A program made the translations under genes and the position numbers. Shown piece after piece: positions 1 through 64,000 of a stretch of 64,000 bases of DNA. Source of the DNA: Malacoraja senta (taxonomy: Eukaryota). Location of the stretch: assembly GCA_038087875.1 (NCBI GenBank), contig CM075992.1, positions 1,800,001 to 1,864,000 on the forward strand, in the 5' to 3' direction. The notes beneath the pieces were generated by a model. That model worked only from the letters and a program-made list of their open reading frames with translations. It was not told the origin of the DNA and made no database searches. The number at the start of each line of letters is the position of its first letter. Position 1 is the first letter of the stretch.

Positions 1-1362
1 TCAAAGGTAGACACAAAATGCTGGAGTAACAGAGGAACAGGCAGCATCGCTGGAGAGAAGGAATGGGCGACTTTTCAGGTCGAGACTGAAGAAGGATCTT
101 TAACATTGCAACCCATTTGGCACACTGATCTACTGAATTACACTCCCAACCTTTTAAGTCTTCCCACAAAGCCTCTTCGAAAGGATCAAAACATGCTTTA
201 AATAGATATCCCCTATCTATATCTTGCTGTGATCTTCAAGCAACAATGACCTATCAATACAAAAAGGAACATGCTAGAAACACTCAAGGGTCTCCGACGT
301 GAGATGTTAATTGTTAATCTCCACGGATGCCGACATTCAATTCAGCCTGGTTTCATGAAAAGGACGGGGATATGGAGGATTCCATAACCATATTGACCCT
401 CTGCCCCATCTTGGAAGTGATTTGCTTTCTTCTGCTGGGACATGGCAATGCTGAGGAAATATAGTGGTTGATGGGGGAGGTTTCTCCCTCCATCATTACA
501 CTTTCTCTACAATGTAAAACCAGTTTCATTTCTTTATTTTCTGATTTCTTCATGCAATATTAGCATTATTTTCTCCATAAATGCTTTCTGATCCGCTAAA
601 TATTTGTTTTACTTGCAGGATACTGTAGGTTGCATCATTTTGTAAACTCTTGCTTGAACCGAACTGTGTTAGAATGCTGATCTCACACGGAATGACCCAG
701 ATATAATTCAACAAGCATTTTCAATGAAGTCAAATAGTCTCATCAATACCCTATGTAACTAAAGCATAACTCGTTTACTTTTTCTACAATACTAATGTTT
801 TTCTGCATACTAATGTTTTGCTAATCATTGAGGACATGCAGGTCTCTGTGCATTCTCCAGATAACATGCCTCGTTTTTATTTTCCCACTATACACTCCCC
901 ATTATCCAGATCTTTACCTGTTTAACTAACTCTGTCCCTTTGCAGTCTCCATATGTTCTTTTTACAGCTTACATTCCTACTCCTCTTTGTGTCATCAGCA
1001 CTTATACAAACTGTAAAAGTTCTCCCAGCACCAACTTGTGAAATCTTGCCAACTAGAAAAAGATGAATGAACACCCATTCTAGGTCTCTGTTAGCCAGCC
1101 AGTCTATCAGCACAATCATCCAGAGATCTTACTAGATGTGACAGAAACTATACCCATCAGGGTACTTATCCCCAAATCACCTCCTTTTCCTTTCATACAC
1201 AATCAATGTATTGGCTCGTCAGAGAAACTGCTTCATAATCAATATGTTTTGCTACGGGATCAGCTCAGCAACTACGTTAAGGTTACAGTTTGCAGAGGGA
1301 CTGTCATTATTGGTAGAAATAAATCTGACGGTGACAGCCAACTCATTTATTTCAGAGGATAC

Positions 1363-1455
1363 ACAGCTGTTATGGCCCAGTAAGCTATGCAGAATAACAG
1401 CAGGACGAATGTGATGAGTGGATAGAAAAGAGCTGACATTATGTATCCGATGGCT
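1363..1455 (-). CDS. slc44a2: slc44a2 exon 13 ([31 protein letters not shown])
   Basis: 93 nt, CAG acceptor, U12-type donor GTATCCTC. Confidence 0.95.
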
Positions 1456-4400
1456 CTGTGGGAAGAAAATAAAGAGAACATTAAAGTATGGAATAATTTT
1501 AAAACAACTCTCTTCCCCTTATATCCCTTAAAGCCACATTCCCTGCACCTGGGCCAAGGCTATGATCTACCACAAACGACATCTACCTCAAAATAATGCC
1601 AACAGCCCTTGAATGCTAGAAATTGCCAACCATTCAGGAAGCGACCAAGGAGAGAGAAAAATCGAAACTCGTTCTGGTCAATTACTTTCACAATCAGAAA
1701 TTGTTACAGAATAAACATGATTAAAGAAATAGAAAAAGAGAGCGGGGGTGGGGGGCAGAGACAAAAACAAAAGAGTATCTATCAAAGCATATGGATAGCG
1801 ACTAAGATTAAATGTTAAAAGGAATGATGGAGCAAAACAAAATACAGTATTAATAGACATCCAGAGATGAATCGAAAGACATCGTAAATGGGAATAGCAA
1901 GACTGTATCTGAAACTGTTGAATTGAATGTTGGTAGCAAATGGGCAGAAGGGAGCAGGAGGGTGGCTATGAATTAATTGACAAGCAATTTTGAAAGCATT
2001 CGAAGGTTTCAAAGGTCTTTTTTTGTCACGTGTACCAATTAAGGTACAGTGATGTGCAAATTACCTTACATCCATACTAAAAAAGCAACAAGACACACAA
2101 CTACATAAAAGTTAACATAAACACCCACTACAGTGGATTCCCCACATTCCTCACTGTGATGGAAGGCAATAAAGTCTAGTCTTCTTCCCTCATTTTTCTC
2201 CCGCGGTCAGGGCAGTCGAACCATCCGTCAGGGCGGTCGAAGCTCCTGCGGCTTGGAGTTCCCAAAGTCGATCTCTGACCAGAGACCACGAGCTCCACGA
2301 TGTTAAAATCCGCAGGCATAGTTGGGGCTCAGAGGTCGATCCCTGGCAAAGGGATCGCAAGCTCCGCGATGTTAAAGTTCGCAGGCTCCCGCAGTGGAGC
2401 TCTCGAAGTCAGTCTCCAGCAATAGCCGACAACTCCTCGATGTTAGGCCGCAGTGCGGACGGAGATAAGATACGGAAAGAAAAAAAAATCGCATTCCGTC
2501 GAGGTAAGAGACTAGAAAAAGGTTCCCCAATCCCCCACCCCCCACATAAAACAGCTAAAGAACACTAAAAACATACATTTAACACATACTAAAATAAAAA
2601 CAAAGAAGGAAGGGACAGACAGACTGTTGGCGAGGCAGCTGTGCTTCAGGGCTGAATAGAGGTGCTCTGAGAAGCATCACAACCTCTCCAATTTGTTCTC
2701 TTTAACATAGAGGAGACCATGCCATGTGCATTGAATAAACAACATCAACTGAAAGAGGCACTAATAAATTATTGCTACAAGTTGGAGAGCTGGAGAACTA
2801 GGGCTGTGTGAAGAGAGAATGGAGAAGTACAAAGGCAGACGTTAGATCTCTTGGGAAAAGGTGAGATACAGGAAATGATAGAGAACGGACCAAGTGTCAT
2901 GAGACACCTAACCACCTCTAGAGTCTACATTTACCTGGTTACCCACCCCCCCCCCCAAAAAAAATAATCCTGCTTCTCTGCCACTCTACCTCTGCTCTAC
3001 TCCATTTCCAGTGCCTCTACTGTCCCTTCGTACTACTCACTGAAGCCCACCTGCTACAACCACTCGGTCTTCTTCATCCATTGATCCATCCAAACCCCAT
3101 TCTCCACCTCTGTTGACCTCCTTTCATCTTGACCCACCTTCTCTGTAACTGGAATGAACTTACCTGCTGGCTTCCTTGATCAGGGCGATTGCAATAGCAA
3201 TTCGTTTCCGTAAGAATATTAACAAGAGAATGATGACAACTTCAACTATGATCTGGGTGATCACTGCAGCAGAAAAAGGCAGAAAATACTTATTCAGAGA
3301 ACTTAAAAGAACTTATGTTAAACTTAACATAATTCAGAACTACAAACACTCTTGAAAACTGCAAATGCCTCAAGATCTGGTTTTAATTATTTCTCATCCA
3401 GGAAATATTTTTGTATCACGTAAGCCTCCTCTGTTTAACAAGACCGATTATAACTCTCGTTTGGAAACAATATTCCTGGTTTAGGGAGGAGTAGAATGAA
3501 CAGCCAAAATATCAGTCTGTCTATGAACACAAGGGAGGTTGCCATAGCACAAATCCCCAGAGGTAAGAAAAAGAAAGCTTGCTTCTACAATTCGGCTCCA
3601 CTAAATATTTGTTAACGAAAATTGCATTTCAGTAAATGTGAACTATCTTTTGGATTAAAACAGAATTTGCAGGAGTTATGAGATTAAAGTCAACTGAATA
3701 TTTTAATCAAGACAATACCTACAACAAGCATTCTACAATCTTAAGGACAAAATTTAGGAAGACATGGTAAGATACACTTTACAATCGAGGCCTTTCAATG
3801 TTTCTCAACATTTGAGTGACGTGAGAAGTGAAACATTAATTAAGATACATTTGATGCACCAAATCTATAGATAAAACAATACATTTTATCACAATATTTC
3901 ATACAGTAATTCCAAGATTAACATTAAAATATTAAAATAAAAATGTTCCAGGCGTACACTGGCCCTATCCCCGAACTCTATCTCCGTTACATTGATGACT
4001 ACTACGGTGCTGCCTCCTGCACCCATGCAGAACTCATGGACTTCATCAACTTCACCACCAATTTTCATCCTGCACTCAAATTTATTTGGACCATCTCAAA
4101 CACCTCCCTCCCCTTTCTTGTTCTCACAGTCTCCATCACAGGAAATAGGCTATTGACTGACGTCTATTACAAACCCACTGACTCCCACAAATATCTTGAC
4201 TACACTTCTTCCCACCCTGCTTCCTGCAGACTATCCCCTACTCCCAATTCCTCCGTCTACGCCACATCTTAGGTATGTTACAAAACTTACCTTCAGTCGC
4301 GCTGTAATTCTGCCACTGGCCGTGTGCGCGATTTTGGCGCCTTTAAGGGGGGGGCGGGGTTAAAACGCGGTTTCTCCTTCCTTGTCCTGGAAATATTTTG

Positions 4401-7400
4401 TTGGAGTACAAAACTTCGCTGACAAAATCGTTCCTACCGGCGATTTGTGAATTTTTAAAAAAAATTAAATCGTCAATGTCAGCGCTACAGTAGTTTTAAA
4501 AGCAGCTCCTGAAGCGTCAACGCCAATAACGGGGACGGATTTCACACAATGGATAGGTAAACAAAAGTGCTTTCTTTAAATGTATAAAAGTGCTTCTTAA
4601 GAAGCCTTTAATTCACATTTTGTCATGCGACACGGTGATTTTATTCCCCGAATTAACGGCAGTATTTTTCATGCCAATACGGGGTTAAATTCACCGCAAA
4701 TTAACGTTCCAAATGATCGCGTTCCAGAAATTCTCACTCGCAAAATGAATTAAATCCCCATTAATTTACAGGTATTAAACATTCAATTCCTTCCATTTGG
4801 CCTGTAAATTCATGAAAATTAGATTTAAAAATTATGTTATATTGTGAATTATTGTGTGAATGTTATTTGGACACTTAGGCTATTTAAAAATGTTAATCTA
4901 TTCTTAAGAAAATGATAGATGTTTAGATCTAGTAATTGAATTTTGTAATTAGCTACAATTAGGTAACTAACTAATTATATGCTTTACTTTCATGTCTTCG
5001 AAGTAAGATTGTTTCATATTTGTTTCAGAATGCTTCAATCTATAATACCTGAAAATTTCTTTCAGTTACCATAATTTTTAAGAAAGTTATGGGCTTTTAA
5101 CTGTCCTCGATCACAGCTTTTGTGTTAAGTCAATGGAAAAGCAATAGGGAACAAGGTGCTAATTTCTGAGTATGATAATGGCCATAACTTTTTTAATACT
5201 GAAGATATGAAAGTGAATTAAGTGTCAAATTAAACTTCTTTTTATGCTTTATCTGATGGGATAAATTGCAGACTTTATTTTTTAAATCTCAAAATTTTGT
5301 AACATTGCTACACATCTGCGCCCAAGATGAGGTGTTCCATACTAGGATATCCGAGATGTCCTCATTCTTAAGGGGACTGGGGTTGCCCTCTCCCATCATA
5401 GTTGAGGCCCTCATTCGTGTCAGCTGCGGTAGCCCGCAGCTCCCCCCCCCCTGGTCGCAACAGAGACATACAACACATAATCCTACAAAATTTCTACCAC
5501 CTCCAACGGGATCCCACCACTAGCCACGTTTTGCCATCTCCACCGCTTTCCGCAGAGACCGTTCACTCCGCAACTCCTTGGTTAACTCATCCTTTCCCAC
5601 CCAAACCACCCCCTTCTGAGGTACCTCCCTCTGCAACCGCAGAAGATGCAGATTATATCTGTGCTATGTTAGGATCTTTTCAGAGAGGTTTGACATGCTT
5701 TTACCGGTTCCTCAATTGCGATTGATCGATGTTGATAATTGTGAACAGTGGCTCTGAACACTGACTGAAGAAATCTGCTGACATATAATAAGCTGATAAA
5801 GTCTCCAGATTTGCAGGGAGTGCTGAGGCGGTGAAATCTCAGTCAGAAGCAGTTGAAACTAGCAACGTACTGCAGTGAAACAATACTTACTGAATGCCAG
5901 CCAGGTCTGCCGGAGGTGTAGGTACACACGCAGGTCAGTCTGGAAACCCAGGTCTTTGATATTGATGTCAGAGCCTTGAACGCCTTTCAAACTTGCATAT
6001 TCCATGTAACAGTGATAAATCCCTACGAGAAGCAGATCATTAATTTATAGCTACTGTGACAGGCACTTGATCTAAACTGTTCAGAAACTGGTTTCCTTTC
6101 CCGATAGCTCTAATTTCCCACTTTCCTAACTTCCCACTGATCTTGCTCTCAGTCAGTTTCTGAAACACTTTTCATTGAAGTTCCAGCTGTCTTCTTCTTC
6201 TTGCGTATGGTGTGCACAGCCTAAAGTTGTAGGACAACTTGTATTATTTTATCTTATTTGATTGTGCACACCAGGTTGATTGCATTCGTCAATACAGGGT
6301 GGACCACGTGAAGGTTGCAATCTCTCACCCCAAAGCTCAGGCAGTGCATGCAGCTGAGTTACGAGAGACTTCACAGTCAAATCTCAGCACAATCTCAAAA
6401 CGTCACAAGTCAGTATTTCCTTCCTAAGTCTCATTTTCATAGCGGAGGGTACCAAACCAAACTCAACCTAGGCTATACCAGTCATCTAACCTGGTCTCAA
6501 AATTGTACTGTGGCCCATTGTTACTCCCCCAGGTCACACCGCCAGCAACTACCCTTCTCGTGTCCCACATCAGACGCCGTATCTCTGCCCCTGTCCACAT
6601 TGAGCCCCATCCATCGGTCCCACACTGAGTCTTTGATCTTAGCCAAGGAGATGGTCCTTCATTAAGTTAGGGTACTGCCTGATTCCCTCTATCCCATCGA
6701 GTACATTGGACTTTATCTATGAAACTGATGCACTGCAATGCTGAGAACTATATTCTGCACTCTGTATCTTCCCCTTTGCTCTATCTATTGTACTGGAGTT
6801 TGACTCGATTGCATTTTTCTATGGTATATCTATCGGATTGGATAGCCTGCAAAACAAAACTTTACACTGTTCCTCAATGCACATGTAAATAATAAACCTA
6901 AACTTAGAAGCCTGCTACATGTGTCTCAGAGAAGAGCAGGTTTTTCCCCGATGATCTTTGTAGAAGAATGGCAACTTTGACCTCGGGTCGGAACTGTTGA
7001 CGTACCATAGCTGAGGGCAGCAATGACCAGCAGGATGGATAGCCACACCATGGGTTTGGCAATGAAGCGCATCAACAGAACGAAGACTAGACTCAATACT
7101 AGTGCGAGGACCATACCACTATGGAAGAAAATAGCACTGAATCAGTCAACAACAGCTGGAACCTACACAGCACCCCAGATACAGTGCAGGAATACAACCA
7201 GACCCTAATGTAACACAAAGCCATGTTTGGAGATATTAGGAAAGGTGAATGGAGGATGGAAAAGGAGCTTTAGAGACTGGGAAAGGGTGCAAGAAGTACT
7301 AAAATGGAACAAGCGATAGTCATTTAATTACTTACATCAAAATCCAGTACCAAGACTTGGTGTAATCTTCAAATATCTTCATTACCACCTCTCTGGCATC

Positions 7401-10400
7401 ACGAACTTCATTTGCTCCCCTTTGAAATAAATAGTTCATCCAACATTAAACTTGCATTACAAACACATGGACAATGGGAAGGTAGAGGAAGTGGGCAATG
7501 TGGTGGCTGAGGTGGATGGGGAGAGACAAAAAGTGTCCTAAGGAAATGATGCTCAATGAAGAGGGATTCTGCCTATCCCAGAAACTCCCCGGCTACAAGT
7601 GGCACCCCAAATGTCCAGGTGTTGGGATATCTTAGCTCTGCACTAATGAAACATGGAACTCTACAGATCCGCAGATAAACACAACCCTACATGATCTAAT
7701 GGACAAAATTAATCTCGACCCAAAACATCACATGTTCCTTTTGTCCCGCTGAGTTACTCCAGCATTTTGTGTCTATCTTCGGTGTAAACTAGCATCTGCA
7801 GTTCCTTCCTTAACATTACCAATGTTGGCATCACAGTGTAATCCTTTTTCAAGTCTATAAACAAGGGGTGCCATCCACACCACTTCCCCTACCCCAAGCG
7901 TCACAATAAGTTGGATACTGGCTTTCATATGCGATGCTGGTCCAGGTCCAGCCTAATACGCAGACATATTTTCTCCTTCCCTCGGCCATGTTTAAAGGTT
8001 TGGAGCAGTTTCATAGCAGTTAAATTGGTAACGTACCCAATGCCAAATAAGCTGACATTGTGAACAAGGTAGGTGACATTACATGGTTTAATGTGTGCAC
8101 GCATTACAAGTAGTCCTCTCAGGAGAGCTATATGGCAGTGAAGAGACTGTTTCACCCTATACCTAACAGCTATAGTAGTAGAACAAAATCGTCTGCACTG
8201 CGGCCTAACATCGTGGAGTTGGCGACCTCTTGTTTGGGACTTCTAGAGCTCCAAAACTGTGAAGCCTGCGGACTTTAACATCACGGAGCAGGCGATCCCT
8301 TTGCCAGGGGTCGGCCTTTGGTGCTCCAACCTGCGGGGGCTGCAGACTTTAACATCGTGAAGCTCACGGTCCCTGGTTAGCGACCGATTTCGGGAGGTCC
8401 AAACCGCAGGAGTTCTACCGTCCCTATGCAGGAGCTTAGACCTCCCCGACGTGGGAGCTCGATCGCCGGCTGCGGATGGTTCGACTCCCCCAACCGCGGG
8501 AGGAAAGAAGGAAAGAAGATAAGGCTTTATTGCCTTCCATCACAGTGGGGAACGTGGAGGAGTCGCCATGGTGGATGTTTATGTTAATTTTTTATGTAGT
8601 TGTGTGTCTTGTTGCTTTTTTGGTATGACTGTATGGCAAACCAAATTCCTCATATGTTGCAAAACATACTTGGTTAATAAATTACGATTATGATCTTTAA
8701 TTATCTCGGGGCAATTATTTATTCAAACAAACAAGAATGTTGCAAGAGATGAAGAGTGGCCTACACAGCCAAATCTCTGGCGATTCAACCCATTTCCATC
8801 CTCGCAATGGATTGCAAGACCAGATTACATACTTAAATCTGAGGGTACAGTTTGAATCGCAGTCTTCTCTCATAGCTGGAAATGTACCATTACCGAGCTA
8901 AAGCAATATATGTGTGACTTTAAGCTACAGAATAGATGAACCGAATTTATACCTCTCACTGCCTTGGGAAGGCCAGCAGCTTAATAATGGACGAGTCGCA
9001 CCCTGGCCACTCCCTCTTCTCCCCTCAGGCAAAGGGTACAGAAGTGACAATACAAAGCCGTGTGGCACCATGAGTTATGAAGAATGAGTTACAGAAGTGT
9101 GAAAACGCACAGCGCCAGATTCAAACCTCCAGTTTCTTTCCGGCTGTTATCAGGCAACTGAACCATCCTACCACGACCAGAGAACAGTGCTGAACTACTA
9201 TCTACTATAGACCCTTGGACTATGCTTCATTGGACTTTGCTGGCTTTACCTTGCACTAAACATTATTCCCTTATCATGTATCTATACACTGCAAATGGCT
9301 CGATTGTAATCATGTGTTGTCTTTCTGCTGACTGGATAGCATGTAACAAAAGCTTTTCACTGTACCTCGGTACACATGACAATAAACTAACTAAACTAAA
9401 CTAAATTCACAGTTCATCTGACCTGGGAGAGTTCAATACTCACTGAAACATTTCCTGGTGTGGAAAGGTTCTCCCCAGCCCATCTCACTAGCGGGAGAGT
9501 CACAAACATGGAGATATAGCTACAAAACAAGTGGTCAATCATTTAAGACTGAGCTAAGTAGAAATTTCTCCGCCCTTAGAGGGTTACAAATCTCTTGAAT
9601 TCACTGATCTGATGTGGTGGAGGCTAGATCATTAGATGTATATACAGTGGCTTGCAAAAGTATTCATACCCCTTGAACTTTTCCACATTTTGTCACGTTA
9701 CAACCACAAACGTAAATGTATTTAATTGGGATTTTATATGATAGACCAACACAAAGTGGCGCATAATTGTGAAGTGGGAGGAAAATGACACATGGTTTTC
9801 AAATTTTTTTTACAAATAAAAAACTGAAAAGTGTGGCGTGCAAAAGTATTCAGCCCCCTTTACTCTGATACCCCTAAATAAAATCCAGTGCAACCAATTG
9901 CCTTCAGAAGTCACCTAATTAGTAAATAGTGTCCACTTGTGTGTAATCTAATCTCAGTATAAATCCATCATCCGAAAATGGAAAGAGTATGGCACAACTG
10001 AAAACCTACCAAGACATGGCTGTCCACCTAAACTGACAGGCCGGGCAAGGAGAGCATTGATCAGAGAAGCAGCCAAGAGGCCCATGGTAACTCTGGAGGA
10101 GCTGCAGAGATCCACAGCTCAGGTGGGAGAATCTGTCCACAGGACAACTATTAGTCGTGCACTCCACAAATTGGGCCTTTATGGAAGAGTGGCAAGAAGA
10201 AAGCCATTGTTGAAAAAAAGCCATAAGAAGTCCCGTTTGCAGTTTGCCACAAGCCATGTGGGGGACACAGCAAACATGTGGAGGAAGGTGCTCTGGTCAG
10301 ATGAGACCAAAATTGAAGTTTTTGGCTTAAATGCAAAACGCTATGTGTGGCGGAAGCATAACACTGCAACTACCACATCAAACTAACACATCACCCTGAA

Positions 10401-13400
10401 CACACCATCCCCACTGTGAAACATGGTGGTGGCAGCATCATGCTGTGGGGATGCTTTTCTTCAGCAGGGACAGGGAAGCTGGTCAGAGTTGATGGGAAGA
10501 TGGATGGAGCCAAATACAGGGCAATCTTGGAAGAAAACCTGTTAGTCTGCAAAAGACTTGAGACTGGGGCGGAGGTTCACCTTCCAGCAGGACAACGGCC
10601 CTAAACATACAGCCAGAGCAACAATGGAATGGTTTAGACCAAAGCATATTCATGTGTTAGAATGGCCCAGTCAAAGTCCAGACCTAAATCCAATTGAGAA
10701 TCTCTGGCAAGACTTGAAAATTGCTGTTCACAGACGCTCTCCATCCAATCTGACTGAGCTTGAGCTATTTTGCAAAGAAGAATGGGCAAAAATTTCAGTC
10801 TCTAGATGTGCAAAGCTGGTAGAGACATACCCCAAAAGACTTGCAGCTGTAATTGCAGCGAAAGGTGGTTCTACAAAATATTGACTCAGGGGGGCTGAAT
10901 ACTTTTGCACGCGACACTTTTCAGTTTTTTATTTGTAAAAAAATTTGAAAACCATGTATCATTTTCCTTCCACTTCACAATTATGCACCACTTTGTGTTG
11001 GTCTATCACATAAAATCCCAATAAAATACATTTACGTTTGTGGTTGTAACGTGACAAAATGTGGAAAAGTTCAAGGGGTATGAGAACTTTTGCAAGCCAC
11101 TGTACTGTGGTGAAGGATAAATATTTGAAAGATCAAGAAATTGAAGGTTATTGGGAAGTGGCACAGAAGAGGAGTTGCATCCAGCATAGATCAGCCATAA
11201 TCATATTGAATGGTGGGGCAGGCTTAAGGGGCTTGGTGGTCGACTCCTGCTCCTATTTTCTTGCGTTCTCTCACCTCTGGTTCTAACATTTCCCCAGAAC
11301 CATAAAATTCAAATCATCAGAACAAGAAAAAAAGTTTACGAACTTGGCTCCTTCCAGCAGCTGCGTGGCATTCACAAGACTTCCATCGAGATTAAAATTG
11401 GTTTTGTTGTCAAGCATAATCACACCCTTATTGGTTTCTAGGGCAGGGAAGCACCTCTGAGAAACTGCACAAAACAAGAGGTTGAAGTAAATTTTGGAAG
11501 ATTAAAAATCATGATGATCTAATTTGCAGCACCAGCACCAAGAATTCATTCAATCCAATCTGTGCTCTCATTTTAGACTTTTGTGATCAGGTTAAAATAA
11601 AATTTAAGGAACGGATAAGGTAAACCCTTGAAGCTGCAGAATCAAACTACAACATACTTACATGGCTTGCTGGGAGTTAGAAAGGTAGGACAGTCTTGAT
11701 CCCGTAGTATTTCTACAGGGGACTGAAAGGCAAAGAGTGAGCAGAGTTTAATATGGTTGATAGTGTGATATGTATCATGCAATGTTGTATTTTCCTCATG
11801 AGGTACATGGACGGCACGGTGGCGCAGCGGCAGAGTTGCTGCCTGATAGCACTTTCAGCGCCAGAGACCCGAGTTTGATCCCGACTACTGGTGCTGTCTG
11901 TATGAAGTTTGTACGTTCTCCCCGTGACCTGCGTGGGTTTTCTCCGAGATTTTCGGTTTCTTCCCGCACTCCAAAGACGTAAAGGTTTGTAGGTTAATTG
12001 GCTTTATATAAATGTAAATTGTTCAAGAAGGAACTGCAGATGCTGGAAAATCGAAGGTAGACAAAAATGCTGGAGAAACTCAGCAGGTGCGGCAGAATCT
12101 ATGAAGCAAAGGAAATAGGCAACGTTTCGGGCCGAAACCCTTGTTCAGACTGATGCAGGTTTTGGGGGGGGGGGGGGGGGCGGGAAGAATGTAAATTGTC
12201 CCTGGTGTGTGTGGGATAGTGTTAATATGTGGGGATCATCGCAGGTCGGTGCGGACTCGTTGGGCTGCAGGGCCTGTTTCGGCACTGTATCTCTAAACTA
12301 AACATCATTCATTTTTAAACTCATGCTCACCAAACCTATTTCTGGCTTGAAATGATACATGAATCCACAGAATGAATATGGAACATGGCAGGCTGGGGGG
12401 AAATCATCGCTGCACTTATCCCATCTCAAAATAGCCTCCTGAAGAAGGAGGCTTTCTTGAGTTTCTTTCTGACTCACTGAATAGTCGTCTGTCCAGAGTG
12501 ACATTGACCCAGACAGACGAACAGGTCTGTGGACCCAACCCCTATACAACCATTAACTGTGGAAAAAAGGGAATCGGCCAGAATGCGTGCGTGTGTGTGT
12601 GTGTGTGTGTGAATTGCAGACAATTGCAGCTTTGCCATCCTCTACAACTCTGATTCTTCTGTCACTCATTGTCCAGATTCTTAGAAAATATAATGGCCCA
12701 TTAAGAAACACCCTAGACAGTACAAAGAAGCTGTACTCTGCAGAGGCTCAGCACCTCCAGGATGAAGGAGAGAATTCATGAAGTCAGTAGCTTCAGGAAG
12801 GGTTGGGGTGTCGTTCTGATAGCACCCAATAAAATTTAATGCCTGCAGGTGATTAAGAAAATAAATCTTCACAAAAACACAAGGACAGGTTAGAAGAATG
12901 CAACTCACTTTGTCAGAATCATTAAAGCCTGGTTTACAGTACTGGATGTAATTCTTCCATTTCTCTGGTTCCCATTTTCGGAGCTGGTGTGCAGTGATGA
13001 AGCTTGCAAATCGGTCTGGGCATTTTTTAACGCATATCTGCAAAAAACAAAGTTATTTAGATCTGCCACGGACAGGGTAATAATCCAGATATTTTGCAAA
13101 ACATGTCCGCAGTTTCAACACATTTGAACTTTACAGATTAGTTTATTGTTATATGCATCAGGGTGTAATGAAATTCCTTGTTTACATGAAGCTCGGAGTA
13201 CATGATAATGATAGAACAATAAAAAACAATGACAAATGTGAAACAGCAGAAAGGCATAAAGATTGTAGTGCAATCCTGACTTTGGGAGCTGTCTGCATGG
13301 AGTTTGCATGTTCTCCCCATGACTACGTGGGTTTCCTCTGGGTGTTCTGGTTTCCCCCCCTATCCCAAAGACGTGCGGATTTGATTGCTAATTGGCCACT

Positions 13401-16400
13401 TTAAAATTGCCTGTAATGTACAGGCAGTGAGATAAATTGGAACTAGTGTTGACGGGTGATCAAACGTCAGTGCAGTCTGAAGGACCTGTTTCCATGCTGT
13501 ATCTCGAAACTAAACTAAGGCTAAAAAAACAACTAAAAAGTGTAATAACAAATAAGGTAGAGTTAAGAGTGAGTGTATGCAGCAGCACCTTTAAAATAAT
13601 GAATTCCCACACAGAAGGCAGCGATTTCCTTACCTGTGTTGTTGGGCACTGTAAATGCAGCAGTAACAGAGGGCTGGCACACTTGAGAATGTTGAAATAA
13701 AACAAATATGGCTTATCTCTGAAAAAAGAAAGGAAAGGAAAAAAGTGAACTAAGTAGGGGCTGGAATGTCACAGCACTTGGTACAAATTATCAGTCAATA
13801 TGCTTAAAATTATTAGACTAGCAACAAATTGACTACTCGACTTGCTCCAGCACCATCACAATTACATGCTGCCTCAGATTGGTCTGCACATTCATAAAAC
13901 ATTCTCTCCCCTGCTACGTCAGTTACCGCGATACTTTCTCCATATGATCGTCCTCTCTCTGACAACTATGCTAACAATATATCTGTATTGTGAAGATCTC
14001 TTTGACAAACCAGATTTTTTTTTCTTATAAAAGTAGCTAGGGTTCAAGGACTGCCTGGGCTTATATTTTAATCTGTTTTTCTCAGGCCCAAAGATGCAAA
14101 GATATTGAACCTGGGATCTTCTAGTTTTAGACCGAAGTGCCAGCGCTCCGGCAGTTAATGGAGTTTTTGCTGCCTGGTTGCCTAACAAGTGAAAGGAAAA
14201 TAACTCACTTATTTGAGGTTCCCATTTGACCACAGAACTCCCCGCGGCTGTCGGTTGCATAGATCACTTTCCGAGGGTCTCCATGTGTCCAGGCTAAAAA
14301 AAAGGTTTTCATCAATAATCATCATGTACTGCAAAATAACTTACTTTTATTATGTAGAAGAAAGAGGACAACTGTCTACAGGGAAAGTACACACACCTGT
14401 ACAGTGAACAGCATTGGCTCATAAATCTATGAAAATCCTCATCCACTCACCACCAAAGTAACGTCACCTCCATATGCACCCTATGCTTGGTGCACAAACT
14501 ACCAAATACCCTACATAGATCTGTCACTAATATTGATGTGCACAACATCCATTTATTTTTTGATTTACCGGCTGGAAAAAAAGCTCATCAGCAATCAACA
14601 AGTTACTTTACAAAAGATATATTTGGTTTAGTTTATAGATACAGAATGGAAACAGGCCCTTCGGCCCACTGTCCAACCCTTTAGAATAAATGCTCTCACT
14701 AATTTGATTACTTATGAAGAGGTAACAGAGGAGATTGATGGGCACGGTTGAAGATGTTGTCTACATAGACTTTAATAAGACATTTGACAAGTCCTGCGTG
14801 ATGAGTTGATTCCGAAGGTTAGAGCACATGGGCTCCAAGGCAAGCTGGATCCAAACATGGTTTGGTGATAAGAGGCAGAAGGTGTTGATGGAGGGATGCT
14901 TTTCTGATCAAGAGTCAGTGACCTGTTGTGTACTGCGAGGATCGGTGCTGGGATCTTCAATGTTTGTGATACATATTAACTTAGATGTCAATGCAGGAAG
15001 TATGTTCCGTAAGTTTGCAGATGATGTCAAAAATCGGTGGTGTTGAATTCAAGGTCGGCTGCAGGAGGTGCCCCCTGGGGGCACGAAGCCTGAAGGATCA
15101 GAGAGGAGAGGGGCAGCTCGCTGGGTAACCGTACGAGGGGAAGAGGCGGTCGGTGTTTAAAAACAGAGACTGGTGGGTGCCTGGAGCATGCTGCCAGGGG
15201 CGAACATGGTGGAGGATACAATAGTGATGTTTAATCAGCCTTTGGATAAACAAATGAATATGCAAGGGATGTAGGAATATTGATCATGGAAAGCCAGTTG
15301 AAATTAGTTTATTTTGCATTCATGTTCGCCACATTGTGGGCCGAAAGGACTGTTCCAGTGTTATATTGTTCTTTGTTCTAGGGAATGACATCCATTGCGT
15401 TTCTGTTGTGGGGCTCGTACTCCTCCCATTAAATTAACTACGTCTTAGGGCTGCCAATGTCAAACCCAAATAGGGGCAGTGAGGTCCAATTCAAAATATG
15501 GGTGGTGGGGCCGGAAAACACAAAAGTAAGGATAGGTAAGACTCCCACTAGTACATCCTACAAAGTGCATCATCTGACTGTATCACTGTGGGTTTATGAA
15601 GGTGAAGAATAAGTTAATACATGTCAGCGTGAATGCACGTTTCTGAGCCGATTTTCTCAGCATCACTTGGAACTCATGACTTTCCATTCAGTCACGCCTT
15701 CAACATACACTAGTATAGACTTACCTACTAAGCCCACAATGAAGTATCCGACGATGGCCACGATGAATAGCAAGCAGCAAATAACATCAGTGCAACTCCT
15801 GTAGGCCAAAGAGCAAGAAAGGACAACTGAGGATCCAAATTGGATAGAACATAGAAAAGTACAGCACAGAAATAACCCCATCGGCCCACAATATCAATGC
15901 TGAACATGATGCCAGGATAAACTAATCTCATTTATCTGCACAAGATTCATATTCCCCCATTTCCAGCATATCCATGTTCCTATCTAAACGCCACTATCGT
16001 ATCTGCCTCTACCACCACCCTGGCAGGACATACCGGGCACCGAACCTGAAATAATAATTTTCATTATTTCCCTTTCGAGTACCACAAGGCCAGCATGGTA
16101 GCGCAACAGTGGAGTTGCTGCCTAAGTGCCAGACATGGGTTTGATCCCGACTAAGGTTGCTTGTCTGTACGGAGTTTGTACGTTCTCCCCGTGACTTGCG
16201 TAGGTTTTCTCCGAGATCTTCGGTTTCCTCCCACACTCCAAAGACGTACAAGTTTGTAGGTTAATTGGCTTGGCATAAATGTAAATTGTCCCTAGTGTGT
16301 GTAGGGTAGTGTTATTGTGCAGGGATCGCTGGTCGGTGCAGACTCGGTGGGCTGAAGGGCCTGTTTCCGCACTGTATCTCTAAACTAAACTACAAAAGGA

Positions 16401-19400
16401 ACCAATGAAAGCAGAAGGTTGGATTGACCCCGCACATCTGCTAAACCTGCTGCTCTCAGCACACATGGTACCTTTAAACATATTCTCCTTGGTTCCCTGC
16501 CCTTCGTCAGCATCAGTGAAAGTTACCAGAACGGTAGAGTGTGGATGTCAAATGGAGAAGAGTGAAGCTGGGATGCAATGCCTCAAAACCCTGTCATCAT
16601 TCACAATCAAACCTCACACGAGAAGTAGACATTTGGGCAAATACTGGAAGAAAACTGTCCCCTTTGGACTGTATTCATTTGTAGCAGCCTCGTTTCTACA
16701 GGTATTATTTGGAGGTATATCACTTTAGTTTCTTGAAGTAGAAGTTAAATTACAGATCCATTTCCATCAATACATTATATGAAGCATCGTGTATGCACTA
16801 CTGCTGCAACACTTTATACAGCTCCAAAATCACTATCCTGACACACATGTGCAAATGCAAAATCTACCGCTTAAAATTCCACACAATCTTTAATTTATCG
16901 GTAGAGAAATTGAATGCCACATTTGCTCCTACCTGTTTGCAATTGGTCCTTTGAATGATGCGTCAAATTTCTTTGGTTCTCCTATGACACAGAAAAGAAA
17001 ACAGAAAAAAAAAATGTTGATCAAATAGCAAAGCACACAACTGCTGGATATCTCATATAATAAGAGGAAGATGACTGAATGTTATTGCCTTCCCTCACAG
17101 GGGGAAACGTTGATTCCGCTGTGGAGGATGTTTATGTTAGATCCTATTGTGTATTGTGTTCTTTTTATTTGTATGGCTGTATGGCAACTCAAATCTCACT
17201 GTACCAATTGGTGCATGTGACCATAAATGTAAAGGGCCTGTCCCACTTTCACGACCTCTGCCAAGTTTGCCCTCGACTCATACTCGCAGCATGGTCGTCA
17301 TGAGATCATAGGTAGGTCGTAACAGGTTGTGATGCTAGTCGTAGGTACTCGTGGCATCAAGTAGGTCGGGGCGTTTTTTCTAGCCTGATGAAAAATGTCC
17401 ACGAGTAAAAAAGGTCGTGAATTAGGTTGTGAAAGTGGGACAGGCCCTTAGCTTGAACTTGAATAAAAATATAATTTTTTTAATCACTCAAAAAACAGTG
17501 GTAATGACTGCAAGAGAGAAAGAAAGCTTTGTTTCAGATCAAAGTTTTTTTTATCATGGGCAACAATTTTTTGAAAACGAACATAGTTAAAGTTGCAGAC
17601 AAGTGGGAGAGCTGGAGAAAACAAAGTGAATATCTGTGATAGAGACCAAATGAAAAAATGGATGTCAGAGAGAGGATAGTGAAAGCTTGTTAATGATGGC
17701 TAATCTGTCCACAGGAAGCGTGAATATCAGGAGATGACCGAGAACAGAAGGAAAACACAATAAAAAATAAACAGCACTAGATCTGTCAAATTTGAAATAA
17801 TGGAAAATATTGAAAAAGTCTAGCATAGTCTAGCCTGCATTGTGGAGAGAGGAAACGGAGCTAACATTGCAGGTTGATGATCTTATACCAGAATTAGCCT
17901 AAGAACAAAAAGCAATAGAAAAATACAAATGCTGGAAATCTGAAACAAAAACAGACACTACTCTGCAGGCGAGATAACATCAGCAGAGCGAGACAAAACA
18001 AATAGACAATAGACAATAGGTGCAGGAGTAGCCCTTCGAGCCAGCACCGCCATTCAATGAGATCATGGCTGATCATCCCCAATCAGTACCCCGTTCCTGC
18101 CTTATCTCCATATCTCCTGACTCTGCTATTTTTAAGAGCTCTCTCTTGAAAGCATCCAGAGAACCTGCCTCCACCGCCCTCCGAGGCAGAGAATCAGCAC
18201 TCAATGCTGACCAATTCCTCCAATATTATGAGAGGTCATTTGAAACTGGATGAACCAGGAGGTCTGCATTCTTCTGACAACTAGATCTCGGGCATTCAAG
18301 TCATGGCCTTACATGAAAAAGTCTAGATAAGACCTTGATAAAGCCATCAAAAAGGACTTTCACTCTAAGCTGGAGGATGAGGGGACATTCGGCAGTTATG
18401 GCAAGGCTTGCACATCATTACTTCCTACAAGGCGAAACCAGGGGGCAGCTCAAGCGACAGCAAAGCATCACTCCCAGGCGAGCTCAGTGCATTCTACACC
18501 CGCTTTGATATGGAGAACACCGATGTGCCCTCCTGGGCCCCCGTAGCATTCCAATCTCGATCCCAGAGGCTGACGTCAGAAAATCCTTCAAGGGGGTGAA
18601 CCTTCAGAAAGTATCTGACCTGTTGGTATACCTGGTTGTGTTCTTAAAATTTGCACAGACCAACTGGCTGGAGTTTTCAGGTTATCTTCAACCTTTCATT
18701 ACTGAGGTCTGAGGTTCCCACCTGCATTAAGAGGGCATCAAGAATACCGGTGCCCAAGAAGAGCAAGGGACATGCCTCAATGACTACTGACCGATGCCAC
18801 TAAAATTTGTCGTGATGAAGTGCTTTTGAGAGGTTGGTAACGGTGCACATCAACTCGTACCTCAACAAGAACCTGGACCCACTACAATTCCTACTGCCAC
18901 AACAGTTCAACGGAGGATGCGATCTCAGTGGCTCTTCACTGGACCATTTGGATAATAAAAATGTAGTCTGATAAGTTTTAAGAACTGCTAATGAATTCCT
19001 GTGCACCTTTCGGTTGCTGAATAATGGGAAGAAAGGTAATAAAATGGTGTTAAAGATGTTCAAATTATATTTATGAAAGATCCTATGACAGATCCTCCAC
19101 AAAAGAGTGTCAGTAGCATTACGCAAGCGAGTGGCAACTTTGTGCTATAGTACATAACACAACACCACACAGATAATTAAAATAATTGGCATTCTCGCTG
19201 TTGACATATAATCTTACTACAGATGCTTGGCAGTTACTTAACAAGGTGTCAATAGTTATGACAATTTAAAAAATCTACTTGAAATACACTGTGATACGGG
19301 TGCCTAGTCACACATTTAACAGTAATGAGAAAACTTGAAATACTCACTGCATGCGCTTACTGTCTTTGCGATCTACACTTTGAAAACAAGGATTTAGATG

Positions 19401-22400
19401 TTGATTTAAGAATAGAATTTCTCAATAAACTTATTTTCAGTGGATTAGCTGACGTGTTTTCCGAAGGTCTGTTTGTGCTAATTTAATGTAGTTATTACAA
19501 TGTGTAAAGGGATTTCAAGATAGCTTAAGAAGCTATCCATGAGCCAAAGTAGGGCAGAATAAACGGCTAGTTAAAGACATGTTCACTTCAGGGCAACACT
19601 TCAAAGTGATCATCTCAACTATTCTATCCCACCACCCCGCTAGTTCCTGTATTGGTACCATTTTGTGCCCATATATACTTTGTTACACGACGTGATCATC
19701 TATTCATCAACAAGATAACTATAATCGTTTATCATCCCAATGGTATGAACACAGAATAAACCTATGTCCTCTGGTCCTCGATTCACCTACTCTGGGCAAG
19801 AGACTCTGTGCATCTACCCGATCTATTCCTCTCATGATTTTATACAGATCTATAAGATCACCTCTCATCCTCCTGCGTTCCAAGGAATAGAGTCCTGGCC
19901 TACTCAACCTCTCCCTACAGCTCAGACATGGCAACATCCTCAAAACATCCAGCTCTCACTCAATCCATAACTGTCCCCAAGGGACTCTGATTTTCATCAG
20001 CTCCCACTGGTTTTCAATGCTTTGACTGTCACTGGCTGATATGAGTTACATACATGCCTGTGCCTTTTGCTCTGCATGCCAGCCAGAAAAATTACATTCA
20101 TGCTTTTTTTTGCTGTTTCTTTAAAACTTTGGAAAGAGTTAGCCCTTGACTGTGTTTATAAAAAAAACCTCAACGCACCCGCAAGTAGAATGAGTCATGT
20201 GGAAAAAATCTGCACAGCTGCAGAATAACTAAAGTGAAGCCCAGCAAGTTTAACTTGGAAAAAAACGTTTATCTAATTAGCAATTATTGCAGACAAGCTA
20301 CATTTTTTAGTAAGGCCACGCAGAATGAGTTGGTTCTTTTATAGTAAATGCCACCAGTGCTCGAGGAGGAATTTCTGACCATCGGGTCAGCAGAGCAAAG
20401 ATCACTCCCAAAAGCCAACTCATTTGTTCCCAACTCACCCATCTATTATCCTAACTGCCACTGACTGGCTCCCAACATCCCCTGTGTCCTCCCCATACAC
20501 CTCCCTCCACCCCTTCCCCTGACTGGCTGATAACATCCCCATCAACCGACTTGCTCAGGCTTATCAACTCCACATATATTTTATGTGAATACACATACTT
20601 TTGCTATATTGAGCCACAAACAAAAGCGATAAGTGGGTAGAGCTATGCAGGACAGAAACAGGCCCTCCGGCACAACTTGTTCATACTGACCGTGTTTCCT
20701 AACTGAGCTCTCCCCACCTGGCCCATATCCTTATGCACTTTTCCTATCAATGTAGCGGTCTTTTAAATGCATTTTGAAATGTCATAATTGTACCCACCTC
20801 TACCACTTCCTCTGTCAACTTGTTCCATGCACAAAATTCTCTCTCTCTAGTAAAAGCTGCCCCTCACTTCCCTTTTAAATCTTTCCCCTCTCACCTTAAA
20901 CCCATGCGCACTCATTTTAAACTTCCCTACTCTTGGAGGAAAAGACTTGGGCTATTCACATTATCTATGCCCTTTGTGATTTTATATACCTCAGCCTCCT
21001 ATACTGCAGGAAAAAATGTAGATCCAGTCTATCCAGCTTCTCCTTTTAAATGAAATCCTCCAGACCAGGTAACATCCTTGTAAATTTCTTTGTATCCTTT
21101 ACAATTTAATCATATCCTTCCCATAGCAAGGCAACCAAACTGGATATAGTACTCCAAATGTGGCCTTACTAATATTTTGGTAATGTGACACCATAACTCC
21201 TGTACTCAAAAGCAGAAAACAGTTGGAGTAACTCAGATGGTCAGGCAATATCTGTAGAAGGAAATGGACAGACGATGTTTAAGGTCAGCACCAAAGATTT
21301 ATATTTTGTTTAAGATTCCAGCATTGGGGCAGCACAGAGACACAGCAGCAGAGTTGCTGCCTTACGGTGCCAGAGACCCCAGTTTGATCCTGACTACGAA
21401 GGTACTGTCTGTACAGAGTTTGTACCTTCTCCCTGTGACTTCTCCCTTTCTCCGGGTGCTCTAATCTCCTCCACATCCCAAAGACGTACATGCTTGTAGA
21501 TTAATTGGCTTCTGTAAACTGTCTCTTGTGCATAGGACAGTGCTAGTGTACGGGTTGATCGCTAGTTGGCGTGGACACGGTGAGCGGAAGGGCCTGTTTC
21601 CATGCTGTATCCTTAAAGTTACCAATCTCTTAATCGGTTGACAAATGAAGGCAAGTATGTCAAATGCCTTTGTCTGCACTCTGTCCATCTATTCATGGAA
21701 TCAGGCACATGCCGTGAGTAATTACTCAGGGTAGGCTGTCAGTCAATAGACAACAGACAAAAGGTGCACGAGCAGGCCATTTGTCCCTTCGATCACATTC
21801 AATGTGATCATGGCTGATCATCCCCAATCAGTACCCCGTTCCTGCCTTCTCCCCATATCCCCTGACTCCGCTATTTTTAAGAGCACTATCCAGCTCTCTC
21901 TTGAAATCATCCAGAGAACCTGCCTCCACCTCCCTCCGAGGCAGAGAATTCCACAGACTCACCACTCTCTGTGAGAAAAAATGTTTCCTTGTCTCCGTTC
22001 TAAATGGCTTACTCCTTATTCTAAAACTGTGGCCCCTGGTTCTGGACTCCCCCAACATCGGGAACATGTTTCCTGCCTCTAGTGTGTCCAAGCCCTTAAC
22101 AATCTTATATGTTTCAATGAGACTCCCTCTCATCCTTCGAAACTCCAGAGTGTACAAGCCCAGCTGCTCCATTCTCTCAGCATATGACAGTCCCGCCATC
22201 CCGGGAATTAACCTTGTAAACCTATGCTGCACTCCCTCAATAACAAGGATGTTCTTCCTCAAATTATGGGACCAAAACTGCACACAATACTCCAGGTGTG
22301 GTCTCACTAGGGCTCTATACAACTGCAGTAGGACATCTTTGCTCCTATATTCGATTCCTCTTGTTATAAAGGCCAACATGCCATTCGCTTTCTTCACTGC

Positions 22401-25400
22401 CTGCTGTACCTGCATGCTTACTTTCATAGACTGATGTACAAGGACCCCCAGATCCTATTGTACTTCTCCTTTTCCCAACTTGAAGCCATTTACATAGTAG
22501 TCTGCCTTCCTGTTTTTGCTACCAAAGTGGATAACCTCACATTTATCCGCATTAAACTTCATCTGCCATGCATCTGCCCGCTCCCCCAACCTGTCCAAGT
22601 CACCCTGCATTGTCATAGCCTCCTCCTCACAGTTCACACTGCCACCCAGCTTTGGGTCATCTGCAAATTTGCTAATGTTACTTTGAATCCCTTCATCCAA
22701 ATCATTGATGTATATTGTAAATAGCTGCGGTCCCAGCACCGAGCCTTGCGGTACCCCACTAGTCACTGCCTGCTATTCTGAAAGGGACCCGTTAATCCCT
22801 ACTCTTTGTTTCCTGTCTGCCAACCACTTCTCTATCCATGCCAGTTGGATTTTAAAAAATCTTAAACCGCGCATGCACAGCTTGTTCTCTCCGTAAGCTG
22901 TCAGTCAACTTTTATAAAGTCTTCAAAAGCCAAATCTCTTAATAAAGTACCGTATTTCCCGGCAATGAAAAAGCACCCCCATTTTGAGTTGCTAAATTTT
23001 GAAAGAAGGCTGGTGGGACATAGAATTTCTTTCGCTCAAAAAAATAAATAAAATAAAGCAATTTGTCCAAGGCTTCCAAATCTCCTTCATTCTGAATTAC
23101 TGAATGGGTGGGGGGTGGAGGGTGATGGCAGGTGGAGAGATGGTGGGAAAAACGGGTGCACACCGGGACAAGTTGAATCAGTTGTGATCTTATTGAATGA
23201 CAATACTTGTTCAAGGGACCAATTGGGGGGGAGAGTTCTTTTCACAGCGTGTGGGAAGTCTGGTCAGGGGTAAAGTTGCGGGGAGGGCAGAAGCATTGAG
23301 AAGGAGGGGTCAGGGATCATGCGTGTAACTCACTCACCGCTGCTGTGGCGCTCCGGGCGCGGAACCACCACATTGTGGCCGGGGAGAAAAGCAGCTTGGG
23401 TGGCTGCGAGCGGCCGCTGGGACCGGACAGCAGAACAGGACGCCACCTCAGCGCCTTCTGCCGGCCCGCTCACCTCTGGCAGTGCTCTCGGTCTGAACAT
23501 CTCTCACCTGCCGCTCGCCGGCTTCGCTCTTGTCAGCCGCTTCCCGCAAATCCTTAAATTCCAACAGCCGAGTAACCTCAATTGGTCCCTTGATCGCGCT
23601 GTTGGAATTTAAGGATTTGCGGTAAGCGGCTGACATGAGTGAGGCCGGCGAGTGGCAGGAGAGAGGTTTTCAGATGGAGAGCACTGACAGAGGTGAGCGG
23701 GGGCCGGCAGAAGGAGCTGAGGTGGTCCCGGCGGCCGCTCGCAGCCACCCGAGCTACTTCTCCACCTGGCCAGAATGTGGTGGCTCCGCGCACATAGCTT
23801 CGCGGCAAGTGAGTTGCTGGCATGATCCCCGACCCCCTCCTTCTCAACGCTCCTGCCCTCCCCGCAACTTTACCCCGGGCCAGACTCCCCACAACCTGTG
23901 AAAGGAACTCTCCCCACCTCAGCGGCGCTGTCCTTTTACAGCCGCTTCCCATCAGCTGCCAGCAATGAGGGATAGACTTAGCTATCCCTCAGCACAACAA
24001 CATCGTCCTTGATATTGCTGTACTGAGGGATAGCCAAGTCTATCTTTCTTGGCTAACAACCTCCCAACTTCGGCTTCCAAGACACATGTAAATTTTCGTG
24101 CCTTATTTTTGGGTAAAAAAATAGCGTCTTCATTGCCGGGAAATACGGTATTTAAAAACATATAACACCAAGAAATTTACTTACCACATCATTTGTACAT
24201 GAACTCCATTCTTCTCTCTTTGTTTCTTAAGATACTCTTAAGATAATGGCAATCCATGTTTGAAAACCCCGCCAAGAAACTTGCGCTGCGCAGTACTGCA
24301 AAGGCAGAATTTCAGCTGCCTTCAGTACCCTGGAACGTCAGCTGCACAGACGTGTTACATGTACTGCGGATGAAAGGCATGGGAGAATTATGCCTACCTT
24401 AGAGATCGATCTCTTAGGTAGGCATTATTCTCCCATGCCTTTGCTATTTATATTTAATATTACCATTTTATTATTTTAGTCAGGGTAGGCAGTGCCTACC
24501 TTGCCTACCCTGACGGCACGTGCCTGCATGAAATAGTACCACATTCATGGAATTTAGTACCTACACCCCTCGATACTTGCTGAAGCTAAGCAACTAGAAA
24601 GCAAGTCTCTCAAAAAGAGCATAACACAAATGAGGAAACTTCCCAACTCAAGGGGCGTGGCCATTCTCTCCACAGATGTTGCCTGATATGCCGAGTTCCC
24701 CCAGCACTGTGTGTTTTGCTCAAGATTACAACATCTGAATCAACCAAAAAGGGGTTTTTATATGGTTCAATATATTATAGAGGACAAAAGGAGTTTTAAT
24801 AATTTCTGAATTTTAATAATTTCTGAATTTATAATGGCACAGCATCTTTTAGCTCGAGTCAAGCAAGAACGATCATGACTGGATTTACTTCCTCTGTGAC
24901 ATAGATGCCACAGGATGCGGCATGATCAATTATAGAAAATAAAACCAAAAATACCAGAACATCCTGCAGCTTATTCAAATGTAAATTCTCTACACCTGGA
25001 ATGATCTTTTGTTTTTACAAGCACCACCTGGTCTATGTATTTTTTTTAAATATTAGGGGTGGAAGTTGGTCTGGGCATAGTGGGAGCTGGGAATATTATT
25101 CTTTAAAAAGTGGCCTAATTAACAGTAGCTTACAATTGCATCTTCTACCCTCTTTTGTTGAAAACATTACTGCTTTGCAAAGAACAGCTACATCACCACA
25201 GGAAACTGTTTAGTGCCAAGTTCCACTCTGCTTGTTTGCAAGTACTCGGGTGACTTATTTTAAACCTAAGGCAACCTCACCTAAAATCAAACTCTGGAGA
25301 GATGGAATGGGTGACATTTTGGGTCGAGACCCTTCTTCAGACTTTTAGTTTTCAGCCTATCACTTTTAGTGGTTCACTCTGAGAAGATAGGAATTGTTTC

Positions 25401-28400
25401 TCAGGGTTCAAGAATTCTACTTCCTGCTGAAGTTGTTGACAATAAACCAAAAGAAGCTGAAAAGTTGATCTGACAAATAATCTGAATGCTTCAAACTATA
25501 AACTACTTAAAGGGCTTTCACAGTCAGAGGAAACAAAGAAAAGATATGCCAAAAGAGTTGAGGATAAATTAAGCAAGACCAGTGGACGAAGCAGACAGAG
25601 GCAGGTTACAGTGTATGGAAGGGCTGGCAGGCACAACTGCTTTTACTTTAATGCAACAGACGCCAGATAAGCTTAGAGCATAGACCAGTACTTCGAATTA
25701 GGATGTTATTGCAATCAGGGAAACATGGTTGCGGAAAAGGAAGGACTGTAAGCTTATCGTTATGGGCTCAAAAGTTTCAGACGTGACAGGAGCAATGCCA
25801 AAGATAGATAAAATCCAGAGGCGGGCTGAATGTCCTAATTCTGCTCCTAGAACTTATGATATTGTATTGGGTTGACAGTGCGATGGTACCAGAACCTTAC
25901 GAGGTATGATGAAAAAAAGACAATTGACAGAAGATGACAAAATCTGTCGACCCAATACAGTATCATAAGTTCTAGGAGCAGAATTAGGACATTTGGCCCA
26001 TCTCTGGATTTTATCTATCTCTGGATTTCTGGATCTCCAGAGCATCTCTGGAGAAAAGGAATACGTGACGGTACCTTCAGCTTTAACATCATCTATCTCT
26101 TTCCTCCAGAGATGCTGCCTGACACTTTGAGTTAGTCCAGCTTTTTGTGTCTCTCTTTTGCTTCCAGCATTGTCGTTTTTAATTTCCAGCATCTATATTT
26201 TGATTTTGATTTTCTGAAGACTATGCTTTACATACACATGGGCACCATGTGCAAAGTGGGAAAGTGGGGTTGACTGCATTGCTAGCATTCAGAACATCAA
26301 AACGGAAACCAGTTCTGTTTTCCCCACGAAGCCACACATTTCGCAGCCATGGTGGGTGATCACAGACAGGAACTTCTCCCACCCATGCATATCAAGGCTC
26401 ATAGACAAACCCAGATGCTGTACTGGTTAACTGACTGATCACCCAATTATTTTTGAACGGCTCATCAACTATACCATTACTGCGTCTCTTCAGTAAACAT
26501 TGGCTGAGGCCAGACCAGTATTAAACTGGAGAGAACTACACCCACTCAAGAGTGTAGATACAACGGCCTACTGGTTTCATGCCACCCAGTAATCCCCACA
26601 CTAGGGACAATTTACAATTTTACCAAGCCAATTAGCAGCTGATCTACATCGGTGAGACCAAGCGTAAGCTTGGCGATCGTTTCGCCGAACACCTCCACTC
26701 GGTCCACATTAACCAACCTGATCTCCCTGTGGCTCAGCACTTCAACTCCCCCTCCCATTCCGAATCCGACCTTTCTGTCCTGGGCCTCCTCCATGGCCAG
26801 AGTGAACACCACCGGAAATTGGAGGAGCAGAACCTCATATGGGCAGTCTGCACCCCAGCGGCATGAACATCGACTTCTCTAATTTCCGGTAGCCCTTATT
26901 GTCTCCTCCCCTTCTCAGCTCTCCCTCAGCCCTCTGGCTCCTCCTCTCCCTATCTTCTTCCCACCACCCCCCCCCCCAAAACGTTGCCTATTTCCTTCAC
27001 TCCATAGATGCTGCTGCACCCGCTGAGTTTCTCCAGCACTTTTGTCTACCTTCGACTTTCCAGCATCTGCAGTTCCTTCTTAAACATAACAGTCAACCTA
27101 TATATCAGTATGTCTTTGGAGTGTGGGAGGAAACCAGAGCACCTGGAGAAAACCCACAGATCACAGGGAGAACGTAAAAACTCCATACAGACAGCACCTG
27201 TAGTCACGATCGATCCTGGGTCTCTAGCACTAAGGCAGCAATTCTACCGTTGTGCCCACGTGCCGCCCTATTCTTCAGCAATTCTATAGTTTTAATCACC
27301 ACTACTTTCTTACATTGTTTTCTTTTAATTTCACATTTTTAATTGAATTTATATCTCATGGATCTGCTGGAGTTCTTTGAGGAAAATGGCAGGACAGATA
27401 GAGGGGAGGCCTAGATTTTCAGAAGGCCTTTGATAAGGTGCCGCACGTTAGGCTGCTAGGGAAGTTGTGAGCTCATGATATTGAAGGGAAGACAAGCATG
27501 GAAAGGAAGTTGGCTGAAGGGCAAAGAGTTGCAATAAATAGCGCTCTTTCAGGTTGGCTGCTTGTGACTAGTGGAGTTCCGCAGGGGTCAGCGTTGGAGC
27601 CGCTTCTCTTCACGTTGTATATTTATGATTTGGATAAGGTGATTGAAAGCTTTGTGGCCAAGTTTGTAGATAATGCTAAGATCGGTGGAGGGGCATGCAG
27701 TGTAGAGGAAACAAGGACTCTGCAGAAGGACTTAGACAGGTTAGGAGAGTGGGCAGAGAAGTGGCAGAAATTCAGCATAGCAAAGTGCGGAGTCATGCAT
27801 TTTGGTAATAAGAATAAAAGGTGTAGATTATTTCGTAAATGGGAAGAGAATCCAGAAATCGGAGGTGCAAAGGGATTTAATTTGCAAGGTGCAAAAGTCA
27901 ATTTGCAAGTCAAATCGGTCAAAGTAAGGAAGGCAAATTCAAAGCTAGCATTTATATCAAGATGACTGGAATGTAAAAACAGAGATGGAATATAGAAGTT
28001 CTATAAGGCCAGGCTGCATTGGGAGTATTGTGAGCAAATTTGGGCCCCATATCTGAGGAAGGATGTGCTGACTCTGCAGAGGGACCAGAGGAGATTTACA
28101 AGAATGATTCCGGGAATCAGTGGGTTAGCATATGGCGAGCGTTTGACTGCACTGGGCCTTTACTTGCTGGCGTTTAGAAGGTTGAGGGGGGGACCTCATT
28201 GAAACTTACAGAATAATGAATAGAATGGATGTGGTAAGGATGTTTCCACTGGTAGGAGAGTCTACGACCAAAGGTCACAGCCTCAGAATTAAAGGGCGCT
28301 CTTTTAAAAAGGTGAGGAACTTCTTTAGTCAGAGAGTAGTTGTTAAGACAGTAGTAAATGCAATTTCGTTCAAACCAGGCTGTTTTAATGACAATAAAAG

Positions 28401-31400
28401 GCATTCTGTTCTATTCTATTCTAGTTAATCTGTGGAACTCATTGCCACAGAGAACTGTGGAGGCCAAGTGCGTGGATATTTTTAAGGCAAAGATAGACAA
28501 GTTCTTGATTAGAACGAGTGTCAAGGGTTATTGGGAGCAGGCAGGAAAATGGGATTAGGTGGCAGAGATCAGCCATGATTGAATGGCGGAGTAGACTCGA
28601 TGGGCCCAATGGTTAATGCTACTCCTATAACTTGTGAATTTGTATCTGCAGATCACTAGTTCGGTGACTTAACTGCTATGGTAACATCATACCCTCCCTG
28701 TGGGTACATGTTATGAAGTTTATGAGGAACTAAACACACAAAATAGGAAATCCGTAAGTATAAAAAGAAAGCTCAATTCAAAAAATAAGATCTGTATACT
28801 ATAACATATCTTACAACACAGTAGTTCAAGATGAATCATTTATTGGTCACCAACTCGGAATCTAAGAACTAATCAGCCCTCAAACACCTCTAGCAATTAC
28901 ATTACTACTGCAGACCAGGAAGCTCCCAAAGTGCCTCCATTAACATCTGGCTGCATCGACTCATGCAAAAACTAGGGAGTTTCTGTGCAATTTAAAATAG
29001 ATTATAATCAAATTCATTATGTGCACCTTTTATTTCAGTACAGTTACTAATTGATTATAATTTAAGGCCCAGTTTACCTCCATAGCAAAACTGAATTAAT
29101 CTGATCAAGCCAACTACTATCTTACAAACATAAAACAGCATTGCTCAAGTGCTCCATTGCAGGAAACACAGCCAGAACAGGCCTGTGTCTAACTTGCATA
29201 ATCGACACTTCAAGCTCTACAGCACACAAACAGCAAAAAGAACTCAAAGTATCAACAAACAGCAAGAATCAAACACGATAGGCAGAAGACCCATAAAATA
29301 TTACCATATTTTCCATAGAAATTCTCTTCCTCGCCCATTTTCTCAGACTGCAAAGGCTTCACAACAGGCTCAGGCTGTGCACTCCCTACAATTAGTATGA
29401 CGTGTCGAGCTGTATCTCTGCTGTCCTTTCAGAGGAGTACAGACTGGTTTAACTGGAAACTCAGTAAATAAAGGCACATTAGAATAAAGAGGCACAGCCC
29501 CAAAGGTAATTAATTTTATTATTGTTAGATCATAGGCAGTTTTTAAAAAAACATATTACATTTTATTTCATAACAAATGCTCAAGTACATATATCACATC
29601 CAAAAGCCGTGCAACAATTCTCCCCTCAATACATTTACGACTTTAAGACTTTTGCCTCCATCACAGTGAGGAGGTGCCTGGTGAACTCACTGTGGTGGAT
29701 GTTAATTTGTGTTTATTGTGTGTTTTGTTATTTATTATATGTATGACTGCAGGCAACGAAACTTCGTTCAGACCGAAAGGTCGGAATGACAATAAAGGAA
29801 TCTAAGTCTAAGTCTAATTTGCAGTAAATACATCAAATAATAAACTACAGATTGGAACCTCTGATACACTGAAAAACAATTTGTGGTTGACTTTATGTAA
29901 TAGTCTTTCTCCATTTGTCTCTTCTGAAACTTCAAGTGCACTAATTAGCAACACTCAGCTGGCGAGTCTTATCAGTCACAGATTATGTCTTCCCAGGTAG
30001 AACCCGCAGAGTACATTACCCCTGTTATGGGCCTGTCCCACTGTACTAGGTAATTCAACAGTTCTCCCGCGTTTTCCCCTGATTCGAACTCGGAGAATGT
30101 CCGTAGCGGGTCCATAGGAGTTTATCTCGTAGCGGCTCGTACGAGTAACGGTAGGTACTCGGGAAATCCGTAAACTCGTGACGTTTTTTCAACACTGTGA
30201 AAAATGTCGACGAGTAAAAAACTCGTGATGAATTTTTGTTTTGCTTTTTACTCGTACGAGTCGCTACGAGACATCCACGAACTCCTACGGACCTGCAACA
30301 GACATTCTCCGAGATCGAATCGGGGAAAACTTGGGAGAACTCTTGAATTACCTCGTACAGTGGGACAGACCCTTTAGTAAAACACAAAGTGTTGGACTGA
30401 CTCAAGGGTCAGGCAGCATCTCTGGAGGACATGGATAGGTGAGGTTTCAGGTCAGGACCCTTCTTCAGACTGTCCTGACCCAAAGTGTCACCTATCCAGC
30501 TCCGGAGATGCTGCCTGACCCGTTGAGTTACTCCAGCACTTTGTGTTCTGTGCAAAGTTCCGGCACCTGCACTTCCTTGTATCTCCATCTTGCCACTGCT
30601 AGTTATTGAGCCGTTAGGCATACATACCAGCATACCTCCTCCACATCATCAGTGGAAATAAATTATTCCATTAAAAGATATACAAATCTTATCCATGGCC
30701 TAATCTCAAGGGCAGTTTGTGAGGGAATCAAGGCACTGAACATATTAAAAAGATTGCACCATGAGGGTTTATCACCATTATTCAGGATATATCGTGGTGC
30801 CGGTCAATCAATTATGGCAATGCAACAAGTTGCCAAAGGCTTCAAATGGGGGCGAGATAGATAGCTGTGGCAGATAAGATGAAGTAGAAATACATGAAGA
30901 GGGGGGAACTTGGGAATGTTAATGGAAATCCCTTGAAGACAATCACATTACAGTCCCAGATGTGCTGGACATATGAAGGGAGATAAATCTCCCAGGACTG
31001 ATCAGATATATCCAAGAACACTGTGGGAAGCTTGAGAAGAAATTGCAGGAGTAATGACTGAGATACACAAATCATCATTAGACACAGGTGAGGTGCTGGA
31101 AGATTGAAGGGTGGCGAATATTTGTGCCTCTATTTAAGAAAGGCTGCAATATCTAGGAACTATAGACCACTAAGCCTAACATCTATGGTAGAAAAGGTAC
31201 TGGAGAGGATTCCAAGGGGGAAGATATACCCATTTGGAAAAACAGGAGTGAATTAAGGACCGTGTTTTACTCAATAGTGTTATACTAGTGTTATACTCAA
31301 TAGTGTTAGCACCCACCACGGCATCTGCAGGGCAGAGGAAAAAAAATGGTGGCCACGCCGTCTGCAATTCGGCCTAACAAGTCCACAAAGACCATTGATC

Positions 31401-34400
31401 ACCTGTACACTAGTTTTAGGTTATCCCTTTCGCATCCTACACACTAGGGTCAATTTACAGTAGACGGTTAACGTATAAACCTGAGATAGATACAAAATAC
31501 TGGAGTAACTCAGCAGGACAAGCAGCATCTCTGGAGAGAAGGATTGGGTGATGTTTCGGGTCAAGACCCTTCTTCAGGCGTACAAACCAGCACGTCTTAT
31601 GCGGGAGAACATGCAAACTCCGCACAGACAGCACACATAGTCAGGCTCGAACCCAGGTCTCGGGTGCTGTGAGGTAACAGCTCTACTATTGCACCACCCC
31701 AGATAATTTGATGTCATTGAATATGGAAGGGATGTTGTCCAACTGCTGGAGAAGTACTATTCACACCCTGAACTGTAGAATATAAATGCGAAAATGGCTG
31801 AATACTTCTCTGGAATTCTGCAGAAGGAATTTTTAAACTGAAACCATCTGGAATTTGAGGTAGCCAAAAATGAAGTGCCAGGTTCAGTCCTGCCAAACCC
31901 TTCAGTAATTGGTTGTAACTGGAAAATTGAGAGTTATCAGTATAACTATTCATTTGAACATGATTTCACCTCCAGAGACAGTCGATAATCTTTAGCCAAT
32001 GAATGGAAAGCTCACAATGTGCAAACATTCCTTTTATAATTTCCACATACTGTTTCCTGATAAAGTCACAGCATCTGTCAAGTATTTCCTATCCATGCCT
32101 CCTCCCTGGTTGCAGTTCCAGTAAAGTGGACTAAAGATAGTGCAGCACATTTATTTTTCAATTTCACAAATAACTATATTTGTATTAAAATTATGTACAA
32201 GTACAAAAAAATAAGTGCATGGCTGCATAAATTTGGGGTGTTTTTACTCACAATGTATTTTGCTCTATACAGCAATGGGGCGGCACAGTGGTGCAGAGAT
32301 AAGAGTTGCTGCCTTATATGGGTGAACACGGGTCAGCGTGGACTCGGTGGGTGGAAGGGCCTGTTTCCACACTGCATCTCTAAACTAAACCAATGTCTAA
32401 ACAGCAGTAATGTTAGCACATGTGTGAACAATGCACCAGAGTTGACCCCCTAAGATAATTTAAAAACAAATTATTTGAGGGCCTTCCACACTGGATCCAG
32501 CACCTCAATATCCAATGGCAATAAGAATCTAGGCTGCAGTCCTTCTCACAGACCATTTGCATTAGCTGCACCGAGCTTCAGTGCATCCGTAAGCAGGTAT
32601 TCCTGCAGCCTGAATTGTGCCAGCCATCAGCATTCTCTAACAGGCTAGAAGATGAACATGTTTCAGGCCGACCAATGAGCGCCTTTCAACGAGTTGATGA
32701 TCTTACAGCCACACTTGCTGTTCGTCTTTATAAGCATCCCTGCAAACAACCCATAGATCAGAGTCTTATAGCCCTGTCCCACGGTGCGAGTTCATTCCAA
32801 GAGCTCTCCCGAGTTTAAAAAAAAATCGAACTCGTGGTAAGCACGGAGAATGAACGTAGCGGGTACGTCGGAGCTTGGGGACGTCTCTTAGCGGCTCGTA
32901 GCACTAACGGCAGGTACTCGGGAAGACTCGCTAATGGCAGGTAAGCACGCGAAGACTCGTGAAGATTTTTCAACACGTTGAAAAATGTCCACGAGAGCCC
33001 CGAGTATCGACGAGTGGCCATTACCGTAAATCTCCGAGTTCGAATCAGGGCAAACTCGGGAGAGCTCTTGGAATGAACTCGCAACATGGGACAGGGCTAT
33101 TACTGCACAACTGTTCAGGATGAACCATGGCAAGACACCTTGCATCCTGCTCCAACCGTTTTTTGCAAATAGACAGTCTGCATTGAGGTGGGTGACCATC
33201 TCCACCTCATTGCAGGAGGATAGCGGGCATTGGGAGTGAGATTTTGACGGTATTGGAAGGATTGAACAGGAAAGTTCCCTCTCACTGCCAGCCGAGTGAG
33301 GTCTTTGCGTCTGTTGGGAAGTTCTGGTGATGGGGCTTTCTACAACATGATCTGGATAGTCTGCTCAGGCAACCACCCCACAGGATACATTTTGTCTTTG
33401 TCCCACAGTGGTGGGCGGAACAATGACGTAGTGGTAGAGCTGCTGCCTTACAGCGCCAGAGACCTGGGTTTGATCCTGATGACGGGAGCTTGTCTGCTTG
33501 TCTGTACGTTCTCCCATGACCTTTGTGGGTTTTCTCTGAGATTCGGTCCATAGTCTTTTAAGTCTTGGCGATTCATGTGCTCTTCCAGATACTTTTTAAA
33601 TGCGAGTATCTGCCTCCACATCTTCTCAGGCAGTGCTGACGTACAGATTGCAACTACACTGTGAGCATTTTTTTCTTTTGCTCAGATCCCCTCTAATCCT
33701 CATCCCAAACCAATGCCTTCTGGTTTTGGACCTCCTTAATGGGAAAAATGTCCTATTAGCCTAGATTATATTTAAAATGACACAATCACCATGAAGGATG
33801 TAACAAGCATTCTCTGTAAAAAAGTGAATATTACGACAGTGTGTAGGAAGATACTGCAGATGCTGTATTATATGGTAGGACTGGACTCTCAGAGTAACTT
33901 TGGAGCAAGCAATCCTGTAACAGCCTAGCAGCAGCAAGCACTTTACAATGGACATGATCTCACTGCAATAGATAATGCATTTTAGGCAGTGCTCTCAGAT
34001 GCTCAACAGATTTATTAGGTTGCTAAAAAGACTTGTCCATTTCAGATTTAATTAACAAATGTAACAATTTAATATCATCAGGAACACAGAACTGACATCA
34101 GCTTCTAAATGAAGGCATGAAGTAATGCATGCATTGGCAAACAAGTCCAGCATTACCTCTCAAGCTTGGTCAGAAATGACATTATTTGTTAATTGATCAG
34201 ATAGGAGTTTAGTTTAGAGATACAGTGTGGAAACAGGCTCTTTAGCCCACCAAGTCCATGCCAACCAGCGATCCACGCACACTAACACCATCCTACATAC
34301 ACTAGGGACAATTTACAATTTTATCAAGCCAATTAACCTACAAACCTGCATGATTTTGGAGTGTGGGAGAAAACTGGGGCACCCGGAGAAAATCCACGCA

Positions 34401-37400
34401 GGTCACGGGGAGAACGTACAAACTTCGAACAGACAGCATCCGTAGTCAGGATCGAGCCCTGGTTTCTGGCGCTGCAAGGCAGCAACTCTACCGCTGCGCC
34501 ACCATACCACTCTGATAGGAATGCCGGGATCTGTTATACAAAATGTGCAGAGAACTAACTGAGCTGGTAAATCTACACATATCACAGTAAAATGCTTTAA
34601 ACCAAATGTTGGAAAGTGATTTTAAAAGACATTTGTCTGAATTAACTCTCTCTCCTTCCTTTAATCAAAAGTCGGTAACCTACCTTACTAAGCTCCATCC
34701 CTGCTAACCCACAGCAGCTATGTATTCATATACCATTACCTTTATGTCAGTCTATATACATCCTAGTCATTGTTGCTGTTTCAGAATCCATCTCACAAAC
34801 TGCAGTAGTTCAGAGAGAAGGAGCATCATATTCCAGATAACTAAAGATGACCGATAAATGGCAGCCTTTCCAGCATCACTCAAATACCAAGAACACAACA
34901 ACTAATCAACAGTAGATAGACACATAAAGCTGGAGTAACTCAGCGGGACAGGCAGCATCTCTGGAGAGAAGGAATGGGAGACATTTCAGGTCTCTTCTCC
35001 AGAGATGCTGCCTGTCCCGCTGAGTTACTCCAGCTTTTTGTGTCTATCTTCGATTTAAACCAACATCTGCAGCTCCTTCCTACACAACTAGTCAACGGTG
35101 ATAGACACAAATTGCTGGAGTAATTCAGCAGGACAGGCAGCATCTCTGGAGAGAAGGAATGGGAGACGCTTCTGGTTGAGACCCTTCTTCAGACCGAGCC
35201 AGTCAATTGTTACCAGCATCAACAGTGGAGAAACCTATCATCCTACAGAACCAAAGACAACACTGAAGCTCACAGGTAAAATGTGAAGTTCATTTCATTG
35301 TTTAAGCCTCAGCTCAGTTACATAAGTGCACGTAATTGTTTCCTACCCCTTGAGTTGGACCGGAATCCAAATGTTTCAGCACCTCTACTGGGACCAAATA
35401 ATACAATATGAACACTGATTAAAACTGAACTCTTCAACTTTATCTTGTCACTTTGGGATTTTTTTCTAAACATCCTGCTGTTGAAGTCAATTGCAATTTG
35501 AAAAAAAACAAAGTTAATATTGTAAACATATGGAAAATTAAAAGTAAAGGTATTTAAAGAGCAGACATGCAAGTTTGGCAAATACATTTTTCTCTTCTAT
35601 TCTAAATTAACATTCTTTCTCCCCTGTCACAAACCTCAATGCTGGCCTCTTTCAGGGCACAATTTTTTTCTAATCAAGCAAGACCAAAGAGCCTTTAGAG
35701 AATTATTGATGTGCACTACAGCTGATGAGATAATCTTCACAAAGATTAATATTTAATCACAACCCTAATGTTTCACATTAACTATCTTTTTTTGCAATTC
35801 CTCATTTTGCATTGCATTAGTTGATTTGCCATTATTGCATAGCTGGAAACGCTCCCAAACATATTTGCACTGGAGCTTCTTATGCGCGCCAGAGCTGCAT
35901 TCATCCACACAAGTGCCGGATATTGCAAAAAACAACAGCTCAACTGTAAGATTACCTGTAAATATTTGCAAAGTAAGCTCTAATGCCCTGTGCACACATC
36001 TATCTAAAATAAATGACTCATTACAGTGATTTATAGTATGACTCAAGGAAAAATTGAGATAAGTGTTACTCCAACAACTGCAATTCAGACATATTCCTGC
36101 TTCAAATGTCACTACAACTATGCAGGGCAGGTGTAAACTTGTCACAGTTAATACTCATTCAGACCTGGATCAATGACAAAGAGGCACAGGAGACTACCAA
36201 TACAGGAATCATAAGCACAAAACAGATAGTACTCGCAAAGGGAAATAAACAGTTATCATTTTGTGTTGAGACCCTTCTCTGGACTCTTACAATTAAATCA
36301 GAACAATCATCTTAGAGATTCGCCCAAATGGAGGAAATAACAATTTGAAAATAATTTGAAAACAAAACAAGGATTTGAAAACAAAATTGAGAAATTTTAA
36401 ATTGAGATGTTGCTCAACAGGAAACCACCAAGTACTCCGGTGAAGGATGCAGAGAACAGTGTGGCTTAGCACTCAACATAGAAACACAGAAAATAGGTGC
36501 AGGAGTAGGCGATTCGACCCTTCAATATGATCATGGCTGAAAATCCAAAATCAGTACCCCGTTCCTGCTTTATCCTCATATCCCTTGACTCAAGCAGCAG
36601 AAGGTTGTGGGACCGGCTCCGTCTGGTCTGTCTTGTTGAGTGGAGAGCCATCGGAACTTACTGATCCCCACTCCCCTGACATCAGTCTGAAGAAGGGTCT
36701 CGACCCGAAACGTCACCCATTCCTTCTCTCTAGAGATGTTGCCTGTCCCGCTGAGTTACTCCAGCATTTTGTGTCTACCTTCGATTTAAACCAGCATCTG
36801 CAGTTCTTTCTTACACATTACTGACCTACTACCTGTACACATTAATGGTCAGAGATGCAGATTACAAACTGAATTCCATCACAACCACAAACTCATAAGA
36901 GCCACGAAGGGAGAATGTGTTTTTCTTTTATAACACTGCCATTCTTTGCATTGGATTTGTTCCCATAGCCAGCTCCCAAATGGCAAGACTCTGCACAGCA
37001 TGGACAGCCATGTTTAATTTGAAGCCTCCAACTCACTGGCAAAACTTAAAGTCTTGGAATGTCTGACATTCATGGATAAAACTTGTTTTAAATATCGATC
37101 ACCAACATTAAAAAAAAAAAAATCCAAAAGGTATTTAGGTTATCAATTAAATGTATTTAAATTAACTTATTAAAAACAATTAACTATCTTCCTCAAAGCC
37201 ATTTCCCCTTCATTGAAAGAATTGGCAATGCTGACTCTGAGAATTTCTACTGAAACTGCTGGGAAATTGCAGAAAGATCGCTCAACACAAGGGGTGCAAT
37301 GCCCCAGTGCAGAATCTCAGTGGCCAGAACCTCTTGTGAACTCTGCTCACTCATCGAATGTTGCAATTAGCTATCCCACCCTCCCCACAAAGCAGTTACG

Positions 37401-39563
37401 CATCACGATCTCAAGTTTCTAGCTTGAAATAAGAGACCACTCAGGAGTACAAAGGATGGGTAAGGTCTAAAGGTAATAAAGACATGGATGAAGGTTTCAG
37501 TAGGGGATAAGCTAAGACAGAGCAGAGTAGGGCAGTGTTATGTTTTATTCCTCTGAAATCTAAATTATTTAAGTGGCTCTCTTCCTACACTTTAGCGATT
37601 TCAAACACATGAAGCAACAAATAAAATGTCTGCAGAAAATATTGCACTGGATTTAAATATTAACTCCTTAAAAGCATTAAGACACTTTACAGACAGCATT
37701 CTAAACAAATGCGCTGACAGCTTCCAACACATCCTCAAGTTGAGCCATATCTTCAGCTGACTCACACAGAGTTAATATTTCAATTACATTTTTATCAATG
37801 GCTCCATATTTGAGTTCCCTCCCCATCCTTGTTTGCATTGTTTAATTGGTCATATCCAGAGCACTATAGCAATCAAAAACCTCTCAATTGTCCACATCTA
37901 ATAAAAGAGAAAATTAACCAAAGCATCAGCTCCTGGTTATTATCTGGTGACCAAATGAACAAGTTTAAAGGCAAGGGGGAACTGGACTGGGGCCATGCCT
38001 CATCCTTCCACGATAAACAGTGCTACTCCTTTTCACGCCTGAATCTACAAATGTAGCTCTGTCACCTATGTCTACATATTCTGCTGTGCTGCTGTAAATA
38101 AGAATTTCATTGTTCTATCTGGGACATATGGCAATAAAACACTCTTGACTCTTATATAAAGTGTGGAGAAGAGATTAGTCCCAGTAGAACAGCATACTAC
38201 AAGAAACTGTACCTTTAGGACAGGACAAAGATAACAGAAACAATTCCATTTAACACTTACAAGCAGACTTGTTAAATATATGATGCAACCAGGAAAATCC
38301 ATTCCTTATGATTACCAGGTATTCAAAAATATCTAAGAAAATGTGAAGGAACAAGATTGAGCAAGTGCAGACAAGCACTTTTGGAGGAACTTTTTCTTTG
38401 GATCTCAGGCTCCATTTCATGTTGGTGCAGTCACCTTGAATCAGGGAAGCAAGAAGCAAAAAAAACATCCATCCTAAATGAAAATGCTTCAATAAAGCAA
38501 ACCCATAGTCTGGGGCTCAGATAACAGATCCACGGATTCCAATATCTCTGTGCAACAAAAGGACAATCGCGTACTCTCAAGATACCAACCACATAGCCAC
38601 AAATAGATTTGAGCTCTCTGCTTATTTAATTTCTTTGCAATAAAACATTGCTTTATTTATGCATCAACATCAATCAGTGACCAACTTTATTGAATCTGTG
38701 ACAGCTGGTAGAACCTTAAGTGTTTAAAGGATACTGGTCAAGGTACTCATTGGTATGTTATTATGCAGTTTGTCACACAGAGCGTTTAAAGGGTTCACTG
38801 TCCACAAATGTATCTTTAAATTTCTCTCATATACAAGACATGTTTTCTTTAAAAATAGGTACAGAGTGAAAATAGATTAGCACTTTTAAGCTGGAAGAAG
38901 ATTCAGAAAGTAATACAATGACCATCTTTTCCGTTTCACTCTGCATCCTGTCCAAAACTAAACCCTGGGTGAAATCAATCTATTCGCTCGCCAACAAAAC
39001 TGGGCAATCATGCCTGGAAACTATTAAATACTAACACAGGAACAAGACGGAACTTCTTATGAAGTAAATACCAATACTGAAAGAAGAGCTTATCGACCAC
39101 CAGTTGATATCCTGATTAAATCCTCACTGGGATGCGCTGTGTGTCTATCATTATTTAGCAACATCACACACATGCTATTTGCAAATGAGGGAATGTTCCT
39201 GTCAATATTCTATTTTTGTAGCGTCCAAATAAGAATATGAAAACACACGTTTCCAACACGATTTTCTACGGTTGAATAAACAGCTTGCAAAAGTATTACA
39301 TCTCAACAAGTCCCTCGTCTTGAGTGAGTCTGTGAACTGGGATTCACTGTAAATATAAAGGTCCTTATTCACCCACTGAGCCACCGGGTGATGAATGTGT
39401 GACCCCCCACACCACACCACCACAACAGCCTGGGGATTGGTGGGCCCCACATCCTGGGGAAGGGCGGCAGCCGCCGACCCCCCCGCTGGACATTACCGCT
39501 TTAAGGGGCACGCCACCGGTTTTTCTCTCGCTCACCGAACTCGGGATGGTCTCCGGTGCCCAT
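1363..39563 (-). CDS. slc44a2: Choline transporter-like protein 2, spliced CDS exons 1-13 (3' part lies beyond the left edge)
   Basis: 13 exons with AG/GT boundaries and consistent phases translate to [34 protein letters not shown]...[23 protein letters not shown]...[19 protein letters not shown]...IAYWAITAV; the [19 protein letters not shown] motif matches SLC44A2 rather than A4/A5 as I recall them. Confidence 0.93.
2005..2640 (-). mobile_element. GC-rich SINE-like element with internal repeats and a Rex-type tail
   Basis: Shares gctccacgatgttaaa units and a hairpin core with copies at 8190-8693, 17070-17230, 29640-29817, 47245-49467, 56270-56450; repeat units only at 59425-59655. Confidence 0.75.
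3164..3263 (-). CDS. slc44a2: slc44a2 exon 12 ([33 protein letters not shown])
   Basis: 100 nt, CAG acceptor, GTAAGT donor. Confidence 0.96.
3943..5650 (+). mobile_element. Penelope-like element RT fragment, split by a DNA transposon
   Basis: LRYIDD RT motif and [18 protein letters not shown]; the reading resumes at 5311 (HICAQDEVF...HLQRDPTT). Confidence 0.9.
4270..5310. mobile_element. Non-autonomous DNA transposon with 16-bp TIRs and a 7-bp TSD
   Basis: TAGGTATGTTACAAAA ... TTTTGTAACATTGCTA (14/16 match); TSD CACATCT at 4263-4269 and 5311-5317. Confidence 0.85.
5891..6022 (-). CDS. slc44a2: slc44a2 exon 11 (GIYHCYMEY...[19 protein letters not shown])
   Basis: 132 nt, TAG acceptor, GTAAGT donor. 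Confidence 0.96.
6191..6331 (-). mobile_element. ~140-bp Ingi/Vingi-like non-autonomous retroelement
   Basis: 5' HDV-like fold, 3' end CCATACGC+(AAG)n; near-identical copy at 40381-40520. Confidence 0.7.
6278..6331 (-). ncRNA. Minimal HDV/CPEB3-like self-cleaving ribozyme motif, copy 1
   Basis: GGGGUGA GA GAUUGCA ACC UUCACGU GGU CCACCCU GU AUUGA CGAA UGCAAUC, reading as P1/J1-2/P2/P3/L3/P3'/P1'/J1-4/mini-P4/J4-2/P2'. Confidence 0.75.
7006..7118 (-). CDS. slc44a2: slc44a2 exon 10 ([37 protein letters not shown])
   Basis: 113 nt, TAG acceptor, GTACGT donor. Confidence 0.95.
7336..7419 (-). CDS. slc44a2: slc44a2 exon 9 ([27 protein letters not shown])
   Basis: 84 nt, AAG acceptor, GTAAGT donor. 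Confidence 0.93.
8190..8693 (+). mobile_element. GC-rich SINE-like element (same family as 2005-2640)
   Basis: Repeated ttaacatcgtggagc units, hairpin core, AATAAA tail. Confidence 0.75.
8960..9405 (+). mobile_element. Rex1/Babar-like LINE 3' end
   Basis: [12 protein letters not shown] remnant, stem-loop, AATAAA and (ctaaa)n tail. Confidence 0.7.
9645..11102 (+). mobile_element. Tc1-family (IR/DR type) transposon with a defective DD34E transposase
   Basis: TA TSDs, ~215-bp TIRs starting CAGTGGCTTGCAAAAG with inner direct repeats; [22 protein letters not shown] motifs; N-terminus deleted, frameshifts. Confidence 0.95.
11344..11464 (-). CDS. slc44a2: slc44a2 exon 8 ([14 protein letters not shown]...LLEGAK)
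   Basis: 121 nt, CAG acceptor, weaker GTTCGT donor supported by phase fit with exon 9. Confidence 0.9.
11662..11722 (-). CDS. slc44a2: slc44a2 exon 7 ([20 protein letters not shown])
   Basis: 61 nt, CAG acceptor, GTAAGT donor, phase 0 to 1. Confidence 0.93.
11809..12302 (+). mobile_element. tRNA-derived V-SINE (HE1-like) with a nested Penelope-derived repeat
   Basis: A/B-box head, V core (gtttgtacgttctccccgtg), CR1-type tail; insertion at 12023-12187. Confidence 0.88.
12586..12611. repeat. (GT)n microsatellite
   Basis: Visible directly. Confidence 0.9.
12909..13037 (-). CDS. slc44a2: slc44a2 exon 6 ([10 protein letters not shown]...[11 protein letters not shown])
   Basis: 129 nt, CAG acceptor, GTGAGT donor. 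Confidence 0.95.
13634..13718 (-). CDS. slc44a2: slc44a2 exon 5 ([28 protein letters not shown])
   Basis: 85 nt, CAG acceptor, GTAAGG donor. Confidence 0.95.
14209..14293 (-). CDS. slc44a2: slc44a2 exon 4 ([28 protein letters not shown])
   Basis: 85 nt, TAG acceptor, GTGAGT donor. Confidence 0.95.
14690..15380 (+). mobile_element. Decayed CR1 fragment
   Basis: GSVLG and KFADD remnants, CR1-type tail. Confidence 0.75.
15725..15798 (-). CDS. slc44a2: slc44a2 exon 3 ([24 protein letters not shown])
   Basis: 74 nt, CAG acceptor, GTAAGT donor, first TM segment. Confidence 0.95.
16088..16392 (+). mobile_element. V-SINE (HE1-like), full length
   Basis: Same consensus; other copies at about 13265-13517, 21327-21615, 32277-32390, 33413-33543, 42755-43070 (+) and 26595-27268, 31370-31698 (-). 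Confidence 0.9.
16933..16981 (-). CDS. slc44a2: slc44a2 exon 2 ([17 protein letters not shown])
   Basis: 49 nt, polypyrimidine+TAG acceptor, AG|GTAGGA donor. Confidence 0.93.
17233..17448. mobile_element. PIF/Harbinger-type MITE
   Basis: TIR AGGGCCTGTCCCACTTTCAC; TAA/TAG flanks; interrupts a SINE tail. Confidence 0.85.
18250..18960 (+). mobile_element. Decayed Rex1/Babar-like LINE RT fragment
   Basis: Remnants [22 protein letters not shown]; boundaries approximate. Confidence 0.7.
21743..22843 (-). mobile_element. CR1 LINE 3' fragment (RT C-terminus and tail)
   Basis: [28 protein letters not shown] motifs; (caataga)n-like tail. Confidence 0.95.
22950..24148. mobile_element. Tc2/pogo-like MITE with a long internal inverted repeat
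   Basis: TA TSDs; TIR CCGTATTTCCCGGCAATGAA; arms at about 23228-23570 and 23597-23915. Confidence 0.85.
24373..24442. repeat. 70-bp spacerless palindrome
   Basis: 35-bp arms with 2 mismatches, centre GATCGATC. Confidence 0.95.
25798..26024. repeat. Fold-back inverted duplication with ~80-bp arms
   Basis: 25798-25878 is the reverse complement of 25944-26024 apart from a few mismatches. Confidence 0.9.
26635..27087 (+). mobile_element. Penelope-like element 3' end (GIY-YIG endonuclease and terminal repeat) inserted in a V-SINE
   Basis: Translates [19 protein letters not shown]...PVAQHFNS...RKLEEQNLI. Confidence 0.9.
27357..28640 (+). mobile_element. Decayed CR1 LINE
   Basis: [25 protein letters not shown] motifs, CR1 3' tail. 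Confidence 0.9.
30028..30373. mobile_element. PIF/Harbinger-type MITE
   Basis: TIR GGGCCTGTCCCACTGTAC; TTA TSDs. Confidence 0.85.
32769..33099. mobile_element. PIF/Harbinger-type MITE
   Basis: TIR TAGCCCTGTCCCA.. of about 47 bp; TTA TSDs. Confidence 0.88.
34207..34503 (-). mobile_element. V-SINE (HE1-like)
   Basis: Reverse-complement match to the 16088-16392 copy. Confidence 0.9.
34912..35195. repeat. Inverted and tandem Penelope-derived terminal repeats
   Basis: gctggagtaactcagcgggacaggcagcatctctggaga followed by its reverse complement, then a third copy; similar inverted pair at 30380-30590. Confidence 0.85.
36687..36714 (+). ncRNA. Minimal hammerhead ribozyme core in a Penelope-derived repeat
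   Basis: CUGAAGA-A-GGGUC UC GACCC-GAAAC-GUC; helix I is only about 2 bp. Confidence 0.6.
39536..39563 (-). CDS. slc44a2: slc44a2 exon 1 coding part (MGTGDHPEF+G)
   Basis: Kozak GCCGCCATGG in a CpG island; donor G|GTGAGC; phase 1 joins exon 2. Confidence 0.85.
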
Positions 39564-39571
39564 GGCGGCTC

Positions 39572-39644
39572 CTGCTGCTGCTGCTGCTGCTGCTGCTTCT
39601 CCTTCTCCTTCTCCTTCTCCCTCCTCAGCCGCCGCCGCCGCCGC
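39572..39644. repeat. Compound microsatellite in the 5' UTR: (CTG)8, (TTCTCC)n, (GCC)5
   Basis: Directly visible just upstream of the ATG. Confidence 0.9.
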
Positions 39645-39861
39645 TCGCTTTCTCCTCAGAGGCGCGCCGCACGCCCCATCACCCCCGCCCGTCCCGCCTC
39701 CGGTTGCCACAGCAACCGCGCACAGGCCCGCCCTGCCCCCCCACCGCGGCCAATCACAGGGCGAACCTCCAGCGATTGACACACGCCGGAAGCAATCGCC
39801 GCGCGGAGGGGGCGGGACAAAGCGGGAGATGCCCCGTCCCGTTATGTGACTGGAATGTCCA

Positions 39862-40256
39862 GAGTCAGAGAGTGATACAGCGTGGAAACAGGCCCTTCAG
39901 CCCAACTTGCCCACACCGGCCAACATGTCCCAGCTACACTCGTCCCACCTGCCCACGTTTAGCCCATATTCCTTCAAACCTGTCCTATACATGGTCTTAA
40001 ACGTTGGGATAGTCCCAGCCTCAACTACCTCCTCTGGCAGCTTGTTCCATACACCCACCACCCTTTGTGCAGAGTAGACAATAGGTGCAGGAGTAGGCCA
40101 TTCGGCCCCTCGAGCCAGCACCGCCATTCAATGTGATCATCCACAATGTTACCACTCGGATTCCTATTAAATCGTGTCCCCTTCACCTTAAACCTATGCC
40201 CTCTGGTCCTCGATTCACCTACTCTGTGCATCTACCCGATCTATTCCTCTCATGAA
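39862..40256 (-). mobile_element. Nested CR1 3' fragments
   Basis: [13 protein letters not shown]..., VVGVWNKLPEEVVEA. Confidence 0.8.
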
Positions 40257-40380
40257 TGTGTCGATGCTATTCAGAAGAATGCAAGCTCTGATAAGACTTA
40301 TGCGCCTTTTTGAGGGGGTTCTGCCTGCACAACTGAGTGACATTGTAGGCTCCACATTTCCTTGATCATCCTTGCTGGCT

Positions 40381-40520
40381 TTCTTCTTCTTGCGTATGGT
40401 GTACACAGCCTAAAGTTGTAGGACAACTTGTTCTATTTGATCTTATTTGATTATGCACGGCAGGTTGATTGCATTTGTCGAAACAAGGCGGACCACGTGT
40501 AGGTTGCAATCTCCCACCAC
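40381..40520 (-). mobile_element. ~140-bp Ingi/Vingi-like non-autonomous retroelement
   Basis: Same family; TSD cttgctggct (40371-40380) / cttgctagct (40521-40530). Confidence 0.75.
40467..40520 (-). ncRNA. Minimal HDV/CPEB3-like ribozyme motif, copy 2 (more decayed)
   Basis: GUGGUGG GA GAUUGCA ACC UACACGU GGU CCGCCUU GU UUCGA CAAA UGCAAUC. Confidence 0.65.
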
Positions 40521-43500
40521 CTTGCTAGCTTTGATTTTTTCTTTTGCATACCTTTGTTCTTTGTACGTCTTCATACCTCCAGCTTCCCTCCCCTGACTGT
40601 CTGAAAGGTCTCAACCCGAAATGTCACCTATTATTTTTCTCCAAAGATGCTGCCTGACCTGCTGAGTTACTCCAGCATTTTGTGTCTACCTTGAGTGACA
40701 TAACCTTTTGAGTTGGATGTCCAACTCGGAGAGATAATGCTACCAATACTGCTGGGAGACAATTGGCTGGGTGAAAGACCCACTGGTGTGCTGGATATTT
40801 GCTGGTCTTCGGGGCAAGGAGCTGTTCACAATCAGGCTTAAGCGCAGAGGAATACGCTGATAGTTTTGTGGTATTGTCACAAAATATGTATGGGGAAAAA
40901 GTCCACAGATTAAGGCCTTATGGCCACTGCAGACAAAGGAGTTTGTATTTAAACCACATCCTCTCCTGGATTGGAAAGAGAGTATATACAAGGAAAATTA
41001 ATGTCCTGCTGACTTAATGTACTGCGATGTACATTAAGACACCAGGACATCATTTTTCCTTATATACTTAATGTAATGTAATGCAAATTTTACACGCAAA
41101 TACTATTTTGTAAATAGTACAAATATTTACAATGAATTAAGATTGTGCAGAGAATTATACAGACTCTACATTACAATTGGTGGTCATCAAGCTGTGTTTC
41201 ATTTTCAAGTTTTTGTTGCATCTCTGGCAGTGATTTGTGGACTACAATTTAGCTAAGAATTTAAAAAAAACTCGTAAACCTTTTGGTATTGTCTTTACTC
41301 TGTGTTTAATAATTATTTTACTAACAGAAATGATGTCTCCCTACTTCTATCAAAATTGTATTTGCTTTAACTCTCCCAGCTCTACTTATCTATATCCCAC
41401 ATCAGGAACACAGCTTAGCATGTGATCACATTGCTATTTGTGAGAACGTCCTGTGCATAAGTCAGCAGACTTGCTCCTCTAGTATCTTTGCTTTCTATCT
41501 TCCATCCACAATGAATGATGATCATTATTCATAAGCACATTATTATCTTTAACTGATTTGGGCTGTCGTTAGAGAAAGGCATGCGTGCATAGCTAAGACA
41601 TCTTTCCAGTCTATGGTGCTTTACAAGAAATGAAATCTTTCTTCGGTATTCTGTGCTAACGTTAACAACTTGTGTGCAACAAGCTTCCATACAAACAATA
41701 TTGCGGAATAAATGTAGGCCAGAACCGAGTTGAACTTTGCTGCTCTACTTAAAAATAATGCATTTCATGCATAACATTCTTTATGACCTCCTCCTAGTAG
41801 AGCAGAGCCTTGACATCATCGAGAATATAGCGTAGCAGCTCCTCCACATTATTGGCCTACATTCTAGTGCTTCATTATCTGGACTGGTATTTGATCAAAC
41901 AACTTTCATACAAAGTGATGAAAGCTAAGCTACAGTATATACAAAATACCGATCCACAAATAGTTCCCAAAGATGATCAATTTGAGTTAAGTATAGAGAT
42001 GTAAGATTGGGGTTAACCCAAAATAAAAATAAACAATTATGTAGAATTAGGTTACTTCAACATTTTTTACGATTTCAATATTATCCGTTACTTCACAAGA
42101 TCTGGTGATAACATAACATAAAACCTCTTGGGTTAAACAGTATTACAAACCTCATATTCTATCTTTTCTATTGTTAAAGCACCACAAGTTAAAAATAGTG
42201 ACACTTGCAGCATACTAAAGAATAATAAGGGTCAAAAGAGCACACGGAACAACAACCGGCTCCTCTCCCTGCGCTGTAGAACGGAGCGGTTCAGGAGATC
42301 CTTCACCCCTGCAGCCATTAGATTTTATAATACTGACCGCTAGGCTGTATGGGGATGCTTTGCATTTTTAATAGTTAATTATTGGGTCTTTTTAAGTATT
42401 TATTGTTTTCATGTATTGTCCATATTGTATATTATGTATTTTTTGTCTGCTTTCGTTCTGAATGTGTGGGTTTGTTGGCTTCTGGACATCTGAATTTCCC
42501 TGAGGGGATCAATAAAGTATTTATTATTATTAAAGCTTTATTTTGTTGATACTTGTGCAACTGTTGGCTGAAAACATATCAATAAATTTGGAAACAATAA
42601 ATGAGGCAACTGTCAACCCTTAATATGCACTTAGTTTTGTTTTTATAGCCCTAACACACTTCATAAGAATTCCTTTGTCCACCACTATTGATATTTTATT
42701 TTAAATCTACCTGCAATAGTAATGCAGCATTGGGCCTGCCAGTAAAATTAAAGGACAGCTCAGTGGCACAGCTAGTAGATCTGCTGCCTCATAACTCCAA
42801 CCATTTGGTTCAACCCGAACCTCCATTGTTGTGTGTGTGGAGCAATGTATGTTCTCCATGTTACCACATGAGTTTCTTCCAGTTTCCTCCCACATTCCAA
42901 AAAGTGCAGGGTGGTAATTGAATTGACCATTAAAAATTGCAGGATCAGGTGAGTGGCAGAACCTGGTAAAGAACTGATAGAAATGTGGGGGAAATGGATT
43001 TGTATAGATGTATATTTGATGGTAACCATGGATTTAGTGGGCAGAACAGGCTGTTTCAGTGCTGTATGGCACTTTAATTTAAAAAAGACAAAATTCTAGA
43101 AATAGTTATTCAGCACCCGCAGACTGAGTTTATTTTTGTTTAGAGATATAACGAAGAAACACGCCCTTTGTCCCTCTGATGGCCACTAGGGATGGACAAT
43201 ATATACTAGTTTGTCAGAGTTATCTACACGCCATAACCAAATAAAGAAAATGTGTAGCGCCTATGTGTGTTACAAAAGGCCTCATTATTTGGACCCTTAT
43301 GTTGATCAGTGCTAGCTCTGCTGCAAACAATGATGTATGGAAAAGTAAATGGGGTCATATATTTCAAAATTTCAGTGTAGCAGAACTCTCCTGAAATTGA
43401 GCCAAATTTCCAGGTAGTTACTCAGTACCACAGTGAGGGGCTGGTCCCCACCTGATCTCTGATCCTGCACACATTCCACATACAGTGCTGTTTCAGGCTT

Positions 43501-44644
43501 TGCTGGATCTGCTTAGTTTGTTAACAGTTTGTGAAGGCGCTGTCTCTCCACGATACTGCCTTCTCAAATAATTGAGTGATTTCAATCATACTTTAGTTCT
43601 CAGATTTCTACATTTTGTCCAAAAATGAGTGAATACAAAGCAATCAGTATGAAGAACTTCCTGTTTATAGCTACACACCAACAAAATATACTTTACAAGT
43701 GGTTAGTTTCCATGTTGTCTGTCCTTGCTGGATGGTTTCTTTCCATCCTGACAAGGTCCAAATTCCTGAAAATTAAGTGAAAAAAAGTGAAATAGTTCAT
43801 CGTTTAGGCCAATTCTTACCCTTTCCCCACTGAGACTGTGTAAAGGCTTTTTGCAATTTTTGTTTTGTATATTTTTTATTCAGAATAAAATGTTTTTGAA
43901 ACGATTTTTACCCCTTTTCTTTCCTATCAAAGGTCTGGTTTAATGAGGATATGGCACCATTTTAGTGACCACTCATGATACAAAATTGGACAATCGGTGC
44001 TCCAGACCATTACAAGGTGAGATACATGACAACAATATCCATCTTTTTCTCATCAAACTTCCCAGATACACAGTTTTCTGCAGAGTTCACAGTAATTATC
44101 AATAGAGGGGCCATGGCCAAGTTCCTCTCTTCCTAACTGAGGGTCAACACTAGCAATCTATTTTTCCCCCAATGTGTTCAACTAACAATGCAGATATCAG
44201 GGATGGGACATCTGAGGAGATATGATGCTTCCCTGTTAAAAGGAAATGGCAATGAATCGTGCTTCTTTACATCCCAAAGAGCCCAAAGGTACTTTAAACT
44301 TAGCATTTAAGACGACAAAGGAGATCAAGGGAAGGGGAGATGGCAGGGCGGAAGCGGAATTGGAAACCTCAGTTGATGCTGTTTTTGAGAAGGCTTTCGA
44401 GGATGTAATGGGGAGAAACAAGAAGGGGTGCAGTAATGGTTGCAAAGTGCAGCAAAGATAGTTGAGTGCTCTGTTGCAGATGACAACACAGATTTCCAAC
44501 ATTTGCCAGAGTTTCAAGGATTGGAAAAATAATGTGCAGAATTTCAGGATGTGAATCATCCGTCAGAGAGGGTTTAAGACAGAATCCCCCTGAACAGTGT
44601 TAAATGTAAAAATAATTTGGTACATCTATAGATTGATCAACTAT

Positions 44645-45251
44645 GAGGATTTGAGTATAAGAGCAGGGAAGTTCTACTGCAGTTGTACAGGGTCTTGGTG
44701 AGGCCACACCTGGAGTATTGCGTACAGTTTTGGTCATCAAATCTGAGGAAAGACATTCTTGCCATAGAGGGCGTACAGAGAAGGTTCACAAGACTGATTC
44801 CTGGGATGGCAGGACTTTCATATGAAGAAAGACTGGATAGACTCGGCTTGTACTCACTAGAATTTAGAAGATTGAGGGGGGATCTTATAGAAACTTACAA
44901 GATTCTTAAGGGGTTGGACAGGCTAGATGCAGGAAGATTATTCCCGATGTTGGGGAAGTCCAGAACAAGGGGTCACAGTTTAAGGATAAGGGGGAAATAT
45001 TTTAGGACCGAGATGAGAAAAACATTTTTCACACAGAGTGGTGAATCTGTGGAATTCTCTGCCACAGAAGGTAGTTGAGGAGGCCAGTTCATTGGCTATA
45101 TTTAAGAGGGAGTTAGATGTGGCCCTTGTGGCTAAAGGGATCAGGGGGTATGGAGAGAAGGCAGGGACAGGATACTGAGTTGGATGATCAGCCATGATCA
45201 TATTGAATGGCCGAATGGCCTACTCCTGCACCTATTTTCTATGTTTCTATG
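44645..45251 (+). mobile_element. CR1 LINE 3' fragment
   Basis: [13 protein letters not shown]...RGDLIETYKI; tail ctatgtttctat. Confidence 0.93.
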
Positions 45252-47596
45252 AGAAACCAGACAGCAAAGAGGCAGTAATGGTACTGAAATGGAAGCCGAG
45301 TAGAACTGACCATTGTAATACCAATCTTGACATAAAAAATATCTTGAGCAACAGAGAAATGGGAATTAGGATGAAGCAGTGTCACTTTTCCAAATATCTC
45401 TGCAATGTAGATAACTCACCTCACTTTACAATATCACTTTCGGGTTCGTCTAAAATAGAACGTAAATATGAATTAGAGTTAATGGGAATTAGCATCGAAA
45501 AACATTACAAACAAATAACATTTCATTCCTGGTTTAAAGGTCGTCGATACTAAATAAACAAGGTTTTTGAAAATAACAGACACAACGTACTTTTTCAACC
45601 AATTAATAATTTTCATTGAAAGTTAATGCCATTGCTGTCCAAAGTAGCAGAAGTTATGAGTTTTCCTTGTAGACAAATTTGAGTGCTAAATGTGGCAGCA
45701 ATAAATTCAATTACTTCTCTCTGTTGCTGGAAAGATAAATTCTGTCTCTGAGCTGAACAGACCAGGAATGGCCTAAGTTTGAACCTAAACACATTGAGTG
45801 AACAGTTTTTCATCACAGCAGGATCACGCTATTACTATAGTTTCACCTGTGCACACGATTAAGGACAATGAAACAAGAGTTTAGCTTGTAATCTATTTCA
45901 TAGTTCAAAAGACATGCACTAATATAACGCCCCCTTTAATAGCATCAGAATCAACTTGATATGTGGTAGCAATAAGTCCTGTCCAAACATGTAGTGGATA
46001 TACCTGGTATTTGAAACAAATCCTTTCACCTCATTTGCAACAGTTTCTCTTTCCATTGTGAAGGAAATGTCCTGCAGGCTAAATGTAGAAATGTCAATTA
46101 GGAATCTTCAATTAGGTCTTGTTCAAGATGTTGCAGGCTATCCACATGACTGCCACTGATATATTTAGGGCCAACAGCTGTATCTATGCATGTTTATAAA
46201 AAGGTTTGTAGGATTTCAGCCAATTTTGGAACTGCAGATTTGATGTTGTGATGTGTTCGTAATTTCAAAGAGCCAGGACCTTTCAGCACTTAACCCCTCA
46301 TTGTATGTTTAATGGTGTGAAGCTAGAAAATACTTGTAACTATTGAGGTCATAACTTTGTGGATTTAAATGTACAGCTTTTTATTCCAAACAAAGCATTA
46401 CTTTGCATGGGGATGAGTTTTGTTCCTGAAATGTTACACTTGACTGGTGTTTTATGTTTCATTGTTGGGACTAGTACAACATATGGAGATATCAAACTTT
46501 GTTTTTCCAAGTTACCTCTGCTAGCTTCTGTATGTTCAGTGAGAATTTTATGTTCTTCAGGGTATTGGAGACAAAGTTACTCCTTGGTATTCTGATTTGA
46601 TATTCAAGTAAGAGATAAATATCACATTACTTTGGAATGTGGAAGGATTTCATGAAACAGAATTCCAAAAAAACAAAAATCTATTTTGAGTGCCAGATTT
46701 ATAATCTCAAGGGAGGATATTTGTGATACAAGTGCTATGTTATCTCTAAAGATGAGTTTTGTGATCTTGCAGTGCAGCAATATGACAAGAGTAAAAATTA
46801 AAAGGATTGTTCTTCAAATGGCCTATGGCAGGGCTATTATTTTCCTTCCATGAGTGATTGATGGATGTAGAGTTTTCAGAGAATTCAGCATGTTGGTCAA
46901 TAGATTAAAGGAAGCTTAACAGGCAAATGACTTGGTTAATAAAGGTAAGGAGTCCATGGTTATAGGTGGGGGAGGGGGGGGGGAGACAGGCTAATGACTA
47001 CAATCTGTCAACATTATTTCTCAGTTTCCATTATGTGCATGGAATAACTTCTGGAAAGGATTAAGCTGAGACATGACCACCTGGTACCAAAGATCCACTG
47101 TTGCTTATAAATAATCATGGCTGCTAAGGGGTAAGATAAGGTGCAACATCAAGGCAAGATTTCTACTTTGTGATCAATGGCTTGATTTCAATATTGCAAT
47201 GGCCTTAAGAGGTCTGACATTTCTCAGAAGATAGGCCGCGGGCCCGGTGGACGACATCGTCGGGAGCTTGCAGGTCACAGGTGGGTGACCTGTTTTTCTG
47301 GAGCTCCCGCAACTACAGCTGCGTCCGCTGGACTGGAGGGCGGCAGCTTCGGCAGCTTCGGCCACCCCGGGCCGCGGAGTTTGAACCGGCCCGTCGCGGA
47401 GCACGGATTCTGCCGCGGGATTGACTTACCAACACCCGGCGGGGTCACAACATCAGAAGCCTGGATCGCCTCAGCGCAGAGGGAGAACAAAGTGGGAAGA
47501 GACAGCGACTTTAAGACTTTTGCCTCCATCACAGTGAGGAGGTGCCTGGTGAACTCACTGTGGTGGATGTTCATTTGTGTTTATTGTGTGTGTTTT

Positions 47597-49355
47597 TTTG
47601 TTTTTTTTAAATATTTTTATTTTATTAGAAGTACAATTGTATACAATCATATTTTCATAATACCTTTTATCTACAGCTTCTTATTTAAATTTTTTTTTGA
47701 AATAAAGAAGAAAAAGAAAACAGTTAATGAAAAACAGAAAAATGTGAGATATATAGTGTGTGAAAAAGAAAAATAAAGAATGAAAAAAGAAAGTTGAGAC
47801 ATAGAAAATAGAAGAAAGAGAATAAAAGAAGAGAAGAGAAGAAAAGAAAATAGATCATTTATAATCTTGACCATCCGCAGTCACGGATTAGCTTTTACAC
47901 CTGTTTTGCACCATATGTTTCCAAAAAGACGACAAATGGAGACCAACTCGTTATGAATTGGTCAAATTTATCTATTAGGAGGAATCGCATTTCCTCAAGA
48001 TGTGCGGTATCCAACATACTTGCAATCCACATTTTGAGCGTTGGTATTGGTGTATTTTTCCAAAATTTCAATATTAATTTTTTTGCTATTATTAAACCAT
48101 AATTAAAAATTGACTTTTGAGATGAGCTCAATTTGTTCCCGTCTTCCATTACCCCAAATATAATCAATTCATTATTGGGTTCCATTTTTGTCTTAAATAG
48201 TTTTGTAAATATTTTGAAAATATCACTCCAAAATCCATGAAGTTTTAATGAAGAAACAAAAGAGTGTGTTATAGTTGCGTCTTGGGTTAAACATTTATCG
48301 CAAATGGGCGATATATTTGGATAAAATTTATTTAATCTTGTTTTTGAGTAATATAATCTATGTAAAATTTTTAATTGGATTAGGTTATGTCTTGCGTTAA
48401 TCGAACACTTGTGAATGTATGTCAAATACTTTTCCTATGTAGCCTTCATAATTTTTATCAATAATTCCCGTTCCCACTCTTCTCTAATTACCTCGGTCAC
48501 AGGTAAATCTATATTTAAGATACTATTATATAAATATGATATTAATTTTTGTGTATCAGCTTTTATATTCATTACTTCTTCTAGTAAATCAGGAGTTATT
48601 TTTTGATATCCCTGTATGTATGTCTTCAAAAAATTACAAATCTGAAAATATTTAAAATAATGAGTGTTTTTCAGTTTAAATTGTAATTGTAATTGTTGAA
48701 ATGATAATAAATCTCCCATTTCATACATGTCCCCGATCCTTTTAATTCCTAAACTTTCCCATTGATTATATATTTTATCCATCATAGATGGTTTAAATAA
48801 AGGATTATTCGCTATCGGTGTTAACAATGATAGGTTTCTTAATTTTAAGGATAATTTTATTTGTTTCCATATTCTTATTGTATCTTGTATAATTGGGTTT
48901 TTCTTATATATTGTATTGTTCATTTTTTTCAGGGAGAAGAGGATTGTTCCTATATTACAAGGATAACAATCCTCTTTCTCCATTTTTATCCATTCTGTCT
49001 GTTGAGTTGAACTATCCAACCAGTAAATTATATTCTTAATATGTATTGCCCAATAGTAATACAAAAAATTAGGGAGTGAAAGTCCCCCGACATCTTTTGG
49101 TTTACATAAGTGTTCTTTTTTAATTCTATGTGATTTATAATCCCAAACAAAATTAGTAATATTAGCGTTCAGTTTAGAAAAAAAATATTTTGGTACATAT
49201 ACTGGTATAGATTGAAATAGGTATAATAACTGTGGTAGGAAGCTCATTTTAATAGCATTTATTCTGCCTATTAATGATAAAGGGAGTGTTTTCCAAAATG
49301 TTATCATTATATTAAGTTTATTTATTAAGGGTATAAAATTGGCATTGAATAAAGC
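47597..49355 (-). mobile_element. L1-clade LINE, 5'-truncated, ORF2 C-terminal part
   Basis: WKTLPLSLIGRINAIKM..LLYLFQSIP, C-terminal CDKC..H; poly-T on the + strand; TSD TTATTGTGTG(TG)TTTT. Confidence 0.92.
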
Positions 49356-49584
49356 TTATTGTGTGTTTTGTTATTTATTATTATATGTATGACTGCAGGC
49401 AACGAAATTTCGTTCAGACCGAAAGGTCTGAATGACAAATAAAGGAATCTCTAATCTCTCTAATCTCTTATCATTTAAGTCTAGAAAGAAAAATCACATT
49501 TCCTTAAGTCATAGCAATGCTTATATTTGATAATTTGTCATTTTGCAGTATGTTAATGGTATGCAATGTACAAATAATACTTAC

Positions 49585-49666
49585 ATTTTATTTATAACCC
49601 TTCTCGGTACAAAGAACCATGCTAGGATCAGTAAAATAGCAAAACCAACAAGAACACCTAAAATAA
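49585..49666 (-). CDS. Putative transmembrane exon (IILGVLVGFAILLILAWFFVPRRVINK)
   Basis: ttcttcctttccag acceptor, GTAAGT donor, hydrophobic stretch followed by basic residues. Confidence 0.7.
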
Positions 49667-52600
49667 CTGGAAAGGAAGAAAAAGGAGTTAGTGAAACAGA
49701 AATTATTGAGCTTTATCGGTCCTGTTACATCAACAGCAATGGGTAGATATATATTAAAATATTGCCCAACTATATTTTTTAAATACCTCTGTTGAAAAGA
49801 TATATGGTGAATGGACGGCATTTTTACAACTCTAAACGTTACACGTCATTATCCCTGTGTTGAGAAAGACCCACAATTTTGTCTAAGGTTACTATTTTGG
49901 ATACATGATCTATCATCTGGTTGTACAGATTATCTGTCCACTCATGGCAAAAAACAAAAGTGGTGAAAAAGCTAAGTGTGTAAATTACCCTCTAAGCTAT
50001 CCAGAGGCCTAGACTGATGATTCTAAGCCCCATCAAAATAGCTGGGAAATTTAGTTTCAGTTAATTAAATAAAAAGGCTAGTGTCAGGAAAGATAATCAT
50101 AAGGGACAGATGTTAAATGTGGACTTTGTCAGCAATACGTGTCCTGTATTAAATTATTAAAAGATACAAATGACACGAGGTATGTCATTCCATACCTCTC
50201 TTTGTGTTAGAGTAGCTCTTTTCCCATTAACAATAGGAGACTTGTATTCCTGTTGCCAGTTGTACACCCTCTTTAAATAGGAGGTAAATGCCAAACAACC
50301 AACAGTGTCCAGGTTTCATCAGCAGAGAGGGTTATTGGCTGCAACCTTCCCTCCGTTGATGAACTGTACACTGCAAGGGCCAGGAAGCGAGCGGGCAAGA
50401 TCATCTCTGATCCCTCTCACCCTGGCCACAAACTCTTTGAATCACTTCCTTCTGGAAGGATTGTCACTGCCACAGCCAGACATAAAAACAGTTTTTATCC
50501 ACGAGTAGTTGCTTACTCAACAGCCAAAAATCTGTAGCCTCGCTTTGATTTGGTATTTTGTTGGTTCACATGCTTGATCAATGGTGTTTTATCATTAATG
50601 TTTTATTATTATTAATGTTTAGTGTTTTCCGAGTCATTCGTAACTGTCACTGTATGTCATGTTGTTACTTGTGGGCGGAGCACTAAGGCAAATTCCTTGT
50701 ATGTGAATATTTAGAAACATAGAAACATTGAAAATAAGTGCAGGATGCAGCACCGCCATTCATTGTGATCATGGCTGATCATCCCCTATCAATAACCCGT
50801 GCCTGCCTTCTCCCCATATCCCTTGACTCCACTAGCACCTAGAGCTCTATCTAACTCTCTCTTAAATCCATCCGGTGACTTGGCCTCCACTGCCCTCTGT
50901 GGCAGGGAATTCCATAAATTCACAACTCTCTGGGTGAAAAAGTTTTTTCTCACCTCAGTCTTAAATGACCTCCACTTTATTCTAAGACTGTGGCCCCTGG
51001 TTCTGGACTCGCCCCACATTGGGAACATTTTCCCTGCATTTTTCCTGCATCTAGCTTGTCCAGTCCTTTTATAATTTTATATGTTTCTATAAGATCCCCC
51101 CTCATCCTTGTAAACTCCAGTGAATACAAGCCTAGTCTTTTCAATCTTTCCTCATATGACAGTCCCGCCATCCCAGGGATCAATCTCTTGGCCAATAAAC
51201 TTACTTACTTACTTACTTGTTGAAGAAAATAGGAGCAGAGGCACTGTGCAATTCTGATCTCCACTTCGTGTCATTCATTAACAACCCAGCATGAATACAA
51301 TATCTTTTTGGCTAATCAGGAAAGATGCCTGTTACACTACAACATTAAAACATAAGAAATTGAATAAAGACCAGACCATGCGGCCCCTTGTGCATGCTCA
51401 GCCATGGTTAATCATTTACCCTAGCGGGATTTTCCTGTGCTAACCTCATATTATGATTACCATATTAATAAAAAGTCTTTCAATTTCGACCTTGAACTAC
51501 AGCAACTGAGCCTCCCAGCTCCTTTAGACTGAGAATTTCTAAGATTTACCACCCTCTGGGTGAAGGAATTTTCTGTCTTGAATCAATGACCCCTTGATTG
51601 TGAGCCCTGGTTCTAAACACACCAACCTGTGGAAATATTAACCCTGCATCTATGCTGTCAAGCGTGTCAGTCTGTTGTATGCGTCAATGACAGGACACTA
51701 CCCTTAGATCATGCAACCAGACCTGTGCTCAATATATTCCAGGCATAACCACAGCTCTGTACATTTGGAGCAGGACACCTCAACTCTTGTACTCAAATCA
51801 TCCTGAAGTAAACAGCAACATACCATTTGTCTTCCTACACTCACATTTGTCTCTCCTACTCACATGCTCCCAACAATTCATGAGCAAGAACATCCAATTC
51901 CATCTGTATCCCATCTTTCAATTACTTGTGCAAAAAGTACTCTGATAACTAGTTTTTCTCTCAAAAAGTGGATAGCATCACATTTTGCTCACATTATATT
52001 CTAACTGCTATGTCCTTACTTATATAATCAGTCGACATCTCTATGAAACCTCTCTGTACCCTCCTCACAGCCCACACTGCCACCTGGCTTTGTGTTATCA
52101 GCAAACTTGTTTATATTAAATTTTTTCCCCCGTAGGGGACAAAATATAATATCAATAAGCTTGCTGATTAATACATTGGATGAGGGGACAAAATGTAATA
52201 TAACTAAGTTACATGGGGCTCCAGCAGCAATCTCTATGGCATCACCCTAGTCATTGCCTTCCAAACTCAAAAATCATTAGCTTATTCCTACCATATATTT
52301 TTGTTCATTACTCAATCCCCAATCCATTGCAGTGTATTGGCCCCAATAATGTGCGCTCTCAGACTGATTAATAATTGATTAATTTTATTGTTATTTTCTG
52401 GATCTAGGAAGTGCGAACAATGCCAACTTGTATTGCTGGTTTCCTAATTGCCCTTGGGAAGGTGGTGGCAAGCTGCTTTCTTGAATTGGCTTTAACTATT
52501 CCATTACTTGTAACCTCAAACATTTAACACCCAGTTTGCCCTTATCCATGTTGCCAATTGCAGTCTGAAAAACTCTTACCAGTCCTATTTTGTCAGGACA

Positions 52601-55600
52601 CTATAACCCGCTTTAACAAAAGGTTTGAACAATCTTCCCAATTACTCATGTTAGGCTAACTGGTGTTATAGTTCCCCATTTTCTCTCTCCCCCTCCTTTC
52701 TTTAAATTGGAGTAACATTTGCTACCATCCAACAGTGAGAACCGTTCTGCAGTTCTGCAATTTTGTAAGATGACAGCTGCTGCATTCACCATCTCCATAT
52801 CTGCCTCCTTTAAAACGCTAGGTTTGCAAATAGAAACATAGAAACATAGAAATTAGGTGCAGGAGTAGGCCGTTCGGCCCTTCGAGCCTGCACCGCCATT
52901 CAATATGATCATGGCTGATCATCCAACTCAGTATCCCGTGCCTGCCTTCTCTCCATACCCTCTGATCCCTTTAGCCACAAGGGCCACATCTAACTCCCTC
53001 TTAAATATAGCCAATGAACTGGCCTCGACTACCCTCTGTGGCAGAGAGTTCTAGAGATTCACCACTCTGTGTGAAAAAAGTTCTTCTCACCTCGGTTTTA
53101 AAGGATTTCCCCCTTATCCTTAAGCTGTGAAATGACCAGATCCTGCAGATTTATTACTTTTCAGTCCCATTTATTTAATCTCTATTAATTGTACACCGTT
53201 ATATTTGAACTCTCCTTTCACTCTAGACTTGCTGTTGTCTTCTATTTCTGGGAGGATTTTTGTCCCTTCTCAAATAGGTTATCAAAAAATATTTGTTTAA
53301 TATTTCTGTCATTATTTCCCCAGTGTAATTTCTCCTGTCTCTTGTAAAGACTCGCATTAATTTTAACTATTCTTTTGGTTTTAAGAGTAAACAAGATCTT
53401 ACTATCAGCTTTTGTGTTTCTCCCTCCCCCAACCACATATTCGATTTCCTTGTTCCTATCAATGTCCTGGTCATCCTTCAATTAATCTGTAATTTTCCCA
53501 ATTCCCAATTCTTTGGCAACAAAAGAAAGTTATATTTTTCTTGATAGCCATGGATGGACAGCTTTTTCTATTTGAATTGCCTTAAAGAGATTGTCTTAAA
53601 ATATTGCTTTAAAAGACGCGAGTTCCTTAAATTTACCAATATAATGCTTTTACCAGTTAATTAGAGCTGTTTAAAATGACAGCTGTAATGGTGGAGGGCA
53701 GAGTTAAGATCAGTCTAATTTTTCAAAATAAGTAAAGTTTGATGAAGTAATTGTCAGTGGTGCTCTAAATAAACAGAATAAGCATTAGTACCAAAATGTG
53801 GGGCACACATGTGTACTGCCCGAGTGAAGTCTGCTACACGATTTTACCGGATTGTATGCAAAACAAAGCATTTCATTGTACCTTGGTACATGTGACAATA
53901 AAGTATCATTGAATCATTGGAGTTATATGAGGTATTCATAATTTCCAGCCAATTCACCACTTACTGAGAACGATTATTCTGAAGCGTCTTTGCCCAACTA
54001 CCCAATAATCATCTTGATCGTCAGTTGACTTTTGTTCTTTGTTATGGTTTTGTTCATGTTCATGACCAGTATCTTGGTGCTTATTAGCTTGCTTTACCTT
54101 TTCATCTTCCAAGTCTGGAAAACAAGGAACAATTACTTTGAGCAGCAATTGAAGTTTTAATATCCAAACAGATATATAAAAGAGTAGGTGGTCAAAAATT
54201 TGAAAATTAAAAATTCTGGACTTACAAACAGGTCAGGATGTATTTGAGCATGTTTTTACTAAATTTTAATCATGCTTTAATACCGAATAAAGAATAATTA
54301 TTTTAAATAATCCTGTCCCATTCCTTAAGTCACATGGGAATCACGATGAGTTGGTAAATTGGATACAAAATTGGCTTGATCTGGCTATACAGAACTTGAA
54401 GTCTATGATCAGTGGTGGTCCTCAAGAAGCAGTGCTGCGACCGGTTGTTTCTATTGTATATAAATGACAGATGAAAATATAGATTATCTAATTAGTAAGT
54501 CTGCAGGCAACAACAAAAAATGGCAGAATTGTAAAATAGTTGTCAAAGAATACAGCAGGATATGGACCAATTGGAAATTTAGACAGACAAATGGCAGATG
54601 GAATTCAATCCAGCCAAGTGTTAGGTGGTGTATTTTGGGAGGTAGGTACACAGTAAAGGTAGGACTCCCAAAAGCATTGATGTACAAAGCGATCTTTGGA
54701 TTCAAGGCCATAGCTCCTTGAAAGTCACAACACAAGTGGATAGGGTGGTAAAGGAGGAATACATTATGCTTGACTTCATTGGTTGGACACTGTGTATAAA
54801 AATTAGAATGTCACAATGAGCTTTTCAAATTAACTCCTCAAAATATTCTCTTAAATTTTTGACAATTTCTTAAAACAGTTTATTTTTCTTTTTTATCCAC
54901 TTTTTATGTTCTCTTGAAAAGTCACTAACAAGTGACAAAATACTGTTCCATGGGCACCTGTAGCTTTGTAGTATTTTATACAAACACTCTTCCCTTATGT
55001 GCAAACCATATTGAGTCTTAGATGGACATTTGTTCAATGGACATCATAATTAATCAAACTACTTTCTGCTCCTTATGCATCTTTCACTAGATAACGAGCA
55101 AGACTGATGAAAAGGCTCATTTAACAATAATACTGATATTCCTCAACTCAATACAGGCAAAGAATTGACACTGGTCTTATCAGTGCCAGTGAGAGCAAAA
55201 ACTGCATCCATTCAGCAACCTTATCACTGAAGGACCAGCAACCATTCTCATGTCTGCCCAACTTCCTATTGTCCCTTTATTCACTTACATAAAGATTTGG
55301 CTTCAAATTACATGCCAATTGATTAAGAGTGTAGGAAGTGCTGGTTTAAAATAAAGATAGACACAAAAACCTGGAATAACTCAGCGGGAGAGGCAACATT
55401 TCTGGAGAGAAGTAATGGGTGACGTTTCGGGTCAAGACCCTTCTTCAGATTGATTAATATGGATCGACATAAAGATTGTCTGAATTGATTTAACTAACTG
55501 AAGATACCGCCTGGTCTGATTTTCATCAGAAGTTTTACGGCTGAAGAAAGGTCACTGACCTGAAACATAAACTTTATGTATTCTCTTTCTTTCTCCTTCT

Positions 55601-58600
55601 GTAAATGCAAGCTGATCTATTAATCATTTTTAACAATTTGTTTCTATTTAATAGTAACTCTTTTCTCTTGTAAAGCTGTAATGTTAAAACCCAGCTACTA
55701 CTGGTTCTACCTTTAGCTTGATCCTCCCATTTTAAGATTTGATGCCATGGTGATATTTTTACATCATATCCACAAAATTATGAGGGTAAGTCTCAGAAAA
55801 GTTCACAAACAATGCCCTCGTGATATATGGTCAGCAGTGCCATTTTTAGATGAGATCCTGCTGAGGTATAATGCTATCTACTGTGCTTGACTAAAACGTT
55901 TGAAATATAAAAGCTACGTACAGAGTGTTTTTGTTGTTTACAAGCACATGGATATTTTCCATGGTGCAAACATTTTCTCAGATATTGCTACATGCTGCCA
56001 TTAAAACAATGTATTAAATGATCTATCCTCCACATAGGATTTCTTCTTACAAAATGGTGAACAGCAAGTTGCTCAGCTACCATCAATTCTAACAATCTTA
56101 ACTCAAACCAAATAATGAAACACTTCATAGTATTCCATGCTGTCTAAAAAAATGTCACTACGTTAAGACTAAAGATCCTCCATCGAATGTGAGAAGCACC
56201 TACATGTTTTCAATAAAATAACATGTATTCAAAGTCCCACTTCAGAAATCTGTGCACAAACATGTCGTCCAAGTCCAAGTTACATTTATTGTCACATGCA
56301 CCAATTGGTGCAGTGAGATTTGAGTTACCATACAGCCATACGAATAAAAAGAACACAATACACGATAGGCTTTAACATGAACATCCCCACACAGCGGAAT
56401 CAACGTGTCCCACTGTGAGGGAAGGCAATAAAGTTCAGTCATCTTCCTCTTCGCGGGAACAGTTCTGGGGAGTAATATAGTACTTTATTTTTGAGAGGTC
56501 AGAAAGACTACAAAGTCTAATGTCTTAGTATTCTGGGACTACCTGGCAATTACCACAATGCCGATCGTGGACCTTACGCAGGAAATGTCTGATGCTTCGC
56601 CAACAGTCATAATAGTGAATTAAAGTTGGAAATAAATGCAGATGATATGAATCTGAAAGAAACATAAAAAGTGCTGCAAAATTCAGCATTTGTGAAAAAG
56701 AGAACACAGATTTCAATTAATGGATATTATTAAAGCAGAGATTGATAGGTTCTCAATTAGTGTCAAAGGTTAAGATGAGAAGGCAGGAGAATGGGATTGA
56801 GAGAGAAAAGTAGATTAGCCATGATCAAATGCGGAGGAGACTCGGTGGGCTAAATGGTCTAATTCTGTTCCTATGTCTTATGACCATTTCAGGTATGCAA
56901 CTCTGTTAGAACTGAGTTGATTACTGGAAGTAAAAGTATTTTCGGACATCAGAAGGATACATAAAGCAGCAGAGGTGCAATTTTTTTTCTTAGCTAGTTT
57001 GCTGCTGCATGAGAGACTTTTCCACTACTTTATCTTTATCAACCCGTTGTAATTTGGAAATCAATAGTGAAGATCTCAAAGAAATCACAAAGAAACCTCT
57101 ATTCAATCAATCTGAAGAACCAAGCCTGAAGAGTCCCAATCAATAGCAGCCACAGAATGTCCCAAATAACTGGCCTGACCCGAAAACCACCTTAATTAAC
57201 ACAGTGAAGAACCCCTCTTGCTCTCCATGAGACCACTGAGAATGGTTTGGTAACAACGACCAAGAGATCCGGAAGCTAATAAACTAATAATGCAAGGCAT
57301 CCTTATACTAGAAGCACCATCATACATGCAAGACACTTTTGGACTGAAAGCACCCTCAATGGAGGATAAAACAGACTTGAAGGTCAAGGTCCATACAAAA
57401 CATGGCTTAGAGGACAGATAATATGTGCAGGAAATTTGATAGCTGTAACCATAACATAGATCCTTCAGTACTATAAGACCATCTGTGAATCCAATGTCCA
57501 AGTAGAAAAGAATGAAGCCAATAGGAATGTCAATAGCTGAAGAAAAGTGAGAGGATCAGCAACTGCTGGATAGAGCACTTCCAAGATCCCATGTTTCTGG
57601 TTATATCTATATGTATTGTAGCAATACACCAGAAAGTGGCACCAAAACTTACTGTATAGGTTGGGTGGAGCTAAATCTGAGCAAGGACTTTCCTCATATA
57701 GTTTAACATTGTATTTATCTATAGCACGATCATTAAATCTCAAGTGATTTTGACATCAACATCCAAAAGGTCGCTCGTGTTAACCACTGTATTTAATGGT
57801 TCATTTTCATATTTCACATGCTGTTTCCATCTCTATATCATTTACAGCAAATGTTTATTTTTACACCTACAACAATTCCTCTATTGAAGGTCAAATGTAA
57901 GAGAGAAAAAAACTATAAATGGCAGGAAACATTTATGTACAGAGGAATCACTGGTTCCAATTCATAGCACCCTGAAAGTAGCAACATAAGTAAATAGGAT
58001 GGTAAAAATGCCATACAGCATACTTGCCTTCATCGCTCATGGGGTGAGGGGTTGAGTATAAAAGTCAGAAAGTGATGTTGAGTATAAAAGTCAGGAAGTG
58101 ATGTTACAGAATTATAAAGCTTTGGTTCAGCTGCATTTGGAGTACTGAGTCCTGTTCTGATTGTCACATTACACCCTGCTCTGACATATCTCACTACTTC
58201 TCTGTATCCAAACAACTTTATTTCAGAGGTTTTGATCTTGTGTACCCTGGTCAAAAATATTCTCCAGCTTCTCCTCTCAGGCCCCATTCGATGTTTTGCT
58301 GATTCTGGACCTTACTGTTTTGTCCCACTCCCCCAAAATCATCCATGAATCTTTCTGACAAAATATATTACCCTTCAATCCCAAAACCATTTCATTTTGG
58401 TTTTCTCTTCAAAACTATTTTTAAAAGCTATCCTTAATTCCTATTATTTCCCATTTGGTGTCAAATCCCTATCTTGTAAAGTGCTAATCTACTTGAGGAG
58501 TATTGTATAATTTATTTCTAAAATATATTGTAACATTAACAAACCTTCAAGGCCACCTAAATGCAAAATACGCACATCACGCATATGCTTGTGTTCATCA

Positions 58601-61600
58601 ATTCTTATAAACAGATGTGAAAACTTATGCTATTTATTTGTTTGCTGTTTTAATCTGGCTGGTTAAGAAACTGTACTAAACGGTTGCACTTCCGCTACAG
58701 GAAAACCACAGGGAAAGGAATAAGCCCTAAGTATCCCTTTTCTACAATTACTCTCCACACCTGAAGACATTTCTTCAAATGATTCATAATGTGGCACTGT
58801 CTTGATATATTTCTTTCTGCTGTCACTATCCAAGTTCCATACAACGTCTTCTTTTGCATCTGAAATAAAATTATTTGAAAGCTGTACCATCAAGATTCGT
58901 ACAGGTATGAAAGTTTCCTCTCACATACTGTGCTCAATGACAATATTTAGGGATTATTGTACTTCTCACTTTTTTAAATCTCAATGTGCATCTACTCACT
59001 TTCCATCACAGTCTGCAATGAGTTTGTTAGTTATCAGCATATCTTCTATGGCAAGGCAAATTGTTTGCAAAATGAAAACCTGTGAATTGCACTTCCACTC
59101 AAAGATGACACGTGCTATTTTGCTGAGATGTTGAATATACTAGATAATTCTACTGTCCTAACTAGGGTAAAAAGGCAGCAGGAAAAAGATACAAAATAGA
59201 AATAAAATCTGAAAATAACTCAGATGTTATTGACAGGTATAAAATCAAAAATTAAAATACATAGAAAAATGTTGGATGATTTTGTAGGATAACTGAATGC
59301 AAACAGTGATAATCTTAGTACAGCATTGAAAGCCCAACAATCTGATATTGTGATTACTGGATACAATTTCACTTTCCTGATTAAATCTCTAGGTAGCAAG
59401 TCAGAACTTGAAACATGACAAATTTCCACCTCCTGCGGCTTGAGCTCCCGAAGTCGGTCCCTAACTAGGGACCGCGAGCTCCACGATGTTAAGTCCGCAG
59501 GCTCCCGCGGTTGGAGCTCATGAGGTCGATTCCCAGCAAGAGGCCGCCAGCTCCACGATGTTAAGCCACAGTGCGGACGGAGATATGATACGAAATAAAT
59601 TTGCATCTCCGTCGAGGAAAGAGATTAAAAAAAAATTCCCCCACAACCAACTCCAAACCAAAGATTATAGAGCAGAGCAAGATGCGCCACTCTGCGAAAA
59701 AAGCGTAGTATGACATGGGTGAGTGTTGACGCCATTTTACCGGACTGCAATTTACAATAATAATAGTAATATTTACAATAATATTAACTACATATGTGAA
59801 GTGATAGATGCTATATACAACACTGTTCCCTACAACACGGATTACACCAAAGATGATAGAGCGGAGCAATCTTTGGAACGGATTATACCAAAGACAATAG
59901 AGCGGATCAATCTTTGGAACGGATTACACCAAAGATAATAGAGCGGATCAATCTTTGGAACGGATTACACCAAAGATACGAGAGGAACATTGCCCGCTGA
60001 CTCGGGAGCGCCGACGCTTGAGGCTCTCCCGCCAGACAGAGAGCCTGGTGCCGGCCGCCTTCATCTGGTATCGGGGGGGACCGAGAATCAGTCCTGGATC
60101 AACTCAGGAGTGGAGGAAATGTCCTCTTCCCCCAAAGATACTATAGGAGCCTCCAGTATCTTTGCTCTTCCCTGCGACCTGATGTAAGCGCAGATTGTAT
60201 AACTGTGGAGTCGGTCCCCGCTACCAAAGATGTCGCGTTTTGCATAAAAAAATTAAACTCCAAATATCTGAAGTTCAAATGGAAGCATCTTTAAATTAAA
60301 AAACAGAAACTAAAGTTTAAAACACACCTTTTATTTCTCTAACTCTTGTACATCTTATAACAATGTTGAAGAATTGCCACTCACAAATTGCAAGATTTTG
60401 CCTCTCATTTCCTTCAATTACCTGACTTCCACTATACCACAAACAGGAGTGGAAGTCAGGATTGAGCTAATCACACAAGCTCAAAGTTTTGGAATGTCAA
60501 ACTTCTAGAGTTATGATTTTAGCGATGGAAATGAGATTAAAAAATGATTTTAGTGATGGAAATGAGATTCAGGATTGGAAATTAAAATAATAAAATAAAA
60601 GAGTCAATATCAGATTGCCACTGATTCTCCACAGAATCACCGGCTAGCTAGCAACACAATCCAGTCCAATGTTTTCGGTATCAATTATCTATTCACATTT
60701 TCTTTGTCTAGTTCACTAGTTTTAGTTTTCAACAAGCAGTGTGAATATGGAATTTTCTGACATGTTTTATGACTCTTCCACGTAAGATAGGTATCTGGCT
60801 AAAGTATGAATATGAATAATATCCACAATTTGCATAAAAGGAATTTCAATTTTTTTTAACCAAAACTAGAATTGTAATTTAATTAATTGGCTACAACTAT
60901 AACTTAAAAGTACAATTTTATATCCTAAGATATTCCAAGGCATACACTATTTTGAAGTTTAGTGCCGATAGTTCTGCCATTACAGGTGTTTCCACAACGC
61001 TATCAGATATAATGTGATTAATGAATTGGGAAACACTATTTGTATTACATAGGTTATAATGGTTATAACCTATGTACATTGGTTATAATGTGATTTCTAT
61101 CGGGAACAACCTAAAAGTCATTTCGGATATTGACAAGCAGAAAAAAGCTGCCTTGGGGAAAAAAAGTCTAAAGAAAAAGAACCTTTTCCATGTAACAACC
61201 CCAAAGTAATCAGTCACCCTTGTCTCTGAAGAAAACAGGCTGCTAGTTTCATGGGTGGCTACTGAAATTGACAAGCAATTGGTTCTATTTACACTTATGC
61301 AATAATAAGCCTTTAATACTTTTAGCTTGTAGTACCTAAAATAAATTTATAGCTATTAAAAAAAAATTGAAAATCCTGTGTGAAAAATACTTAAGTCAGT
61401 CTGGGAATGCTTGGGCTTCATTCTCAAACTGATACACTTTTATTATGAGCCCTTAGATTCCTGGTTTTTGTGAATATTGGTCTGTAGGATCCACTGCTAT
61501 TAATAAACTTTATTCAGGAATGTCACGCTGCTCACCCTCCAGCTCAGTGCATTAATGCACCACCTGACATGGGACTTAGAATTCGGACATGTTTCGGATT

Positions 61601-63995
61601 TGATAACTATGCTGTGTTACATAACTGCACTGGTCTATTGGTGAGCAGGTATTACCTTAATGGAACCCAATGGAAATGAAAATCATAGTTCCCGCACTGG
61701 GTGGCTGATCTCCCATCCAGTTTTATGCTTGGATGGCAAACTAAAAACTCCACCAAGTGCTTCCAAACTCAGATGCCTGTCCATGTGATAAAGTTGGTCA
61801 ATCCTTTTTAAAGTTTGTTAAAAGGACACATCTATTTTCTACCCTTATTTTCTAATCGTGAAAATAATTACGATTAGGATTTAGTCTGTAGAGGCATTGT
61901 ACCCATTCTAATTTCTATTTCTTTGAACAGTTTTCTCACAACACAGGTCTGCAATTTTTGTACAAACTTACCCAAATCTTCAACTTTCTATCAATATTTT
62001 TAGTCACTTTATTTAAATGCTAGAAAATATTTATTTTCAAACCTTGATATATTTGAGAAGGGACTCCAATGTCAGGTTGAGGAACTAAAATATCTTTGAC
62101 TCCATCTCTGATAGTTTGCTGTTCGCTGGGATAAACTGCTTCTAAAAATAAATATTTTGAAACTCACATCAGAACTTTTCTGCAGTTTATTCATTTTTTC
62201 TTTACTTTGCTTTCCAGCTTTATGCATTAAAGTCTTGCATTCATTTATTTGGTAATATTTCTCCTTAGAAAATCTCATTGACCAAGATCTCTCCTCAGAA
62301 ATGCATCTAACATTTTGCAACATTAAAGGTACTCAGAAAATATCAATTATTGTATTGTAGAATTATGCCTCATCTCATCAAACCACTTAATTATATTATA
62401 TTTTGAAGTATATTTGAACATAATTTTGATTCCCACTTAAGCAGTCATCCTTGATTTGGTGCAATGGTAACTCTAAAGTTCTTAAGGCACGAGTCTTAGT
62501 CAATTGCTGAGATGACATGTATATAAACTTAACGTTGCCTGATGCAAATCTTATGAAATGGTTGTTGACTTGTCTTTGATTCAATAATGATTACAGTTAA
62601 CAAGAAGAGTGTCAATCATGTCCCAAGTTAAGAATCTGCATAAATTAACAATTCAAGATGCATTTAAAAAAACATTGCGCACTCATAGTAGTAACTTTAC
62701 AAACCACTTTAATGGAGCGATGGAATTAAAAGCATCTCATAGAATATTAGTGATACTGAGCCACATGGTGGTCTAAGGATAAATGAACACAAATTTGAAC
62801 AAGGGTAGATTTTATAGATGTGTGTTGAAGGAAGAAAGAAGGTAGAGAAGCAGAAAACTTTAGGGAAGTAATTCCATAGTTTAAGATGTCGGCGGTGGCT
62901 AGTGGTGGAGTGATTACACCTGGGGTTGGTTTATTCTACAACTATAGGACTGCTACAAACTGATTGCAAATGTTCTCCTGTATTAAAAAATACTGTGCAA
63001 TCTGAGTGGATTCTTTTGACTACACAAAGATCTCTTGCAAGCAGAAGATGGCAGTTTACAACCATCATCTCAATAATGGCAGGCTAATAAATGCTCACAT
63101 GTCAGCAACACCTGAATTCCAAGAATGAAGGGGGGAAAAAATCAACTATTTCTGATAAGTTCCCTATACTAAAGACTTTCTGGATAAAAGAAACTCTCCT
63201 AAATTCTTTATTGGTTTTATAACTATCTTTATCATATGATCCAAGTTTTGGTTTCCTTTACAACTGAAAGCATAAGGGTGAAGAATAGATTTACCAGAAT
63301 GGTGCCACAGATATAGAACTTCAGTTACAAGGAAAACATACATGTCTGCAATTCTTCACAGATCTGTGATTGAAAGCTGTGAATCATTGAAAACTTAAAG
63401 AGTTTTATTGAGTAATCAGAAACTGTCATTTATTAAAATGAAGATTTATAGTAACTAGCTAAAGAAGCAGAGTGCTGTAATAATCTGGAATAGACTGTGT
63501 GAAAGGTTAGAGCAGTAGATTTCATCAATGCTTTCGAAAGGGACATGGAAAGATACTGTGAGGAAAGTACCATGGGTTAAAGTTAAGAAAAGTAGTGATT
63601 AAGCTCCAAGAGAACTAAATGAACGTCCTCTCTCTACTATATGACAATATATGATCTTATATTACTGACTGTTTTTGATCTCTCCTATAAGTTGAAATTA
63701 CTCCTTATCTACTCTATCAAAACCTATAATTATAGAGACCTCCATTATAACACCCTTCATCCTCTTTCAGGTTCTATTAGAAAATCAAATCATCTTTGTA
63801 ACTTAGAGATTGAGGATGTTATTTATCCATGCACATACAATCACAAAAGCCTCGTTACTGTACTGTCCATTACAGAATCTTGGATTTTTTCCACACCTTG
63901 ATATACATGCGGAGACAGTCTTGATGGAGGTACAGGTAAATAATATTCTTTACGTTTCTTATTTTGTTCTTCATCTAATATGCCTCCTTGATTAC
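49585..63995 (-). CDS. Putative unrecognised single-pass membrane protein gene (partial; tandem 33-aa exons followed by a TM exon)
   Basis: Chain of open, phase-compatible exons: 63995-63897, 62141-62043, 58859-58761, (57718-57653), 56652-56554, 54114-53965, 49666-49585. Confidence 0.6.
50712..51187 (-). mobile_element. CR1 3' fragment inserted into a Rex1/Babar-like LINE tail (50380-51218)
   Basis: RGDLIETYKI motif; the host tail resumes with ttggccaataaacttactt. Confidence 0.85.
51350..53129 (-). mobile_element. Old and younger CR1 fragments
   Basis: Degenerate CR1 RT-like sequence plus a young 3' end at 52831-53129. Confidence 0.7.
53965..54114 (-). CDS. Putative 150-nt exon (DLEDEKVKQANKHQD...DDQDDYWVVGQRRFRIIVL)
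   Basis: ccttgttttccag acceptor, GTAAGT donor, phase 1-1, hydrophilic coding-like composition. Confidence 0.65.
55421..55448 (-). ncRNA. Minimal hammerhead ribozyme core in a Penelope-derived repeat
   Basis: CUGAAGA-A-GGGUC UU GACCC-GAAAC-GUC on the minus strand. Confidence 0.55.
56554..56652 (-). CDS. Putative 99-nt exon (SYHLHLFPTLIHYYDCWRSIRHFLRKVHDRHC)
   Basis: gtttctttcag acceptor, G|GTAATT donor, phase 1-1. Confidence 0.55.
57653..57718 (-). CDS. Possible 66-nt exon (DKYNVKLYEESPCSDLAPPNLY)
   Basis: TAG acceptor with a weak pyrimidine tract, GTAAGT donor, phase 1-1. Confidence 0.35.
58761..58859 (-). CDS. Putative 99-nt repeat exon (DAKEDVVWNLDSDSRKKYIKTVPHYESFEEMSS)
   Basis: ttttatttcag acceptor, G|GTGTGG donor, phase 1-1. 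Confidence 0.6.
59837..59977. repeat. 41-bp tandem repeat (about 3.4 units) with an internal CCAAAGAT/ATCTTTGG inverted repeat
   Basis: Units start at 59837, 59878, 59919 and 59960. Confidence 0.9.
62043..62141 (-). CDS. Putative 99-nt repeat exon (EAVYPSEQQTIRDGVKDILVPQPDIGVPSQIYQ)
   Basis: tttatttttag acceptor, G|GTTTGA donor, phase 1-1. Confidence 0.55.
63897..63995 (-). CDS. Putative 99-nt repeat exon (NQGGILDEEQNKKRKEYYLPVPPSRLSPHVYQ)
   Basis: TAG acceptor at the window edge, G|GTGTGG donor, phase 1-1, aligns without gaps to the exons at 62141 and 58859. Confidence 0.55.
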
Positions 63996-64000
63996 CTAGA

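What the first reader, a model, noticed from the sequence alone, without database searches (positions are those of the whole stretch)
6191..6331. ~140-bp retroelement whose 5' end is a minimal CPEB3/HDV-like ribozyme
Seen: two copies (6191-6331, 40381-40520) give the consensus GGGGUGG GA GAUUGCA ACC UUCACGU GGU CCRCCCU GU UUCGA CGAA UGCAAUC (54 nt). It has a 7-bp P1 with G1-U wobble, a perfect 7-bp P2, a 3-bp P3, L3 UUCACGU, J1/4 GU and J4/2 CGAA, with the catalytic-position C at 6288 and 40477; P4 is reduced to about 5 nt. In copy 2 the TSD abuts G1 (to within 1 nt), so the element starts at the predicted cleavage site. Established: UUCACGU, GU and CGAA are the L3, J1/4 and J4/2 of the mammalian CPEB3 ribozyme, and Ingi/L1Tc- and R2-type retroelements use 5' HDV-like ribozymes to free their 5' ends. 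Inference: a ribozyme-headed, internally deleted Ingi/Vingi derivative with no Pol III promoter, carrying an unusually compact HDV-like fold.
Basis: partly seen in the sequence, partly recalled or inferred. Interest (0 to 1): 0.85.

Follow-up and report, generated by a model that had tools for sequence, protein, structure and literature searches.

The report
Ribozyme-headed mini-retrotransposon from a Vingi-like LINE
This 140-base jumping element, present in thousands of copies in an animal genome, is the two ends of a larger retrotransposon joined together, and it begins with a very small fold predicted to be a self-cutting RNA that would free it from passing transcripts without a promoter of its own.

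Summary
Confirmed and extended. Both copies lie on the minus strand and belong to a large family (3,628 exact matches to a 29-nt core, control 0; about 10,000 copies estimated). 94 of 116 distinct copies start exactly at the predicted cleavage G, usually beside an 11-12-bp target duplication. The autonomous partner is in the same genome: a 2.8-kb single-ORF APE-RT-zinc-finger element without RNase H (Vingi-type architecture) sharing the first ~77 and last ~38 nt. It has the same 5-nt L4, so the compact fold was inherited, not made by the deletion. Three distant relatives begin with HDV-like folds whose P1, P2 and P3 differ in sequence but still pair. One matches Rfam's mammalian CPEB3 ribozyme above its threshold (55.6 vs 35 bits). 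Against: cleavage and expression are untested; the element itself has no Rfam ribozyme hit; each window copy has a broken P1 pair; the catalytic C is not protected from CpG decay among copies. Verdict: a known kind (like R2 SIDEs and NARTc) in a new form, a predicted P4-less HDV-like ribozyme in a eukaryote, plus a lead that the CPEB3 ribozyme is a domesticated Vingi-type head.

The parts
6191..6331 (-). Copy 1 of the ~140-bp non-autonomous element
   Evidence: empty site in another organism's contig
6278..6331 (-). Predicted 54-nt HDV-like ribozyme of copy 1: P1 6331-6325 with 6302-6296 (pair 7 broken in this copy), J1/2 6324-6323, P2 6322-6316 with 6284-6278, P3 6315-6313 with 6305-6303, L3 6312-6306, J1/4 6295-6294, L4 6293-6289, J4/2 6288-6285; predicted cut just 5' of 6331
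   Evidence: fold inferred from pairing and from relatives, not assayed
6255..6277 (-). Rest of the segment shared with the 5' UTR of the autonomous element; holds the 5' arm of a stem that closes the 3' half
   Evidence: blastn to L223; fold
6233..6254 (-). Junction segment not aligned to the autonomous element; supplies one arm of a 6-7-bp hairpin with the LINE-derived tail
6203..6232 (-). Last codons, stop codon (6223-6221) and 3' UTR of the autonomous element; likely the reverse-transcriptase recognition site
   Evidence: role inferred
6191..6202 (-). (AAG)n tail
   Evidence: same tail on short and long elements
40381..40520 (-). Copy 2 of the element
40467..40520 (-). Predicted ribozyme of copy 2 (P1 pair 2 broken, L3 altered, J4/2 CAAA; catalytic-position C at 40477)
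40370..40382 (.). Target-site duplication of copy 2, tail side
40520..40532 (.). Target-site duplication of copy 2, head side, overlapping G1 by one base

Best explanation
The element is an internally deleted, non-coding derivative of a Vingi-type LINE of the same genome, and its first 54 bases are predicted to fold into a P4-less HDV-like ribozyme that likely cuts the RNA just before G1. Shown: it is the LINE's first ~77 nt joined through ~22 nt to the LINE's last ~38 nt and (AAG)n tail; most copies start at G1 beside a target duplication. Inferred: a source copy is transcribed by read-through from a host promoter; the ribozyme trims the RNA to G1 and the tight fold protects the uncapped end; the LINE's APE-RT protein binds the 3' end in trans and inserts a copy by target-primed reverse transcription; the 5' junction is closed through 1-3 nt of microhomology, often at a target T. 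After insertion copies decay neutrally, so only part of the family would still cut.
For: Start at G1 in 94 of 116 distinct copies, and 44 of 58 in the set chosen by the 3' end alone; duplication found in 88 of 107 near-full copies and within 1 nt of G1 in 70 of 88. Autonomous partner with the same head and tail, flanked by a 10-bp duplication (L223), its ORF collinear with an intact 1019-aa APE-RT protein. Partner and short copies are of similar age, about 2% versus 2-4% non-CpG divergence. All positions of the published HDV descriptor (G1-Y, L3 U/C/G, J4/2 C-x-A-A; PMC6326823 passages) are present except the second P1.1 pair, which Rfam's CPEB3 consensus also lacks. Common variants in nt 1-54 fall in J1/2, L4, the second J4/2 base, or keep their pair. 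3 of 18 upstream regions of related ORFs hold a full HDV-like fold with different stem sequences, against 0 of 18 reverse strands and 0 of 216 shuffles; all three sit at the element's edge beside a target duplication (clear in L277 and L282, short in L264). G at -1 is not enriched (11 of 94, background 21%), as expected for uncapped RNA (the expectation is recalled). P4-less ribozymes are active in vitro (PMC10879173 passages).
Against: No cleavage or expression data; no RNA-labelled run was listed and contigs cannot show RNA ends. No Rfam ribozyme model hits the element even at E up to 10. The catalytic C is not protected among copies: C44T 212 versus control C41T 181 (p 0.13), and the G-to-A excess is present at both CpGs (412 and 664). 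Only three subfamily-level changes lie in the ribozyme, so within-family support is weak. The descriptor was tuned after viewing the relatives and missed 15 of 18 regions (by eye: truncated, other clades, or a variant with an L3 insertion). A single P1.1 pair combined with no P4 may be slow or inactive. No intact LINE ORF was seen among the two long copies whose ORFs were listed.
Confidence: 0.75

Rival explanations
1. The head is mainly an internal RNA polymerase II promoter that starts transcription at G1; the ribozyme fold is a second or vestigial function, as in the dual Pr77 region of L1Tc.
For: Precise starts at G1 fit a fixed transcription start too. Pr77 is both promoter and ribozyme (abstract start of PMC3383444). 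About 10,000 copies imply efficient transcription of the sources.
Against: No excess G at -1. Distant relatives keep the pairing but not the stem sequences, which points to an RNA structure rather than a DNA motif. This rival can coexist with the best explanation.
Confidence: 0.12
2. The fold forms but no longer cuts; it is kept as a structural cap or as a binding site for the LINE protein, and the sharp 5' end comes from another processing step.
For: In R2 templates the benefit of the HDV fold is attributed to stability, not necessarily activity (PMC11331408 discussion). No P4 and only one P1.1 pair. The catalytic C is not protected among copies.
Against: C44, A46 and A47 are the commonest letters in old and young subfamilies and in the LINE, and in all three distant heads. 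Neutral decay after insertion explains the CpG result. Another source of the exact G1 start would be needed.
Confidence: 0.11
3. It is an ordinary tRNA-derived, polymerase III SINE with a LINE tail, and the HDV-like pairing is coincidence.
For: Size and copy number are SINE-like; a loose B-box-like word with two mismatches overlaps L4.
Against: No tRNA in 7 of 7 loci; no A box at up to 2 mismatches and no exact B box; the head is the 5' end of the autonomous LINE.
Confidence: 0.02

Closest known systems
R2 SIDEs (short internally deleted elements) of Drosophila; PMC3414825, abstract read
   Same: 5' HDV-like ribozyme joined to the 3' end of the parent LINE, mobilised in trans
   Different: R2 has a different endonuclease and inserts only in 28S rDNA, and SIDEs are rare; this family is dispersed, APE-driven and has about 10,000 copies
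NARTc, RIME and SIDER elements of trypanosomatids (L1Tc/ingi clade, Pr77); PMC4035085 abstract, PMC5786205 passages
   Same: Bipartite non-autonomous derivative of an Ingi-related LINE headed by an HDV-like ribozyme
   Different: 77-nt head that is also a promoter; here a 54-nt fold in an animal, with a partner that lacks RNase H
Non-autonomous Vingi derivatives (Vingi-1_EE; Kojima et al. 2011, cited in PMC5786205 and PMC4494074 passages; the paper itself was not held)
   Same: Internal deletion of a compact single-ORF LINE without RNase H
   Different: [quoted passage not shown]
Mammalian CPEB3 ribozyme (Rfam RF00622)
   Same: L3 UUCACGU, J1/4 GU, J4/2 CGAA, single P1.1 pair and helix lengths, as in the Rfam consensus shown
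   Different: Different stem sequences, no P4, no Rfam hit; CPEB3 is a single-copy intronic element
Minimal HDV-like and theta ribozymes; PMC10879173 passages and one section
   Same: P4 absent, size near 54 nt
   Different: Reported as nearly 99% confined to phages, often beside tRNAs, with none reported from the eukaryotic genomes searched there; here it heads a eukaryotic retroelement

Membership tests
HDV-like ribozyme | Nested double pseudoknot: P1 7 bp with G1-Y, P2, P3 3 bp in HDV order | tested here: met
   each window copy has one broken P1 pair
HDV-like ribozyme | Conserved core: L3 U/C/G, catalytic C first in J4/2 followed by x-A-A | tested here: met
   against the descriptor in PMC6326823
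HDV-like ribozyme | Two-pair P1.1 (CC with GG) | tested here: not met
   only one C-G pair plus U-U, as in Rfam's CPEB3 consensus; relatives L277 and L282 have both pairs
HDV-like ribozyme | P4 helix (dispensable in minimal forms) | tested here: not met
   5-nt loop in both short and long elements; only 2 of 5 longer variants are not local duplications, and they carry a foreign insertion
HDV-like ribozyme | Covariation of stems among homologues | tested here: met
   across distant LINE heads L264, L277, L282; inconclusive inside the family
HDV-like ribozyme | Mg2+-dependent self-cleavage 5' of G1, lost in the C-to-U mutant | not testable with these tools
   needs a bench assay
Rfam CPEB3_ribozyme RF00622 | Score at or above gathering threshold 35 bits | tested here: not met
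   no hit at E up to 10 in the window or in copy L002; relative L277 scores 55.6; L282 has no hit
Bipartite non-autonomous LINE | 5' end and 3' end of one autonomous LINE joined, no ORF, target duplications | tested here: met
Vingi clade (partner) | Compact single ORF with APE and RT, no RNase H (definition from PMC13708176 passage) | tested here: met
   P0001, 72% identical to the partner RT region, has APE, RT and a weak zinc-finger hit and no RNase H at E up to 1; it maps collinearly on L223 and L224
Vingi clade (partner) | RT phylogeny grouping with named Vingi elements, apart from Ingi | tested here: inconclusive
   tree holds no named Vingi or Ingi reference; the 25-row group containing the partner has support 88/77 only
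tRNA-derived SINE | tRNA-like head with A and B boxes | tested here: not met

The most novel reading that the evidence does not exclude
Vingi-type LINEs are headed by CPEB3-type ribozymes. This family carries an active P4-less form, so far described almost only from phages, in over a thousand intact copies across an animal genome, and the mammalian CPEB3 ribozyme, said to have no outgroup outside mammals, is a domesticated 5' end of such a LINE.
Probability: 0.35. Interest if true: 0.85.

Novelty: new variant of a known kind. Interest (0 to 1): 0.62.

Why it matters
If it cleaves, a 54-nt ribozyme plus about 85 nt is enough for a promoter-less retroelement to reach about 10,000 copies, and a large animal genome is seeded with strand-specific self-cutting sites that could cut host pre-mRNAs. 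It extends P4-less HDV-like ribozymes from phages to eukaryotes and adds the Vingi-type clade, used as a gene-insertion platform (PMC13708176), to the LINEs with ribozyme heads; the short element marks the natural minimal template. The relative L277 gives a candidate non-mammalian outgroup and a mobile origin for the CPEB3 ribozyme, which PMC8233481 says has not been found outside mammals.

Tried and rejected
Long-P4 ancestor: a gap pattern found 5 longer variants; 3 are local duplications and 2 carry a 20-22-nt palindrome that occurs elsewhere in the genome with its own short flanking repeats, so they are insertions, not the ancestral form. Selection on the catalytic C among copies: not detected. 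A T at -1 as part of the element: rejected, since 26 of 33 duplications that end exactly at G1 end in T, so the T mostly belongs to the target. RTE as partner (guessed from the tail): rejected once the partner was found. A competing UUCG hairpin over J1/4-L4-C44: predicted pairing probability 0.04-0.05, in a model that cannot represent the pseudoknot. Expression: no RNA holder listed; contigs cannot show RNA ends. DNA alignment A2 was discarded: one reference was wrong and the stems did not align. Paper searches that found no description of this family: 0 papers; uninformative. Earlier scan findings: nothing. Ruminski 2011, Kojima 2011, Webb 2009 and Webb and Luptak 2011 were not held; these, their supplements and Repbase may already list Vingi ribozymes, P4-less eukaryotic examples or CPEB3-like invertebrate sequences.

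Full report
Observation. The two copies are real, 90% identical over 138 nt, and lie on the minus strand. Read from G1 (6331 and 40520), the first 54 nt follow HDV order: P1 7 bp with a G1-U wobble, 2-nt J1/2, P2 7 bp, P3 3 bp, L3 UUCACGU, J1/4 GU, a 5-nt loop in place of P4, and J4/2 CGAA. Each window copy has one broken P1 pair, and copy 2 also has an L3 change. Rfam gives no ribozyme hit on the window or on a cleaner copy at E up to 10. The window lies in a 1.94-Gb genome. That it is a cartilaginous fish is only my recalled impression of its other repeats and was not tested.

Family. A 29-nt ribozyme-core motif has 3,628 exact matches and an 18-nt tail motif 4,530, with reversed controls at 0. 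35 of the first 100 tail matches have an exact core beside them, which gives about 10,000 copies by capture-recapture, a rough and probably low figure. I analysed three sets: C, the best matches to copy 1 (biased to full length); A, the first 30 core matches; B, 60 of the 65 tail matches lacking an exact core. After dropping copy 1 itself and three duplicates, 116 remained. 94 start at G1 and 107 within 4 nt; in set B, which was not chosen by the head, 44 of 58 start at G1. Target duplications were found in 88 of the 107, mostly 11-12 bp (54 of 88), ending within 1 nt of G1 in 70 of 88. T stands at -1 in 62 of 94 (background 30%, p 4e-13), mostly as part of the duplication; G at -1 is not enriched. 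An intact predicted core is present in 20 of 28 (C), 15 of 30 (A) and 9 of 58 (B); weighting A and B suggests about a quarter of tail-matching copies, so over a thousand. Contigs of four runs from four studies and four organisms carry the element with loose ends at its borders, and one contig joins the flanks of copy 1 without it.

Partner. Two set-B loci continue upstream into an ORF ending in a Cys-Cys-His-Cys motif whose last codons and stop are the short element's tail. Walking upstream gave long copies that begin with the same ribozyme head, with the same 5-nt loop and J4/2 CUAA. L223 is 2.8 kb, with head, tail and a 10-bp duplication. It shares nt 2-77 and the last 38 nt with copy 1. Its ORF is broken but collinear with residues 29-1019 of P0001 apart from one internal gap. 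P0001 is 72% identical to the partner's RT region and has APE and RT domains and no RNase H hit; most listed homologues are about 1000 aa on 3.1-3.5-kb contigs. That fits the definition of Vingi given in PMC13708176 (passages), but my tree had no named reference, so the clade name rests on architecture. The search found 498 candidates for the LINE 3' end and 50 for an inner part (lower bounds). LINE 3' ends (24 after dropping six duplicates) diverge about 2% outside CpG, young short copies 2-4%, and an older subfamily that shares the LINE's CUAA about 6% from its pooled majority.

Is the fold real? Inside the family, common variants in nt 1-54 are at position 8 (J1/2), 32 (U-G or U-A, still paired), 41-42 (loop, CpG) and 45 (second J4/2 base). 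This fits the fold but rests on three subfamily-level changes. A genome-wide count found no protection of the catalytic C: C41T 181, G42A 664, C44T 212, G45A 412 (C44T versus C41T p 0.13). Copies therefore decay neutrally, which neither supports nor refutes activity of the sources. The stronger test comes from relatives. Of 80 metagenome loci, 18 distinct ones had sequence upstream of the ORF start. A relaxed descriptor, tuned after I had seen them, found a full HDV-like fold in 3 of 18, in 0 of 18 reverse strands and in 0 of 216 shuffles. Their P1, P2 and P3 sequences differ from ours yet pair (one mismatch each in L264 and L282), and their P4 regions are 17-30 nt. L277 and L282 are complete elements with a tail and a clear duplication next to G1; L264 has a short one. 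A fourth, L259, looks by eye like a variant with a helix inserted in L3. The other regions are truncated, belong to a more distant group, or show nothing.

CPEB3 lead. The head of L277 matches Rfam's mammalian CPEB3 ribozyme at 55.6 bits (threshold 35, E 3e-14). It equals the consensus at 35 of the first 38 positions and 10 of the last 11, and two of the three differences restore the second P1.1 pair. Its P4 and flanks differ, and a truncated sibling (L301) has the same 3' part, so mammalian contamination is unlikely. Stem identity is not required by the fold, which suggests common descent. [quoted passage not shown] The papers most likely to have noted such sequences were not held, so novelty is uncertain, and convergence on a good sequence is not excluded.

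Mechanism. Shown: bipartite anatomy, start at G1, target duplications, partner of similar age, no tRNA head or A/B box. Inferred: read-through transcription, self-cleavage before G1, protection of the uncapped end by the fold (as proposed for R2 templates in PMC11331408, abstract and discussion read), binding of the 3' end by the LINE protein in trans, and target-primed reverse transcription. P4-less ribozymes are active and reported as nearly confined to phages (PMC10879173, passages and one section; PMC6326823 passages). Cleavage and expression of this element are untested.

Comparison and verdict. It works like R2 SIDEs (PMC3414825, abstract) and the trypanosomatid NARTc, RIME and SIDER elements (PMC4035085, abstract; PMC6765202, passages). 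Internally deleted Vingi derivatives are known, but PMC5786205 (passages) does not list Vingi among clades with ribozyme heads. Searches (listings only, apart from papers cited) found no description of this family; Repbase and supplements were not seen. New variant of a known kind; interest 0.62.

Noticed in passing
L277:3617-3690 (also L278; truncated sibling L301): Head of a complete Vingi-type element that passes Rfam's mammalian CPEB3 ribozyme threshold; a candidate mobile origin and outgroup for that ribozyme.
   Followed up: partly
window 6264-6273 with 6210-6219 (minus strand); the two ends of L223: A stem joins the LINE-derived 5' UTR piece to the 3' UTR piece. In the LINE these arms lie about 2.7 kb apart at the two ends. 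The 3' half folds at -22.0 kcal/mol in a young copy and -9.5 in an old one, so end-to-end pairing may aid mobilisation.
   Followed up: partly
L068-L097; inside the ribozyme loop of L064 and L065: A 20-22-nt perfect palindrome flanked by short direct repeats at many unrelated sites, probably a tiny DNA-transposon remnant. Two element copies with different flanks carry it in the L4 loop.
   Followed up: partly
whole genome, element nt 41-45: At both CpGs G-to-A on the sense strand outnumbers C-to-T (664 vs 181; 412 vs 212). Unexplained: source-level variants or strand-biased mutation.
   Followed up: no
L236, L239, L244, L247, L251, L253: Many long copies have the head joined to an inverted 3' piece and lack its first 5-15 nt or more (by eye), like twin-priming inversions.
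   Followed up: no
L129, L161, L252: Other, independent internal deletions of the same LINE with different junctions; the 140-nt form is the one that amplified.
   Followed up: no
L259:423-556: HDV-like head with a long helix inserted in L3, read by eye; missed by the descriptor.
   Followed up: no
window 23225-23918: Long nested inverted repeat (arms 81-89% complementary), likely a non-autonomous DNA transposon.
   Followed up: no
window 9952-10386, 27471-27965, 47895-48434: Tc1-type transposase fragment, an RT fragment and a weak RT zinc-finger hit; no host gene domain among the 16 ORFs scanned of 74.
   Followed up: no

What the first reader, a model, noticed from the sequence alone, without database searches (positions are those of the whole stretch)
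49585..63995. Cryptic membrane-protein gene with tandem 99-nt (33-aa) symmetric exons upstream of slc44a2
Seen: four exons of exactly 99 nt, all phase 1-1 and open. Three align without gaps: RKEYYLPVPPSRLSPHVYQ versus VKDILVPQPDIGVPSQIYQ, and RKEYYLPVP versus RKKYIKTVP; two share the donor GTGTGG. They are followed by a 150-nt hydrophilic exon and an 82-nt exon that completes a TM helix (IIVL|IILGVLVGFAILLILAWFFV-PRR). I do not recognise the protein. Inference: a fast-evolving, possibly lineage-restricted type I membrane protein expanded by exon duplication; its start lies beyond the right edge and I could not identify the last exon.
Basis: partly seen in the sequence, partly recalled or inferred. 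Interest (0 to 1): 0.7.

Follow-up and report, generated by a model that had tools for sequence, protein, structure and literature searches.

The report
Shark-lineage membrane protein with swappable exons
This is a skate gene, already predicted but apparently unstudied in sharks, rays and a chimaera, for a predicted unfolded cell-surface protein whose outer part is likely assembled from optional short exons; three of the four 99-base exons match those relatives and the fourth does not.

Summary
The gene is not cryptic. It is the orthologue of RefSeq 'uncharacterized' LOC129714397 of little skate (86-97% per exon), with one copy in each of 13 cartilaginous fishes, chimaera included. No bony-vertebrate relative, Pfam family or paper was found. 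Relatives supply a signal peptide and a conserved polybasic (furin-type) site beyond the right edge, and two alternative last exons (45449, 43765). Three 99-nt exons (A, B, C) are conserved cassettes that database isoforms carry in six combinations. A and B are clear duplicates (z 8.7), C only weakly, and a chimaera model has its own tandem copy of A. 'Exactly 99 nt' is a skate coincidence: the family range is 96-108 nt. The fourth 99-nt exon (56652-56554) matches 0 of 36 family proteins, though its splice sites are too good to dismiss. The ectodomain is predicted disordered, Cys-free and not mucin-like. Most likely it is a convertase-trimmed, membrane-tethered display whose tip is varied by splicing. 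No RNA was seen here; tissue and partner are unknown.

The parts
63897..63995 (-). Cassette exon A, 99 nt, phase 1-1; module ending P-x-PP-x-R..HVY[QE]. Only 5 nt of its acceptor lie in the window; signal-peptide exon and two further exons lie beyond the right edge
   Evidence: 30 of 32 residues identical to L. erinacea P0001; hit by 33 of 36 family proteins at E<0.1; no credible hit of the relatives' N-terminal parts in the window (best E 0.085)
62043..62141 (-). Cassette exon B, 99 nt, phase 1-1; duplicate of A (ends [HQ]IYQ)
   Evidence: 31 of 32 identical to P0001; 26 of 36 family proteins; A-B z 8.7; cleanly skipped in isoform pairs
58761..58859 (-). Cassette exon C, 99 nt, phase 1-1; HYES-x-E module with an S-x-E motif; skipped in both little-skate models
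   Evidence: 17 of 32 identical to Narcine P0009; 12 of 36 at E<0.1, 20 of 36 by motif; HYES and S-x-E in 8 of 8 rows
56554..56652 (-). Candidate exon D, 99 nt, phase 1-1, strong acceptor; no homologue; pseudo-exon or skate-only recruit (unresolved)
   Evidence: 0 of 36 family proteins; unrelated to A/B/C; but the only well-scoring spare candidate among 31 lengths tested, and exactly 99 nt
53965..54114 (-). Exon E, 150 nt, phase 1-1: predicted helix DLEDE..QA.KH, His/Glu-rich linker, YW-x-x-G-x-RRFR juxtamembrane motif, start of TM helix
   Evidence: 43 of 49 identical to P0001; 32 of 36 family proteins; model helices 187-199 and 232-265
49585..49666 (-). Exon F, 82 nt, phase 1-2: rest of TM helix (GxxxG here) and basic stop-transfer
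   Evidence: 24 of 26 identical to P0001; donor AAT|GTAAGT; 30 of 36 family proteins
45420..45449 (-). Exon G1, 30 nt: short basic tail (RTRK) and stop at 45436-45434; the family-typical ending
   Evidence: gives the C-terminus of L. erinacea isoform X2, P0001
43134..43765 (-). Exon G2: alternative 23-residue tail with stop at 43695-43693 when G1 is skipped; then 3' UTR to a candidate AATAAA at 43134
   Evidence: 87.5% to the C-terminus of L. erinacea isoform X1, P0002, E 1e-6; AATAAA positions
39536..39563 (-). Context: first coding exon of the slc44a2-like neighbour, in a CpG island about 3.5 kb downstream of the candidate poly(A) signal
   Evidence: later exons resemble Xenopus slc44a2 Q6IP59 and catshark XM_038784629 as printed in a supplement row of PMC8569936 (compared by eye)

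Best explanation
These exons are the 3' part of a single-copy cartilaginous-fish gene (orthologue of little-skate LOC129714397) for a predicted disordered, single-pass type I membrane protein that likely acts as a membrane-tethered display whose outer modules are likely chosen by alternative splicing. Steps: (1) a signal peptide, seen in relatives, takes the chain into the secretory pathway (inferred). (2) A proprotein convertase likely cuts a conserved polybasic site about 60 residues in, releasing an N-terminal piece (motif shown, cleavage inferred). (3) The new tip is made of one to three frame-preserving modules A, B, C of about 33 residues, carrying conserved His/Tyr/Pro motifs and, in C, an S-x-E motif. 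These are likely short linear binding motifs, possibly tuned by tyrosine sulfation or Fam20C phosphorylation (isoform combinations are shown in database models; the modifications are inferred). (4) A His/Glu-rich linker and a YW..RRFR belt lead into a TM helix with a conserved small-xxx-small face. (5) The tail is short and basic, with no recognisable signalling motif by eye, so the protein would work as a ligand, adhesion or spacer molecule rather than as a signalling receptor (inferred). A and B arose by exon duplication before sharks and rays split; the chimaera lineage has its own tandem A. Exon D is probably not part of the conserved protein.
For: Exon E alone finds L. erinacea LOC129714397 at 86%, E 3e-18. 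There are 36 family proteins from 13 species, and a 12-species tree follows the expected groups with 6 of 9 inner branches starred. Isoform pairs differ by clean 32-38-residue deletions equal to single exons; combinations ABC, AB, AC, BC, A and C occur, plus AA in the chimaera. A-B homology: z 8.7 local, z 5.8 anchored, hhalign E 8e-4. R-x-x-R in 11 of 12 species, canonical R-x-[KR]-R in 9 of 12; Cys 0 in 12 of 12 ectodomains; S+T 5-11% (one row's ectodomain was cut short by the pattern). AlphaFold2 on a 13-row alignment: pTM 0.18, 193 of 278 residues under pLDDT 50, helices only at 3-15, 187-199 and 232-265. [AG]xxx[GSC] in 10 of 10 elasmobranch TM rows. Exons A, B, C, E and F lie in single-copy-depth DNA in two DNA-like runs, with no listed change inside them (16 substitution rows and 1 indel row not shown).
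Against: No spliced read was seen here: splicing rests on RefSeq models, whose RNA support I did not see, and minor isoforms may be splicing noise. A 13-row alignment is shallow, so low pLDDT may reflect depth rather than disorder. Cleavage, sulfation, phosphorylation, surface location, tissue and partner are untested. Narcine has only a tribasic RKR site and its models lack A and B; the chimaera lacks the YW motif, the C module and the same small-xxx-small register, so these are not universal. C's kinship with A/B is weak (p 0.02-0.03 anchored, none by local alignment). D's splice sites are better than chance would usually give.
Confidence: 0.55

Rival explanations
1. It is a membrane-tethered precursor inside secretory granules or the acrosome. 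The working product would be the released N-terminal peptide or shed ectodomain, and the His/Glu-rich linker would sense pH or metal, as in granule-lumen proteins.
For: The N-terminal E[LF]ARLPE motif and the polybasic site are kept from sharks to the chimaera. His is 6-13% in elasmobranch ectodomains. The nearest Atlas clusters by features include a C2orf92-like cluster (0.89) and equatorin (0.87); their testis/acrosome link is recalled.
Against: The Atlas scores are under 0.9 with fewer than 170 shared features, so they are leads only. No sorting motif is evident in the tail by eye. The spliced variation lies on the membrane-retained side of the cut.
Confidence: 0.25
2. Exon D is a real, skate-only fourth cassette, newly recruited from intron sequence into a tolerant disordered ectodomain.
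For: Of 31 lengths (60-150 nt) scanned between exons A and F, D is the only open phase 1-1 candidate at moderate or strict thresholds, and one of two at the loose one. It falls at exactly 99 nt (chance about 0.03-0.06 by my crude splice scores; candidates sharing an end with B, C or E were dropped). Relatives' models also carry foreign cassettes: a 25-residue insert in sawshark isoforms matches reverse-transcriptase-like ORFs of this window at 68%.
Against: 0 of 36 family proteins match it, including two other skates. It would add two Cys to a Cys-free ectodomain. One contig of run X2 lacks a base inside D (depth 3.2, may be an error).
Confidence: 0.2
3. It is a highly diverged orthologue of a bony-vertebrate disordered type I protein (C2orf92-, equatorin-, TMEM154- or PIANP-like) that sequence searches cannot bridge.
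For: These are the nearest Atlas clusters (0.83-0.89). Even the chimaera orthologue scores only E 5e-4 from skate, so a bony-fish orthologue could be invisible.
Against: No Afaf, TMEM154 or AJAP1_PANP_C match in any of 13 members at E<=1. The profile search that includes the chimaera gave 23 of 23 chondrichthyan hits among 5854 candidates. The chimaera query drops those clusters to 0.76-0.78.
Confidence: 0.15
4. It is a glycophorin-like red-cell surface protein: short symmetric exons, a dimerising TM face and fast change under parasite pressure.
For: GxxxG in both skates and small-xxx-small in 10 of 10 elasmobranch rows; short phase 1-1 cassettes; faster divergence than slc44a2.
Against: S+T is only 5-11% and there are 0-1 sequons, so it has no mucin-type coat. 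Glycophorin_A Pfam is hit by 1 of 13 members at E 0.23, far under the cut-off. The tail is short and basic.
Confidence: 0.08

Closest known systems
Uncharacterized LOC129714397, Leucoraja erinacea (XP_055519951.1 = P0002, XP_055519952.1 = P0001)
   Same: Exons A 30/32, B 31/32, E 43/49 and F 24/26 identical; both last exons G1 and G2 are present in the window.
   Different: Both skate models skip C, which is intact here and conserved in Narcine and sharks; neither has D. No function assigned.
Chondrichthyan family: LOC144610593 (Rhinoraja), Narcine, LOC121271401 (Carcharodon), LOC144668998 (Cetorhinus), LOC122552459 (Chiloscyllium), LOC132835837 (Hemiscyllium), LOC119957214 (Scyliorhinus), Pristiophorus, Heptranchias, LOC103190215 (Callorhinchus)
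   Same: Signal peptide, polybasic site, cassette modules, His-rich linker, TM helix and short basic tail.
   Different: Cassette lengths vary (96-108 nt). Narcine models lack A and B. The chimaera has A or AA, no C and no YW motif.
Furin-processed or cassette-spliced disordered type I proteins (PSGL-1, PIANP, CD45 A/B/C, CD44v, glycophorins); properties recalled, not from a call
   Same: Working principle only: unfolded ectodomain, convertase-trimmed N-terminus or optional symmetric exons, single TM helix.
   Different: No detectable sequence homology; not Ser/Thr-rich; no folded domain; no signalling tail.
C2orf92-like, equatorin (PF15339), TMEM154 (PF15102) and PIANP (PF15298) clusters of the ESM Atlas
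   Same: Similar length, topology and low-complexity make-up (feature scores 0.83-0.89).
   Different: Scores are under the lead threshold, and those Pfam families do not match any of 13 members.

Membership tests
LOC129714397 family of cartilaginous fishes (unnamed) | Sequence orthology over consecutive exons in gene order | tested here: met
LOC129714397 family of cartilaginous fishes (unnamed) | YW-x-x-G-x-[RK]RFR juxtamembrane motif, TM helix and short basic tail | tested here: met
LOC129714397 family of cartilaginous fishes (unnamed) | Signal peptide and polybasic site in this organism's own copy | not testable with these tools
   They lie beyond the right edge and no genome is held; present in relatives
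LOC129714397 family of cartilaginous fishes (unnamed) | Position next to slc44a2 in other species | tested here: inconclusive
   Catshark transcript numbers put slc44a2 and the likely orthologue among genes of the same human-19p13-like set (rests on a recalled accession offset; adjacency not shown)
Glycophorin A family | Ser/Thr-rich O-glycosylated ectodomain | tested here: not met
   S+T 5-11% in 12 species
Glycophorin A family | PF01102 above cut-off | tested here: not met
   1 of 13 members, E 0.23
Glycophorin A family | GxxxG-type TM face | tested here: inconclusive
   Motif present in skates, small-xxx-small in 10 of 10 elasmobranch rows, not in register in the chimaera; dimer formation untested
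Equatorin / TMEM154 / PIANP-AJAP1 | PF15339, PF15102 or PF15298 match | tested here: not met
   0 of 13 members at E<=1; 0 of 7 queries
Folded 33-residue repeat proteins (ankyrin/TPR type) | Helical repeat fold and Pfam repeat match | tested here: not met
   No Pfam hit for any 99-nt exon; no helices over the modules in the model; no PDB sequence match at E<=1
SCPP (secretory calcium-binding phosphoproteins) | Phase-0 introns and no TM helix (recalled) | tested here: not met
   Introns are phase 1 and a TM helix is present; only the S-x-E motif of C is shared

The most novel reading that the evidence does not exclude
A gene family found only in cartilaginous fishes, older than the shark-chimaera split, builds a combinatorial cell-surface recognition tip from short, unfolded, duplicated exon modules exposed by furin cleavage. 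It still gains modules: a tandem A in the chimaera, transposon-derived cassettes in some models, and possibly a newborn exon D in this skate. It would be a folded-domain-free, splicing-diversified ligand (for example on gametes or blood cells) that bony vertebrates lack.
Probability: 0.25. Interest if true: 0.6.

Novelty: new member of a known kind. Interest (0 to 1): 0.33.

Why it matters
As it stands this is a correctly spotted gene that annotation pipelines already predict, so the surprise is modest. Its value is that the family is old, apparently confined to sharks, rays and chimaeras, unnamed and without a paper in the searches made, and that the window shows how it varies: symmetric cassette exons, born by duplication and shuffled by splicing, downstream of a conserved convertase-type site. 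If the cassettes are binding modules, it is a simple system for studying exon birth in disordered proteins and a candidate lineage-specific recognition molecule. The report also supplies exon C, which the little-skate models omit, and both last exons.

Tried and rejected
RNA evidence: no RNA holder listed. The two listed runs gave flat, intron-spanning contigs typical of DNA and no exon-exon joint among the rows shown. No whole genome is held, so the upstream exons, synteny and dN/dS could not be done. Homodimer job on the TM region: no answer (the alignment was not used). Pfam on 7 queries and 13 members: only sub-threshold hydrophobic-helix matches such as Orf78. PDB by sequence: nothing for the family profile, and nothing useful for two slc44a2 exons. 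No fold search was run because the model is low-confidence; the Atlas structure rows all have TM by query under 0.3. Rfam on 49001-64000: 0. Tandem Repeats Finder shows no array over the exons. P0028 (1159-aa repeat, no matched stretch) and P0027 (44-aa unnamed fragment of exon B with intron flanks) were left out of the 36-protein counts. Exons 2 and 3 of relatives as further copies of the module: exon 2 versus A is suggestive (z 3.1, 3 of 300 shuffles; 6 aligned columns), exon 3 is not. Literature: 0 papers for six LOC ids; searches gave nothing on this gene (listings and abstract starts only). The catshark id LOC119957214 was absent from the readable supplements of PMC13188829, PMC12768270, PMC8569936 (file 1 cut when stored), PMC11806052 and PMC11589584 (one scanned file not searched). 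The tissue-atlas supplement of PMC11979771, the most likely place for expression data, was too large to read; two main-text passages were seen and were irrelevant. Earlier scan notes: none on this locus or family.
Full report
Observation. All six segments lie on the minus strand with AG and GT ends and open frames: A 63995-63897, B 62141-62043, C 58859-58761 and D 56652-56554 (99 nt, phase 1-1), E 54114-53965 (150 nt, phase 1-1) and F 49666-49585 (82 nt, phase 1-2). A and C share the donor GTGTGG. On the same strand further down lie exons of an slc44a2-like gene, starting at ATG 39563 in a CpG island. By eye they resemble Xenopus slc44a2 Q6IP59 and catshark XM_038784629 as printed in one supplement row of PMC8569936; paralogue identity was not tested by a tree.

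What it is. Exon E alone retrieved Leucoraja erinacea 'uncharacterized protein LOC129714397' (86%, E 3e-18). Its isoforms contain A (30 of 32 identical), B (31 of 32), E (43 of 49) and F (24 of 26). They also identify two last exons in the window: G1 at 45449-45420, giving a short basic tail with its stop at 45436, and G2 from 43765, giving a 23-residue tail with its stop at 43695 and an AATAAA at 43134. Further searches brought 36 family proteins from 13 species: two skates, an electric ray, nine sharks and the chimaera Callorhinchus milii. All are named 'uncharacterized' or 'hypothetical'. A 12-species tree groups batoids, carpet sharks, lamnids and catsharks as expected, with 6 of 9 inner branches starred and a long chimaera branch, which fits single-copy orthologues. 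No bony vertebrate appeared. The profile search gave 23 of 23 chondrichthyan hits among 5854 candidates (word-seeded, lengths 114-522). phmmer over 1.84 billion representatives gave 5 hits: two elasmobranchs, the chimaera at E 5e-4, and two unnamed rows that I left out of the counts. Because the chimaera is already near the limit of detection, absence in bony fish is likely but not proven.

The exons one by one. tblastn at E<0.1 hits A with 33 of 36 proteins, B 26, C 12 (20 by motif), E 32, F 30 and D 0. Isoform pairs differ by clean deletions of 32-38 residues, and the models hold ABC, AB, AC, BC, A alone and C alone; one chimaera model has two A-like modules in tandem and another skips the second. 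B is 32-33 codons, C 32-34, and A 33 in skates but 36 in S. torazame, so three equal 99-nt exons is a skate coincidence within a 96-108-nt range. A and B are duplicates: mean local score z 8.7 with 0 of 300 column shuffles reaching it, hhalign E 8e-4, and all 13 A rows and 10 B rows end in [HQRY]-x-Y-[EQKP]. C is related to them only weakly: p 0.02-0.03 when anchored at the 3' end, 40 of 99 bases in register with A in the window (p 0.006, one of six pairs), and nothing by local alignment. D resembles none of them. Against dismissing D: in 14 kb between A and F it is the only spare open phase 1-1 candidate with good sites among 31 lengths (one of two at a loose threshold), and it is exactly 99 nt (crude recalled splice weights; candidates sharing an end with B, C or E dropped). 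Relatives' models also take up foreign cassettes, such as a 25-residue sawshark insert that matches retrotransposon-like ORFs of this window at 68%. For dismissing it: it has no homologue even in two other skates, it brings two Cys into a Cys-free ectodomain, and one shallow contig lacks a base in it. I put D at about 0.2.

Anatomy of the protein. Relatives start with a hydrophobic leader on its own exon, followed by two more exons that lie beyond the window's edge. The second ends in a polybasic run: R-x-x-R in 11 of 12 species and R-x-[KR]-R in 9 of 12. That this is a furin-type site follows from the recalled consensus. The ectodomains have no Cys in 12 of 12 species, S+T 5-11%, 0-1 N-glycan sequons and His up to 13%. 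AlphaFold2 gives pTM 0.18, with helices only at the leader, the start of exon E and the TM segment; the alignment has only 13 rows, so disorder is predicted, not shown. Pfam and PDB give nothing above threshold. The Atlas's nearest clusters are other disordered type I proteins (C2orf92-like, PIANP, equatorin, TMEM154), all under 0.9 and so leads only. The best-kept stretches are the ends of the modules, HYES-x-E in 8 of 8 C rows, the start of E, YW-x-x-G-x-[RK]RFR in 11 of 11 elasmobranch rows, and [AG]xxx[GSC] in 10 of 10 elasmobranch TM rows. The tail is about a dozen mostly basic residues. The gene diverges faster than its neighbour: 63 of 139 residues are identical to catshark, against 50 of 67 for three slc44a2 exons (hand count).

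How it most likely works. Shown: the gene, its exon layout, the conservation of A, B, C, E and F, and the A-B duplication. Shown in database models only: the splice combinations. Inferred: secretion, convertase cleavage, exposure of a tip of one to three modules, modification of their Tyr and Ser motifs, and a role as ligand, adhesion or spacer molecule, since the tail offers no signalling motif that I recognise. Confidence is about 0.98 for the identity, 0.9 for the topology and 0.55 for this whole account. Rivals are a granule or acrosomal precursor whose released peptide is the product (0.25), a hidden orthologue of a bony-vertebrate gene (0.15) and a glycophorin-like red-cell protein (0.08). 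It works like convertase-trimmed or cassette-spliced disordered surface proteins (PSGL-1, PIANP, CD45, glycophorin; properties recalled) but fails the membership tests that could be run for those with Pfam families.

Limits. No RNA from this organism was available and no genome is held, so expression, the upstream exons, synteny and dN/dS remain open. Catshark transcript numbers hint that the orthologue shares a chromosome with slc44a2, but this rests on a recalled accession offset and does not show adjacency. No paper on the gene was found in eight library searches (listings only) or in five papers' readable supplements. The unread supplement of PMC11979771 and closed bioRxiv supplements may hold its tissue profile.

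Verdict. It is already predicted across cartilaginous fishes and apparently unstudied. Novelty: new member of a known kind. Interest 0.33; up to 0.6 if the cassettes prove to be splicing-diversified binding modules.

Noticed in passing
P0017, P0004, P0011, P0013, P0015 (Pristiophorus isoforms), residues 20-44; window 22661-22587 (-): A 25-residue cassette after the signal peptide in sawshark models matches a reverse-transcriptase-like ORF of this window at 68%: likely a LINE-derived exon or an annotation artefact.
   Followed up: partly
P0036 (Narcine isoform X2): It carries an insert of about 80 residues in place of A and B; its first part resembles a retrotransposon Gag start (recalled, not tested).
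   Followed up: no
P0037 versus P0029 (Callorhinchus milii): Two tandem A-like modules in one model, one in the other: an independent exon duplication with skipping.
   Followed up: partly
window 45449-45420 (-): The stop-bearing exon G1 has its own GTGAGT donor 14 nt after the stop, so it may splice on to G2 and still escape nonsense-mediated decay; skipping it switches the tail.
   Followed up: partly
window 56578 and 56543 (-): Candidate exon D has two further possible donors (giving 75 and 110 nt) behind the same strong acceptor.
   Followed up: no
P0019, P0020, P0022, P0003: Models in basking shark, white shark and Rhinoraja skip or lack the TM exon, which would give secreted or differently anchored forms.
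   Followed up: no
window 39900-39536 (-): CpG-island promoter of the slc44a2-like gene with a CAG run and a GA-rich run in the 5' leader; the first intron is about 22.5 kb.
   Followed up: no
window 13037-12909 (-): An slc44a2 exon has a short insertion relative to Xenopus that the catshark sequence shares (seen by eye).
   Followed up: no
window 9952-10881 (+): Tc1/mariner-like transposase fragments in an slc44a2 intron (recognised from recall).
   Followed up: no
window 49355-47898 (-): Two long ORFs (306 and 179 aa) of a LINE-type reverse-transcriptase C-terminal region in the F-G1 intron (recognised from recall).
   Followed up: no
window 59837-59978: 41-bp tandem repeat, 3.5 copies, 94% matches, in the B-C intron.
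   Followed up: no
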